Assembly: GCA_963704755.1 (NCBI GenBank)
Contig: OY969938.1
Span: 990,001-1,022,000 of the forward strand
Reading direction: 5' to 3'
DNA: 32,000 nt
DNA from: an uncultured Chloroflexia bacterium
GTDB lineage: Bacteria > Chloroflexota > Anaerolineae > Anaerolineales > Anaerolineaceae
Positions within the stretch are counted from its first letter, which is position 1. Every line of letters starts with the position of its first letter. Shown here piece by piece: positions 1-32,000 of this stretch. The position numbers and the translations under genes were made by a program. The notes beneath the pieces were generated by a model. The model was not told the DNA's origin and did no database searches. It saw nothing but the letters and a program-made list of their open reading frames with translations.

Positions 1-153
1 TCGACAAACTAAAGCGAGATAGAACCTGGAATATTTCTTTTCCGGGGATTGTGTCTGCATGAGGATAGACACACTCAATGCACACGTGTGCAGGATTGGA
101 TTGAATTGAACCGCAGAACCGGAACCACCCCACTGGACGCCCCTACCCTTACC

Positions 154-1794
154 ATGGACGAAACCCAATTAACCAGCCCCGCCGGTGAAGACCCCACAAC
201 CCTGGGCGAGCGCGATTTTTCATCTGCTCGGCAATCACCCGTGCTGCTGAAACTGAAAGGGATTTCCAAATCCTTCCCAGGGGTGCGTGCATTGAGCAAT
301 GTCCACCTGGAAATCCGCCGGGGTGAGGTGCATGCGTTATTGGGCGAAAACGGCGCCGGTAAATCCACCCTGATGAAAATTTTAGCCGGGGCCTACAACC
401 GCGACGACGGGCAAATCTACTGGGACGGGCAGCTTACCGAAATTCCCAATCCCAAAGCTGCGCAAGACCTGGGCATCGCCATTATTTACCAGGAATTCAA
501 CCTGGTGCCCCAGCTCAGCATTGCCGAAAATGTATGGATTGGCCGCGAACGTTTCAGCCACAAGGCCCTGCGCCTGATTGACTGGCCGGCTACATACGAG
601 CAGACCCAGAAACTGCTGGACGAACTCGACCTGGATTTGGACCCAAAGCGGCCTGTCTCAGGCCTGGGGGTCGCTATGCAGCAAATGGTCGAGATCGCCA
701 AAGCCCTTTCCCTCAACGCCCGTCTGCTGATCATGGATGAACCCACCAGCGCGCTAGCCGATCACGAAATCGAGCAGTTATTTGCAATCATCCGCAAACT
801 AAAAGCCCGCGGGGTTTCAGTCATCTTCATTTCGCACCACCTGGAAGAGGTCTTCCGGATTTGCGACCGGGGTACCGTGCTGCGCGACGGCGAATTTATA
901 AAAACTGTCGATTTGGCCAACTCCAACCGTGAAGAATTGATCCAGCTCATGGTTGGCCGCAGCCTGGAGCAGCAATTTCCTAAAGTCCTCCCCAACCGGG
1001 GGCAAGAAGCCCTGCGAGTAGAAAACCTGAGCTGGCAGAACATCTTGCACGACATCAGCTTTTCGGCCTACACCGGTGAGATTTTGGGCTTCGCCGGCTT
1101 GATCGGCGCCGGCCGGACCGAGCTGATGAAAGCCATCTTTGGGGATTACCAGCCGGATTACGGGAAAATATTTATCTTCGGCCGCGAGACCAAAATCGGT
1201 TCGCCCGAAGCCGCGATCAAAGAAGGTATCGGTTTGCTGCCTGAAGACCGCAAACAGGAAGGCCTGGTCCTGCTCCTGTCCGTCCTGGAGAACATCAGCA
1301 TGGCCAGCCTGGGGCGTGTAAAAGGCAGAGGCGGCCTGCTCAATTTAAAAACCGAAAAAGTTGAAGTGGGCGACTATATCGACCGCCTGCGAATCAATAC
1401 CCCAGGAATTTATCAACAAGTGCAATATTTGAGCGGGGGCAATCAACAAAAAGTCGTTTTGGCCAAGTGGCTGGCCAGCCATTCACGTATTTTGATTTTC
1501 GACGAGCCGACCCGCGGGATCGATGTCGGCGCCAAAATAGAAGTCTATACCCTGATGAACAGCCTGGTCCAAAATGGTGTGGCAGTAATCATGGTTTCGT
1601 CTGAAATGCCAGAGGTCCTGGGCATGAGCGACCGGATCCTGGTCATGCACGAAGGCCGCCTCAGCGCGGAGTTTACCCGCGAAGAAGCGACTCAGGAAAA
1701 AGTTCTTGCAGCAGCAATGGGAGAAATTTTAAGATGGCCAGAATTCAAGCTACCATGGATGACGTCAAGTCCCGGCTACCTTTTTCAGGCATAG
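154..1794 (+). CDS. Sugar (CUT2 / ribose-galactoside type) ABC transporter ATP-binding protein with duplicated NBDs
   Basis: ORF 49..1794; the likely ATG is at 154 (MDETQ...). NBD1 has Walker A GENGAGKST, signature-like VAMQQMVEIAKAL and Walker B LLIMDEPT. NBD2 has GLIGAGRTE, LSGGNQQKV and ILIFDEPTRGIDV. The exact start is uncertain. Confidence 0.9.
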   Translation: MDETQLTSPAGEDPTTLGERDFSSARQSPVLLKLKGISKSFPGVRALSNVHLEIRRGEVHALLGENGAGKSTLMKILAGAYNRDDGQIYWDGQLTEIPNPKAAQDLGIAIIYQEFNLVPQLSIAENVWIGRERFSHKALRLIDWPATYEQTQKLLDELDLDLDPKRPVSGLGVAMQQMVEIAKALSLNARLLIMDEPTSALADHEIEQLFAIIRKLKARGVSVIFISHHLEEVFRICDRGTVLRDGEFIKTVDLANSNREELIQLMVGRSLEQQFPKVLPNRGQEALRVENLSWQNILHDISFSAYTGEILGFAGLIGAGRTELMKAIFGDYQPDYGKIFIFGRETKIGSPEAAIKEGIGLLPEDRKQEGLVLLLSVLENISMASLGRVKGRGGLLNLKTEKVEVGDYIDRLRINTPGIYQQVQYLSGGNQQKVVLAKWLASHSRILIFDEPTRGIDVGAKIEVYTLMNSLVQNGVAVIMVSSEMPEVLGMSDRILVMHEGRLSAEFTREEATQEKVLAAAMGEILRWPEFKLPWMTSSPGYLFQA

Positions 1795-2750
1795 CCAGCC
1801 TGGGCAGTTTTATCGCCAGGTTTGGGGCGCTCTTTGGCTTGTTGATCCTGGTTGTATTTTTATCGATCAGTTCCAAGGTTTTCCTCACCTCGGATAACCT
1901 TTCCAACATTGTCCGCCAGGCAACTGTGAATGCCCTGTTGGCTGCCGGGATGTTGCTGACCATCATCACGGCCGGCATCGACCTGTCGGTTGGCTCGATC
2001 CTGGCCGTTTCGATGTGTACCCTGGCCATCATGGTCATCAAATGGAACATCAACCCGTTTATCGCCATGATCCTCAGCGTCCTGGTCGGCGGATTGGTCG
2101 GTTGGGTCAACGGCATCCTGCTGACCAAGCTGCACCTGCCTCACCCGTTCATATCCACCCTGGGCACCATGAACGTGGCCCGCGGCCTGGCCTTGATTAT
2201 CACCGCCGCCTCGCCCATTTCGGGTTTCGACCGGGCCGGTGCACCCCAGGTGCTGTTCCTCGGAGCCGGCTCGCTGGGGCCGATCCCAATAGCGCTGTTC
2301 GTCATCATCCTGGTTTATCTCCGATTTAACCTGCTGTTGAAAAATTCCGCCTTGGGCAGGCATATCTATGCCATTGGCGGTAACCAATCTGCGGCGCGGC
2401 TCTCGGGCATCAACGTTAACCGCACGCTGGTGATCGTGTACAGTCTCAGCGGGCTCATGGCCGGCCTGGCCGCTTTGATGCTGGCCGGTCGGACCAATTC
2501 AGGCTTCCCCACAGCAGGCGAAGGCTACGAGTTGGATGCAATCGCCGCCGTGATCATCGGTGGAGCCAGTTTTGCCGGCGGGTCAGGCACGATCGGTGGT
2601 ACCGCTATCGGGGTGCTTTTGATCGCGGTTTTGCGGAACGGATTGGTTTTACTCAACGTGCCCACCGAATGGCAGACGGTCGCGATTGGCCTGGTGATCA
2701 TCGGCGCGGTGTATGTAGATGTGCTGCGCCAGCGCGCCAGCCGCAAATAG
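1734..2750 (+). CDS. Sugar ABC transporter permease (RbsC/AraH-like, CUT2 family)
   Basis: 338-aa polytopic hydrophobic protein with TIITAGIDLSVGS and GGASFAGGSGTIGG motifs typical of CUT2 permeases. GGGAGA lies 9 nt upstream of ATG 1734. It overlaps the ATPase 3-prime end by 61 nt; an alternative ATG is at 1755. Confidence 0.85.
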   Translation: MARIQATMDDVKSRLPFSGIASLGSFIARFGALFGLLILVVFLSISSKVFLTSDNLSNIVRQATVNALLAAGMLLTIITAGIDLSVGSILAVSMCTLAIMVIKWNINPFIAMILSVLVGGLVGWVNGILLTKLHLPHPFISTLGTMNVARGLALIITAASPISGFDRAGAPQVLFLGAGSLGPIPIALFVIILVYLRFNLLLKNSALGRHIYAIGGNQSAARLSGINVNRTLVIVYSLSGLMAGLAALMLAGRTNSGFPTAGEGYELDAIAAVIIGGASFAGGSGTIGGTAIGVLLIAVLRNGLVLLNVPTEWQTVAIGLVIIGAVYVDVLRQRASRK

Positions 2751-2856
2751 ACTGCCAGTAAATTCCCTCAGGAGGTGCAGATCCCCTCAATTCTGTCCAG
2801 CACGATGCAAAGGAAAGATGTTCCGTATCCGCTATCTGCTCGGGATAATTCGAAAT

Positions 2857-2911
2857 GTTCAATTGGATGTGTTTGCGGCCGCCTGGCGGCTGTAAACACA
2901 TCCAATTGAAC
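2857..2911. repeat. Intergenic long hairpin (ttggatgtgt family)
   Basis: gttcaattggatgtgtttgc (2857-2876) pairs with gtaaacacatccaattgaac (2892-2911). There is one G-T mismatch, and the GC-rich loop ggccgcctggcggct is itself partly palindromic. It lies between the permease and binding-protein genes. Confidence 0.8.
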
Positions 2912-2961
2912 GGCCTGATACAAACGAGCAGTTCAATATTCCACATATCTATGGAGGAGTT

Positions 2962-3939
2962 ATGCGAGCCAATTTACGAAAGTCGATCGTTATTTGCCTG
3001 GTGACAGGACTCTTACTGGCAGCATGCAGCCAGGCCACCGCTACCCCCGCCCCAACCGCCGCCGCGGATCAAGGGACTACCTCGGGTGATAAACCGGTAA
3101 AAATCGCCGTGGTCGTCAAAGCCGTGACCAGTGATTACTGGAAACTGGTTGGGCAAGGCGTTCAGGACGCCATGACCCAGGACCCCAGCATCACCGCCAC
3201 CTTCCTGGGCCCCAATGAAGAGACCGACGTCGAAGGCGAGATTCGGATCATCGAGGCGCAGATATCGGCCAAAGTGGATGCCATCGCCGTGGCTCCCAGC
3301 CAGGCTGACCAGGTTGCCCCCACTTTGCAAAAAGCGGTCGACGCCGGCATTCCGGTCGTGTTGATCGACACCGATATTTCCACCTTCACCGCTAAAAGCG
3401 CTTTCGTCGGCACTGACAACGAATTGGGCGGAGAACTGGCCGGCCAGTTTATCGCCACCAAGCTCCAATCTGGCGACCAGGTTGCCATCATCCGCGGCGC
3501 CGCCGGCGACCCGGTCCACAACCTGCGCGAACAAGGCGCCACCAAAGCCCTCACCGATGCCGGCCTGAAGGTCGTGGCCGTCCAGCCGGCCAACAGCGAC
3601 CGCGCCATGGGCCAAACAGTCGCAGAAAACCTGCTGACCGCCAACCCGGATTTGAAGGCCATTTACGCCACCAACGATGAGATGGCCCTGGGCGCCGTCA
3701 ACGCGGCCAAAGCCGCCGGCAAAAGCCTGGTGATCGTCGGTTTCGATGCCTCTCCCGATGGGCTGCAAGCCATTAAAGATGGCTCCCTGTCCGCCTCGGT
3801 AGCCCAATTCCCCACCAAGATCGGTGAGCTGGGTACTCTCACAGCCGCAGCCGTCGCTCGCGGCCAATCCGTTGATTCCTTCGTCAACACCGGTGTCCAG
3901 GTCGTGACCAGCGAAAATCTCAGCGATTTCCTGAAATAG
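2962..3939 (+). CDS. Sugar ABC transporter substrate-binding lipoprotein (periplasmic binding protein type I)
   Basis: GGAGG RBS sits 4 nt upstream of the ATG. The signal peptide has a lipobox (LLLAAC). KIAVVVKAVTSDYWK, GIPVVLIDTD and IVGFDASPDG are typical of RbsB-like binding proteins. Confidence 0.85.
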   Translation: MRANLRKSIVICLVTGLLLAACSQATATPAPTAAADQGTTSGDKPVKIAVVVKAVTSDYWKLVGQGVQDAMTQDPSITATFLGPNEETDVEGEIRIIEAQISAKVDAIAVAPSQADQVAPTLQKAVDAGIPVVLIDTDISTFTAKSAFVGTDNELGGELAGQFIATKLQSGDQVAIIRGAAGDPVHNLREQGATKALTDAGLKVVAVQPANSDRAMGQTVAENLLTANPDLKAIYATNDEMALGAVNAAKAAGKSLVIVGFDASPDGLQAIKDGSLSASVAQFPTKIGELGTLTAAAVARGQSVDSFVNTGVQVVTSENLSDFLK

Positions 3940-3951
3940 TTCAATTTACTG

Positions 3952-4003
3952 CTCGAATATAAACAAACGCCCGGCAGCCGCCGGGCGTTTGTTTATATTC
4001 GAG
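3952..4003 (+). terminator. Long perfect hairpin downstream of the ABC operon (putative terminator)
   Basis: Perfect 24-bp stem: ctcgaatataaacaaacgcccggc (3952-3975) with gccgggcgtttgtttatattcgag (3980-4003), 4-nt loop agcc. It lies 13 nt after the stop codon. There is no clean U-tract after the stem, so intrinsic-terminator function is assumed rather than shown. Confidence 0.6.
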
Positions 4004-4334
4004 GTTCTCGGCCGAGAAGGCGGCTTATTTTACCAAATGTTAATCAACACTTTGAAAACCCTTAAAGTTTACTGATTATGATAAATAAGATGGTCACGTG
4101 ATAGAACAGAATATGAAATCATCGCTGAAACACCTAGAAAAACAACAATCCCAGGGAATAAGATTTTCTCCCTGTTAAGTCAGGCGCGCCAGGTTGCAAA
4201 ATAACCCGGTGCGCTTTTTATTTATCCCATCTCTGGTGGTCCTATCTGTGAATTTGCAAACCCCGACCCTTAAAAACAAGCTTTTCACTGTTGCACAATT
4301 ACAGTTTTTACCGGCTGAAAACCGGCAGTATCAT

Positions 4335-5954
4335 ATGGAATTAAAGGATCTCAATTTTTCAAGTTGTTGTATGGATGCCGACACCCTGGTCAGCGATATT
4401 GCCAACCAGTTCAACAAGAATCCCGGCCTATCGGGTGTAATTTTGACGAAGCAAGGGCATTTCACCGGCATCCTATCGCGAGACCGCTGTTTCGAGGCCT
4501 TGGGGCGCCCATTTGGTATTGAGATTTACTCCCGCCGGACCGGGATCGAGTTCTACCGCCAGATCGGCGTTCCCGCGCTCATCCTGGATGCGGCTACCAG
4601 TGTCCAGGTCGCCGTGAAAACCGCGCTCTCGCGTAAGCCGGAAGACATCTACGACCCGATCGTTCTGCGCCTGAACGACCACGGGTATGGCCTGATCGAT
4701 ATGCACACCATCCTTTTGGCCCAGTCCGAGCTGATGGAAAACCTATACGAAGAAGTCCAGTTGCTCTCGACCAAAGATCCCCTGACCAATATCAACAACC
4801 GGCGGGGCTTTCTGGAAGCGGCCGAACCGGCCATCAGCACGGCTCTCGATCACCAATCCGATCTGTCTGCGTTTATGGTCGATATCGACCATTTTAAAAT
4901 TGTGAATGATATTTACGGCCATTTCGTAGGCGACCGGGTGATTTGCGCCGTAGCCGCCGAATGTCAGAAGAGCATCCGCCACACTGACCTGTTGGGCCGC
5001 TTCGGAGGCGAAGAATTTATGGTGCTTCTGCCCAACACGCCCCTGGAAACGGCGCAATTTGTGGCCGAACGGGTGCGCTCGCGGATCGAGAACCTGATGA
5101 TTTACGTGGATGGCTATCAGATTTCGGTAACGGTCAGCATCGGCATTTGCAGCATGAAGGATTCGCGCGAATCCCTCGATCATTTGCTGACCCAAACCGA
5201 CCAGGCCATGTATGCCGCCAAATGGAGCGGGCGTAACCAGATCATCACCTGGGATGCCCTCCTGAGCCAAAAACTGAGACAGAATGGCTCGATCCTGGAG
5301 ACCTTTGGGGACGACCCTGCCCGGAACTGGTTCTACAGCCATAATGGCGCCACACGGATCTACGACGAGACGATCGAAGGTTGGGCGCATGCCCTTGAGC
5401 TGCGGGATAAAGAAGCCGAAGGCCATGCTAAAAGGGTCTCGAATATGGCCGTTGAACTGGCCGGGCGCGTGGGCGTCAATGAAGAGCAACTGGTGGATAT
5501 CCGCCGGGGAGCGCTGCTGCATGACATCGGCAAAATTGCCGTTCCGGATAATATCCTGTTCAAACCAGGCGCACTGACCGAAGAAGAGTGGGAACTTATG
5601 CGCAAACATCCCGTGTACGCCTATGAGCTGCTTTCGCCAATTGCGTACCTGAAAAATTCCATCGACATCCCCTATTGTCACCACGAGCATTGGGATGGGA
5701 GCGGGTATCCGCGCGGGCTCAAAGAGACCGAGATTCCTCTATCCGCGCGCATATTCACGATCATCGACGTTTGGGACGCGCTCAGCACCGATCGCTGTTA
5801 TCGGCCGGCCTGGCCGCCGGATGAAGTCAAGCAGTATATTCAGAACGAATCAGGCAAGTTATTCGACCCAGACATTGTACCGATCTTTTTAACAATACTG
5901 GATGAAAAAGCGCATCTTTCGGCAACGAAAGAGACGGCTGAAAACTTCGTGTAA
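4335..5954 (+). CDS. Bifunctional c-di-GMP enzyme: N-terminal CBS-like sensor, GGDEF diguanylate cyclase, HD-GYP phosphodiesterase
   Basis: GGDEF domain: RRGFLEAAE and GRFGGEEFMVLLP (intact GGEEF). HD-GYP domain: HAKRVSNMA, LLHDIGKIAVPD, HHEHWDGSGYPRGL. The ORF track starts at TTG 4194; the first ATG is at 4335 (MELKDL...). The start is uncertain. Confidence 0.88.
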   Translation: MELKDLNFSSCCMDADTLVSDIANQFNKNPGLSGVILTKQGHFTGILSRDRCFEALGRPFGIEIYSRRTGIEFYRQIGVPALILDAATSVQVAVKTALSRKPEDIYDPIVLRLNDHGYGLIDMHTILLAQSELMENLYEEVQLLSTKDPLTNINNRRGFLEAAEPAISTALDHQSDLSAFMVDIDHFKIVNDIYGHFVGDRVICAVAAECQKSIRHTDLLGRFGGEEFMVLLPNTPLETAQFVAERVRSRIENLMIYVDGYQISVTVSIGICSMKDSRESLDHLLTQTDQAMYAAKWSGRNQIITWDALLSQKLRQNGSILETFGDDPARNWFYSHNGATRIYDETIEGWAHALELRDKEAEGHAKRVSNMAVELAGRVGVNEEQLVDIRRGALLHDIGKIAVPDNILFKPGALTEEEWELMRKHPVYAYELLSPIAYLKNSIDIPYCHHEHWDGSGYPRGLKETEIPLSARIFTIIDVWDALSTDRCYRPAWPPDEVKQYIQNESGKLFDPDIVPIFLTILDEKAHLSATKETAENFV

Positions 5955-5980
5955 AGTAAAAGTATGCTCAGGAGGTCTCG

Positions 5981-6637
5981 ATGATCGCTCTGTATGAAGA
6001 ACTGTTTCTATTGACGCTGACCGAACGCAAAAGCGGCAGCGTCATCCTCTCCAAATCCGATTCGCTTCCCTACACACTGGCCGGAGCGACCCTGCTGGAG
6101 TTAATCTTCTCCAACAAGATCCAGCTCGAAAATAAAAGTAAAGTCGTTCTTCTGGATGCCACGCCCCTGGGCAATTCTTTTCTGGATAACGTATTGGAAA
6201 AGATCGCGGCCAGCGAGAAGCCCAAAAAACTGGCCTTCTGGATCGAGAATTTAGGGGCAAAGAGCAAGAAACAGCAAAAAGAATTGATTGCCCACCTGGC
6301 TCAAGAAGGCATCCTTACTATCGACGAGAAACGCTATTTGTGGGTGATTCCCTACGCCGAATATAACGAAAAAGATGCCTCGGCCAAATATCTCATCAAA
6401 AACCATCTACGCGATATCGTCCTGGCCGGCGCGAAGCCCGACCAGCGCGGCACGGCCCTGCTGAGCCTGATCAACGCCTGCGGGTTACTCAAGCACATCT
6501 TCACTGTGGATGAACTGAAAGTTGCCGCCCTGCGAGTGGAGGAACTGGTGCAGGACGAGGCCGTTGGCCAGGCCGTCATCGAAGTCATCGAAAACGTCAG
6601 TATGACAATCATCGCCGTTATGGCGGCCACATCGTAA
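5981..6637 (+). CDS. GPP34 / GOLPH3 (Vps74)-family protein
   Basis: The N-terminus LYEELFLLTLTERKSG and the overall 218-aa helical layout match the bacterial GPP34 family as I remember it. AGGAGG RBS lies 6 nt upstream. It starts 26 nt after the GGDEF/HD-GYP gene. Confidence 0.6.
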   Translation: MIALYEELFLLTLTERKSGSVILSKSDSLPYTLAGATLLELIFSNKIQLENKSKVVLLDATPLGNSFLDNVLEKIAASEKPKKLAFWIENLGAKSKKQQKELIAHLAQEGILTIDEKRYLWVIPYAEYNEKDASAKYLIKNHLRDIVLAGAKPDQRGTALLSLINACGLLKHIFTVDELKVAALRVEELVQDEAVGQAVIEVIENVSMTIIAVMAATS

Positions 6638-6655
6638 TTTGTTATAAAGAGGAGT

Positions 6656-6698
6656 TTTTTTATTATTCGTGCTGCAAAGAAGCACGAATAATAAAAAA
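6656..6698. terminator. AT-rich palindrome between convergent genes (putative bidirectional terminator; tttttattatt family)
   Basis: ttttttattattcgtgct (6656-6673) pairs with agcacgaataataaaaaa (6681-6698), an 18-bp stem flanked by T-run and A-run. The family flank cccgagtagttac is at 6730-6742. Confidence 0.7.
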
Positions 6699-6765
6699 TT
6701 CCTGACTGTTCAGCCTGGCGGAGAATAAACCCGAGTAGTTACAAAAACTCCCTTAATTGCCTATT

Positions 6766-7795
6766 TTAGCGGTTGTCGCTAAGTTGAAGCTGCCGTACGA
6801 AACGCTGCCCGCGCTGCGGGTGCTTGATATCCTTTAGCGGGATATTCACTAGGCGTTTACAGATTTTAGCAATCCGCTCGGCGGAGGTGCCGTTGTTCTG
6901 TAACGGGGTCAGGCTGCGCAGCATGGATAAGTCGAAGTTCGAATAGACTTCCTTACCCAGGGCAATACCGGTATACACCACCGTGGAATACTGGGTGACC
7001 AGCACGTCGCAGTTGGCGATCATGTGGTTCGTATTCCCATCCGTAAATATCGGCGCATCCGGAAAGACCATACGGATTTCGCGTTCGGCCCGAGCGACAT
7101 TCTCGTTGGGGTGCAGCTTGAAAATCACCGGCCTTGTTCCGGCAATTTGTTTCACGTTTTGCAGAAACTGGATGCGATTATCCGGCCGGCCGGTCTCGCG
7201 CACGCTGGAAGTGGCCACCAGGACATAATTCCTGTGCGGGAAAGGATTGTCCAGGTAGGCCCTGACGTTGTCGTAATTGGGAATACCGGTAACGATGACT
7301 TTCTTCTGCTTTAACCCCCTTGCGGATGAAGAAATCACGGTAGCCCGGAGAAGCCACACAAAAAACGTCGTAAGAATCCGAAAGCCCCGTGGCGGCTGTG
7401 TTGGCCAGGTAGCGCGGCAGGTTCAGGTTGCGTACCAGGTGATAAACCCAGGTCTCCGGTTCGGTAATGCCTTCTTGCACCAGCACCAACCGTTTGCCGT
7501 GGACATTACGTGGGACAAAGAGATCCGTACAGGTCACCACCAGATCGTACTTATGGCGCTTGCCGCCCACATCCACCGGCAGGTTATTATGCTTTAAGTA
7601 ATCCTGGGTGGCTTTACGGTGCGAGCCCCCCAGGATGGTAAATTCTAACAAGCCGGCCTTACGCAGCCATTCAAGATTGCCATCCGCATAAAACGGCGTG
7701 AAGTAGCACGACATATCCGTCATTTGGCCGGCAATTTTATGCATCATCGTGGTCTGGTTGAGAGACCCGCAAATAAATAAGGCTTTTTTCCTCAT
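6766..7795 (-). pseudogene. GT-B-fold transferase-like gene (TagF/KpsS-like), disrupted by a 1-nt frameshift
   Basis: Two overlapping minus-strand ORFs (7178..7795 and 6766..7359) are offset by one frame. Reading ...FFIRKG then LKQKKVIVTGIPNYDN... is continuous if one G is removed from the G5 run (ccccc at 7315-7319 on +). The C-terminal part has FKLHPNE and CDVLVTQYSTV, reminiscent of CDP-glycerol glycerophosphotransferase-type enzymes. The family call is weak. Confidence 0.6.
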
Positions 7796-7827
7796 GTATG
7801 GGTGAGTTGTGCGGTATTAAAGTACTT

Positions 7828-8592
7828 CTAGTAAGATTGTTCGCTGGCCAAACGGCGCGAAAAACGAGTATAGGTCAAGGGGAACTCGGGATCGGCATTC
7901 CAGGCCGCCCAACCCAGCTTGCGCAGGATGATCCGCGGAACGTAAGACTTGATCACTCCCGCGGCGCCCAGGCCCTCACCTCTACGGACGACCGTCTCGT
8001 GGTTGATCAGCGCCAGGCGCACATCCTGAGCCGTTTTGCCTTCGAATTCAGACGAGCCATGGCCGATCATCTCCAACAGGTGTGAATCGCTGTTGCCGCA
8101 TTGGGCCAGCGGCAGTTGCCGGGATTGGATAATCACTTCCGGGTTGCTGCGGGTATAAATCAGGCCACCGTTAAAGGCTTCCACGCCAACCAGGGTCCTG
8201 GCCACCCGCGGATCCTCCAGCGCCGCGCGGATCGTCTCGAAGCGCAGGCTGTTGACCCCACGCGCCATGGGGTGGGCCGCCACGCACAGGCCGTTCATCT
8301 CACCGACGCGCAAGACCGTCTGGGACAAAGAAAGACCGGCCTGGATTGGCCGGTCGATGAATAGACATAAAAGGTGCCCGTCTGCTGTGGAGACCTCACA
8401 CCCGGGGATCACTTCCACCCCGTAGTATGGCGCCAGGTCCATTGCTTCGTGCACGCCTCGTACCGTGTCATGGTCGGTAATCGCGATTACGTTCAGGTCA
8501 GTGCGGTCGGCAGTGTGTTTCAGAATCGCTGATATCGTCGATGTTCCATCGTAACTATAAATGCTATGGATGTGTAAATCTGCGAAACCCAT
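7828..8592 (-). CDS. PHP-domain metal-dependent phosphoesterase
   Basis: MGFADLHIHSIYSYDG, VIAITDHDTVRG and GNSDSH motifs. ATG at 8592 is preceded by GAGAGGAG. The longer ORF to 8649 looks like a spurious extension. Confidence 0.85.
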   Translation of the reverse strand: MGFADLHIHSIYSYDGTSTISAILKHTADRTDLNVIAITDHDTVRGVHEAMDLAPYYGVEVIPGCEVSTADGHLLCLFIDRPIQAGLSLSQTVLRVGEMNGLCVAAHPMARGVNSLRFETIRAALEDPRVARTLVGVEAFNGGLIYTRSNPEVIIQSRQLPLAQCGNSDSHLLEMIGHGSSEFEGKTAQDVRLALINHETVVRRGEGLGAAGVIKSYVPRIILRKLGWAAWNADPEFPLTYTRFSRRLASEQSY

Positions 8593-8846
8593 CGATAATC
8601 TCCTCTCAAGGAATTTATGCGTGTGGCAATAACGGCAACACCACCGCAAAATCAGGTTAATTCAACACCGCTTTTCTTAGCTAATCCAATCCCCTTAAGC
8701 GTCCAAATCCTTTTCAAGATCTGTTTTTGCCGGATTAGCATGAATTGTCAAACTTGTACTTCCTTAGTTAAGATAGCGCGTGAGTATTAACGGATAATCA
8801 AGAAACCGTTAATAAACGGCGGTCATCCATTTAAGGTTAAATTATC

Positions 8847-8957
8847 GTAACTACTCAGCCACTGTAGAGGATGAGGGTGTTTTTTATTATTTTTGTGTGC
8901 TTTGCACACAAAAATAATAAAAAACACCCGATCCCTCCATAGTAGCTGAGTAGTTAC
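8847..8957. repeat. 111-bp imperfect palindromic element (tttttattatt family) immediately downstream of the protease operon
   Basis: Perfect 26-bp core stem: gggtgttttttattatttttgtgtgc (8875-8900) with gcacacaaaaataataaaaaacaccc (8904-8929), loop ttt. Outer arms gtaactactcagc (8847-8859) and gctgagtagttac (8945-8957). It probably terminates the 18465-8961 operon. Confidence 0.8.
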
Positions 8958-8960
8958 TTT

Positions 8961-10082
8961 TTATCCTTTGCTGCCGAAAATAGCCCGCAGGAAGCGAAAC
9001 AAGATATCCAGGAAGCCGCCACCGCCGGTCTCCGGTGCAGGTTTGGGCAGCGGCTGTGAAGTCACCGTGGCGATTTGGGCGGCGCTGCAATATTGCTTGA
9101 TATAATCGTAGGGGATGCGGGCATAACCGGGCGCCACCGAACTTTGGCGGGCCCAGCCGGTGCCCCAACTGTTGCGAAAAATAAAATAGCCCCCACCGGG
9201 CACCTGGGGATCATCCTCATAGCCAACCATACAGATGGCGTGGCCGCCCTCCAGGTGATCGTTGGCCAGCGGCAAACGGAGATCACCGCTGGTCTGGGCC
9301 GGCTCGGCAAACCAGAAGGTATACACCGGTAGGGCAAAGGCCACCGGTGAGCCACCGGCCAGCGTCTGGCGAAAGCTGTCCACTGAGCGGGGTGGGAGCT
9401 TTTGGGTGCCTGATATACGATAAGATACTGCCTGGCTAGCCGCCCCCGCCGGCGGAGGATCCTGGCTCTCATTGCCGGCAATCGGGGTGGGGTTATAGGG
9501 CCAGGCCTGCTCCGGGCACTCGCCCTCATCCAACAGGCATTGCATCCCCACGCTGATCAGCGTGCCCGGGCCAGGCAGCAAGTCGTGTTTCTTGCAATCC
9601 CAATACAAAAACTGTTCCGAAAGGTCCGGTGTGGGCGCTGACGCGCCCAGCCAGAATTCCCGTACGGCGGTGGTGGCAAAAGCGACACAGGTGCCCCGCT
9701 GCCCCTGGTCGCGGATGGGCGGCATCTGGCCGTGCAAATCCACTTTGGGGGGCAGCGGGGCAAACGACACATCCGCTGATCCGCCGGTATCCCCGCCTTC
9801 GAGGGTATCCTGGGCGCCCAGGCCATGCCGGCGCACTTCATCCGGCGCAAAAGAAACGCCCGGGGGTAAAGCGTTCTGAGCCAGCTCGACCAGCCGGCCG
9901 GCCTGCTCTGCCGGCAGGACCAGGATTTGAGCCAAGTCGGCCAGGCCATTCTCCCTGGTCGCCGCGCTGACCAGCTCTTCGGCGGTCGTAATCCAGTAAG
10001 CCGCCAGCTTTTGCAGTGCATCCGCGGGAAAAGATGCGATGCCGCTCAATGGGGTCCCTTGTTTTTCTGTCGTATTTTCCAT
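8961..10082 (-). CDS. Papain-family (C1) cysteine peptidase, no signal peptide, C-terminal amphipathic tail
   Basis: IRDQGQRGTCVAFA (oxyanion Gln plus catalytic Cys132, codon 9687-9689), GGHAICMVGYED (His), YFIFRNSWGTGWA (Asn/Trp). An N-terminal ~100-aa helical region precedes the catalytic domain. The C-terminus is GGGGFLDILFRFLRAIFGSKG. Confidence 0.85.
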   Translation of the reverse strand: MENTTEKQGTPLSGIASFPADALQKLAAYWITTAEELVSAATRENGLADLAQILVLPAEQAGRLVELAQNALPPGVSFAPDEVRRHGLGAQDTLEGGDTGGSADVSFAPLPPKVDLHGQMPPIRDQGQRGTCVAFATTAVREFWLGASAPTPDLSEQFLYWDCKKHDLLPGPGTLISVGMQCLLDEGECPEQAWPYNPTPIAGNESQDPPPAGAASQAVSYRISGTQKLPPRSVDSFRQTLAGGSPVAFALPVYTFWFAEPAQTSGDLRLPLANDHLEGGHAICMVGYEDDPQVPGGGYFIFRNSWGTGWARQSSVAPGYARIPYDYIKQYCSAAQIATVTSQPLPKPAPETGGGGFLDILFRFLRAIFGSKG

Positions 10083-10121
10083 CCTTTCGAATCGTGATTA
10101 TTCAGGCATGTTCAATATGTT

Positions 10122-10186
10122 CCCGAATTTGAGGTGTTTGTAGGGGCTTCGCCCCCACAAACACCTCAAATTCGGGGTTCTTACCC
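10122..10186. repeat. Palindromic repeat, cccgaattt...ttcttaccc family (copy 1)
   Basis: cccgaatttgaggtgtttgt (10122-10141) pairs with acaaacacctcaaattcggg (10157-10176) around an aggggc-ttc-gcccc apex. It is followed by ttcttaccc (10178-10186). It sits in the only large gap of the operon. Confidence 0.85.
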
Positions 10187-10205
10187 GTTTGGCTGAACAA
10201 TTCCT

Positions 10206-11669
10206 TCAAATATTTTCTTTCGATAATTCGGCCGCCCGCAGTTTAACCGCAGGATCGCCGAATAAAACGTACCCTTCCGCATCGTTGCGCTCGATCCAGG
10301 TGGTGGCCAGGGTATTCTGATCCACATCCGCTCCCCAGCCGGCTTGCTGCAGGATGGCGCTCAGGCTGGTCGAAAGCGCCGCATAGCGCTCGTTAAAGTC
10401 CTTCAGGGCGTACCCCAACGGTTGGCCGGTCAAGATGCGCCCGATCGCGTTTTGAAAAGTCTGAATCTGCGGCCCGGCGGAGGGCGAAACGATCGAATAG
10501 CCCCAGGCGCGCTCCACGTGGCCGATACAGGCCAGCGCCCCACCGGCGGGATGGGCCAGCCAGGTTTGCGGCAGGGCCGCGAAAAAAGGCGCCTCGGCGA
10601 TACCCGGCGGGGGCTGCCCCGGCGTGTGGATAAACTGGTCCTGGGACGGGGTACCGGCGCCGTAACAGGCGAAATGGAAAATGACCATCCCGCGGACGCA
10701 GGCATTGGGCGGTACATCCGCCGCCGAAAAATAGTGCTCCGGCGCGATGGTTCCAAAGCCGGGCCAATCCTGGCAAAGCAAGGCGCCTTGCGCCTTTGGC
10801 TGGGCCGGATCGCCTCGCGGAAAGCCCATGCCGTGGCTGGCAGTAAAGAGGAACGCCGGCGGTTTTCCGCCGGCCGGTGCGCTGATGGTTTGCAGCAAAG
10901 CCGCCTTACTGGCCGCCTGGCCGATCAACTTTTGAGACTGGAAGCCCCATTGCCCGGCTACCCCGGGCGCAGCCGGTTCCTGGTCATGGGCCGGGCTGCC
11001 ATCCGCCAGCGGACCGGCCAATAGATCGGCCGAAATTTTGGTTGCCTGGTCGAAGGGGTGGCGAGTGGCGAAAAACACAGCCTCTTTTTTGTTTTCCACG
11101 CTCTCAGCCGTCTCGTATTCGATCACCGCGGCGGCGTAGGCGGCGTATTGGTCCGCCTGCTCGAAATACAACCGGCCAACCCCGTAATCGACGTCCAGCA
11201 ATTGGCCAAATTCGAAAGGGATCTGTACCGGGCTGCCGACCAGCAGTAAATAATAGGGCAGCCTGGTTGGCTGCACGTTGCCCGGCGAGACGCCATAGCG
11301 GCCCAGCCAGTCTTCCCATCCTTCGCCTGGCCGATAATCCAGCACCTTGACCAGGGCATCGTTCCCGATCTGTTTGCGGCGGTGTTCGATCAGGGTCTGG
11401 AAAGCGGCTTTGACCGCCGGGGTCTCGTCTTTGGCAAAAACGATGCCCCAGCCGGCCTGGCTGATCTCGGCCGGATCGACCCCCAGGGGCAGCCCCAGGA
11501 ATGGCGTGCGGATCTTGTGCCAGATGCTGGCCAGCCAATTCAGGGTATTTTTGTCACCCACTTCCCCGCGAGCCATTTGCGCTGCTGCCGAGACCGGCAT
11601 AGGCGCTACCAGGTACTCCCCGGTTATGCCGTTGATGCCATTCAGATAAATCAGGTCCTCATCGCTCAT
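10206..11669 (-). CDS. Gingipain-like (peptidase C25 / clan CD) cysteine peptidase, no signal peptide
   Basis: C25-like N-terminal pattern: YYLLLVGSPVQIPF ... DVDYGVGRL ... AAAVIEYE. Caspase-fold dyad candidates are FLFTASHGMG (His) and VIFHFACYGAG (Cys). GGGAGA RBS lies upstream of ATG 11669. Family assignment is by motif memory only. Confidence 0.6.
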   Translation of the reverse strand: MSDEDLIYLNGINGITGEYLVAPMPVSAAAQMARGEVGDKNTLNWLASIWHKIRTPFLGLPLGVDPAEISQAGWGIVFAKDETPAVKAAFQTLIEHRRKQIGNDALVKVLDYRPGEGWEDWLGRYGVSPGNVQPTRLPYYLLLVGSPVQIPFEFGQLLDVDYGVGRLYFEQADQYAAYAAAVIEYETAESVENKKEAVFFATRHPFDQATKISADLLAGPLADGSPAHDQEPAAPGVAGQWGFQSQKLIGQAASKAALLQTISAPAGGKPPAFLFTASHGMGFPRGDPAQPKAQGALLCQDWPGFGTIAPEHYFSAADVPPNACVRGMVIFHFACYGAGTPSQDQFIHTPGQPPPGIAEAPFFAALPQTWLAHPAGGALACIGHVERAWGYSIVSPSAGPQIQTFQNAIGRILTGQPLGYALKDFNERYAALSTSLSAILQQAGWGADVDQNTLATTWIERNDAEGYVLFGDPAVKLRAAELSKENI

Positions 11670-11710
11670 GCATGTCTCCCGCTGTTGAAATCCTGCCTCA
11701 AGCCGGGCTC

Positions 11711-13075
11711 TTACTGGAAAGCATCGCCGGAAAACTCGAGCCAGATAAAAGCACCGTAAGGCTGGGCATCAGCCTGCTTGACCGCGGCCTGGATATCGGC
11801 CTGGGACATGGGCGTCACCTGGCTGGCAATGTTGACGTCGCCCAGGTATTGCTGTAATTCACCGCCGAATGACTCGCCGTTGTAATCGTCCGGTGATACG
11901 CCGATGGTGATCGTCCCAAACGCATTGTAGAAATCGCCAGATTGGTAGGTCGCGCTGGCCTGGTTGGGATCATAGGCATATCCGCGCGCATCCGCCTGGA
12001 CGGCCTGGGGAAAATCCACTTCGGCGGTCACATCCGAATCCAACCAGAGGTCCTGGACCATGGTTGTCCAGGGAAAGGTGGCCAGGAAAGCCTTCTGCAA
12101 ATTGGTATCTTTCCAGGCGCTTCCGGCTACGTGAACGGTCACCTTACCGGTTGGCGGTGCCAGAAAGCTCGGAAAGGGCAGGTTTTCAGCCTGGGCCCTG
12201 GCCTGGGCACTCTCATACCATTTGTCGATTTCGGGGTGTTTGGCGATCAATTCCGGCCGCATGGCCTGCCAGACCTCGAGCTGCACCGGGCTGCGTCCTT
12301 CGATACCCCCCAGAACCGGCGTTTCCTGGCCCGGAACGGAAAACCACAGCTCCCCGGCCGGTAAGCGAGAATTTCCGGTCAGCGAGCCGGTCTGCGGATC
12401 GACCACCCCGTGCAGGCTGACCGCGCCTTCGTACACCTGGACCATGCTGAGCTTTTCATCCGGCAAGTACAACACCGTAAACCAGGTGCCATTGGTCTGT
12501 ACGGTCGAACCGGGAGTTTGGATGTCCACACTCGAAAGGCAGTCGTTCAGCACCCCGGTCAACCCGGCCGTGGCGCACACTCCCAGCCCGCTGGCCGAAT
12601 CTTCTTTGCGGCAGGTCTGGCGGGTCAACCCGGCGCTTTGAAACAAGAACAGCTTCAGGCAGCCCTGGATCTGGATTTCGGCCTGGCCGTTTTTATCGGT
12701 CGTGACCTGGCTATCGGCCTGCAAATCGACCAGGTCATTGGTCAAGACTTCCGCAAGCGGTTGAGTCTGGCCGGCAAAGACCGAGGAAACCAGCCGTTGG
12801 ACCTGCGAATTGACTTTAACCACGGCTACCTGGGTCGGCTGCGGAGTAATCGTATCCAACAGTGCCGCGGTGGGCGTCAGCGTGTCCAAAACGGTCGTCG
12901 CTGTGGCCGGATTGGTAGCGGTTGGGGCGAACGCCTGGGTCACCTCCAGGGCAGGCGGCTGTGGGGTTGGCGATGGGCTGGCTTGTGGGGCAGCCGAACA
13001 GGCCGGTATGGCCAGGGCTAACAAGATTAATAATCCCCAGGTACTACCTTGGGGTCGATTGGTTTTACCTTTCAT
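11711..13075 (-). CDS. FecR-domain-like lipoprotein with Pro/Thr-rich linker
   Basis: Signal peptide plus lipobox (LLALAIPAC/S). AAGGAG RBS lies 7 nt before ATG 13075; a GTG at 13078 is also possible. The P/T/A-rich linker is followed by LVDLQADSQVTTDKNGQAEIQI...LFLFQSAGL and GTWFTVLYL...VQVYEGAVSL, which resemble the FecR beta-sandwich pattern. Confidence 0.6.
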   Translation of the reverse strand: MKGKTNRPQGSTWGLLILLALAIPACSAAPQASPSPTPQPPALEVTQAFAPTATNPATATTVLDTLTPTAALLDTITPQPTQVAVVKVNSQVQRLVSSVFAGQTQPLAEVLTNDLVDLQADSQVTTDKNGQAEIQIQGCLKLFLFQSAGLTRQTCRKEDSASGLGVCATAGLTGVLNDCLSSVDIQTPGSTVQTNGTWFTVLYLPDEKLSMVQVYEGAVSLHGVVDPQTGSLTGNSRLPAGELWFSVPGQETPVLGGIEGRSPVQLEVWQAMRPELIAKHPEIDKWYESAQARAQAENLPFPSFLAPPTGKVTVHVAGSAWKDTNLQKAFLATFPWTTMVQDLWLDSDVTAEVDFPQAVQADARGYAYDPNQASATYQSGDFYNAFGTITIGVSPDDYNGESFGGELQQYLGDVNIASQVTPMSQADIQAAVKQADAQPYGAFIWLEFSGDAFQ

Positions 13076-13092
13076 CACCGCACTCCTTCGCG

Positions 13093-16000
13093 CTAATCTT
13101 CACCGCTTTCGATAAACCTGCTCCAGCGCGTATACCAGCGCTGCGCCACACCCCGGCCGGCCAAGGCGCCCAGGGTCAGCGCCAGGCCGCATAACCCGGC
13201 CTCGATCAAAGCCAATACCTGGTTCCAGCCCGCGAAATGGGCCATCCAGGTCTGCCACCAGCCGGCTGTAAAATGATCGAATTCGCTCGCGAAAAAAGAT
13301 CCCGACAGGGCAATCGCTATCCCGCTGCCCAGGGCCGGCCAGGCCAGGAACAGCGCCTCGACCAGCCCAAACGTGACCGCACCGGCCAGGCCTCGCGCCA
13401 GCCGGCCGAGGGGCGAATCTCCCCGTCCTAAATACAGGGCCGCGCTGAAGCCGGCTCCCGCCAGGAACCCCAGCGGCAGCACTGCCGGGGCTTTGGATAT
13501 CGAAATGCCATTCAAGAGGGCCACGACCAGGTTGGCCAGCCCAAAACCCAGCCAGCCCAGTACAAACACCAGCCCGTTCCTTTGCGGCCGTCCGGGTTGG
13601 CTCTGCCGGTCCAGGCGCAGGGACCTGGCCATCCCGGCTGTCAGGGCAGTGACCCCGGCCAGTAACAGGCCCCAGTACGAAAACAGCGCGAAAAAGATCG
13701 TCCCAAGCTGCGACTGGCTCAACCAGCCCACCACCAGCCGCTCGAACCCCAGGGCCAATCCAGCGCCAATCCCGGTCCCGGCCGCGATCCAGGTGATCTG
13801 GCATCCATTGCGCAAAATCCGCCGGCCGGCGCGCCAGCCATAGACGGCCAGCCTTTGCAGCACGCTGGCTTTCTTGATTTCCGCCACGGCCTGCCCGGCA
13901 TCGGCCAGGGCGCCGGCCAGTTCTGCCCGGCGGATAAACCGGCGGCCGGAGGTATCCAGGTCTGCCAGGGCATGCTCCAGGCGATAAAATGCCTCGCGTT
14001 GCCCCTCCTGAAGGGCCATCAGCGCCAGGGCTGCCGTTCGCCGGCCAATAGTATCCCGGCCGGCCGCGGCGGCCCAGGCCAGGTCGCCATACCCGCCTTC
14101 CTGTTCGGGCCTCTTGGGCAAGTCCGGATCGTTCAAGCCCAGCAGCCGCCCGGCCAGTTCACGAGCCGAGCCTTTCAACGGGTTCACCCCGGCCACCATC
14201 CCGCCCAGTTCGATTGCGCGGATGAAACCCAGACTGCTTTCCAGTGCTTGCAGCCTGTCCAGCCAGGGGCCGGCCGGAACATCCCGGGCTACGGCCGAGC
14301 GCAGTAAAAACAGCACCTTTACCGGTCTTGGATCCAGGTGAGCGCCGTATTCTTCCAGCTTGCGCAATTGGGCCCGGCCGGCCAGGGCGCGATCGCCGGT
14401 TTTGCTTCCCCGGGCGGCCTGAGCAATCTCGGCTAACCAGATCCGCCAGGCCCGCTCCAGCTCGTCACCGGCATTGTAGGCTTGCTGCACCTGCTCACCG
14501 CCCAGGCGGATGGCCTCGTCGGCGATCATCTGGTTAGGAAAGGCGTACCGGTAACAGCCCTGGTTCAGGCGCCGGACCAACAGTTCGGCCTTGACCAGGC
14601 GTTCCAAAATCTGCTCCACGGCCGGCGGAGCCAGCGCCGGCCCTTGCCCGTCCTTGAAGCCATTCAGCGCCGGACTGGCAAGGATCTGCTCTGGCGCAGC
14701 CCAATGGTCCATTTCCGGTGCCGCCATGGCGACCAGGATTTGCCCGGCCAGCCCGGACTGGTCGGCAAAATGGGTTTCCAATTCGTCCTTCATGTAGCGC
14801 ACCAGGATGCCATCCGCACCGCCGGCCTGCTTCAGGTACAGGTTTTCATCGATCAAAGGCGGGTGCAGCTCGCGGGCATGCTGGTACAGCCAGGTGCAGG
14901 TGATCTGTAGCTGGCCGGGGTCAACCCAGGCGGCCGTGTCCTCTGCGCTCGAATCGGTGTACAGGTTGGCCAGGTCGGGGGCAATCAACTCGCGGGCCAG
15001 GGTGGGGTTCAGCGTGACCGGCCAACCCAACGTATCCAGCGGATCGACGATAGCTTCCACGGCCTCATCCAATCCCAACGGTTCCACTTCGATCCAGTTG
15101 CCCGAGCGGTTGGCCAGCCAGGCCTGTAAGTCTCCCAGGTTGGCCAGTGCATCCTTGTGAATCGCGAAGACCAGCTTCAGGCGCTCACCCAGGGCCTCCA
15201 GGGCGGCATTCAATTCGGCCAGCATGGCTTGCTGGTGTTTCCCCTCCAGGCCGGTCACCTGCTCGAACTGGTCCAGGATCAAAGCCAGGGCGGCAAACTG
15301 GCTGAAATTGACCGTGCGCAGCACCTCTGCCAGGGGCGCGTCTCCGCCGACACCCGGGTTGACCGGGTGGCCGGCCACGCGGTAGCCCAGGCGGAATTCT
15401 TGGGCCAGGTCGGCATACGCCGCGATCGAAACTACCAGCCAGTTCTCCTGCTCCAAAACCGGGCGCAGCCCGGCCTCGACCAGCGAGGTCAGCCCTACCC
15501 CGGCTTCGCCGAACACGAGGGTGAGTGGGTAATCGTTCAGGTGCTGGCGGATCTCGGCGATCACCTTTTTGCGCCCGTTGAACAAGTCCTGGTCCTCGCA
15601 CTGGTAAGGCGCCAGGAATTTGTACGGTAGGCGTTGAGCCGGTTTGAAGCGCTGCTCGGGGTTGAACAGGATCCCATCCGGCAGGTGCATGTACAGCACC
15701 GGCACGGCCCACTGCCCGCCGGCTTGCTCCAACAGACCGGCCCGGGCGCGGTTGACCGCCAGGTCCACGCAGCCGGTCTCGAGCAGGCTGGCGAACATCT
15801 GGCAGGCGAACTGGCGCGCCACCTGGTTCTCGACCCGGGCTTGCATACACACCAAAGCCGGGCATCCGGCCCGGACCAATTGCGGTCCCACCCCGGCGAA
15901 GGCATCCTGGCTGGACTGCTGCCCACTCTCACAAGCCGCCAGGAAGATCAGCTCCGGCAGGCGCGGAACGGTGCCGAACAGCTTGACCAGTTCAGCCGAC

Positions 16001-16746
16001 GAGACGCCCACCGGCCCCTGGCTGCCGTCGGGGTAGGTCCCGCTCATCAGCAAGTAGCCGGTCTGCTCGCTCTCCTTCCAATCGCCGTGGCCGACATAAT
16101 ACAGGATATCGAAACCGCCTTCCTGGTTGAGCCGGTCGGCCAGTTGCTGGGCCGTGACCGCGCCGGAGAGCACGTCGTACTCAATCTGCCCGCTGAAACG
16201 GCCGAAAACCTCCTGGATCGATTGCTGCTCCTGGTTTACATCCACGTAAAGGGAGTTGCCGGGCGGAAAGGGGCTGGAAATCAGCACCAGCGCCTTGAGC
16301 GGGCCGGCCGGGAGCGGCAAACCCCAGGGCTGGTCATTTTGCAGGAAGCGTGAAAAATACAGGCCGGCCGCCGGTGCGGCCGGAACCCAGTTGTCCCCCT
16401 CCGGCCGGTACAACCGCTCCCAGGGAATGCGCTGCAGGGCCGGGACCGTTTCATCCAGGTGCAGGCGCAGGCGGATTCCCCGCTCGCCGGCCGCCGTAAC
16501 TGCTCCTTGAAAAGCGCCGGCCAGGCTGCCCGGCAGCAGAGATTGGTACAGCAACTCGCCCAGTGCCTGAGCCGCGTCTGCGCCGGGCTTTTCTTGCAAC
16601 GAACCTGCCTGGGTGGTCAAACCGGCCGGGTCAAGCGTCCCTGAGCCTCCGCTGCCGTCCGGCAGTTCCAGGCGTACCCGGCAAGGTTGTCCGGCCCCTT
16701 GCGAAAGCACTTCTATGCTGACCGGATCCGGCGAAAATTTGAGCAT
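13093..16746 (-). CDS. CHAT-domain protease fused to a STAND-like P-loop NTPase module and a C-terminal 6-7 TM domain
   Basis: CHAT: IPWERLY, ILYYVGHGDW (His220, codon 16087-16089), LIFLAACESGQ (Cys272, codon 15931-15933). NTPase-like: FNGRKKVIAEI...LTLVFGEAGVGLTSLVEAGL (Walker A without Lys, 15487-15510) and ALILDQFEQV (Walker B). The last ~236 aa (13093-~13800) form 6-7 hydrophobic helices. Confidence 0.85.
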   Translation of the reverse strand: MLKFSPDPVSIEVLSQGAGQPCRVRLELPDGSGGSGTLDPAGLTTQAGSLQEKPGADAAQALGELLYQSLLPGSLAGAFQGAVTAAGERGIRLRLHLDETVPALQRIPWERLYRPEGDNWVPAAPAAGLYFSRFLQNDQPWGLPLPAGPLKALVLISSPFPPGNSLYVDVNQEQQSIQEVFGRFSGQIEYDVLSGAVTAQQLADRLNQEGGFDILYYVGHGDWKESEQTGYLLMSGTYPDGSQGPVGVSSAELVKLFGTVPRLPELIFLAACESGQQSSQDAFAGVGPQLVRAGCPALVCMQARVENQVARQFACQMFASLLETGCVDLAVNRARAGLLEQAGGQWAVPVLYMHLPDGILFNPEQRFKPAQRLPYKFLAPYQCEDQDLFNGRKKVIAEIRQHLNDYPLTLVFGEAGVGLTSLVEAGLRPVLEQENWLVVSIAAYADLAQEFRLGYRVAGHPVNPGVGGDAPLAEVLRTVNFSQFAALALILDQFEQVTGLEGKHQQAMLAELNAALEALGERLKLVFAIHKDALANLGDLQAWLANRSGNWIEVEPLGLDEAVEAIVDPLDTLGWPVTLNPTLARELIAPDLANLYTDSSAEDTAAWVDPGQLQITCTWLYQHARELHPPLIDENLYLKQAGGADGILVRYMKDELETHFADQSGLAGQILVAMAAPEMDHWAAPEQILASPALNGFKDGQGPALAPPAVEQILERLVKAELLVRRLNQGCYRYAFPNQMIADEAIRLGGEQVQQAYNAGDELERAWRIWLAEIAQAARGSKTGDRALAGRAQLRKLEEYGAHLDPRPVKVLFLLRSAVARDVPAGPWLDRLQALESSLGFIRAIELGGMVAGVNPLKGSARELAGRLLGLNDPDLPKRPEQEGGYGDLAWAAAAGRDTIGRRTAALALMALQEGQREAFYRLEHALADLDTSGRRFIRRAELAGALADAGQAVAEIKKASVLQRLAVYGWRAGRRILRNGCQITWIAAGTGIGAGLALGFERLVVGWLSQSQLGTIFFALFSYWGLLLAGVTALTAGMARSLRLDRQSQPGRPQRNGLVFVLGWLGFGLANLVVALLNGISISKAPAVLPLGFLAGAGFSAALYLGRGDSPLGRLARGLAGAVTFGLVEALFLAWPALGSGIAIALSGSFFASEFDHFTAGWWQTWMAHFAGWNQVLALIEAGLCGLALTLGALAGRGVAQRWYTRWSRFIESGED

Positions 16747-16770
16747 TCCAACCTGATGGCGCGAGGGTAG

Positions 16771-17112
16771 TCAGCGTCCGGCGTAGAAATTGATCAGGTT
16801 CGGTTTTGGCTTATCTCCTGGAGAATAGGAGATCGGCCCGGAACCGGATGGCTTGACCGGCAGCACCGAAGCGAAGCCTTTGAGGATCAAAGGAGCCGTA
16901 ATGCCCACGTTGATCGACGTCCAGGGGTTATCCGGCCGGATGCCCTGGATCAGCACCAATCCCCCGGAGGCCAGCACCATCACAAAAGTCACCCCCCAAT
17001 AGAAGCCGCTGCGTAGATAAGTGGGCAGGTTGGGCGATTCACGCAGTGAATACCATTTGAGCAGTTCGCCCAACACACCGCCGATGACACCGTAGATAAA
17101 GCTCATAGCCAT
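16771..17112 (-). CDS. Small integral membrane protein (3 predicted TM helices), unknown function
   Basis: ORF 16771..17133. ATG at 17112 (MAMSFIYGV...) is preceded by GGAGGTGG at good spacing, so it is preferred over 17133. Hydrophobic segments: FIYGVIGGVLGELL, FYWGVTFVMVLASGGLVLI, INVGITAPLILKGFASVL. Confidence 0.65.
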   Translation of the reverse strand: MAMSFIYGVIGGVLGELLKWYSLRESPNLPTYLRSGFYWGVTFVMVLASGGLVLIQGIRPDNPWTSINVGITAPLILKGFASVLPVKPSGSGPISYSPGDKPKPNLINFYAGR

Positions 17113-17169
17113 TTTCCACCTCCGTAAGGCCATGCCAACTTGAATAAAATTTATCCCTCCCCATGGGGG

Positions 17170-18465
17170 TTAAAGGGCAAAATAAAGGTTGGCCAGATCG
17201 TTCTCACCGGCAGTTCCGGTTTCGATTTTCAATTGTAGATTCCCTGCCCGCACCTCGGACGAGACCAGGGCCACCTGCTCCGCTTTCAGGGATGGGGCCG
17301 GTTCGGGTTGTTCGGGTAAATCGCATTCCCCGGTACGGATCAGGTCCAACGTCGCGGCGATCACCCGGTTGTTGGCCGGCAGTTTGCGATGTACCTCCTG
17401 GATGTAATAGCAGCTTGCCGACGGCAGCAGTGACGACCACAAAGGTACCGTGCCGTCGCCCGAATCCTCACCTTCGCCAATCGAGTTCATCACCAGGCCG
17501 GCCTGTCCGGAAGCCAGTTTCAATGAAACCAGCGTTTCGACGTTGAAACCGGCGATCACATCCACCGGAATCTGGGGGTGGATCTTCCATAAAACCGCAT
17601 ACATGAAGCGGGCTGCGTCCAGGTACTTTTGGCGAATAGACGGCACCGGCCAGGCCGCTGCATCATACAGGTCGAAATCGACCGGGTAAGGCCGCCCGGA
17701 AGGGAAACTCTCCGGGGGGGCCGGTAGGAGCTGGTAGACGCTGGGGAGGCTGTTGGCCAGCAGGCGCATCTCATTCTGGCTGTTCAACTTATCCACCGTC
17801 TCCATCATCGAGTTACCGTTGACCAGGTTATCGACCGCGTTGGCCGCGCCAAAATTGGGCGTCCCATGCAGGATCAGGCGCTTGACCCGCTTTTCGGCAT
17901 CCCCAGGGTGGCGGGCCATGTAGGTGCGCGCCACCAGGCCGCCCATGGAATGGGCCACCAGGGTAAACTCGCGATGCGGATCACCGGCCGCCCAGCGCTC
18001 GATACGCGCATGCAGCAGGTCGGCGTTGTACTCCATCGGGCGGCGCCAATCGTAAGGGAATTCATGCAGGTGGGTCTGCTTGTTGAGCCGGATACCGATC
18101 TTGAGATAGGTCAGTTTCTCCAGGCCAACCGGCAGACATTCTACCTCAGTCGATTCGTCATCGTTGCCCTCGGCATTCAGGCGCAGGTAACTGCCCTTGC
18201 CCTGCAGGAATACGAGCGGGTTGATCCACAACAGGGTCGTCACCCCGCGGATGCTGGACAGGTTGGAGCCCATAATCCCCGGCAGAAGGATCACTTCTTC
18301 CAACGCGCCCGGCGGCGGCTCGAACGAAATCTGGCGGAGTTCAGCGGCCGTATCCGCGCCGATCAAACGATCCACCGTCTCGGCGTCCTTACCGCTCTGG
18401 ATCTCCGCTTCGATCTCATCCAGCGAAAGGGCCGACCAGCGTTGCAACAGGTCATTGGTATTCAC
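17170..18465 (-). CDS. LCAT-like alpha/beta-hydrolase (putative phospholipase/acyltransferase), first gene of the operon
   Basis: LLPGIMGSNL, FPYDWR (the LCAT/PDAT hallmark), nucleophile elbow VAHSMGGLV, GDGTVP (Asp) and EVHRKL (His). GTG start at 18465 with AGAGGGA upstream. No signal peptide. Confidence 0.75.
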   Translation of the reverse strand: MNTNDLLQRWSALSLDEIEAEIQSGKDAETVDRLIGADTAAELRQISFEPPPGALEEVILLPGIMGSNLSSIRGVTTLLWINPLVFLQGKGSYLRLNAEGNDDESTEVECLPVGLEKLTYLKIGIRLNKQTHLHEFPYDWRRPMEYNADLLHARIERWAAGDPHREFTLVAHSMGGLVARTYMARHPGDAEKRVKRLILHGTPNFGAANAVDNLVNGNSMMETVDKLNSQNEMRLLANSLPSVYQLLPAPPESFPSGRPYPVDFDLYDAAAWPVPSIRQKYLDAARFMYAVLWKIHPQIPVDVIAGFNVETLVSLKLASGQAGLVMNSIGEGEDSGDGTVPLWSSLLPSASCYYIQEVHRKLPANNRVIAATLDLIRTGECDLPEQPEPAPSLKAEQVALVSSEVRAGNLQLKIETGTAGENDLANLYFAL

Positions 18466-18586
18466 GATTGGTTCCCTCTACATACCGCTAAAACGCTTTC
18501 CCACCTGATCTGCAAGGGCCTGAGCGCTATCTGGCTGCAACGCTACTCAGTGCTATATTGTTGTAATGGGATATAGTTAATGTTTT

Positions 18587-18622
18587 CCCGAATTTAGAAG
18601 GTTTTCAGCCCCAAATTCGGGG
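18587..18622. repeat. Degenerate or short copy of the cccgaattt palindrome family
   Basis: cccgaattt (18587-18595) and aaattcgggg (18613-18622) flank a 17-nt loop. It lies upstream of the lipase gene. Confidence 0.55.
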
Positions 18623-18721
18623 AACACCAGATCATTCCAAAAATTGTGATTTTGTGTGTAAAGAATATAACATTTTACTCGGGCAGTTTCAATACCCACT
18701 GAGGGTCGCGCCAAATATTGT

Positions 18722-19951
18722 CAAGATCAATCCGGCGAATAAATTCGCTGCTACAAATGCACGAAACCCGGCCTTCGCCGGGTTCAACCCCGTTGAGGTA
18801 ATGTTTCATATAATAATCGACATAAATGAACAATTCATTCGAACTCGGCCTTCCCCTGGCGGAACCCCACGAAGGTGGGGTTTCGTGTCCTTGTTGCCGC
18901 GGTTTCAACCGCCGAGATCAAGCAGTGGCTCCAACCTTTCCAATCAATCCGGCAAATAAATTCGCTGCTACAAGGGCACGAAACCCGGCCTTCGCCGGGT
19001 TCAACCCCGTTGAGGTAATGTTTCATATAATATCGACATAAATGAACAATTCATACGAACTCGGCCTTCCCCTGGCGGAACCCCACACAGGTGGGGTTTC
19101 GTGTCCTGGTTGCCGCGGTTTCAACCGCCGAGATCAAGCTTTGGCTCCAACCTTTCCAATCAATCCGGCGAATAAATTCGCAGCTACGAGTTCACGAAAC
19201 CCGGCCTTCGCCGGGTTCAACTCCGTTGAGGTAATGATTCATATAATATCGACATAAATGAACAAATTATACGAATTCGGCCTTCCCCTGGCGGAACCCC
19301 ACGAAGGTGGGGTTCCGTGTCCTTGTTGCCGCGGTTTCAACCGCCGAGATCAAGCAGTGGTTGCAACCTTTCCAATCAATCCGGCGAATAAATTCGCAGC
19401 TACAAATGCACGAAACCCGGCCTTCGCCGGGTTCAACTCCGTTGAGGTAATGATTCATATAATATCGACATAAATGAACAATTCATACGAACTCGGCCTT
19501 CCCCTGGCGGAACCCCACGTAGGTGGGGTTTCGTGTCCTTGTTGCCGCGGTTTCAACCGCCGAGATCATGCTTTGGCTCCAACCTTTCCAATCAATCCGG
19601 CGAATAAATTCGCAGCTACGAGTACACGAAACCCGGCCTCCGCCGGGTTCGACCCTATTGAGCATTACTTCATACCAGTTCGCTATAAATGAACAAATCA
19701 TACGAACTCAGCCTTCGCCTGGCGGAACCCCACGAAGGTGGGGGTTCGTGTCCTTGTTGCCGCGGTTTCAACCGCCGAGATCATGCTTTGGCTCCAACCT
19801 TTCCAATCAATCCGGCTGCTACAAATGCACGAAACCCGGCCTTCGCCGGGTTCGACCCTATTGAGATAGTTTCTTATTCGTCAATAAATCAAATGAACGG
19901 CGTATAACAATCAACTTTTGCCTGGCTGAACCCACGAAGGTGGGGTTTCGT
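18722..19951 (+). repeat. Tandem array of ~216-bp multi-hairpin units, left block (about 5.7 units)
   Basis: Units are anchored on cataa|atgaac. Partial U0 18722-18825; U1 18826-19041, U2 19042-19257 and U3 19258-19473 (216 bp each); U4 19474-19688; U5 19689-19892 (12-bp deletion); partial U6 19893-19951. Each unit holds four hairpins: H1 ggaaccccac-NNNN-gtggggtttc, H2 gcggt-ttca-accgc, H3 gcgaa-taaa-ttcgc and H4 aacccggc-cttc-gccgggtt. Confidence 0.95.
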
Positions 19952-20594
19952 ATTCATAGAGTCAAAATTTCGATAACTAAACGCTTTATGTTTGCATATC
20001 ATCATCCACTTTTTGATACAATTTTTTCAACCATCGGAAATTCTCAGTAAATAATTTCCTAATCACAAAGTCACGAATTTCAGGAAAATTTAAAAAGGAT
20101 AGTCCCATGCGCACCCCCTTCACCCAACTCTATTTACACTGCGTCTGGTCAACCTGGGATCGGTTACCCTTACTTACTCCACAAAGCGAACCACCAATTT
20201 ATTCTGCAATTTTAAATAAGTGTCTTGAATTAAAGTGTGATGCCCTGGCAATCGGTGGGATTGAAGATCATATTCATCTTTTGGTCAGGTTTCCAGCCAC
20301 AATCAGTGTATCGGATTTCGTTAAAGAAGTTAAAGGAACTTCCTCTCACCTGATTAATCATCAAATTAATCCAGGTGAATTCTTCAAATGGCAAGGAGCA
20401 TATGGTGCCTTTACAGTAAGCAAAAACTTAGTGGAAGTGGTACAGAAATATATCAACCTGCAAAAACAACATCACGCCGATCAAAATCTCTACCATGAAT
20501 GGGAGCAAACTTTCTTTAACGAATAATATAATATTTTGAGTTTTCGCTAATAAAGCCCAGCTTCTGACGGAACCCCACGCAAGTGGGGTTTCGT
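19928..20594 (+). mobile_element. RAYT / IS200-like Y1 transposase cassette bounded by two copies of array hairpin H1
   Basis: Array homology stops after ...gaacccacgaaggtggggtttcgt (19928-19951). It resumes at ...ggaaccccacgcaagtggggtttcgt (20569-20594). The AT-rich interval in between carries only the transposase gene. Confidence 0.7.
20107..20526 (+). CDS. REP-associated tyrosine transposase (RAYT) / IS200-family Y1 HUH transposase
   Basis: 139 aa. LYLHCVWSTWDR, HUH motif EDHIHLLVRFP, catalytic Tyr region FKWQGAYGAFTVS, and YINLQKQHH. This matches the layout of Y1_Tnp (PF01797)-type proteins. Confidence 0.85.
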   Translation: MRTPFTQLYLHCVWSTWDRLPLLTPQSEPPIYSAILNKCLELKCDALAIGGIEDHIHLLVRFPATISVSDFVKEVKGTSSHLINHQINPGEFFKWQGAYGAFTVSKNLVEVVQKYINLQKQHHADQNLYHEWEQTFFNE

Positions 20595-21269
20595 GTCCTT
20601 GTTGCCGCGGTTTCAACCGCCGAGATCAAGCTTTGGCTCCAACCTTTCCATTCAATCCGGCGAATAAATTCGCTGCTACAAATGCACGATACCCGGCGTA
20701 GGCCGGGTTCGACCCCGTTGAGATATTGTTTCATATAACATCGCCATAAACGAACAACTCATACGAACTCGGCCTTCCCCTGGCGGAACCCCACGAAGGT
20801 GGGGTTTCGTGTCCTTGTTGCCGCGGTTTCAACCGCCGAGATCAAGCAGTGGCTCCAACCTTTTCAATCAATCCGGCGAATAAATTCGCTGCTACGAATG
20901 CACGAAACTCGGCCTTCGCCGGGTTCAACCCCGTTGAGGTAATGTTTCATATAATATCGACATAAATGAACAATTCATACGAACTCGGCCTTCGCCTGGC
21001 GGAACCCCACGAAGGTGGGGTTTCGTGCCCCAGTTGCCGCGGTTTCAACCGCCGAGATCATGCTTTGGCTCCAACCTTTTCAATCAATCCGGCGAATAAA
21101 TTCGCTGCTACAAATGCACGAAACCCGGCCTTCGCCGGGTTCAACCCCGTTGAGGTAATGATTCATATAATATCGACATAAATGAACAATTCATACGAAC
21201 TCGGCCTTCGCCTGGCGGAACCCCACGAAGGTGGGGTTTCGTGTCCTTGTTGCCGCGGTTTCAACCGCC
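20556..21269 (+). repeat. Tandem array of ~216-bp multi-hairpin units, right block (about 3.3 units), same orientation as left block
   Basis: Partial U7 ~20556-20749, U8 20750-20965 (its first codon is acg, not atg), U9 20966-21181, partial U10 21182-21269. Homology ends inside H2 at ...tcaaccgcc. Confidence 0.95.
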
Positions 21270-21448
21270 CCATACGGGAAATTTACGAAATCTCACCTTT
21301 TCGGTCGCGAAATTTCCTTGATTTACCAAACTGTAATCTTATCTACACAAAATCTGAATCATTTTCTTTTATCCTCTTAGTCAGGTCTTGATACTGCTTA
21401 AGAAAGACGGCCCAATTTTTACTCTTTAGAATCAAACAAGGAGAACAC

Positions 21449-22219
21449 ATGAACCGAAAGAAAATCTTGATCTCAGCCGGGGTAGTTGGGGCGCTGGCCC
21501 TGCTCCTGGTTTCAGGAATATTTGCTTACCATTCCGTATATGCCCAAACCGCGACCCCTACTGGTAATAACGACAATCCCCCCTCCGGCTGGAAGGGCGG
21601 CCCGATGAACGGGTTCATGGGCGGCCGCACCAGCTATTCCGACCAGGATCTGGCCGATGCCCTGGGCATCACCACCGACCAACTCCAGGCGGCCTACCAG
21701 ACCGCGGATACCAAGGCCCTGGCCGACGCGGTCAGCCAGGGGCTGATCACCCAGGATCAGGCCGATCAAAGGTCCGCCAACGGCGATAAAGGCGGGCGTT
21801 TTGGCCGCTTCAACCTGCAAGGCATCGACTACAACACTTACCTGGCCGATGCTTTGGGCATCACCAGCGACCAACTACAAACGGCCATCCAGCAGGCCCA
21901 GACCACGTTCCAGGCCAACCAGGGCCAGAATGGCAGCCCCAGCCAGGACCAGCTCGACCTCATGCAAGCGCGCCAGGCCCTTTCCAACGACGCCACTTTC
22001 CAATCCAGCCTGAAATCGGCCTATGAAGCGGCCGTGAACCAGGCCGTGACCGACGGCACGATCACCCAGGACCAGGCCGACCAGCTTTTGAGCAACGATT
22101 CCAACATGAACTTCCTCGGGATGGGCCCCGGCGGCGATCATGGCGGTTTTGGCGGGCGGTTCCCGCAGGGAGCAGCACCGGACACAACTTCAACTCCCCC
22201 GGCAGACAGTGGGCTGTAA
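21449..22219 (+). CDS. Secreted or membrane-anchored Q/D-rich repeat protein, unknown function (possibly DUF2680-like)
   Basis: AAGGAGA RBS. N-terminal hydrophobic signal/anchor (ILISAGVVGALALLLVSGIFA). Internal repeats are LADALGIT(T/S)DQLQ(A/T)A x2 and (L/T)ITQDQADQ x2. The C-terminus is Gly-rich. Confidence 0.7.
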   Translation: MNRKKILISAGVVGALALLLVSGIFAYHSVYAQTATPTGNNDNPPSGWKGGPMNGFMGGRTSYSDQDLADALGITTDQLQAAYQTADTKALADAVSQGLITQDQADQRSANGDKGGRFGRFNLQGIDYNTYLADALGITSDQLQTAIQQAQTTFQANQGQNGSPSQDQLDLMQARQALSNDATFQSSLKSAYEAAVNQAVTDGTITQDQADQLLSNDSNMNFLGMGPGGDHGGFGGRFPQGAAPDTTSTPPADSGL

Positions 22220-22249
22220 ACCATAATCGTCCGCAGTAAATGATATTTC

Positions 22250-22298
22250 GAGATTAAAGAAGTTGCGGTGGCTTCGCCACCGCAACTTCTTTAATCTC
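22250..22298. terminator. Long perfect hairpin between convergent genes (putative bidirectional terminator)
   Basis: gagattaaagaagttgcggtgg (22250-22271) pairs perfectly with ccaccgcaacttctttaatctc (22277-22298). The right arm overlaps the ada stop codon region (22291-22298). Confidence 0.65.
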
Positions 22299-23364
22299 GA
22301 AAGTTTTCTTGTCCCTCGCGGCGGAGCAGTTCTTCCTTGCGGTCCACGCCCCAGTGATAGCCGCCCAAGGCCCCATCCGAGCGCACGACCCGGTGACAGG
22401 GGATGGCGACCGCGATTTTATTGGAAGCGCAGGCCTGGGCGACCGCCCGGACGGCCTTGGGACTGCCGATCCGGTTGGCGATATCGGCGTAACTGGCCGT
22501 AGCTCCGCTGGGGATTTCCCGCAAAGCCGACCACACCTGGCGCTGAAAAGCCGTCCCGCGGATATCCAGGGGCAGGTCCAGGCTGCCCTGGGGTACATCC
22601 AGGTAAGCCAGCACCCGCTCAACCCAGGCCTCGAACTCTGCCGGGGCCGCGACGATTTCGGCCCGCGGAAAACGCTCGGCCAGGCGCTGCTCGAGCGCCT
22701 CGCGGCTGTCGTCCAGCTCGATAGCGCACACGCCTAAATCGGTGGCCGCCACCAGCACCCAGCCCAGGCTGCTCGAGCGGACGGCAAAGCTGATCTTCAC
22801 CCCGCGGGCTCCCTGGCGGTACTGGCCGGGGGTCATACCCAGGTGGCCAGCCGCCTGGCTGTAAAACCGGCTGTTGGATTGGTAGCCGGCCTCGTAGACG
22901 GCATCGGTGATGCGCGGACTATTCTGCAGAGCCGTTTTTACCCGCTCGGTCCGTTTTTGAGCGTAATACTCCTTGGGGCTGATGCCCACTACCTGCTTGA
23001 ACACGCGCTGGAAATGGTACTTGCTCAACCCGGCCCCCGCGGCCAGCTCGTCCAGGCTGGGCCGGCTCTCGGCTTCTTCGATTTGCTTGCAGGCCAACAG
23101 TACGGCCTGGCGGTGCGGATCGCTGCTGTCCACATTGCGGGGATTGCAGCGTTTGCACGGCCGGAAACCGGCCTGCTCGGCCGCTTCCCAGCTATCGAAA
23201 AACCGGGTATTTTCCCGCAGCGGCGTGCGCGACTTGCAGCCCGGCCGGCAATAGATGCCCGTGCTGCTGACCCCATAAACAAAGGGTGCTAATCCATCAG
23301 CGCTGCGCTGGGCCACCGCCTGCCAGCGCTGTTCCTCGATTTCAAGTTTCGTCTCATATATCAT
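22291..23364 (-). CDS. ada: Bifunctional Ada: methylphosphotriester-DNA methyltransferase / AraC-type regulator / O6-methylguanine-DNA methyltransferase
   Basis: N-terminal Zn-Cys4 Ada domain (GIYCRPGCKSR...GFRPCKRCNP). AraC HTH (LSKYHFQRVFKQVVGISPKEY). C-terminal MGMT domain with the active site IPCHRVV. Confidence 0.9.
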   Translation of the reverse strand: MIYETKLEIEEQRWQAVAQRSADGLAPFVYGVSSTGIYCRPGCKSRTPLRENTRFFDSWEAAEQAGFRPCKRCNPRNVDSSDPHRQAVLLACKQIEEAESRPSLDELAAGAGLSKYHFQRVFKQVVGISPKEYYAQKRTERVKTALQNSPRITDAVYEAGYQSNSRFYSQAAGHLGMTPGQYRQGARGVKISFAVRSSSLGWVLVAATDLGVCAIELDDSREALEQRLAERFPRAEIVAAPAEFEAWVERVLAYLDVPQGSLDLPLDIRGTAFQRQVWSALREIPSGATASYADIANRIGSPKAVRAVAQACASNKIAVAIPCHRVVRSDGALGGYHWGVDRKEELLRREGQENFRD

Positions 23365-23551
23365 TTTGTACCTGCCGTTTCATCTTACCATTTCTTGACC
23401 GATCATAAACATTAAGGGATCGGCTCAATTTGAGTCCAGAAGGCTGTGATTGGATTGGTTCCATAATAACGAACCTTGAGAATGCTGACCATCTTATTCT
23501 TGCGCTGTAATTCTGGAATTTCTGCAATCCTCCAAGCTCAGGCCAGAAAGT

Positions 23552-23617
23552 CCCCGAATTTCAGGTGTTTGCGCGGGTTTCACCCGCGCAAACACCTGAA
23601 ATTCCGTTTTCTTACCC
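23552..23617. repeat. Palindromic repeat, cccgaattt...ttcttaccc family (copy 2)
   Basis: gaatttcaggtgtttgcgcggg (23556-23577) pairs with cccgcgcaaacacctgaaattc (23583-23604). It is followed by ttcttaccc (23609-23617). It lies in the ada / DUF1801 divergent intergenic region. Confidence 0.85.
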
Positions 23618-23756
23618 TATAGGTTAAGCAGTTGCAATTTATTGGGTATGTTCCACCATTTCCGATCAATTTCTGTCATTTTAATCCCATCTCATCCGAC
23701 GTTAAGATAAAATAGATAAAGAAAGTCGGCTATTTCGTTTTTAGCGGGTGGTATTC

Positions 23757-23809
23757 CCAGATTTTGGATGTGTGGGCGGGTAAAACCCGCCCACACATCC
23801 AAAATCTGG
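23757..23809. repeat. Long perfect hairpin (ttggatgtgt family)
   Basis: ccagattttggatgtgtgggcggg (23757-23780) pairs perfectly (24 bp) with cccgcccacacatccaaaatctgg (23786-23809), loop taaaa. It lies 64 nt upstream of the DUF1801 gene start. Confidence 0.85.
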
Positions 23810-23872
23810 AGTATTTTCTCGTTCAAAACGGGAGAACCTGAAAATCCTAACGAGATCAAAAAGGAGGTTTTC

Positions 23873-24313
23873 ATGGCCCAAAAGAGCACTTCCAGTAAGA
23901 CAACCGAAGGATTCACCGCCGAGGAAAAAGCCGCGATGAAAGCTCGCATCAAAGAGCTCAAAGCCACCCAGGAGAAAGAAGAAGGAGAAAAAGCCGTGCT
24001 CGAGGCGATCGCCGAGATGGTGCAACCGGATCGCGGCATGGCAGAACGCATCCATGCCATCATCAAAGCCAATGCGCCTTCCCTCTCTTCGAGAACCTGG
24101 TATGGGATGCCTGCCTACGCCAATAGCGAAGGGAGGATCATTTGTTTCTTTCAAACTTCGCAAAAGTTTAAAGCAAGATATTCGACTTTGGGCTTCAATG
24201 ACGGTGCCAACCTCGATGAAGGTGTCATGTGGCCCACATCCTTTGCGCTAAAGGATTTGAGCCCTGCTGAAGAGGAAAAGATCGCCGCGCTGGTAAAGAA
24301 AGCAGTCAGTTGA
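23873..24313 (+). CDS. DUF1801 (YdhG-like) domain protein
   Basis: AAGGAGG RBS lies 5 nt before ATG 23873; the ORF-track start at 23768 runs through the hairpin and is unlikely. WYGMPAYA...ICFFQ...STLGF resembles the YdhG-like family. The family call has moderate support. Confidence 0.6.
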
Positions 24314-24379
24314 AACCTGTGCCTGCCCCTGAGCCAGGCTACATTTACTTTTCCCCTGAAAGGACGTAAACTTGGAGCC

Positions 24380-25606
24380 ATGCCGAGTGAAGTTTACGAT
24401 GTAATCGTAGCTGGTTCCGGACCGGCCGGGGCCAGCGCCGCTTACTTCCTGGGAGAAGGCGGCCTGCGGGTGCTGGTGCTGGAAAAAGAGAGCCTGCCGC
24501 GCTACAAGACTTGCGGTGGCGGCCTGTCGATCGAGTTCCTGCAACACCAGTTTCCCTTCTCGTTCGAGCCGGTCCTGAACAGCACCGTAAACGCCTTTTG
24601 CTATGCGCGCGGCAGCAAGATCATCACCATCCCGGCCCGGCCGGGTGTAGTCGGCATGGTCATGCGCGACAAGTTCGACCAATTCCTCCTGGAGCACTGC
24701 CGCGCTGAAATCATCGACAACCTGGCTATACGCAGTATTGCCGAAACGAGTGACTCCGTAAACGTGACCACCGCCGACGGACGCCAGTTCAGCGGGCGCT
24801 ACCTGATCGGGGCGGACGGAGCTAATTCGACAGTAGCGCATGCCCTGGGCCTGCGGCCGAAGCGGACCCTGGCAGCGGCCATCGAAGCCGAAGCCCCGGC
24901 GCCCGCACAGGTGATGAAGCGCTTCTGCGACCGGCCGGTCTTCATCTTCGGCGAAATCTGCCAGGGCTACCTGTGGATCTTCCCCAAAGCCGGCCACCTC
25001 TCGGTCGGCATCGCTGCCCTGCACCCCCGCCGGGGCGAGCTGCAGGCCACGCTAAAAAAGGTTATGCAGCGCTACCAGATCTCGCTGGAAGACGTGCCTC
25101 TGCACGGCCACCCCATCCCGATTTACACCCACCGCCAGCCGATCAGCACTGCGCGCACCCTGCTGGTTGGCGACGCTGCCGGCCTGGCCGACCCGCTTTC
25201 CGGTGAGGGCATCCGCCTGGCGATCAAAAGCGGCCGCCTGGCCGCCGAAGCCATCTTGAACGGACACCCGGAGAGCTATTCGCAGGCCGTTTTCCGCCGT
25301 ATCGGTCTGGATCATTTAAGCGGGCTGCTGGCCGCCCATTTCTTCTACCACGCCGAGGGATTATGCCTTTTCCTGGGCGCGCCTAACCCGTTCGTCACCC
25401 GCGCCATCGAAGACTTACTCTCTGACCGGGCCAACTCCATCGACGTCGTTCTGCGCGGGGTAGGTACCCTGCCCGTCTTCTGGCTCACCGAAATCGTGGC
25501 CGGACTGGCCGGCGCCCTTGGCGCAAAACAACTCAGCCGGCGCATTCGCGAATGGGTCTATTTGGGTCCGGGAGCACGCCACGGCCGGCCGGCAACGGCT
25601 GAATAA
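24380..25606 (+). CDS. FAD-dependent oxidoreductase, geranylgeranyl reductase family
   Basis: Dinucleotide-binding YDVIVAGSGPAGASAAYFLGEGGLRVLVLEKE. GADGANS and the LLVGDAAGLADPLSGEGI motifs are typical of the geranylgeranyl reductase / FixC-like family. Confidence 0.8.
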   Translation: MPSEVYDVIVAGSGPAGASAAYFLGEGGLRVLVLEKESLPRYKTCGGGLSIEFLQHQFPFSFEPVLNSTVNAFCYARGSKIITIPARPGVVGMVMRDKFDQFLLEHCRAEIIDNLAIRSIAETSDSVNVTTADGRQFSGRYLIGADGANSTVAHALGLRPKRTLAAAIEAEAPAPAQVMKRFCDRPVFIFGEICQGYLWIFPKAGHLSVGIAALHPRRGELQATLKKVMQRYQISLEDVPLHGHPIPIYTHRQPISTARTLLVGDAAGLADPLSGEGIRLAIKSGRLAAEAILNGHPESYSQAVFRRIGLDHLSGLLAAHFFYHAEGLCLFLGAPNPFVTRAIEDLLSDRANSIDVVLRGVGTLPVFWLTEIVAGLAGALGAKQLSRRIREWVYLGPGARHGRPATAE

Positions 25607-25623
25607 AAAACGTTTCGCCGGAT

Positions 25624-25689
25624 GGGTAAGAATCCCGAAATTAAAATGTTCGCTTGGTTTAAAGCCCACGCGAACATATAATTTCGGGA
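25624..25689. repeat. Palindromic repeat, cccgaattt...ttcttaccc family (copy 3, inverted orientation)
   Basis: gggtaagaa (25624-25632, the reverse complement of ttcttaccc) is followed by tcccgaaattaaaatgttcgc (25633-25653), which pairs imperfectly with gcgaacatataatttcggga (25670-25689). Confidence 0.8.
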
Positions 25690-25726
25690 AAGCATTGCCA
25701 TTAAACTAATCAGATCCCGCAAAATA

Positions 25727-25787
25727 TAGAGGAGTTTTTATTGTTTTTCTCGTGCGCTGCACGCGAAAAACAATAAAAACTCCTCTA
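25727..25787. terminator. AT-rich palindrome between convergent genes (putative bidirectional terminator; tttttattatt family)
   Basis: tagaggagtttttattgtttttc (25727-25749) pairs perfectly (23 bp) with gaaaaacaataaaaactcctcta (25765-25787). The family flank cccgagcagtaatt is at 25801-25814. Confidence 0.7.
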
Positions 25788-25822
25788 CTTTCGGAAATAG
25801 CCCGAGCAGTAATTAAAAAGTT

Positions 25823-27256
25823 TCAACCCGCTTGCGGCCCATCCCATTCGCCGGCGGGATTACTCAAGTACTGGTGGATCGAATCAGCGGCCTTGCGGCC
25901 AGCGCCCATGGCCAGGATGACGGTCGCTGCCCCGGTAGCAATATCGCCGCCGGCCCACACCTTTGCGCGCGATGTTTTCCCGCTTTCCTCAGCGACCACC
26001 ACGTTGCCCTTGCGTCCGATCAGCAGGCCGCTGGTGGTAGCTGGGATCAAGGGGTTGGGGCTGTTACCTACCGCATGGATCACACAGTCGAACGACTGGA
26101 AAAAGTTGGAGCCTTCTACTGCTACCGGCCGGCGCCGGCCAGATTCATCCGGTTGGCCCAGTTCCATGCGAATGCACTCCAGGCCAGAGACCCAGTTGTT
26201 TTCGTTCGCCAATGTTTTTACCGGTAGGGTCAGGAACTCGAACTTGACCCCTTCCTCTTCCGCGTTCTCGACCTCTTCTAATCGGGCCGGTAACTCGGCG
26301 CGTGACCGCCGGTACAGAATGGTGGCCTGAGCCCCCAGGCGCAAAGCCGTGCGAGCGCAGTCCATGGCCACGTTCCCGCCGCCCAGCACCGCCACCCGCT
26401 GGTGCTCTTTGATCGGCGTAGCGGAATTGGGATAGCGATAGCCCTTCATCAGGTTGATGCGGGTCAGGTACTCGTTGGCCGAATAAACCCCATTCAGGTT
26501 ATTGCCCGGCATTTCCAGGAACCAGGGCAGCCCGGCCCCACTGCCGACAAAGACCGCGTCATATTCCTCGAGCAGGCTCTCCATCGAGCGGGTCTTGCCG
26601 ATTACCGTATCGGTGACCATCTCGACGCCCAGCCCCCGCAGCGAATCGATCTCGGCATCCACAATGCGCTTGGGCAGGCGAAACTCCGGGATGCCGTAGG
26701 ACAGCACCCCGCCCATCTTGTGCAGGGCTTCGAAAATCACAACCCGGTGACCGTAGCGTACCAGGTCAGCCGCGACGGTCAAGCCGGCCGGCCCCCCGCC
26801 GACGATGGCCACTTTTTTGCCGGTCGGAACGGTTACCGCAGAGGGACTCGCTGCTTCCTGGGTCCTTGACCAATCTCCCAGGAAGCGTTCCAGCCGCCCG
26901 ATGGCGATCTGTCCACCCCGCCGCACCAGGGCGCAGTTCTTTTCGCATTGCTCTTCCTGCGGGCAAACCCGTCCGCAGACCGAAGGCAGGGTGTTCTTGG
27001 TCTTGAGGATTTGCACACCGCGGGCGAAATCGCCTTCCGCGATAGCCTGGATAAATTCGGGGATCGGAACCTGGACCGGGCAGTTTGGAATGCAGAAAGG
27101 TTTCTTGCACTGGATACAGCGCCGGGCCTCTTCCATGGCCAGCTCAGCGGTGTAGCCCAGGGCCACCTCTTCGAAGTTCTGGTTGCGCACTTCGGGCGCC
27201 TGCTTGGGCATTTCCCGGCGGTTCAAGTCCAATTTTTTGGGTCCGTTTTCACTCAT
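25823..27256 (-). CDS. GltD / NfnB / SudA-like NAD(P)H-dependent flavin iron-sulfur oxidoreductase, large subunit
   Basis: ATG at 27256 (MSENGPKK...). RCIQCKKPFCIPNCPV and CGRVCPQEEQCEKNC Fe-S motifs. VAIVGGGPAGL and VAVLGGGNVAMD dinucleotide folds, and WAGGDIATG. Confidence 0.85.
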   Translation of the reverse strand: MSENGPKKLDLNRREMPKQAPEVRNQNFEEVALGYTAELAMEEARRCIQCKKPFCIPNCPVQVPIPEFIQAIAEGDFARGVQILKTKNTLPSVCGRVCPQEEQCEKNCALVRRGGQIAIGRLERFLGDWSRTQEAASPSAVTVPTGKKVAIVGGGPAGLTVAADLVRYGHRVVIFEALHKMGGVLSYGIPEFRLPKRIVDAEIDSLRGLGVEMVTDTVIGKTRSMESLLEEYDAVFVGSGAGLPWFLEMPGNNLNGVYSANEYLTRINLMKGYRYPNSATPIKEHQRVAVLGGGNVAMDCARTALRLGAQATILYRRSRAELPARLEEVENAEEEGVKFEFLTLPVKTLANENNWVSGLECIRMELGQPDESGRRRPVAVEGSNFFQSFDCVIHAVGNSPNPLIPATTSGLLIGRKGNVVVAEESGKTSRAKVWAGGDIATGAATVILAMGAGRKAADSIHQYLSNPAGEWDGPQAG

Positions 27257-27287
27257 AAGGGGTTTTCCTGAAAACGCGATGTGCGCG

Positions 27288-28112
27288 TCATTGCGGCCGG
27301 CTGGAGCGGTAAGGCTGGCTCTCTTCGGCCAGGTAGGCTTTGCGGCGCTGGACCAGTTCGTCCCAGTTGACCATGTGCCCGTCGAAATGGGGGCCGTCCA
27401 CACAGGCAAATTTGGTTGAGTCGCCGATCATCACCCGGCAGACGCCGCACATGCCCGTGCCGTCGATCATCAAGGTGTTCAGGCTGACCAGGGTCTTGAT
27501 CTTCAGCGGGCGGGTTTCTTCCGATCCGCGCTGCATCAGGTAATTGCAGCCGTTGAGGATCACCCGGTCGGCCGGCCAGGGCAAGTGTTCCAGGATGGCG
27601 GGCAGCGTGTTGATGTGCCCGCGCAGGCCCTTGGAGCCATCCCGGGTGATTTCCACCAGTTGGTCGGCGACCTTTTTTAGCTTGTCCTGCCAGTAGAGCA
27701 GGTAGCGGCTGCGCCCTTCGATCACAACACTGACCCGGTTACCCTGGGTTTTCAACGCCCGGGCCACGGGATAAATGCTGGCGATGCCGTAGCAGCCTCC
27801 CACCAGCACCACGTGGCCAAAATTACCGATTTCCATCGGGTTGCCCAACGGACCCACCAGGGTGGGGATCGAACTGCCGGGCGCCAGGGAGGCCAGCTTT
27901 TGAGTGGTGTACCCGATGGCCAAAAAGACCAGGGTGACCGTGCCGGCCGCGGCGTCCCAATCGGAGATCGTCAAGGGGATACGTTCGCCTTCTTCCTCAA
28001 CCCGCAGGATGGCAAACTGGCCCGGCTGGACCGAGTTGGCCACTTCCGGGGCGTGGATTTCGACCTGGTGCAGGTTAGGGGCAATCATTTGCGTACGGAT
28101 AATCTCGAACAT
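27288..28112 (-). CDS. NfnA / SudB / PyrK-like FAD and 2Fe-2S electron-transfer subunit
   Basis: ATG at 28112 (MFEIIR...) lies 2 nt after the upstream stop. FNR-like fold (GQFAILRV, RIPLTISD, LVGGCYGIA). C-terminal cluster motif GTGMCGVCRV...FACVDGP. Confidence 0.8.
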   Translation of the reverse strand: MFEIIRTQMIAPNLHQVEIHAPEVANSVQPGQFAILRVEEEGERIPLTISDWDAAAGTVTLVFLAIGYTTQKLASLAPGSSIPTLVGPLGNPMEIGNFGHVVLVGGCYGIASIYPVARALKTQGNRVSVVIEGRSRYLLYWQDKLKKVADQLVEITRDGSKGLRGHINTLPAILEHLPWPADRVILNGCNYLMQRGSEETRPLKIKTLVSLNTLMIDGTGMCGVCRVMIGDSTKFACVDGPHFDGHMVNWDELVQRRKAYLAEESQPYRSSRPQ

Positions 28113-28114
28113 GG

Positions 28115-30232
28115 TCAATCCTGCCAATCCGGGTATAGCCAGCGTAAACCTTCCACCCAGGCAGCCAGGGGAAAGCCGTTATATTCATGGACGTTTGCGG
28201 CTGTCGACCCAGCGTCGCCAAAACCGGCACCGGGCAATCCATGTGAGCGGTCGATTGGCCGGCCGATCGCGAAGCCCGGCAGGAGACGCTCAATTTCAGC
28301 CTGGATCTCTGCCACGCCTGGATAGTCGAAGCCTTCGAAACCCATTTCCTGGGCAATGCGGCACAGGATCTGCCAGGAAGGCAGCGCCTCACCGCGCGGC
28401 ATGACAGCTCGGTTCATTGCCCGGACGATACCGCCCTGGTCGATGGTCGTTCCGTCCGTTTCGGTAAACGCCGCCGCCGGAAGGACCAGGTCGGCAACCT
28501 CGCCGGGCTGAGCCGGGTAACTGTTCTGGTAAATCACGTAATCCGGACGGTCGATACCCTCCGGTAAACTCGCGCCGATCAGGTACATCACCTGCGGGTC
28601 AGCCTCCGCCAACGCAGCGGCCCGTTCCGGCTGGCCAGAAAGTCCTAACCATAATGCCCCCGGCAGGTTGGCATGCGCTGTCAGGCAGACGACTTGCGCC
28701 TCCAGCCGTTCGGCCAGGCGCACCACAACCTCCAGCAGCCCGGGCGTGCCGGGATGGATCAGCCATTCCGCTCCGACCAGGATCACCGCCTGAGGCGCCG
28801 CCATCAACAGGCCGGCCGCCTGGCTGATTTCGTCCGCAGGGTCACCTTTACCCGGCCGCTCGAGCGCAGCCAGCAGGGTCTCCAGTTCAACCTGTTCCTC
28901 ACCCGGTCCCGCCGTCAGGCAAATCTCTGCCCCCCGGTTCACGCCCTCCGGACGAGAATCCATGGCGATGATCCGGGCGCCATCACGGGCAGCCCGTTTC
29001 ACAGCCGTTTCAACGACCGAATAAGCGTAAGGGTCATTCAAGCCCAGGCATAAAACTGCCTGCGCATCTTGCAAGGCCGCCAGCGGCGCGGAAACGCTGA
29101 TCAGCCGGGCCGCGCTGGCGGATATTTCCAGCTCAGGCACGCGGATATTGCCCGAGCCCATCACCTGGCGGGTAAATTTCTGGGCGATAAATAAATCTTC
29201 GCTGCTGGTGTCGGCCGAGATGAGTAGTTGGAACTTATCGGGCGGGCAGGCCGCCAGCTTTGCGGCGGCTTCCTGTACGGCGTCCTCCCAGCCTAACTTG
29301 ATCTGGATGCCACTGCTGTATCTGAGCGGCTGTTTCAATCGCTCCGGCCGGTTAACCAGTTCGGGAACGCCAAAGCGGCCCATGACACACAGGGTATCGC
29401 TTCCGGCATCCGCATCGGGCCGGCAGCCTAATACCCGGCCGTTGCGGCTTTCCACGGTCAACGAACAGCCCAGGCCGCACAGGGGACAGGTACTGGTCGT
29501 TTGGGCGTCGGCGCGGCCTTCCCATTTGCGCGTCTTTTCGCTCAACGTGCCGGTCGGGCAAACCTCCAGGCAGGCGCCGCAGAAACTACAATTCGATTGC
29601 AGGTGTGAGCGTCCAAAGGCCGTGCCGACTACCGCCTCGGCTCCACGTTGAGTAAAGGTCAGCGTGGGCGTGAAATGCAATTCTTCGCACATGCGCACGC
29701 AGCGCCCGCACAATACACACAGGTTGTAATCCCGGTCGAAGAAAGGATCATTTTTCTCGACCGGCAGCATGCGGTAGCGCATGGGATAGTCCGCCTGGGT
29801 CACACCTACCTGGCGCACCAGCGCCTGAAATTCACACTGGCCGTCCTCGGGGCACGAGCGGCAGCCGACGGTCATCTCGGCTTTGCGTAAGGTCAGCATA
29901 CATTCTTCACAGTTGCTGTTCTCAGGGCACTGCAAACAGGCCGAAGGGTGCTCGGCGAGCAGCATTTGCAGTAATTCGCAGCGCAGCTCCTGGACCTTGG
30001 GCGTATGAGTCTGCACCACCATCCCTTCCTCGACCGGGGTGGTACAGGCGGTCGGGGTATTGGCGCGTCCCTGGATCTCGACGATACACAACCGGCAACT
30101 GCCATGCGAGGGCAAGCCGGGATAATGGCACAGGGTAGGGATTTCGATCCCATTCAGCCGGGCTGCATCCAGTATCGTGAGCCCCGCTTCAACTTCCATT
30201 GGCCGGTCGTTGATGGTTATTCGTAAGCTCAT
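28115..30232 (-). CDS. NuoG / formate-dehydrogenase-alpha-like Fe-S protein (2Fe-2S, several 4Fe-4S, short molybdopterin-oxidoreductase-fold domain)
   Basis: ATG at 30232 (MSLRITINDRP...) overlaps the upstream stop (ATGA). CHYPGL..GSCRLCIVE (2Fe-2S), HPSACLQCPENSNCEC, CVLCGRCVRMC, CSFCGACLEVCPTG, then TCPLCGLGCSL...CVMGRFG, as in MopB N-termini. At 705 aa it is shorter than NAD-dependent FdhA enzymes. Confidence 0.75.
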   Translation of the reverse strand: MSLRITINDRPMEVEAGLTILDAARLNGIEIPTLCHYPGLPSHGSCRLCIVEIQGRANTPTACTTPVEEGMVVQTHTPKVQELRCELLQMLLAEHPSACLQCPENSNCEECMLTLRKAEMTVGCRSCPEDGQCEFQALVRQVGVTQADYPMRYRMLPVEKNDPFFDRDYNLCVLCGRCVRMCEELHFTPTLTFTQRGAEAVVGTAFGRSHLQSNCSFCGACLEVCPTGTLSEKTRKWEGRADAQTTSTCPLCGLGCSLTVESRNGRVLGCRPDADAGSDTLCVMGRFGVPELVNRPERLKQPLRYSSGIQIKLGWEDAVQEAAAKLAACPPDKFQLLISADTSSEDLFIAQKFTRQVMGSGNIRVPELEISASAARLISVSAPLAALQDAQAVLCLGLNDPYAYSVVETAVKRAARDGARIIAMDSRPEGVNRGAEICLTAGPGEEQVELETLLAALERPGKGDPADEISQAAGLLMAAPQAVILVGAEWLIHPGTPGLLEVVVRLAERLEAQVVCLTAHANLPGALWLGLSGQPERAAALAEADPQVMYLIGASLPEGIDRPDYVIYQNSYPAQPGEVADLVLPAAAFTETDGTTIDQGGIVRAMNRAVMPRGEALPSWQILCRIAQEMGFEGFDYPGVAEIQAEIERLLPGFAIGRPIDRSHGLPGAGFGDAGSTAANVHEYNGFPLAAWVEGLRWLYPDWQD

Positions 30233-32000
30233 TCGCCCACCTCGACCAGGCATTCGGCCGGCCCATGGGTCGAAACCGGGAAGCTCAAGATCGCGCCGCG
30301 GTTGCAGGCGTTCACACACGACTGGCAGTGCGTGCACAGGCTGGCGTCCAGGCTGAACGGCTGGCGCGGCTCCCCTTGGATCGCCCCGCTCGGGCAGACC
30401 GGCAGGCACAGGCCGCAGCCGGTACAGCGCTCAGCGATAATATGGTATTCGTACAGGTCGCCGCACACCCCAGACGGGCAATACTGATCCTGGATGTGAG
30501 CCTGGTATTCGGGCAAGAAATTGCGCAGGGTGCTGGTGACCGGGTTCGAGGCCGCCTGGCCCAACCCGCACAGCGCGGTCTTCACCATCGTGGCGGAGGT
30601 GCGCTGTAAAATCTCCAGGTCGCCCGGCTCGCCATCCCCACGGGAGATCTTTTCGAGGGTGTCCTGCAGCACGCGGGTGCCTACCCGGCAAGGTGTGCAA
30701 TTGCCGCACGATTCACGGGCGGAAAACGAAAGGAAGTAGCGGGCCACATCGACCATGCAGGTGGTCTCGTCCATCACGATCAGCCCGCCCGAGCCCATAA
30801 TCGAGCCGTTAGCCTTAAGAAACTCGTAATCGACCGGTGTATCCAGGTGCTCCTCCGCCAGGCAGCCCCCTAGCGGGCCGCCCGTCTGTACAGCCTTGAA
30901 AGTCTTGCGCGTGCCGCCGCCGATGTCATAGACGATCTGGCGCAGGCTCATTCCCAGCGGTACCTCGATCAGCCCGGTGCGGCGCACCTTGCCGACCAGC
31001 GAAAAGGTCTTGGTGCCGCTGTTGCCGGCCACGCCGAACTGGTGGAACCACTCGCCGCCGTTACGCAGAATATTAGGCACTGTGCCGAAGGTCTCGGTAT
31101 TGTTGATCAGGGTGGGCTTGCCGCGGAAGCCTTTCACCGCCGGATAGGGCGGGCGTGGACGGGGCATCCCGCGCTGGCCTTCCAACGAGGCGATCAAAGC
31201 GGTCTCCTCGCCGCACACGAAAGCTCCGGCGCCTTCCTTGATCTCGATCTCGAAGTCGAAACCGGAGCCGAGGATATTTTTGCCCAGCAGTCCGTAGGCG
31301 CGCATCTGGGCCACAGCGTTTTTCAGGCGGGTCACCGCCAACGGATACTCGGCCCGCACGTAAATATAACCGTTGGTCGCGCCGATGGCGTAACCGCCGA
31401 TCAAGATCCCTTCCAGCACCGCATGCGGGTCGCTCTCGATCAAAGCCCGGTTCATGAACGCGCCCGGGTCGCCTTCGTCGGCGTTGCAAATCACGTATTT
31501 CGGCGATCCGCCGGACTTGCGACAGGCTTCCCACTTGCGATACGTCGGAAAGCCTGCTCCGCCGCGCCCACGCAGCTCGGATCCTTTCAAAACATCGATC
31601 ACCGCTTCGGGTGTCATCTCCAACGCTTTGGCAAAGCCCAGGTAACCGTCTTGAGCCAGATAATGGTCGATTTCTTCCGGGTCGATCAGGCCGCAGTTGC
31701 GCAGGATCACCCGCACCTGGGGTTTGAGCATGGGCTGGTCGAAAAAGCGCTGGATGCCGCTTTCGGCAGTGAAAGCCTCATCGCCGAAATGGCCGGCCGC
31801 TTGTTTGGGCAGCAAATCGCCCTCCACCAGGTTGGCCAGCACGATCTTGCGCGCTTTTTCAGGGGTCACTCTGGCATAACTGACCCTGGGTTTGCCCGGC
31901 CGGGCAACGTCCAGGAGCGGCTCGAGGTAACACGGACCAATACAGCCCACCGTGACGACGCGGGCCTGTAAATTATTTTCCGCCAGGGTCTCCTGGACCG
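30229..32000 (-). CDS. NuoF / HydB-like NADH-binding flavoprotein with N-terminal thioredoxin-like domain and C-terminal 2x[4Fe-4S] ferredoxin (5-prime end outside window)
   Basis: GRGGAGFPTYRKWE (FMN/NADH site), ESCGNCTPCRVG (N3 cluster), CTGCGLCLPVCP and CTHCQSCVNAC. The frame stays open from 31950 to the window edge (...VQETLAENNLQARVVTVGCIGPCY...), so the gene is truncated by the window. Confidence 0.85.
   Translation of the reverse strand, partial: VQETLAENNLQARVVTVGCIGPCYLEPLLDVARPGKPRVSYARVTPEKARKIVLANLVEGDLLPKQAAGHFGDEAFTAESGIQRFFDQPMLKPQVRVILRNCGLIDPEEIDHYLAQDGYLGFAKALEMTPEAVIDVLKGSELRGRGGAGFPTYRKWEACRKSGGSPKYVICNADEGDPGAFMNRALIESDPHAVLEGILIGGYAIGATNGYIYVRAEYPLAVTRLKNAVAQMRAYGLLGKNILGSGFDFEIEIKEGAGAFVCGEETALIASLEGQRGMPRPRPPYPAVKGFRGKPTLINNTETFGTVPNILRNGGEWFHQFGVAGNSGTKTFSLVGKVRRTGLIEVPLGMSLRQIVYDIGGGTRKTFKAVQTGGPLGGCLAEEHLDTPVDYEFLKANGSIMGSGGLIVMDETTCMVDVARYFLSFSARESCGNCTPCRVGTRVLQDTLEKISRGDGEPGDLEILQRTSATMVKTALCGLGQAASNPVTSTLRNFLPEYQAHIQDQYCPSGVCGDLYEYHIIAERCTGCGLCLPVCPSGAIQGEPRQPFSLDASLCTHCQSCVNACNRGAILSFPVSTHGPAECLVEVGE

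Follow-up and report, generated by a model that had tools for sequence, protein, structure and literature searches.

What do six adjoining genes that encode three cysteine peptidases, a lipase-like hydrolase, a lipoprotein and a small membrane protein do for an uncultured Chloroflexia bacterium? They lie in a stretch of 32,000 nucleotides (GCA_963704755.1 OY969938.1:990001-1022000), the whole of which is called the window hereafter. The original prediction saw in them a candidate undescribed conflict or programmed-death system, in which a sensor would license proteases and a lipase. This general idea is plausible, and the genes, their relatives and the systems that resemble them indicate how far it can be taken.

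Organisation of the operon

The operon consists of six ORFs, G1 to G6, all on the minus strand within positions 8961-18465 (Table 1). The genes, the motifs and catalytic residues quoted for them and two palindromes were found where the original prediction had placed them. From G1 to G6, the intergenic gaps measure 57 (or 36), 24, 14-17, 41 and 123 bp; the announced spacing of 14-41 bp with a single gap of 123 bp thus holds for the later gaps and is slightly off for the first. An alternative upstream ATG at 17133 is possible for G2, and orthologues favour the start at 17112. Five of the six proteins carry the domains first assigned to them. In Pfam profile searches, the scores of G1, G3, G5 and G6 exceed the gathering cut-offs, FecR (G4) being the exception.

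Table 1. Features of the operon and its surroundings (window coordinates)
Feature	Coordinates	Strand	Description
G1	17170-18465	-	LCAT/LPLA2-type alpha/beta-hydrolase, 431 aa
G2	16771-17112	-	small membrane protein, 113 aa
G3	13093-16746	-	CHAT-nSTAND1-TM protein, 1217 aa
G3 CHAT (caspase-fold) protease domain	15721-16566	-	aa 61-342; Pfam CHAT 6e-21
G3 nSTAND1 module	14566-15627	-	aa 374-727; Pfam nSTAND1 5e-27
G3 winged-helix domain and helical-repeat arm	13867-14565	-	aa ~728-960; AlphaFold2
G3 six-helix TM module	13105-13806	-	aa ~981-1214; hydropathy and AlphaFold2
G4	11711-13078	-	lipoprotein, 455 aa; start 13078/13075
G5	10206-11669	-	C25-like clan CD cysteine peptidase, 487 aa
G6	8961-10082	-	papain-family (C1) peptidase, 373 aa
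Palindrome, 111 nt	8847-8957		54-nt arms, 87% complementary; directly after the G6 stop codon
Palindrome in the 123-bp G5/G6 gap	10122-10176		26-nt arms, 96% complementary
Small palindrome, putative 5' leader	18587-18621		0 expected by chance
Candidate sigma-70-type promoter	18664-18692	-	TTGAAA, 17 nt, TATATT, extended TG
IS200/Y1_Tnp (RAYT-like) ORF	20107-20526		flanked by a 216-nt repeat array upstream of the operon

The palindrome that follows G6 probably serves as terminator of the operon, or else is a repeat element that was inserted there. The one that fills the G5/G6 gap, as had been noticed, might be an intra-operon hairpin or a small repeat element; the folding energy of this gap as RNA is -60 kcal/mol, with a z-score of -9.6. 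The corresponding gaps of relatives are far shorter than that of the window. The small palindrome of the putative leader has 9-nt termini (CCCGAATTT / AAATTCGGG) identical to those of the gap palindrome. About 200 nt upstream of G1, a consensus scan, which covers Chloroflexota promoters poorly, points weakly to a promoter with 10 of 12 consensus matches. The palindrome beyond G6 and the array with the RAYT-like ORF had been taken to bracket the system, but they are incidental to it, since relatives do not conserve them.

Conservation and distribution

The same gene order was found in more than 12 genomes from several genera, at 31-79% protein identity, and it is conserved across Anaerolineae genera. 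The co-localisation on which the original prediction had staked itself is thus borne out by the Anaerolineae loci, and each of the four enzymes keeps its catalytic residues in every orthologue. One could view the repeats nearby and the RAYT element as signs of a rearrangement-prone region in which six unrelated genes without a common function became neighbours by chance. This explanation is already refuted by the synteny, and as subsets of the genes are met again in other phyla, or fused into single proteins, we grant it practically no weight.

The set of six genes is variable in composition. G3 and G4 form the most constant pair, being adjacent in all 21 informative loci (21/21), and the G3 loci also contain G5 (in 18 of them), G2 (14), the LCAT gene (11) or G6 (10). 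Among the variable parts, the LCAT gene can be exchanged for that of an MBL-fold hydrolase, the C1 peptidase gene is sometimes absent, and G2, G5 and G6 are also found with a stand-alone CHAT gene. The latter is the case in a 'short form' without STAND, TM or lipoprotein parts, made up of MBL, G2, G5, G6 and stand-alone CHAT genes (locus L080). Another locus, L076, combines MBL, G2, G5 and CHAT genes, and the long forms of Bellilinea have a CHAT-only gene directly after G6. MBL-fold hydrolases lie beside caspase-fold proteases in these two loci and in L006, L012, L021 and L059. In L006, L012 and L021 the MBL gene takes the place of the LCAT gene 5' of G2, and in L059 it precedes the LCAT gene. 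A search for an MBL gene in the window gave no match. Members of the G2, G5 and hydrolase families also accompany caspases and STAND, TPR and WD40 proteins elsewhere, both on plasmids and in unrelated phyla.

Approximately 22 GTDB species representatives carry the family, all of them filamentous Chloroflexota. Flanking genes vary between genomes; those of the window and of Longilinea are ordinary metabolic or transport genes, with no defence islands. Searching PADLOC-DB v2 with all six proteins (E <= 0.1) yielded zero matches, in agreement with the original prediction, which had recognised no named defence system in the locus.

Could the operon then serve development or envelope housekeeping? 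A HetF-like CHAT protease anchored in the membrane, together with a lipoprotein and hydrolases, would in that case take part in septum remodelling, filament fragmentation or the life-cycle death of particular cells of filamentous Anaerolineae, and would not respond to invaders. HetF of filamentous cyanobacteria provides a precedent (PMC8406250), and the G3 CHAT domain does give a weak NCBIfam HetF-type match, but one of 37.8 bits against a cut-off of 1200, in a protein of different architecture. The confinement of the family to filamentous Chloroflexota, the housekeeping flanks and the absence of PADLOC matches would fit such a role, as would the loss of the Walker A Lys of G3 (see below), which speaks against a classical NLR-type switch. 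However, the species representatives are few and the flanks are not conserved, the LCAT-to-MBL swap and the duplication and rapid divergence of G4 are typical of conflict systems, and the company kept by the G2, G5 and hydrolase families in unrelated phyla and on plasmids also argues against housekeeping. All in all, we regard this role as rather unlikely.

The CHAT-nSTAND1-TM protein and its lipoprotein partner

The catalytic dyad of the G3 CHAT domain, His220 and Cys272, is invariant in 36 homologues. The nSTAND1 profile matches the next module at 96.1 bits, against a gathering score of 27.1. Its Walker B motif (LILDQFE) is retained, with D492 and E495 invariant. The Walker A motif reads GEAGVGLTS and departs from GxxxxGK[ST] by the replacement of Lys with Leu. 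The Lys is absent from all 44 G3-family members in which the motif was found (44/44); distant nSTAND1 proteins, where the motif was found, retain GK[ST]. The Walker A Lys is normally required for STAND activation. As it is missing family-wide, the STAND module of G3 is probably not a working NTPase. Of the 'STAND-like P-loop module' originally described, the STAND assignment is sound and the P-loop lacks its Lys.

Where a repeat sensor is usual, G3 has the helical arm and six TM helices, which were modelled with AlphaFold2 (aa 700-1217, pLDDT 89, pTM 0.82). The TM module has short outer loops and an aromatic-rich loop (~1136-1173), and comparing its six helices with PDB structures gave no match at E <= 0.001. 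New in G3 are the loss of the Walker A Lys and an arm and TM module without a solved structural relative.

G4 is predicted to be an exported, extracytoplasmic lipoprotein. Its signal peptide with an invariant Cys27 leads into a linker rich in Pro and Thr. Then come a beta domain of FecR-like type, in which four Cys residues are conserved (C140, C156, C168 and C180), and a C-terminal lobe from the family-5 solute-binding protein (SBP) fold, which the original prediction had missed. The FecR-like character that it had proposed falls below threshold in the window protein (13.7 bits, with a cut-off of 24; E = 0.086), but finds support across the family, FecR being matched in 10 of 21 orthologues (E <= 1; best 6.8e-7). 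SBP_bac_5 is matched in 7/21, and the G4 profile retrieved YliB from the PDB (4.8e-7). AlphaFold2 gave no resolved fold for the N-terminal domain. The C-terminal domain (aa ~300-455, pLDDT ~90) resembles YliB, NikA and OppA according to Foldseek, with a probability of 1.0 over ~160 columns. The match corresponds to one lobe of ~120-150 residues and not to the two-lobe SBP_bac_5 fold, which makes ligand binding by G4 uncertain. G4 is the fastest-evolving member of the cassette, G2 being the slowest, and it is often duplicated, as expected of a sensor. Its distant homologues are larger, with SBP_bac_5, CARDB or SH3 domains. Also new is the pairing of G3 with a fast-evolving lipoprotein in which a FecR-like domain is combined with a single lobe of the peptide-binding-protein type.

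These features of G4 might also be put to use in outside-in signalling by regulated proteolysis. G4 would then bind an extracellular peptide or cell-wall fragment, G3 would relay the signal and cleave a regulator, and the remaining enzymes would act on proteins that are secreted or lie in the envelope; cells would respond with altered gene expression or physiology rather than die. Apart from the FecR-like domain and peptide-binding lobe of G4 and the domains of its larger homologues, what speaks for signalling is that Kaur et al. 2020 (PMC7159879) described caspase proteins which have TM helices as well as binding-protein domains outside the cell. Nevertheless, the operon encodes no transcription factor, sigma/anti-sigma factor or kinase, and three cytoplasmic cysteine peptidases plus a lipase/nuclease-type hydrolase make up a destructive rather than a regulatory tool-kit. 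With related modules having been demonstrated as death effectors (PMC12642450, PMC12799240), signalling appears quite improbable to us.

The putative effectors

G1 was assigned to the LCAT family (Pfam, 5e-14), with LPLA2 (4x90, E = 0.005) as a PDB match; its match to Pfam DUF7379, at 25.7 bits, remains below the 33-bit cut-off. The catalytic residues are Ser172 in AHSMGG, the Asp of GDGTV and His359, and the motifs are kept in 15 sequences. N- and C-terminal extensions surround the hydrolase. A signal peptide or TM segment was looked for in G1 and none was found; the protein is predicted to be cytoplasmic and is a candidate effector activated by proteolysis. A single semi-conserved R-G site, R73-G74, is present in 8 of 9 close orthologues and absent in distant relatives, and a search of G1 orthologues identified no second one. 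In five proteins of other phyla (Proteobacteria, Actinobacteria), LCAT-like and CHAT domains are fused.

The peptidases G5 and G6 are both predicted from their sequences to be cytoplasmic. G5 (Pfam Peptidase_C25, 1e-9) belongs to a large family, of which 1757 representatives were counted at E <= 1e-30, and its dyad of His279 (SHG) and Cys335 (FACYG) is kept in 16 sequences. Elsewhere, G5-like modules are fused to nSTAND1, CHAT or Trypsin+NucA; fusion or adjacency to CHAT/nSTAND1 occurs in several phyla, and on a Nostoc plasmid a CHAT-nSTAND1-WD40 gene begins inside a G5-like one. G6 (Pfam Peptidase_C1, 7e-16; xylellain 3ois in the PDB, 3e-27) consists of an N-terminal helical domain, a linker, a papain domain with a conserved triad (Cys132, His281, Asn304) and a C-terminal amphipathic helix. 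This helix, also conserved, probably targets the membrane.

G2 is the most conserved gene of the cassette, with 54 of 113 columns invariant in 13 orthologues. It has about three hydrophobic segments, the first of them Gly-rich, and an invariant C-terminal F-x-A-G-R motif. Its family comprises 113 clusters, and G2 and 25 diverse relatives had no match in Pfam, EACC1 included, at E <= 10. Homologues adjoin clan CD peptidase genes in five of nine divergent contexts. G2 defines an unannotated family often found beside caspase-fold peptidases.

A proposed membrane-facing death module

From the domain identities, active sites, linkage, hydrolase/MBL interchange and topology prediction, we infer the function of the operon. 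We consider it fairly probable that it is a conflict module of the caspase-family protease-effector kind, in its 'long form', mediating regulated cell death or growth arrest. This reading rests on the synteny across Anaerolineae genera, on the intact active sites and on the LCAT/MBL swap, alpha/beta-hydrolases and MBL proteins being among the known protease-activated effectors. It also draws on the existence of the short form and on Rosetta-stone fusions (LCAT-CHAT, and G5-like with nSTAND1 or CHAT). The predicted topology (G1, G5 and G6 cytoplasmic, G4 exported, a confident six-TM model for G3), the sensor-like rate of G4, the sparse distribution and the variable flanks further support it.

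G3 would sit in the cytoplasmic membrane, with the CHAT domain, the Walker-A-less nSTAND1 scaffold and the helical arm on the cytoplasmic side, and its six-helix bundle would touch the outer-face lipoprotein G4. A cue at the envelope, such as a foreign ligand, damage or an attacking phage, might alter the G4-G3 contact. G3 would then cluster through its STAND module without NTP hydrolysis, activating the CHAT domains. These would cleave latent proteins of the same operon: G1, probably G2, the Arg/Lys-type clan CD peptidase G5 and the membrane-targeted papain-type G6. The ensuing breakdown of lipids and proteins would kill or arrest the affected cell of the filament and spare its kin.

Counted against the death-module reading are the absence of an adaptor domain common to the six proteins, for which we searched, and the orphan status of some G2 homologues. 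The zero PADLOC matches, the housekeeping flanks, the loss of the Walker A Lys, the single lobe of G4 and the single semi-conserved R-G site of G1 were counted likewise.

It is tempting to go further and to regard G3 and G4 as an 'outside-in' NLR-like receptor, that is, a hydrolysis-free membrane STAND protein for which a dedicated, fast-evolving lipoprotein reads an extracellular or envelope cue and which fires, at the inner face of the membrane, a death cascade of several proteases and a lipase or nuclease. Caspase-fold peptidases would then have in the G2 family a small membrane partner or effector that had gone unrecognised and whose role parallels that of EACC1; the pocket of an Arg-specific protease may be where the invariant C-terminal Arg of G2 docks. 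This extended proposal is tentative, and we would sooner expect it to fail than to hold.

Comparison with known systems

Kaur et al. 2020 predicted the pairing of alpha/beta-hydrolases with caspases, as well as small TM proteins encoded 5' of caspases (PMC7159879). Alpha/beta-hydrolase, MBL and EACC1 effectors were then found to be activated by proteolysis (PMC12642450, PMC12799240), the first two being among four demonstrated protease-activated death effectors (Evans et al. 2025, PMC12642450). Like the LcCaspase/LcHydrolase system tested in that study, the operon places a co-directional alpha/beta-hydrolase gene next to that of a caspase-fold protease, which keeps its dyad intact and is fused to a module of STAND type. 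LcHydrolase (~33 kDa) and the LCAT/LPLA2-type G1 (431 aa) are compared here by fold class, and the search of G1 orthologues for two conserved R|G sites yielded the semi-conserved R73-G74 alone. Unlike that system, the operon has a STAND module that is membrane-embedded and devoid of the Walker A Lys, and it adds G2, G4, G5 and G6.

The EACC1-caspase systems (Kaur System 4; KrAvs12-EACC1, Evans et al. 2025) share with the operon a small membrane protein that contains a Gly-rich helix and whose gene directly precedes the caspase gene, G2 ending 24 bp upstream of G3. Many of their caspases have TM helices, some have extracellular binding-protein domains, and one tested example is from Chloroflexota (Ktedonobacter). 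EACC1 has one TM helix and alpha+beta extensions, in contrast to the approximately three hydrophobic segments of G2. G3 was rejected as a caspase of this type, scoring 19.3 bits with the caspase_w_EACC1 model (cut-off 140).

The caspase-MBL 'canu' loci protect against T4 (Tuck et al. 2025, PMC12799240). It is the relatives, not the window, that resemble them, at the level of the fold, through an MBL-fold hydrolase beside caspase-fold proteases. Canu loci encode a MALT1-like caspase with an Ig domain, unlike the CHAT-nSTAND1-TM protein G3. Without an MBL gene, the window was rejected as a canu or protease-gated MBL nuclease locus.

Cyanobacteria and other multicellular bacteria possess CHAT-nSTAND1-WD40/TPR proteins with the same CHAT and nSTAND1 core as G3 and, on the Nostoc plasmid, a G5-like C25 neighbour. 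They keep GK[ST] in Walker A and have cytoplasmic repeat sensors, whereas G3 relies on its helical arm and six TM helices together with the lipoprotein G4. HetF (CHAT-TM-TPR), which belongs to the divisome in filamentous cyanobacteria (Anabaena), is similarly a membrane-anchored CHAT protease of a filamentous multicellular bacterium, but it has one TM helix and TPR repeats, with neither STAND module nor effector operon. G3 was rejected as a HetF protein on the score given above and on architecture.

The word 'undescribed' in the original prediction was thus too strong for the system as a whole, whose proposed logic was predicted by Kaur et al. and recently demonstrated in antiviral defence of bacteria (Evans et al. 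2025, Tuck et al. 2025). This logic is already known, and what is undescribed is the membrane-facing version, a variant of caspase-family protease-effector modules.

Organization of the locus

The locus is genuine, conserved and clearly bounded. Its six minus-strand ORFs, G1 to G6 in transcription order, lie exactly where the original prediction placed them, with successive intergenic gaps of 57 (or 36), 24, 14-17, 41 and 123 bp. Five of the six domain assignments of that prediction hold above the Pfam gathering thresholds, and the sixth, FecR in G4, falls under the cut-off (E = 0.086). G2 has no Pfam match. None of the six proteins yielded a match in PADLOC, and in NCBIfam the CHAT domain of G3 matched only HetF and caspase_w_EACC1, both far below threshold. 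A HetF-like developmental or envelope role, to which the first of these matches speaks, seems unlikely to us, and we favour a caspase-type death module. An EAD-like adaptor domain common to the six proteins was ruled out by all-against-all hhalign comparison (probability at most 1%).

Features of the operon, its surroundings and related loci (E values are from Pfam)
Feature	Locus	Position	Detail
G1, LCAT-type hydrolase	window	17170-18465	LCAT, 5e-14
G2, small 3TM protein	window	16771-17112	
G3, CHAT-nSTAND1-6TM protein	window	13093-16746	CHAT, aa 61-342, 6e-21; nSTAND1, aa 374-727, 5e-27
G4, lipoprotein	window	11711-13078	
G5, C25-like clan CD peptidase	window	10206-11669	Peptidase_C25, 1e-9
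G6, papain C1 peptidase	window	8961-10082	Peptidase_C1, 7e-16
111-nt palindrome	window	8847-8957	after G6
Partial copy of its terminus	window	6730-6742	
55-nt palindrome	window	10122-10176	inside the 123-bp G5/G6 gap
Leader palindrome	window	18587-18621	putative G1 5' leader
Repeat array	window	18726-21000	eight copies, ~216-nt unit, 76-98% identical over 90-nt core
IS200/Y1_Tnp (RAYT-like) ORF	window	20107-20526	splits the array
GGDEF + HD-GYP protein	window	4194-5954	
Overlapping ORF pair	window	6766-7359, 7178-7795	minus strand, different frames
LCAT-CHAT fusion	L042	992-4432	M17_N-like domain
LCAT-CHAT fusion	L046	7781-10672	M17_N-like domain
LCAT-CHAT fusion	L048	7781-11038	M17_N-like domain
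LCAT-CHAT fusion	L054	5104-8553	
LCAT-CHAT fusion	L049	2474-5965	
Large G4-like partner	L055	13631-15931	
Large G4-like partner	L056	13755-16271	
Large G4-like partner	L018	7803-9995	
Split G4	L001	5678-7041	171-aa and 283-aa ORFs
G2-like gene and HExxH protein	L069	828-2857	
G2-like gene and HExxH protein	L070	2817-3233	
Orphan G2 homologue	L060	7684-8106	

Conservation and the two forms of the operon

G3 has about 46 full-length homologues (36-59% identity), and those with names all belong to Chloroflexota, for instance Longilinea arvoryzae (strain KOME-1, locus LARV_01472-01475); plasmid sequences gave partial CHAT or STAND matches only. Full-length relatives occur in about 22 loci (one genome per GTDB species), a set to which the window's own genome does not belong. 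When the six proteins were mapped by tblastn onto G3-bearing loci, the full order G1-G2-G3-G4-G5-G6 was found in L003, L004, L005, L007, L009, L017 and L059. Longilinea loci have a duplicated G4 and no G6, and distant clades have G3 and G4 alone, with or without G5. G3 is adjoined by G4 in all 21 informative loci. That the six genes came together by chance is refuted by this synteny, and we give that explanation practically no weight. Conservation decreases in the order G2 > G5 > G1 ≈ G6 > G3 > G4, which makes the external lipoprotein the fastest-evolving component.

The hydrolase slot is interchangeable. An MBL-fold hydrolase takes the place of LCAT 5' of G2 in three loci (L006, L012 and L021), and in L059, whose G3 is the most closely related to that of the window, an MBL gene is followed by LCAT. 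The short form of the operon has a stand-alone CHAT protein and lacks the STAND, TM and lipoprotein parts: L080 encodes MBL, G2 (48%), G5 (50%), G6 (56%) and a 568-aa CHAT protein, and L076 encodes MBL, G2, G5 and CHAT. Bellilinea long forms carry a CHAT-only gene directly after G6. G3 and G4 thus look like a sensor pair joined to a pre-existing protease-effector module, and comparison of the short and long forms offers a clear example of such grafting.

The putative sensor pair

The catalytic His220 and Cys272 of G3 are intact and kept in all orthologues. A confident AlphaFold2 model of residues 700-1217 (pLDDT 89, pTM 0.82) comprises a winged helix, an arm built of helical repeats, and six TM helices whose outer loops, among them that at ~1136-1173, are short. 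A known fold for the arm and TM module was sought and rejected (best Foldseek E = 0.17; no PDB match at E <= 0.001). As for the STAND module, Walker A reads G-x-x-G-x-G-[L/V/M/I/Q]-[T/S]-S in all 44 G3-family members in which the motif was found, and every more distant nSTAND1 protein with a detected Walker A has G-K-[S/T]. In the window's G3, Leu419 stands at the position of the lysine. Walker B (DQFE) is retained. Judging from the lost lysine, the module is probably a non-hydrolysing scaffold. This family-wide loss raises the question of how a STAND scaffold can switch without nucleotide hydrolysis.

In G4, the lipobox Cys27 is invariant, and four more Cys residues are conserved. Its N-terminal FecR-like domain is matched in 10 of the 21 orthologues (best E = 6.8e-7), and its C-terminus is one lobe of a peptide- or nickel-binding protein of family 5 (YliB, 4.8e-7, profile against PDB). 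The AlphaFold2 model of the latter domain (pLDDT ~90) retrieved YliB, NikA and OppA in Foldseek with probability 1.0. The N-terminal (FecR-like) half of the model stayed at pLDDT < 50, as there were only five eligible homologues; the word-based search for G4 homologues found five proteins. Non-lethal outside-in signalling through such a surface lipoprotein is in our judgement improbable, and the caspase-type death module remains the reading that we prefer.

Distant clades have a larger G4-like partner (730-838 aa), with extra SH3_3, CARDB or larger SBP_bac_5 regions, which indicates that the external sensor is assembled in modules. L001, a Logan contig whose strain is 99-100% identical, has G4 split over two frames, either because the sensor lipoprotein is naturally frameshifted or because the assembly is wrong there.

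The enzymes and the G2 family

G1, G5 and G6 have neither a signal peptide nor a TM segment and are therefore cytoplasmic. The catalytic residues of G1 (Ser172, the Asp of GDG and His359) and G6 (Cys132, His281 and Asn304) are intact, and like His279 and Cys335 of G5, which lie in the clan CD pattern 'SHG ... FACYG', they are kept in all orthologues. Of putative R|G cleavage sites, G1 has only one, which is semi-conserved. The nearest relative of G6 is xylellain, a bacterial papain-like protease (3ois, 3e-27), and its C-terminus forms a conserved amphipathic helix that probably serves in membrane targeting.

The G5 family comprises 1757 representatives at E <= 1e-30. Elsewhere, G5-like domains are fused to nSTAND1, to CHAT, to copies of themselves or to Trypsin plus NucA, and a Nostoc plasmid carries a G5-like gene that overlaps with the 5' end of a CHAT-nSTAND1-WD40 gene. 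Five loci from Gammaproteobacteria, Actinomycetes and Syntrophobacteraceae encode single proteins of ~1000-1160 aa with an LCAT-like alpha/beta-hydrolase and a C-terminal CHAT domain, and three of them also have a Peptidase_M17_N-like (macro-like) domain. The LCAT-like, M17_N-like and CHAT families are tied by fusion proteins in Proteobacteria and Actinobacteria.

The G2 family forms 113 clusters, and its divergent members directly adjoin Peptidase_C14, C25-like or CHAT genes in five of nine contexts examined. Identity of G2 with EACC1 was ruled out, as no Pfam similarity appeared even at E <= 10. The extreme C-terminus, F-x-A-G-R-COOH, is nearly invariant and follows a Pro-rich linker of variable length. 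It is tempting to speculate that the terminal Arg could occupy the S1 pocket of a clan CD peptidase with Arg specificity, where it would act as a tether or imitate the product. In L069 and L070, a G2-like gene directly precedes that of a 533-aa protein with HExxH and no Pfam match, so G2 could be paired there with a metallopeptidase rather than a caspase-fold enzyme. In L060-L063, a G2 homologue (58% identity) with a Pro-rich insertion of 27 aa is an orphan: its neighbours are everyday metabolic genes, and none encodes a protease. Neither the G2 family nor the widespread C25 peptidase of the G5 type is annotated, and both recur in many caspase-linked loci of different phyla; thousands of genes would be better annotated if the two were named and tested.

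Repeats and genomic context

Both palindromes and the array around the Y1-transposase ORF are as originally described. A third, partial copy of the terminus of the 111-nt palindrome, GTAACTACTCAGC, favours a dispersed repeat over a dedicated terminator. The 55-nt palindrome and that of the putative G1 leader have the same 9-nt termini, CCCGAATTT ... AAATTCGGG, and could represent either a small element dispersed in several copies or a regulatory hairpin common to both sites. The RNA folding energy of the 123-bp gap is -60 kcal/mol (z = -9.6). The array, each copy of which contains GC-rich hairpins, resembles a REP/RAYT-type locus, though with repeat units of unusual length. No known RNA elements were found in the non-coding parts.

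The operon is flanked mostly by metabolic genes that are not conserved between loci. Defence-island context is absent in the window and in Longilinea, and L056 has only a partial defence-like context, namely additional CHAT-STAND genes and one MqsA-like gene. A GGDEF and HD-GYP protein (c-di-GMP turnover) is encoded some 3 kb downstream of the operon; the relatives showed no connection between the two. The overlapping ORF pair, jointly resembling one gene with a weak Glyphos_transf match, probably stems from a frameshift or a mistake in sequencing.

Proposed mechanism

We consider it reasonably probable that the operon mediates envelope-sensing death or arrest. An envelope-level cue would be perceived by G4, on the outside of the membrane, together with the six TM helices of G3; clustering of G3 through its nucleotide-independent STAND scaffold would next activate CHAT. 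CHAT would in turn cleave and unleash the phospholipase-type G1, and probably also G2, G5 and G6, whereupon the affected cell would die or arrest. The weak points of this mechanism are the missing defence-island context, the absent Walker A lysine, the presence of one SBP lobe only in G4 and the single semi-conserved site in G1.

To our knowledge, the bacterial STAND/NLR-like immune sensors studied to date detect intracellular signals, and we know of almost no experimental immunology in this phylum of filamentous bacteria. If a membrane-embedded STAND protein does act with an external lipoprotein, this would show that such wiring of caspase-type death modules to surface sensing is possible as well.

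Comparison with known systems

Obligatory pairing of alpha/beta-hydrolases with caspases has been described, as has EACC1-caspase, a membrane-associated two-gene system whose caspases often have TM helices, STAND modules or extracellular binding-protein domains (Kaur et al. 2020, PMC7159879). The alpha/beta-hydrolase, MBL, Pepco and EACC1 partners have been shown to be latent death effectors switched on by site-specific cleavage (Evans et al. 2025, PMC12642450), and caspase-MBL 'canu' loci have been validated against phage T4 (Tuck et al. 2025, PMC12799240). The window operon follows the same logic. By sequence it belongs to no named family: it has no PADLOC match, its G2 is not EACC1 and no MBL gene is present in the window. 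The original proposal of an undescribed system therefore stands in that no named family is matched by sequence, but not as regards the logic, which is that of published caspase-effector modules. What is new is the membrane-embedded nSTAND1 whose Walker A has no lysine, the FecR/SBP5 lipoprotein that is its dedicated partner, the G2 family, which lacks annotation, and the grouping of three cysteine peptidases with an exchangeable hydrolase.

Follow-up and report, generated by a model that had tools for sequence, protein, structure and literature searches.

Two tandem blocks of a hairpin-rich repeat flank a gene for a small HUH/Y1 protein at positions 18726-21269 of the window, the 32-kb stretch of DNA that was analyzed as a whole. 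The blocks hold 10 [H1 H2] and 9 [H3 H4] modules at a 216-bp period with 92-93% matches, and the R1 model counts 19-20 modules in the entire window, placed on both sides of the gene (20107-20526). The features of the locus are the following.

18726-19816, plus strand: left tandem array (Tandem Repeats Finder: period 216, 5.1 copies, 92% matches, no indels)
18861-18915, 19077-19131, 19293-19347, 19509-19563 and 19724-19778, plus strand: R1 model matches in the left array
18732-18786, 18949-19003, 19165-19219, 19381-19435 and 19597-19651, minus strand: R1 model matches in the left array
19788-19965, plus strand: degenerate sixth unit (U6) beside the gene, with R1 matches at 19788-19854 (minus strand, 34.9 bits) and 19926-19965 (plus strand, 25.9 bits)
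19966-20106, plus strand: AT-rich leader, presumed promoter and 5′ untranslated region (GC content of 0.30 over 19952-20106)
20107-20526, plus strand: HUH/Y1 "IS200-like" gene encoding 139 amino acids (Pfam PF01797, Y1_Tnp, E = 1.8e-23)
20564-21269, plus strand: right tandem array (Tandem Repeats Finder: period 216, 3.3 copies, 93% matches)
20569-20623, 20785-20839, 21001-21055 and 21217-21271, plus strand: R1 model matches in the right array
20657-20711, 20873-20927 and 21089-21143, minus strand: R1 model matches in the right array

The left array is composed of five full 216-bp units (U1 to U5), each of which runs from a minus-strand [H3 H4] module through a 75-nt AT-rich spacer with a decayed H4 copy (H4′) to a plus-strand [H1 H2] module and a 35-nt junction. 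The right array consists of a partial U7 ([H1 H2] only), U8, U9, and a U10 that terminates exactly after H2. The start-to-start spacings of the units are 217/216/216/216 and 216/216, which upholds the 216-bp repetition described in the initial annotation (Tandem Repeats Finder period of 216 in both blocks, spacings of 216-217). The same annotation had described one head-to-tail array with both edges inside a unit, and neither description holds. The array is interrupted by ~750 bp (19817-20563) that contain the degenerate unit and the 139-amino-acid Y1 open reading frame (ORF), which had been missed, and the edges are module boundaries: the locus begins at an [H3 H4] module (18726) and finishes right after an H2 (21269). 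Minus modules take turns with plus modules without exception, and the gaps between them are 74-76 and 35-37 nt. Pairwise identity of the full units is 87-97%, with a 1-bp insertion in U1 and a divergence that is graded towards the gene. The degenerate U6 is 66-69% identical to the other units; a 13-bp deletion removed its H3, its spacer has diverged, and it retains an H1 remnant and no H2. The junction is found only between units and is missing from both outer edges of the locus.

Outside the locus, the R1 model finds no module in the remaining 29.5 kb of the window, which counts against a REP-type repeat insofar as dispersal through the genome is one of the properties that define REPs. H1 and H4 occur 10 and 9 times, compared with 0.00-0.01 expected from shuffles, and are not found elsewhere in the 32 kb; the four hairpins recognized earlier are real, and the structures of H1 and H2 are conserved across genomes. 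The arrays are not CRISPR arrays, as the sequence between the hairpins is itself repeated (87-97% identity) and module orientation alternates. A tRNA/CRISPR-like or coding repeat was likewise rejected, given the repeated "spacers" and the in-array ORFs (18654-18959 and 19523-19864), which span at most ~1.5 units. A search of a plasmid collection with the unit returned no match.

The basic module is 53 nt long and comprises a variable-stem H1 hairpin with a GNAG loop, a short linker, the tetranucleotide GT[AT]G, and a conserved short H2 hairpin with a TTTCAA-type loop. The [H1 H2] and [H3 H4] parts of a unit are inverted 53-nt arms with 72-75% complementarity, and a model built from the [H1 H2] modules of other genomes alone finds the [H3 H4] modules of the window on the minus strand with 50-59 bits. 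Each unit is therefore made of one 53-nt module with two hairpins, present twice in inverted orientation, and so resembles a REPIN or BIME. H3 is the inverted counterpart of H2, with CTAC (the reverse complement of GTAG) next to it at 20892-20895, and H4 is the inverted counterpart of H1, with its stem changes relative to H1 compensated. The parts of the representative unit U9 are positioned as follows.

20876-20889, minus strand: H3, GCGAA-TAAA-TTCGC, within the minus-strand R1 match at 20873-20927
20903-20926, minus strand: H4, CGAAACTCGGC-CTTC-GCCGGGTTC
20927-21001, plus strand: AT-rich spacer of 75 nt with a perfect TATAAT and the decayed direct H4 copy (H4′, ~20978-21001) abutting H1
21002-21025, plus strand: H1, GAACCCCAC-GAAG-GTGGGGTTTCG, with a loop that fits the conserved GNAG pattern
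21033-21036 (tag) and 21039-21052 (hairpin), plus strand: GTTG and H2 (GCGGT-TTCA-ACCGC), proposed as the element that the Y1 protein recognizes
21056-21082, plus strand: junction between successive REPINs, GATCAAGC..CCTTTTCA, taken from the unit alignment and the edge sequences

The REPIN of this locus measures ~190 bp owing to the 75-nt spacer between its two modules. Such a long spacer is particular to this genome: relatives most often have a minus module followed by a plus module (121 cases), and the median gap there is 8 nt. An internal duplication of the unit had been suggested from an echoed segment; a direct echo does exist, in that the decayed H4-like copy (20978-21001) and H1 are identical at ~25/30 positions, but the main relation within the unit is inverted. 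The alternating orientation, two subtypes, two alternating linker types, and tandem repetition are those of Escherichia coli BIMEs, a correspondence that concerns organization only and claims no sequence relation to E. coli REPs.

The loop variants had been recorded correctly for both H1 (GAAG, ACAG, GTAG, and GCAA) and H4 (CTTC, CTCC, and GTAG). The accompanying statement that variation concentrates in the loops with the stems kept is accurate for the H1/H4 loops, where 5 of 8 columns vary within the array. It does not extend to the H2 hairpin (0/14 columns) and the H3 loop (0/4), which are invariant; most substitutions are located in the spacer (21/73 columns) and junction (8/30), and seven stem columns vary, including uncompensated single changes in H3 of U2, H1 of U5, and H4 of U9. 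A possible closing helix (ctcggc/gccgag) was not sustained, with one-sided changes in U3 and U5 and no use of it in the predicted DNA fold.

Seed modules had been picked with a hairpin and GT[AT]G filter, which makes counts on them circular, and the counts were repeated on 297 non-seed modules from a sequence-only profile. In this set, GT[AT]G occupies a fixed position 5′ of H2 in 244 modules (GTTG, 174; GTAG, 70) and GTGG takes the place of the tag in 15, with the tag 1-3 nt from the hairpin foot. The H2 loop follows the pattern TT[CTG]A, and the H1 loops listed are GAAG (116), GCAG (97), GTAG (22), and GGAG (19). An independent check on hairpins found by the loop motif only places GT[AT]G within 10 nt 5′ of 211 out of 274 H2-like hairpins.

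The catalytic set of the Y1 protein is intact in its sequence motifs (HUH residues H55/H57, WQ at 95-96, Y115, Q119, and HH at 122-123), and the motifs DHIH, KWQ, and YINLQKQHH are invariant or nearly so in 29 homologues. The tyrosine motif reads Y115-INL-Q119-KQ-HH, without the class-2 Y---NP, and the NCBIfam RAYT model (REP_Tyr_transpos, NF047646) scores 20.8 bits, below its cut-off of 80. Judged by these features, the protein does not appear to belong to RAYT/TnpA_REP proper (class 2). A profile aligns the Y-I-E-x-Q stretch with QYIENQ of IS608 TnpA (Y127 and Q131; E = 8e-12), and E. coli TnpA_REP is absent among the solved structures that the profile matches at E ≤ 0.01. The protein matches the published motifs of TnpA_Y1 subclass 1.2, whose members are the nearest kin of IS200/IS608 TnpA, an assignment that is a motif comparison alone, against Table 1 of PMC6006769. 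The leader upstream of the gene (19966-20106) has no homology to the units, and a consensus scan found no plus-strand promoter in it.

Homologous loci were gathered from a second long assembly and metagenomes (84 loci), whose sources name the clade Chloroflexota/Anaerolineae. At least one module lies within 1 kb of the gene in 83 of them. Modules reach 9.25 per kb in the 150 nt next to the gene compared to 0.01-0.06 per kb beyond 2 kb, where 238 kb of relatives' sequence contain only 8 matches. The median gap between gene and module is 29 nt upstream and 4 nt downstream, and a minus module overlaps the stop codon in 23 loci. The commonest layout is REPIN-gene-REPIN, with a complete inverted doublet on each side. 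Module-containing tandem arrays with periods of 80-310 bp adjoin the gene in 20 loci, one of them (144 bp, 6.9 copies) in an independent 5.4-Mb contig. The modules of relatives are overwhelmingly gene-proximal; a few doublets are found 2-6 kb from the gene in three loci (L012, L060, and L089), and the Chloroflexota MAG OH_CBlB_125 carries 5 dispersed doublets on 5 contigs with no Y1 gene nearby.

A Y1 HUH gene surrounded by REPs constitutes a REPtron, and this is the defining REP context (PMC6006769). Because the Y1 HUH gene of the window sits among inverted doublets of one palindromic module, in that very context, the locus at 18726-21269 is probably a REPtron-type system, that is, a low-copy, host-maintained HUH/Y1 gene inside clusters of cognate REPINs that have undergone local amplification, and not a new RNA family. 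The array had been called far larger and more regular than classical REP/BIME clusters; it does not exceed known cases in this way and is itself a cluster of the REP/BIME type around a Y1 gene (PMC6006769).

It is unlikely that the locus represents an active insertion sequence (IS) of the IS200/IS605 type, with the H1/H2 modules as its ends and the 216-bp units as gene-less derivatives (PATE/MITE-like) inserted side by side. The protein does reach 66.3 bits with the NCBIfam IS200/IS605 equivalog model NF033573 (cut-off of 55), so that NCBI's rules would label it an IS200/IS605 transposase, and its nearest solved structures are the TnpA proteins of IS608 and ISDra2. The modules that immediately flank the gene in the window are both on the plus strand and so directly repeated, an arrangement also seen at the ends of IS200/IS605 elements. 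Its composition is foreign (GC3 of 0.37 compared with 0.65-0.79 in the neighboring genes), and two loci of relatives in different contexts (L011 and L012) have only the gene and its downstream module in common; on these two grounds, the gene, or the gene plus a module, has moved at some time. The relatives nevertheless speak against an active element. Most protein clusters at 90% identity are confined to 1-3 contigs, and the one with 12 contigs occupies the same dnaJ-prmA-Y1-polX site in 6/6 places listed. Most close pairs keep their flanks at matching divergence (dS up to ~0.9, dN/dS of ~0.05), and dN/dS is 0.035-0.11 in 11 of 12 pairs of Y1 genes. Several near-identical copies in different contexts, as expected of IS200/IS605, were not found among the relatives, and the Pfam annotations of neighboring genes (those listed in L011, L012, L018, and L019 and those scanned in the window) include no tnpB-like partner. 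The doublets on both sides of the gene in the commonest layout are complete and inverted, and a constant junction present only between units fits a duplication of "REPIN plus flank" and not independent insertions. Subclass 1.2 has also been described as lacking IS properties (PMC6006769). In relatives, the gene thus seems to behave like a maintained host gene, as the REPtron reading holds.

The stems of the module are conserved in a manner that bears on whether DNA or RNA is under constraint. Across genomes, 97.7% of the cells pair in the 297 non-seed modules, compared with 80.3% for shuffled partners and 21-41% for slid partners, and compensatory pair types occur at most stem positions of H1 and H2. 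Covariation of both stems is thus strong at this level. Folded as single-stranded DNA, the unit has a predicted energy of -41.2 kcal/mol (z = -4.8), in which H2 and H3 each fold locally while the region of H4 pairs with that of H1 in a long REPIN-type stem. Since the modules are equally frequent in both orientations, within units and across loci, and G.T pairs make up only ~1% of cells (tally of the pair table for the 297 non-seed modules), the data fit a constraint on DNA, acting on both strands, more readily than a constraint that acts on only one strand as RNA.

These results leave little room for an array of structured noncoding RNA, in which the 216-nt units would be transcribed and perhaps processed and the hairpins would be selected as RNA; we consider this reading, to which the initial annotation leaned, very unlikely. 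The compensatory changes in the hairpins, the perfect TATAAT in each spacer, and the flagging of H1 as terminator-like on the plus strand would all suit it, and REPs located 3′ of genes are often transcribed and able to stabilize mRNA (PMC3733652). However, no Rfam family matches the window at its gathering score, in keeping with the initial view that the unit is not a recognized RNA family; the best sub-threshold match is istR (27 bits against a cut-off of 45, E = 0.012) in a search extended to E ≤ 1. A consensus scan of the units finds no sigma-70-type promoter, and sites resembling promoters are no more frequent than expected (4 against 4.8). Modules are conserved equally in both orientations, per unit and across loci, a constraint on RNA only would tolerate many more G.T pairs, and the element is tied to the gene of a single-strand-DNA enzyme in 83/84 loci. 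An assembly artifact, by which a short repeat was wrongly expanded to about nine copies, is the most improbable explanation: tandem repeats are error-prone in assemblies, but these units differ from one another (by identity, the U1 insertion, the U6 deletion, and the divergence graded towards the gene), an identical protein is present on a 4.87-Mb contig, and independent assemblies of relatives have comparable arrays in the same place relative to the gene.

The REPtron reading invites comparison with known systems. In Pseudomonas fluorescens SBW25, inverted REP doublets also form the unit of REPIN clusters, one of which lies beside each RAYT (PMC3116915), and tandem REP arrays have a 184-bp period, the two largest each with "12 GI and GIII sequences" (Bertels and Rainey 2011, PMC3116915). 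However, SBW25 has RAYTs of the class-2 TnpA_REP kind, the class to which the RAYT groups of Bertels correspond, whereas the enzyme here matches class 1, subclass 1.2, and the SBW25 REPs are single hairpins at ~1,000 per genome, whereas the REP here is a two-hairpin composite. The E. coli REPtron shares a Y1 HUH gene flanked by inverted REP pairs of two subtypes, with a tag of four nucleotides on the 5′ side of the foot of the hairpin (PMC6006769). It has three REPINs around the gene, compared to 9-10 here, and its GT[AG]G tag directly adjoins the foot of the hairpin, which is long and bulged; the tag here is GT[AT]G (mostly GTTG), 1-3 nt from a 4- to 6-bp hairpin, with another hairpin in front of it. 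In the same phylum, Thermomicrobium roseum (Chloroflexi) has the GTAG-23 REPs, compared here by description, which are GTAG-tagged palindromes associated with a second small palindrome, CCGSSCC n3-4 GGSSCGG (Di Nocera et al. 2013, PMC3733652).

With regard to the enzyme, TnpA_Y1 subclass 1.2 shares the motifs DH[IV]H, WQ, and Y---Q--HH and, judged by the relatives of the present gene, a low copy number and the absence of IS behavior (Quentin et al. 2018, PMC6006769). Its median length is 148 amino acids, against 139 here, and it was published as "REP: no" and as mainly from Cyanobacteria and Bacteroidetes (PMC6006769), in contrast to the present clade from Chloroflexota/Anaerolineae, in which cognate hairpin modules flank the gene almost without exception. 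The TnpA proteins of IS200/IS608 have the same HUH plus Y---Q active-site layout and recognize a hairpin with a 5′ guide tetranucleotide. These elements have many near-identical copies (mean of 4.8 per genome, 99.4% identity) and direct ends rather than inverted doublets, unlike the gene here, which in relatives has a low copy number, keeps its synteny between close ones, and shows strong purifying selection. In TIRtrons/TIRYTs and class-3 TnpA_Y1 systems, longer inverted repeats lie on both sides of the Y1 gene, some of them "double palindromic"; these repeats are sometimes dispersed at moderate copy number and may extend into the 3′ end of the gene; TIRYT probably equals subclass 2.1, and class 3 has Y----Q and the foot motif CnGA, not GT[AT]G.

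We infer the following for DNA binding and cleavage by the Y1 protein, the mobility of the repeats, and the way in which the array was amplified. The analogues are IS608 TnpA and E. coli TnpA_REP, the latter of which has been proposed to cleave and rejoin REP single-stranded DNA (PMC6006769); like them, the Y1 protein would bind the GT[AT]G-tagged H2 in single-stranded DNA, either on the lagging-strand template or in an extruded cruciform. The same analogy suggests cleavage through Y115 with an HUH/Q119 metal site, followed by rejoining, and these steps may occasionally copy or move REPINs. The exact 216-bp periodicity is most likely independent of the enzyme. Two neighboring REPINs ~28-35 nt apart could have undergone unequal homologous recombination or slippage, so that "REPIN plus junction" was amplified; such an amplification would leave the junction internal only and let the locus begin and finish at module boundaries.

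The locus bears on the spread of REPs and on the reasons for which bacteria retain the Y1 genes associated with them. The REP systems studied all depend on class-2 RAYTs, and these are far removed from IS608 TnpA, whose mechanism is understood. The enzyme described here keeps an IS608-type active site (HUH, Y---Q), behaves as a host gene would, and carries cognate REPINs, and it is a tractable bridge because IS608 biochemistry (hairpin plus guide tetranucleotide) could be applied almost directly to tests of REP recognition. The part that goes beyond the searchable literature is the enzyme, namely, the REP association of a subclass published as "REP: no." The association is seen here in relatives that are likely Chloroflexota and, judged by architecture, in two members of the Bacteroidota. 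One strain of Persicobacter has the flanking module at 9+4+1 places in its replicons; the Chloroflexota module covariance model finds nothing among the Bacteroidota flanking hairpins (best, 5.9 bits, E = 0.91), and the link to the two Bacteroidota is architectural only. We see roughly even chances for a broader proposal, by which subclass 1.2 would be a second lineage of REP-associated Y1 enzymes apart from the class-2 RAYTs and closest in kinship to true IS200 transposases, with a composite REP particular to it (hairpin - GT[AT]G - hairpin), widespread in Chloroflexota with architectural counterparts in Bacteroidota, and intermediate between IS200-like ISs and the domesticated REPIN-RAYT pair; the enzyme itself may build the tandem arrays next to its gene. 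If the association of subclass 1.2 is not new, the locus is simply another REP/BIME cluster.

Arrays of this kind are easily misannotated as hypothetical proteins, with ORFs called or listed inside them in L011 and in the window, and short-read metagenome assemblies of Chloroflexota are likely to break at them. The stretch from H2 to H3, the junction, was also considered as a remnant of the 3′ coding end of the gene and rejected (alignment score of 15 against 13.0 ± 2.2 in shuffles, 201/1,000 equal or better). The last 7 nt of the gene (CGAATAA) resemble the H3 arm and loop, a stretch too short to count, and the sole support for this resemblance comes from the 23 relatives in which a module overlaps the stop codon.

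The 216-bp repeat forms part of a REPIN cluster of the REPtron type that surrounds a Y1 gene of the subclass-1.2 type, and is not a novel RNA array, the reading towards which the initial annotation had leaned; a REPIN is a pair of inverted modules, and a REPtron is a Y1 HUH gene with its own palindromic repeats. Tandem Repeats Finder resolved two arrays with one common 216-bp consensus, between which lies an ORF absent from that annotation:

18726-19816: left tandem array (units U1 to U5), period 216, 5.1 copies, 92% matches, no indels
20107-20526 (+): Y1 gene, ORF of 139 aa
20564-21269: right tandem array, 3.3 copies, 93% matches

Each unit holds four hairpins, H1 to H4. The window contains ten matches to the H1 pattern and nine to the H4 pattern, while shuffled sequences contain none and neither pattern is found in the rest of the 32 kb, so the repeat is real, as had been claimed, and confined to this locus. 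The single continuous array first described is in fact two, separated by the 139-aa ORF and by a degenerate unit in which a 13-bp deletion took out H3 and H2 is missing. The gene-proximal units (U5 to U8) are the most diverged, and the outermost units U1 and U10, on opposite sides, are 96.9% identical. This pattern suggests that the array has grown or been homogenised in the direction leading away from the gene.

A repeat finder showed the two halves of the unit to be inverted copies of one another, 53 nt long and 72-75% complementary:

[H1 H2], the '+' module: GAACCCCACGAAGGTGGGGTTTCGTGTCCTTGTTGCCGCGGTTTCAACCGCCG
[H3 H4], the '-' module: CGGCGAATAAATTCGCTGCTACAAATGCACGAAACCCGGCCTTCGCCGGGTTC

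A covariance model whose seeds were exclusively [H1 H2] modules from other genomes (R1) matched ten '+' and nine '-' modules, all within 18732-21271, with full-length '-' modules scoring 50-59 bits and no significant match elsewhere in the window. The inverted arms and the matches on both strands indicate that a single two-hairpin module, doubled in inverted orientation, makes up the unit, as in the REPIN/BIME architecture. Linkers of 74-76 nt alternate strictly with linkers of 35-37 nt. Read in the order '-' module, spacer, '+' module, the locus starts at a module (18726) and stops right after H2 (21269), and the junction of ~28-35 nt occurs solely between units. The direct internal echo reported within the unit is real, and corresponds to a decayed H4-like copy adjoining H1. 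Folded as single-stranded DNA, one REPIN reaches -41.2 kcal/mol (z = -4.8), with a local hairpin at each of H2 and H3 and pairing between the H4 and H1 regions. Each 75-nt AT-rich spacer (18787-18860 and its equivalent in every unit) carries a perfect TATAAT, for which a promoter scan found no -35 box at the proper spacing; the spacer is ~10 times longer than the relatives' median '-' to '+' gap (8 nt).

The Y1 ORF matches Pfam Y1_Tnp ("Transposase IS200 like"; E value, 1.8e-23) and scores above the cut-off of the NCBIfam IS200/IS605 family transposase model (66.3 bits; cut-off, 55), and its score with the NCBIfam RAYT model is far under the cut-off (20.8 bits; cut-off, 80). The best solved structure for a profile of 29 homologues is IS608 TnpA (E value, 8e-12), whose QYIENQ (Y127, Q131) aligns with the Y-I-E-x-Q stretch of the profile. 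The counterparts in the window protein are Y115 and Q119, which are invariant in the 29-homologue alignment together with H55 and H57 of the HUH motif. TnpA_Y1 subclass 1.2 is described by the signature DH[IV]H, WQ, and YIKNQKEHH, a median length of 148 aa, and 1.7 copies per genome (PMC6006769). Judged by motif comparison, and not by a subclass profile or phylogeny, the window protein (DHIH, WQ, Y-INL-Q-KQ-HH) carries this signature. Quentin et al. described subclass 1.2 as a near neighbour of IS200 transposases that lacks IS properties; in their Table 1 its entry reads "REP: no", with mainly cyanobacterial and Bacteroidetes members (PMC6006769).

The protein has 1,130 homologues at an E value of ≤1e-10, named, where a name is given, "REP element-mobilizing transposase RayT" (JGI) or "IS200/IS605 family transposase" (NCBI), the latter from Chloroflexota, Anaerolineae or Anaerolineales; an identical protein is encoded on a 4.87-Mb contig. 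When 84 gene-bearing loci were scanned with a sequence-only module profile, 83 had one or more modules no farther than 1 kb from the gene. Module density is 9.25/kb within 150 nt of the gene and 0.01-0.06/kb beyond 2 kb. The commonest layout, '-+ gene -+', has a complete doublet on each side (21/81), followed by '- gene +', with the gene inside one doublet (9/81). The median gap between gene and module is 29 nt upstream and 4 nt downstream, and in 23 loci the '-' module overlaps the stop codon, typically a TGA or TAA in the H3 loop.

Module-containing tandem arrays adjoin the gene in 20 loci (periods of 80-310 bp, 2-7 copies, several truncated by contig ends), indicating that arrays beside the Y1 gene are a family trait and neither peculiar to the window's assembly nor an artefact of it. 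The best of these (144 bp × 6.9, 96% matches) lies directly upstream of a 72%-identical gene on an independent 5.37-Mb contig (L011). The same contig also holds an unrelated 78-bp × 5.4 tandem array (L011 2733-3155; 97% matches) with two GC-rich hairpins, which overlaps a called 124-aa gene without a Pfam match. ORFs lying largely or wholly within REPIN arrays (window 18654-18959 [+] and 19523-19864 [+]; L011 8822-9718 [-], 298 aa, called as a gene with no Pfam match) are probably spurious, and REPIN arrays can inflate counts of hypothetical proteins.

Conservation of the hairpins was assessed in two module sets. The first was hairpin-filtered, making its 97.3% pairing partly circular, and the second comprised 297 distinct non-seed modules found by sequence alone. 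Across 12 pairs in these 297 modules, 97.7% of cells are standard pairs, a share that drops to 80.3% when partners are shuffled and to 21-41% when they are slid. Most positions use several pair types, such as GC 122, CG 109, and TA 20 at one H1 pair and AT 157 and GC 119 at one H2 pair. The loops follow GNAG (H1) and TT[CTG]A (H2), and GT[AT]G stands at a fixed position 5′ of H2 in 244/297 modules (GTTG, 174; GTAG, 70). Independently, this tag occurs within 10 nt upstream in 211 of the 274 hairpins found by loop motif only. G·T pairs make up ~1% of cells in a tally of the 297-module pair table, and module conservation extends to both orientations, two features that fit a constraint on DNA. Within the window array, variation had been placed mainly in the loops, which holds for H1 and H4 (5/8 columns variable), but the spacer varies too (21/73) and the stems are merely less variable (7/61). 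Covariation, proposed as a check on aligned copies, is borne out by the pairing in other genomes but not by the array, where the inspected stem changes are uncompensated; the covariation evidence is thus that of other genomes. The H4 loop of U8 (20687-20710) is GTAG, and CTTC or CTCC in other units, with the stem unchanged. Two populations with identical Y1 genes have the loops GCAG (L027, 3698-3748) and CTGC (L028, 3428-3478), exact reverse complements. Such flips with the stem kept suggest hairpin-templated switching or conversion between inverted modules.

Evidence for host maintenance of the gene comes from several sources. Most gene pairs of 80-100% nucleotide identity share homologous flanks of matching divergence, and in one 90% cluster, with 12 contigs, the gene has prmA on one side and a PolX-type gene on the other in 6/6 places shown. 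Further, dN/dS is 0.035-0.11 in 11/12 pairs, with dS up to ~0.9 or more, and most 90% clusters occupy 1-3 contigs. Evidence for past movement is seen in L011 and another locus, L012 (80% nucleotide identity), which have only the gene and downstream module in common and different neighbours, and in the gene being AT-richer than its surroundings in 29/30 long loci (mean GC, 0.51 versus 0.58). The window is extreme in this respect, its gene being compositionally foreign (GC, 0.40; GC3, 0.37; neighbouring genes' GC3, 0.65-0.79). We read the Y1 gene as low-copy, long maintained, and occasionally relocated or transferred, as RAYTs are likewise described. In two loci otherwise 99.5-99.8% identical (L069 646-1819 versus L058 5358-6655), an inserted element of ~1.17 kb separates the upstream REPIN from the Y1 gene in one population (L069); from its sequence, the element's 365-aa ORF looks like an IS630-type DDE transposase.

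An exact H1 pattern search matched five contigs of the Chloroflexota MAG OH_CBlB_125. Four have a clear '-+' doublet (L002, L005, L007, and L009), and L001 has '-' and '+' modules ~100 nt apart and a single module 6 kb away; none carries a Y1 gene in the 7-8 kb examined of each. One Candidatus Aquidulcis contig also has a doublet, and a few modules occur at distances of 2-6 kb from the gene across three gene-bearing loci (L012, L060, and L089). Dispersal of modules therefore exists in relatives, and it is modest.

The locus contains the gene, with an intact active site, and its cognate modules, with conserved hairpins and tag. By analogy with IS608 TnpA and Escherichia coli TnpA_REP (PMC6006769), the Y1 protein would bind the tagged H2 hairpin in single-stranded DNA and would cleave and rejoin DNA via Y115. 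Because only the loop of H1 is constrained, with a stem that varies freely in sequence, the role of this hairpin would be accessory and structural. The array probably derives from unequal recombination or slippage between two adjacent REPINs, which would most simply account for its exact period of 216 bp, its edges at module boundaries, and a junction confined to the interior. The same explanation was proposed in SBW25 for ordered REPIN clusters "including the flanking sequences" (PMC3116915).

This kind of system is already known, and the array is not beyond precedent. It differs from known systems in its enzyme class, with a subclass-1.2 signature published as REP-less, in its REP, a composite of two hairpins with GT[AT]G lying between them, and in its host phylum. 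No account of the association turned up in a search of an incomplete literature library on RAYT/REP in Chloroflexi and on TnpAY1. Two Bacteroidota Y---Q--HH homologues (38.6% and 31% identity, respectively) are also flanked by inverted hairpin modules:

L100 1880-2530 (from CP012861.1): Persicobacter sp. JZB09 Y1 locus, motif YIQNQKFHH
L101 1880-2600 (from NZ_CP147018.1): Bernardetia sp. Y1 locus, motif YILNQPEHH

The Persicobacter module recurs at 9+4+1 places on three replicons of the strain. The Chloroflexota module model detected nothing in the flanking modules of either locus, so the link is architectural only.

Other intergenic palindromes in the window, unrelated to the REPINs (8847-8957, 10121-10176, 22246-22302, 23556-23604, and 23757-23809), are long hairpins, perfect or nearly so, whose arms measure 23-27 nt at 100% and, in addition, 54 nt at 87%. 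In two of them the arm begins with CGAATTT[CG]AGGTGTTTG. For the 11-mer CGAATTTCAGG, 6 matches with ≤1 mismatch were counted where 0.66 were expected, and one of these (20074-20084) precedes the Y1 start codon by 23 nt. This second set may represent bidirectional terminators or a further family of repeats. Short inverted repeats (CCCGAATTT/AAATTCGGG and GGAAATT/AATTTCC) lie just beyond both array edges (18584-18622 and 21277-21318) and upstream of the Y1 gene (20037-20060). Elsewhere, 13093-16746 (-) encodes a 1217-aa protein with a CHAT protease-like domain and an nSTAND1 NTPase, adjoining papain-like (8961-10082) and C25-like (10206-11669) peptidase genes; such CHAT and nSTAND1 combinations occur in candidate conflict or defence systems.

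Follow-up and report, generated by a model that had tools for sequence, protein, structure and literature searches.

The locus described here is probably a REPtron-like unit, in which a low-copy chromosomal gene for an IS200-like Y1 (HUH) transposase of single-stranded DNA is accompanied by its cognate repeat, in arrays that would be built by the enzyme itself. It lies in a window (the whole stretch of DNA analysed) of 32,000 nt from an uncultured Chloroflexia bacterium. About 80 other genomes of Chloroflexi and Cyanobacteria show the same partnership of gene and repeat, which looks like the REP/RAYT type with an enzyme from another branch.

The gene, tnpA, is carried by an AT-rich cassette that interrupts a tandem array (Table 1). 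Tandem Repeats Finder (TRF) detects two blocks of one 216-bp repeat, the left at 18726-19816 (5.1 copies, 92% matches) and the right beginning directly after the cassette (93% matches); unit alignment extends the left block to 19951 through a diverged sixth unit. The right block ends 1 nt beyond the 3' foot of an H2 hairpin. An initial annotation, made from the sequence alone, had described a 216-bp tandem repeat with a break in homology at 19951 and, inside it, an AT-rich cassette of about 600 bp encoding only a 139-aa Y1 protein, and TRF, unit alignment and Pfam bear this out. The cassette has no detectable homology to the array unit, local alignments between them scoring no better than shuffles. 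Its G+C fraction is 0.385 within 20001-20400, and that of tnpA is 40%, against 58% in the flanks; this difference of 18 points counts against the REPtron-like reading. The possibility that the array units are internally deleted copies of a gene-bearing unit was considered and is not supported, since the best gapped alignment of the cassette ends with the 80-nt spacer of the array scores 21, against a mean of 17 and a maximum of 25 for shuffles.

Table 1. Features of the array and cassette, in window coordinates. CM R1, module covariance model.
Feature	Position	Strand	Remarks
Array left block	18726..19951	.	5.7 units; TRF and unit alignment/identity matrix
Terminal A-type module ('<'), array left end	18731..18786	-	H4-type hairpin, GTAG tag and H3 hairpin GCGAATTTATTCGC; CM R1 60.3 bits
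B-type module ('>')	18861..18916	+	CM R1 62.0 bits
A-type module ('<')	18948..19003	-	CM R1 55.1 bits
B-type module ('>')	19077..19132	+	CM R1 50.3 bits
A-type module ('<')	19164..19219	-	CM R1 55.9 bits
B-type module ('>')	19293..19348	+	CM R1 62.0 bits
A-type module ('<')	19380..19435	-	CM R1 63.9 bits
B-type module ('>')	19509..19564	+	CM R1 61.1 bits
A-type module ('<')	19596..19651	-	CM R1 56.8 bits
B-type module ('>')	19724..19779	+	CM R1 56.5 bits
A-type module ('<') nearest the gene, left	19811..19854	-	H2-type hairpin lost by 12-nt deletion; CM R1 35.5 bits, 12 model positions deleted
Left H1 copy (H1')	19925..19951	+	Degenerate; 3' foot is the cassette left edge; hairpin scan passes 5-bp core only
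Decayed '>' module	19926..19966	+	H1', TTTCGT, possible degenerate tag (cATAG), H2 missing; CM R1 18.4 bits, H2 part of model deleted
Cassette	19952..20563	+	AT-rich, 612 bp; 155 nt upstream, tnpA, 37 nt downstream
tnpA	20107..20526	+	The cassette's one ORF, 139-aa HUH/Y1 transposase; Pfam Y1_Tnp (PF01797) 83.4 bits, cut-off 23
Array right block	20564..21269	.	3.3 units; TRF
Right H1 copy	20567..20594	+	12-bp stem, loop GCAA, 5' foot 3 nt from cassette right edge; hairpin scan
Gene's own downstream '>' (B-type) module	20569..20624	+	H1, GTTG tag and H2 (GCGGTTTCAACCGC); CM R1 55.2 bits
A-type module ('<')	20656..20711	-	H1-type loop CTTC changed to GTAG; CM R1 36.5 bits; unit alignment
B-type module ('>')	20785..20840	+	CM R1 62.0 bits
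A-type module ('<')	20872..20927	-	CM R1 51.1 bits
B-type module ('>')	21001..21056	+	CM R1 57.9 bits
A-type module ('<')	21088..21143	-	CM R1 60.3 bits
Terminal B-type module ('>'), its H2 the array right end	21217..21272	+	CM R1 61.3 bits

A segment of 30/31 nt stands at both edges of the cassette, at 19922-19951 on the left and at 20564-20594 on the right; its two copies agree in 26 of 31 aligned columns, so the annotation was right in placing about 30 bp containing the hairpin H1 on both sides. On the left, homology stops after ...GGTGGGGTTTCGT at 19951; the right copy of that string ends at 20594, from where the unit continues (GTCCTTGTTGCC...). The annotation had put the return of homology about 30 nt ahead of the second H1. 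Homology in fact returns at 20564, leaving 3 nt to the 5' foot of that hairpin and 5 nt to the H1 start noted earlier, and the 35-70 nt preceding 20564 resemble the unit no better than shuffled sequence does. A hairpin scan gives H1 a stem of 12 bp (GCGGAACCCCAC / GTGGGGTTTCGT); thus the break after TTTCGT falls at the hairpin's 3' foot, and two whole hairpins enclose the cassette foot to foot.

The most diverged units of the left block are its last two (19509-19951), u4 being 87-89% and u5 80-83% identical to the others. Units u7 and u1 are 96.8% identical although they lie on opposite sides of tnpA. Such likeness across the gene (95-97%) is equally compatible with gene conversion or with entry of the cassette into an older array. 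Neither Rfam (gathering thresholds) nor ARAGORN found a match in the window, which speaks against a known RNA family or a tRNA array as the nature of the units, and a promoter scan of the region gave no excess over shuffles.

Each 216-bp unit contains two modules of 53-56 nt in opposite orientation. A module comprises a G+C-rich hairpin of 8-12 bp with a GNAG loop (the H1 type), a linker ending in a GT[A/T]G tag and, starting 2 nt after the tag, a short, near-palindromic, GCGGTTTCAACCGC-like hairpin (the H2 type). There are two subtypes, A ('<') and B ('>'), with the tags GTAG and GTTG respectively in the window, where nine A modules on the minus strand alternate with nine B modules on the plus strand, 33 and about 80 nt apart. 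The 33 nt form the linker within a doublet and the 80 nt an AT-rich spacer, and doublets with these intervals are amplified into nine 216-bp units around tnpA. Two subtypes in alternating orientation, tandem reiteration and conserved linkers are the features of a BIME-2-type array. The covariance model used to score the modules was built from 20 loci, to which the window contributed only one row, and it gives 50-62 bits for the nine plus-strand modules, 51-64 bits for seven of the nine minus-strand modules and 35.5-36.5 bits for the two that are altered. Elsewhere in the 32-kb window there is no match at E<0.01, the other 29 kb being without a module.

The array holds ten H1 copies, all on the plus strand (GGAACCCCAC-GAAG-GTGGGGTTTC); outside it H1 is absent from the 32 kb, save for one unrelated match in a coding region. 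The direct orientation of the two flanking hairpins had been set against the inverted pairs of REP systems. The H1 copies are indeed direct, but the complete modules nearest the gene are inverted, as in REPtrons, so that tnpA occupies a '<...>' interval, as it does in its relatives. The right H1 is part of the gene's own conserved downstream module. The left one, in which one C is deleted and a mismatch lies near the stem base, is the remnant of an extra upstream '>' module without H2.

The protein is IS200/IS605-like, and not a classical RAYT, by both sequence and fold. It has the HUH motif DHIH at residues 54-57 (H55 and H57), KWQG, and the catalytic Tyr115 in YINLQKQHH. DHIH and Y115 are invariant in the family alignment (lengths 139-146 aa; consensus DHVH / KWQG / YIExQKxHH), and TnpA has all of the family-invariant residues. 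The NCBIfam IS200 model NF033573 is passed (66.3 bits, cut-off 55), whereas the RAYT model NF047646 is failed (20.8 bits, cut-off 80). The best matches of a phmmer search of the PDB are 2f4f, 2a6m and 2xm3. With an AF2 model, Foldseek places ISDra2 and IS608 TnpA at the top, with E-values of 1e-9 to 1e-7 to ISDra2, IS608 and Sulfolobus TnpA, and the E. coli TnpA_REP (4er8) only at rank 30, with 14% identity in the structural alignment. The label 'RAYT-type' first given to the protein does not fit its sequence and fold; its tyrosine motif is Y---Q--HH and not Y---NP.

Within the classification of Quentin et al. (2018, PMC6006769), class 2 (RAYT) is defined by Y---NP, and subclass 1.2 by DH[IV]H, WQ and Y---Q--HH, a short core, a length of about 148 aa and low copy number (their Table 1). 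Judged from these motifs and not from their reference set, tnpA probably belongs to subclass 1.2. That subclass is probably the 'IS200 group 3' of Bertels et al. (2017, PMC5581495), described as neither duplicated nor present on plasmids and as having abundant 16-mers in its flanks, and the tnpA family may correspond to this group. Besides its motifs and length (about 140-148 aa), the family resembles subclass 1.2 in its low copy number, in having no typical IS200 ends and in having Cyanobacteria among its hosts. It differs from the published account in its conserved cognate module and in having Chloroflexi as a major host; subclass 1.2 is listed there as 'REP: no' and has no entry in the REP table.

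Scanning of 80 related loci (739 kb, from Chloroflexi and cyanobacterial genomes) with the covariance model gave 397 matches at E<0.01. Their density in the first 100 bp is 11.7/kb upstream and 11.3/kb downstream of tnpA, and falls to 0.04-0.06/kb beyond 2 kb. A functional partnership of the Y1 enzyme with the array hairpins is very likely, because the module flanks the homologous genes in 75 of the 80 loci on each side (at median distances of 28 bp upstream and 36 bp downstream) and is enriched more than 200-fold near them. Both sides carry modules in 69 of the related loci and in the window, which gives the organisation of a REPtron, with palindromic repeats flanking the gene; the commonest layout is '<>[tnpA]<>' (18 loci). 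At least three modules stand on one side of the gene in 30 of the 80 loci, and in many of them TRF arrays with periods of 44-286 bp abut tnpA.

The structure of the module is conserved along with its position. On an alignment fitted to the covariance model, which favours the structure of the model, 94% of pair cells are paired, against at most 42% when the partners are slid, and double (compensatory) changes occur at 7 of the 13 pairs (329 cells), in both hairpins. Of 142 distinct modules, 140-142 keep each of the G, T and G of the tag (T-G-T-[A/T]-G), and the third position of GT[A/T]G is A in 74 and T in 65; lying 2 nt 5' of H2, GT[A/T]G is placed as in GTAG-tagged REPs. The loop of H1 is G-N-A-G across the distinct modules. 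In relatives H1 is never found alone, always being coupled to the tag and H2, which form the invariant part.

The stem of H1, in contrast to this invariant part, is variable. The subtypes are polarised relative to the gene throughout the family, the commonest H1 stems differing between '<' and '>'. Paralogues 70% identical within one genome carry different modules. The similarity of proteins and that of modules are correlated (Spearman 0.31, a value reached by 0 of 500 permutations), and this correlation may reflect shared host phylogeny only. TnpA and its homologues at L029 and L082 share 71-72% identity, and each of these genes has AACCCCAC-GAAG-GTGGGG directly after the stop codon; an identical H1 core in this place is common to the three closest relatives (L029/L001 and L082).

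The family appears to be low-copy and chromosomal. One population (P0002) has the gene on 12 contigs, always in one fixed context, and 72,556 plasmids carry no relative above 39% identity. The initial annotation had named clustering with ordinary multicopy IS200 elements as evidence against its reading; HMM and fold do place the protein with IS200, but fixed context and absence from plasmids speak against an ordinary multicopy element. Paralogues within one genome are 70-91% identical. Next to the array is an LCAT-like gene, and in its nearest relative, only 65% identical, synteny ends exactly at the position of the array, tnpA and modules both being absent there. In assemblies of one strain (P0080), compared for differences in array length, the short-read contigs break off some 86 nt beyond the gene.

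Modules with H1 are also found at a distance from tnpA genes, both in the loci of relatives and on metagenome contigs. Thirteen of the 80 related loci hold 29 modules at least 1 kb from tnpA (about 0.05/kb), and 18 of the 21 metagenome contigs with the H1-core pattern are without tnpA; an exact-pattern scan of the metagenomes for the full window-type B module gave 0 matches. A text search of the literature with six literal module sequences likewise found no match. Where gene-free '<>' doublets occur in intergenic DNA, their homology to gene-proximal doublets ends 0-5 nt outside the H2 hairpins. It is thus H2, and not H1, that marks the ends of the repeated unit.

If the locus is a REPtron-like unit, the enzyme would bind the tag and H2 on single-stranded DNA, with H1 possibly adding specificity, and would cleave nearby through Tyr115, after which the strands would be rejoined. 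Segments bounded by modules could in this way be excised, inserted and tandemly added, mostly in cis, giving gene-adjacent arrays and occasional dispersed '<>' doublets. H1 had been proposed as the hairpin that is recognised. The partnership of enzyme and hairpin behind that proposal is upheld by the related loci, but H1 is only half of a bipartite module, and on sequence grounds the invariant GT[A/T]G tag with H2 is a better candidate for the recognised site. The characterised members of class 1 (IS200-like) use a hairpin together with guide-sequence pairing, act on one strand only and do not recognise GTAG, so the analogy with TnpA_REP may fail.

The original idea can be extended to a mobile element, with H1 as the recognised subterminal hairpin and H1-cassette-H1 as an IS200-like unit entering or leaving the array. 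The foot-to-foot position of the cassette between two direct H1 hairpins is as this would predict, the protein is of the right kind by HMM and fold, covariation strongly supports the H1 hairpin, and direct '>' modules on both sides are common in relatives ('<>G<>' and '<>G>' together, 22 loci). Such a unit is nevertheless improbable, since the H1 of relatives is always tied to the tag and H2, doublets end at H2, the left H1 is degenerate and an upstream module is missing altogether from some relatives, as at L082, where only 31 bp separate tnpA from the preceding gene, with neither module nor hairpin between them. Nor is any second copy of the cassette, or any close plasmid relative, known. 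Still less can be said for the chance insertion of an ordinary multicopy IS200 into an unrelated satellite-like tandem repeat. The passing of the IS200 equivalog model and the foreign composition of the cassette (40% vs 58% G+C) would suit it, yet it is already contradicted by the module scan, as the modules of the array are of the same kind as those at 80 other loci and the H1 core is common to the closest relatives. The clade is also low-copy, fixed in chromosomal context and absent from plasmids, and the Y---Q--HH motif is typical of the non-IS subclass 1.2 (PMC6006769).

Hairpin-rich repeat arrays can grow without an enzyme, by slippage or unequal crossing-over. Enzyme and array might accordingly be mere neighbours, the array having arisen by slippage or unequal recombination, the modules serving as RNA or DNA elements (terminators, mRNA stabilisers or protein-binding sites) and tnpA being domesticated or decaying and no longer acting on them. 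Several features of the window have this character: a lenient terminator scan accepts H1 with the T-rich stretch behind it (11 sites, where 3.9 would be expected), hairpins have suffered slippage-type deletions, among them that of 12 nt from the H2-type (H3) hairpin of a '<' module, the CAGTGG and CTTTGG variants alternate in a two-unit higher-order pattern, and the left and right blocks look homogenised in the unit alignment. This is the most serious of the rivals but an unlikely one, because slippage leaves unexplained the presence of a module within 100 bp of both gene ends in 75 of 80 loci in several phyla, the different module types of paralogues and the sharp H2 ends of gene-free doublets, and because all catalytic and family-invariant residues are kept at 60-72% protein identity across phyla. 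The length of the unit, 216 bp or 72 codons, with an ATG...TAA frame in most units, also raised the thought of tandem genes for 71-aa peptides, and seven units do hold back-to-back ORFs of 71-72 aa. This was rejected as scarcely credible: in two units the start codon is missing or stops interrupt the frame, the variable columns are spread 11/6/7 over the codon positions, changes are 22 nonsynonymous to 9 synonymous, and the conserved features are hairpins with compensatory changes.

The REPtron-like reading draws on the E. coli system, in which TnpA_REP needs GTAG and the REP hairpin and acts on single-stranded DNA only, and in which tandem BIMEs can be put together by its strand transfer (Ton-Hoang et al. 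2012, PMC3333891). As in the E. coli REPtron and BIME-2 (y/z2 REPs; PMC3333891), a Y1/HUH gene has inverted stem-loop repeats on both sides, a GTAG-type tetranucleotide lies 5' of the hairpin, two subtypes alternate in orientation like y/z2 pairs, doublets are tandemly reiterated and gene-free intergenic copies occur. Unlike the class 2 TnpA_REP, the enzyme here belongs to class 1, to judge from its tyrosine motif, its RAYT HMM score and its distance from 4er8. The repeat differs from E. coli REPs in being bipartite, with two separate hairpins, in having either GTAG or GTTG as its tag, 2 nt from the stem, and in its strong concentration beside the gene; the array unit, with its 80-nt AT-rich spacer, is far longer than that of BIME-2; and the hosts are Chloroflexi and Cyanobacteria.

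REPIN-RAYT systems of Pseudomonas and enterobacteria (Bertels & Rainey 2011, PMC3116915; Bertels et al. 2017, PMC5581495) are similar in their single or low-copy, non-plasmid gene flanked by inverted doublets, in the dispersal of doublets and in the different repeat types of different paralogues. Here, unlike in REPINs, the halves of a doublet have different H1 stems, so a doublet cannot fold into one long hairpin, and the protein falls outside RAYT groups 1-5. The proteins nearest to TnpA in sequence and fold are those of IS608, ISDra2 and IS200, which have the same HUH and Tyr core; these elements likewise have a small gene, of about 0.6-0.7 kb, with hairpins on both sides. Unlike IS200/IS605 elements, the present family shows no multicopy identical elements and no tnpB, its flanking repeats are amplified on their own and its position in one population is fixed. 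Whereas IS200/IS605 ends are direct subterminal hairpins without terminal inverted repeats, the gene in the window and in relatives is bracketed by complete modules in inverted orientation. The GTAG-tagged REPs of Di Nocera et al. (2013, PMC3733652), as far as the text of that paper describes them, are also tagged stem-loops of the same phyla, in dimers and tandem groups, with tyrosine-transposase genes associated; they include a Chloroflexi family, GTAG-23 from Thermomicrobium, and a two-hairpin module is not mentioned in that text.

The interest of the finding lies in the close and recurrent coupling of a class-1, IS200-like enzyme with a conserved bipartite hairpin module and with local tandem arrays, in a subclass listed as low-copy, unlike ISs and lacking REPs (PMC6006769). 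A wider reading, put forward tentatively, is that these loci form a second, independently evolved REP/BIME system based on a class-1 Y1 enzyme (subclass 1.2) and spread across Chloroflexi, Cyanobacteria and a few other phyla. In its two-hairpin module H1 would be the variable, paralogue-specific part that provides specificity, and GT[A/T]G with H2 the invariant part for cleavage and the end of the element, the system working mainly in cis and making BIME-like arrays around its own gene.

To our knowledge, work on REPs, BIMEs and RAYTs has been almost confined to Proteobacteria, and the enzymes concerned have always been of class 2. If the second system is real, subclass 1.2 would have REPs after all, contrary to the published statement, and the Y1 family would have undergone REP-type domestication on at least two occasions. 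If the enzyme does act on the modules, its compact 139 aa would provide a model for the domestication of HUH transposases, for the building of arrays on single-stranded DNA and for a division of hairpin specificity and cleavage-site recognition between two stem-loops. The covariance model of the module can in addition help annotators to recognise a repeat family at which short-read assemblies of Chloroflexi and of Cyanobacteria break.

Across 80 related loci taken from species-representative genomes, the flanks of the Y1 transposase gene (tnpA) carry a recurrent element of about 53 nt. In this module a linker joins a first hairpin (H1 type), G+C-rich and with a GNAG loop, to a second (H2 type) that is short and near-palindromic (GCGGTTTCAACCGC-like). 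Among 142 distinct modules of these loci, H1 has the loop G-N-A-G and the 3' end of the linker is T-G-T-[A/T]-G, 2 nt before H2, with the G, T and G of the tag invariant in 140-142 of them. Standard pairs fill 94% of the pair cells, compared with at most 42% when the partners are slid, and 7 of the 13 pairs have changed on both sides (329 cells); the alignment behind these counts was fitted to the model and is hence biased toward it, and the margin is large. A covariance model of the module, R1, built from 20 loci, recovers nine + strand modules in the window (B type, '>': H1, GTTG, H2; 50-62 bits) and nine on the - strand (A type, '<': H4, GTAG, H3 in the terms of the initial annotation), seven of which score 51-64 bits and two, altered, 35.5-36.5 bits. 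It has no significant match (E<0.01) in the 32-kb window outside the array. Two copies of the two-hairpin module, in opposite orientation, make up each repeat unit.

The partnership that the initial annotation proposed between enzyme and array hairpins is supported by the related loci. R1 gives 397 matches at E<0.01 in the 80 loci (739 kb). A module lies upstream of tnpA in 75 of the loci (median distance 28 bp) and downstream in 75 (median 36 bp). In counts with the HMM form of the model, modules number 11.7 per kb within 100 bp upstream of the gene and 11.3 within 100 bp downstream; density falls to 5 per kb between 100 and 200 bp and to 0.04-0.06 per kb more than 2 kb away. Of the layouts, '<>[tnpA]<>' is the commonest, with 18 loci; '<[tnpA]<>' comes next with nine, then '<[tnpA]>' with six. 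At least three modules lie on one side of the gene in 30/80 loci and at least five in 10/80. Module arrays with TRF periods of 44-286 bp adjoin tnpA, and the window, with 18 full modules, holds the largest cluster seen. Read relative to the tnpA strand, '<' modules and '>' modules do not share the same most frequent H1 stems, and the polarity of the doublet is therefore conserved. Within one genome, paralogues 70% identical have different module types and paralogues 91% identical have similar ones. Protein similarity and module similarity are correlated (Spearman 0.31, reached by 0 of 500 permutations), a correlation to which shared host ancestry could contribute. On these sequence comparisons, gene and module appear to belong together.

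These module repeats seem to break assemblies systematically. At one locus (protein P0080), contigs of two Logan short-read assemblies (L093, L094) stop about 86 nt after tnpA, where a 65-bp module array starts in the long assembly, and many homologues from the protein search are known only on contigs under 3 kb.

In the window, the 216-bp tandem repeat is split into two blocks around the tnpA cassette, each unit being laid out as '> 33 nt < 80 nt'. The first module of the array is '<' and the last '>', so the outermost hairpins are of H2 type. H1, GGAACCCCAC-GAAG-GTGGGGTTTC, occurs in ten copies within the array, all on the + strand, and has a 12-bp stem, GCGGAACCCCAC/GTGGGGTTTCGT. Left homology stops after ...GGTGGGGTTTCGT, exactly where the initial annotation placed the break, and its AT-rich cassette of some 600 bp encoding only the transposase also stands. 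Right homology, which it had resuming about 30 nt before the second H1, restarts 3 nt 5' of the hairpin's 5' foot; the 35-70 nt upstream of 20564 are no more similar to the unit than shuffled sequence is. Given the 12-bp stem, the cassette therefore fills the interval between two H1 hairpins, starting at the 3' foot of one and ending 3 nt short of the 5' foot of the other. The 71-aa ORFs of the units were rejected as non-coding.

Coordinates of the array, the gene-bearing unit and neighbouring features in the window
Feature	Position	Size	Remarks
Left array block	18726-19816		216-bp repeat; diverged unit extends to 19951
'<' module left of tnpA	19811-19854		255 nt before tnpA
Extra '>' module	19926-19966		Ends after possible degenerate tag
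Cassette between blocks	19952-20563	612 bp	
tnpA	20107-20526	139 aa	Pfam Y1_Tnp, 83 bits; sole credible ORF of cassette
Right array block	20564-21269		Same 216-bp repeat
'>' module right of tnpA	20569-20624		47 nt after tnpA
'<' module of unit u6R	20656-20711		Altered H1-type loop
Conserved gene cluster	10206-18465		- strand; adjoins array
Low-G+C segment	4001-4400		Isolated, G+C 0.405 amid 55-60%

The initial annotation set the direct orientation of the flanking hairpins against the inverted pairs of other systems; this needs revision, since tnpA occupies a '<...>' interval, which in the other units is the 80-nt spacer, and the modules form inverted doublets. The H2-type hairpin is lost from both modules left of the gene, from the '<' module by a 12-nt deletion. 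The extra '>' module ends in TTTCGT-ATTCATAG, about 7/10 positions of which agree, marginally, with the A-type linker TTTCGTGCATTTGTAG. An H1 segment of about 30 bp does lie on both sides of the gene (30/31 nt, 26 of 31 columns matching), as had been claimed, with the left copy degenerate. The H2 of the extra module being lost, left H1 is most readily explained as what is left of an upstream '>' module, of the kind seen in the frequent '<>[tnpA]...' layout; a target duplication is disfavoured by comparison. The core AACCCCAC-GAAG-GTGGGG lies 11-47 nt from the stop codon in the window and in L029 and L082, loci whose proteins and that of the window are 71-72% identical, and right H1 is therefore the gene's own conserved partner. 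In the genome of L001 and L029 (protein 72% identical) the same core lies immediately 3' of the tnpA stop codon, and a tandem array of 144-bp period and 6.9 copies adjoins tnpA. A separate array there (L001 2733-3155; 78-bp period, 5.4 copies, 97% matches) has other G+C-rich hairpins, GGGCGGCTTTCCAAAGCCGCC and GGGCGGCGGGATGTGGAATCCCGCCC, and no R1 match, and may be a second REP-like family of that genome.

Identity between units is lowest near the gene (u4 87-89%, u5 80-83%, u6R 89-91%) and reaches 94-97% among the units farther out, whichever side they lie on; CAGTGG and CTTTGG variants take turns in a pattern two units long. This fits an array whose units beside the gene are old and whose outer units were amplified or homogenised later, and is also compatible with entry of the cassette into a pre-existing cognate array. 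In u6R the + strand has GTAG in the H1-type (H4) loop of the '<' module, where every other unit has CTTC; the closing pairs are retained, and the change looks like a flip or replacement inside a conserved stem. The gene has 40% G+C, its flanks 58%, the array about 50% and the genome about 58-60%. This deficit, the largest among 72 related loci (median -5.7 points), may reflect recent transfer from an AT-richer donor or mutational bias of often single-stranded DNA.

The label 'RAYT-type' needs revision. The protein fails the NCBIfam RAYT model (20.8 bits, cut-off 80) and passes the IS200 equivalog model (66.3 bits, cut-off 55). Its best PDB sequence matches are the Sulfolobus, IS608 and ISDra2 transposases, which its AlphaFold model (pLDDT 74) also matches, with E values from 1e-9 to 1e-7; 4er8, the E. 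coli TnpA_REP, ranks 30th, at 14% identity. The family, 60-72% identical between Chloroflexi and Cyanobacteria, has the (near-)invariant motifs DH[IV]H, KWQG and Y-I-x-x-Q-K-x-H-H, and agrees in motifs, length and low copy number with subclass 1.2, which lies near IS200 without IS properties and is given as 'REP: no' (Quentin et al. 2018, PMC6006769). 'IS200 group 3', free of duplicates and of plasmid copies and rich in flanking 16-mers, was suspected to be RAYT-like (Bertels et al. 2017, PMC5581495) and is probably the same clade, consistent with the finding of no relative above 39% identity in 72,556 plasmids. Nor does the protein seem to behave as a multi-copy IS200 transposase, the outcome that the initial annotation had set against its own reading: besides the lack of close plasmid relatives, the context of one family member, P0002, is fixed, hrcA-grpE-dnaK-dnaJ-prmA-tnpA-polX, in 12/12 carrying contigs. 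In Oscillatoriales/Microcoleus (L042, L071, L073, L078, L080) a gene lies about 2-3 kb downstream of tnpA whose internal repeats are built on 120 bp, with TRF periods of 120-477 bp and the consensus ...CTTCTCCTTGGCGATCTCCGATTTCCCG...; its recurrence at that distance suggests conserved synteny and hence vertical inheritance of the locus there.

Modules also occur away from the gene, 29 of them at least 1 kb from tnpA in 13 of the 80 loci, mostly as '<>' doublets whose halves have unlike H1 stems. Comparing doublets far from the gene with those beside it in the same genome shows that homology ends 0-5 nt outside H2 in three of five loci (L017, L027, L034); the repeated unit is therefore bounded by H2. 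With the invariant tag adjoining H2 as well, the earlier choice of H1 as the recognised hairpin needs revision. A metagenome scan with the H1 core found 21 contigs, 18 without tnpA, among them intergenic doublets on 6-8-kb contigs. Both tnpA and modules are absent from a relative that retains the neighbouring gene cluster. This cluster (syntenic L099 3030-11240, 65% identity) encodes an LCAT/PGAP1-like hydrolase, a 112-120-aa ORF, a CHAT/nSTAND1 protein of about 1210 aa, a 432-455-aa ORF and a peptidase C25, and may be a defence module of the caspase-like or STAND type.

IS608 and ISDra2 recognise hairpins on the lagging-strand template. E. coli TnpA_REP, active on single-stranded DNA only, requires GTAG plus the REP hairpin, which it binds, cutting nearby; strand transfer can then assemble tandem BIMEs (PMC3333891). 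By analogy with these enzymes, the transposase would bind tag and H2 on single-stranded DNA, with the variable H1 contributing paralogue specificity, and would cleave near the H2 foot via Tyr115; strand transfer, mainly in cis, would excise, insert or add module-bounded segments. The chief alternative, less likely, is that the arrays may have arisen by slippage or recombination and that the modules have RNA or DNA functions, which leaves the tight, polarised and paralogue-specific association of gene and module unexplained.

The locus thus described works like a REPtron with BIME-2-type arrays, in that tagged stem-loops flank the gene in inverted orientation, two subtypes alternate and are repeated in tandem, and some modules are dispersed. 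By the protein-level definition its product is not a RAYT, nor does the locus appear to be an IS200/IS605 insertion sequence by the element-level one. Tag and H2 are arranged as in GTAG-tagged REPs, already described from Cyanobacteria (PMC3733652), one of which may overlap the H2 half of the module. A literal literature search with six module sequences gave no match, and no account of the two-part module, or of any tie between it and subclass 1.2, was found. The module would provide a cognate repeat for an enzyme subclass that the published survey (Quentin et al. 2018) gives as REP-less.
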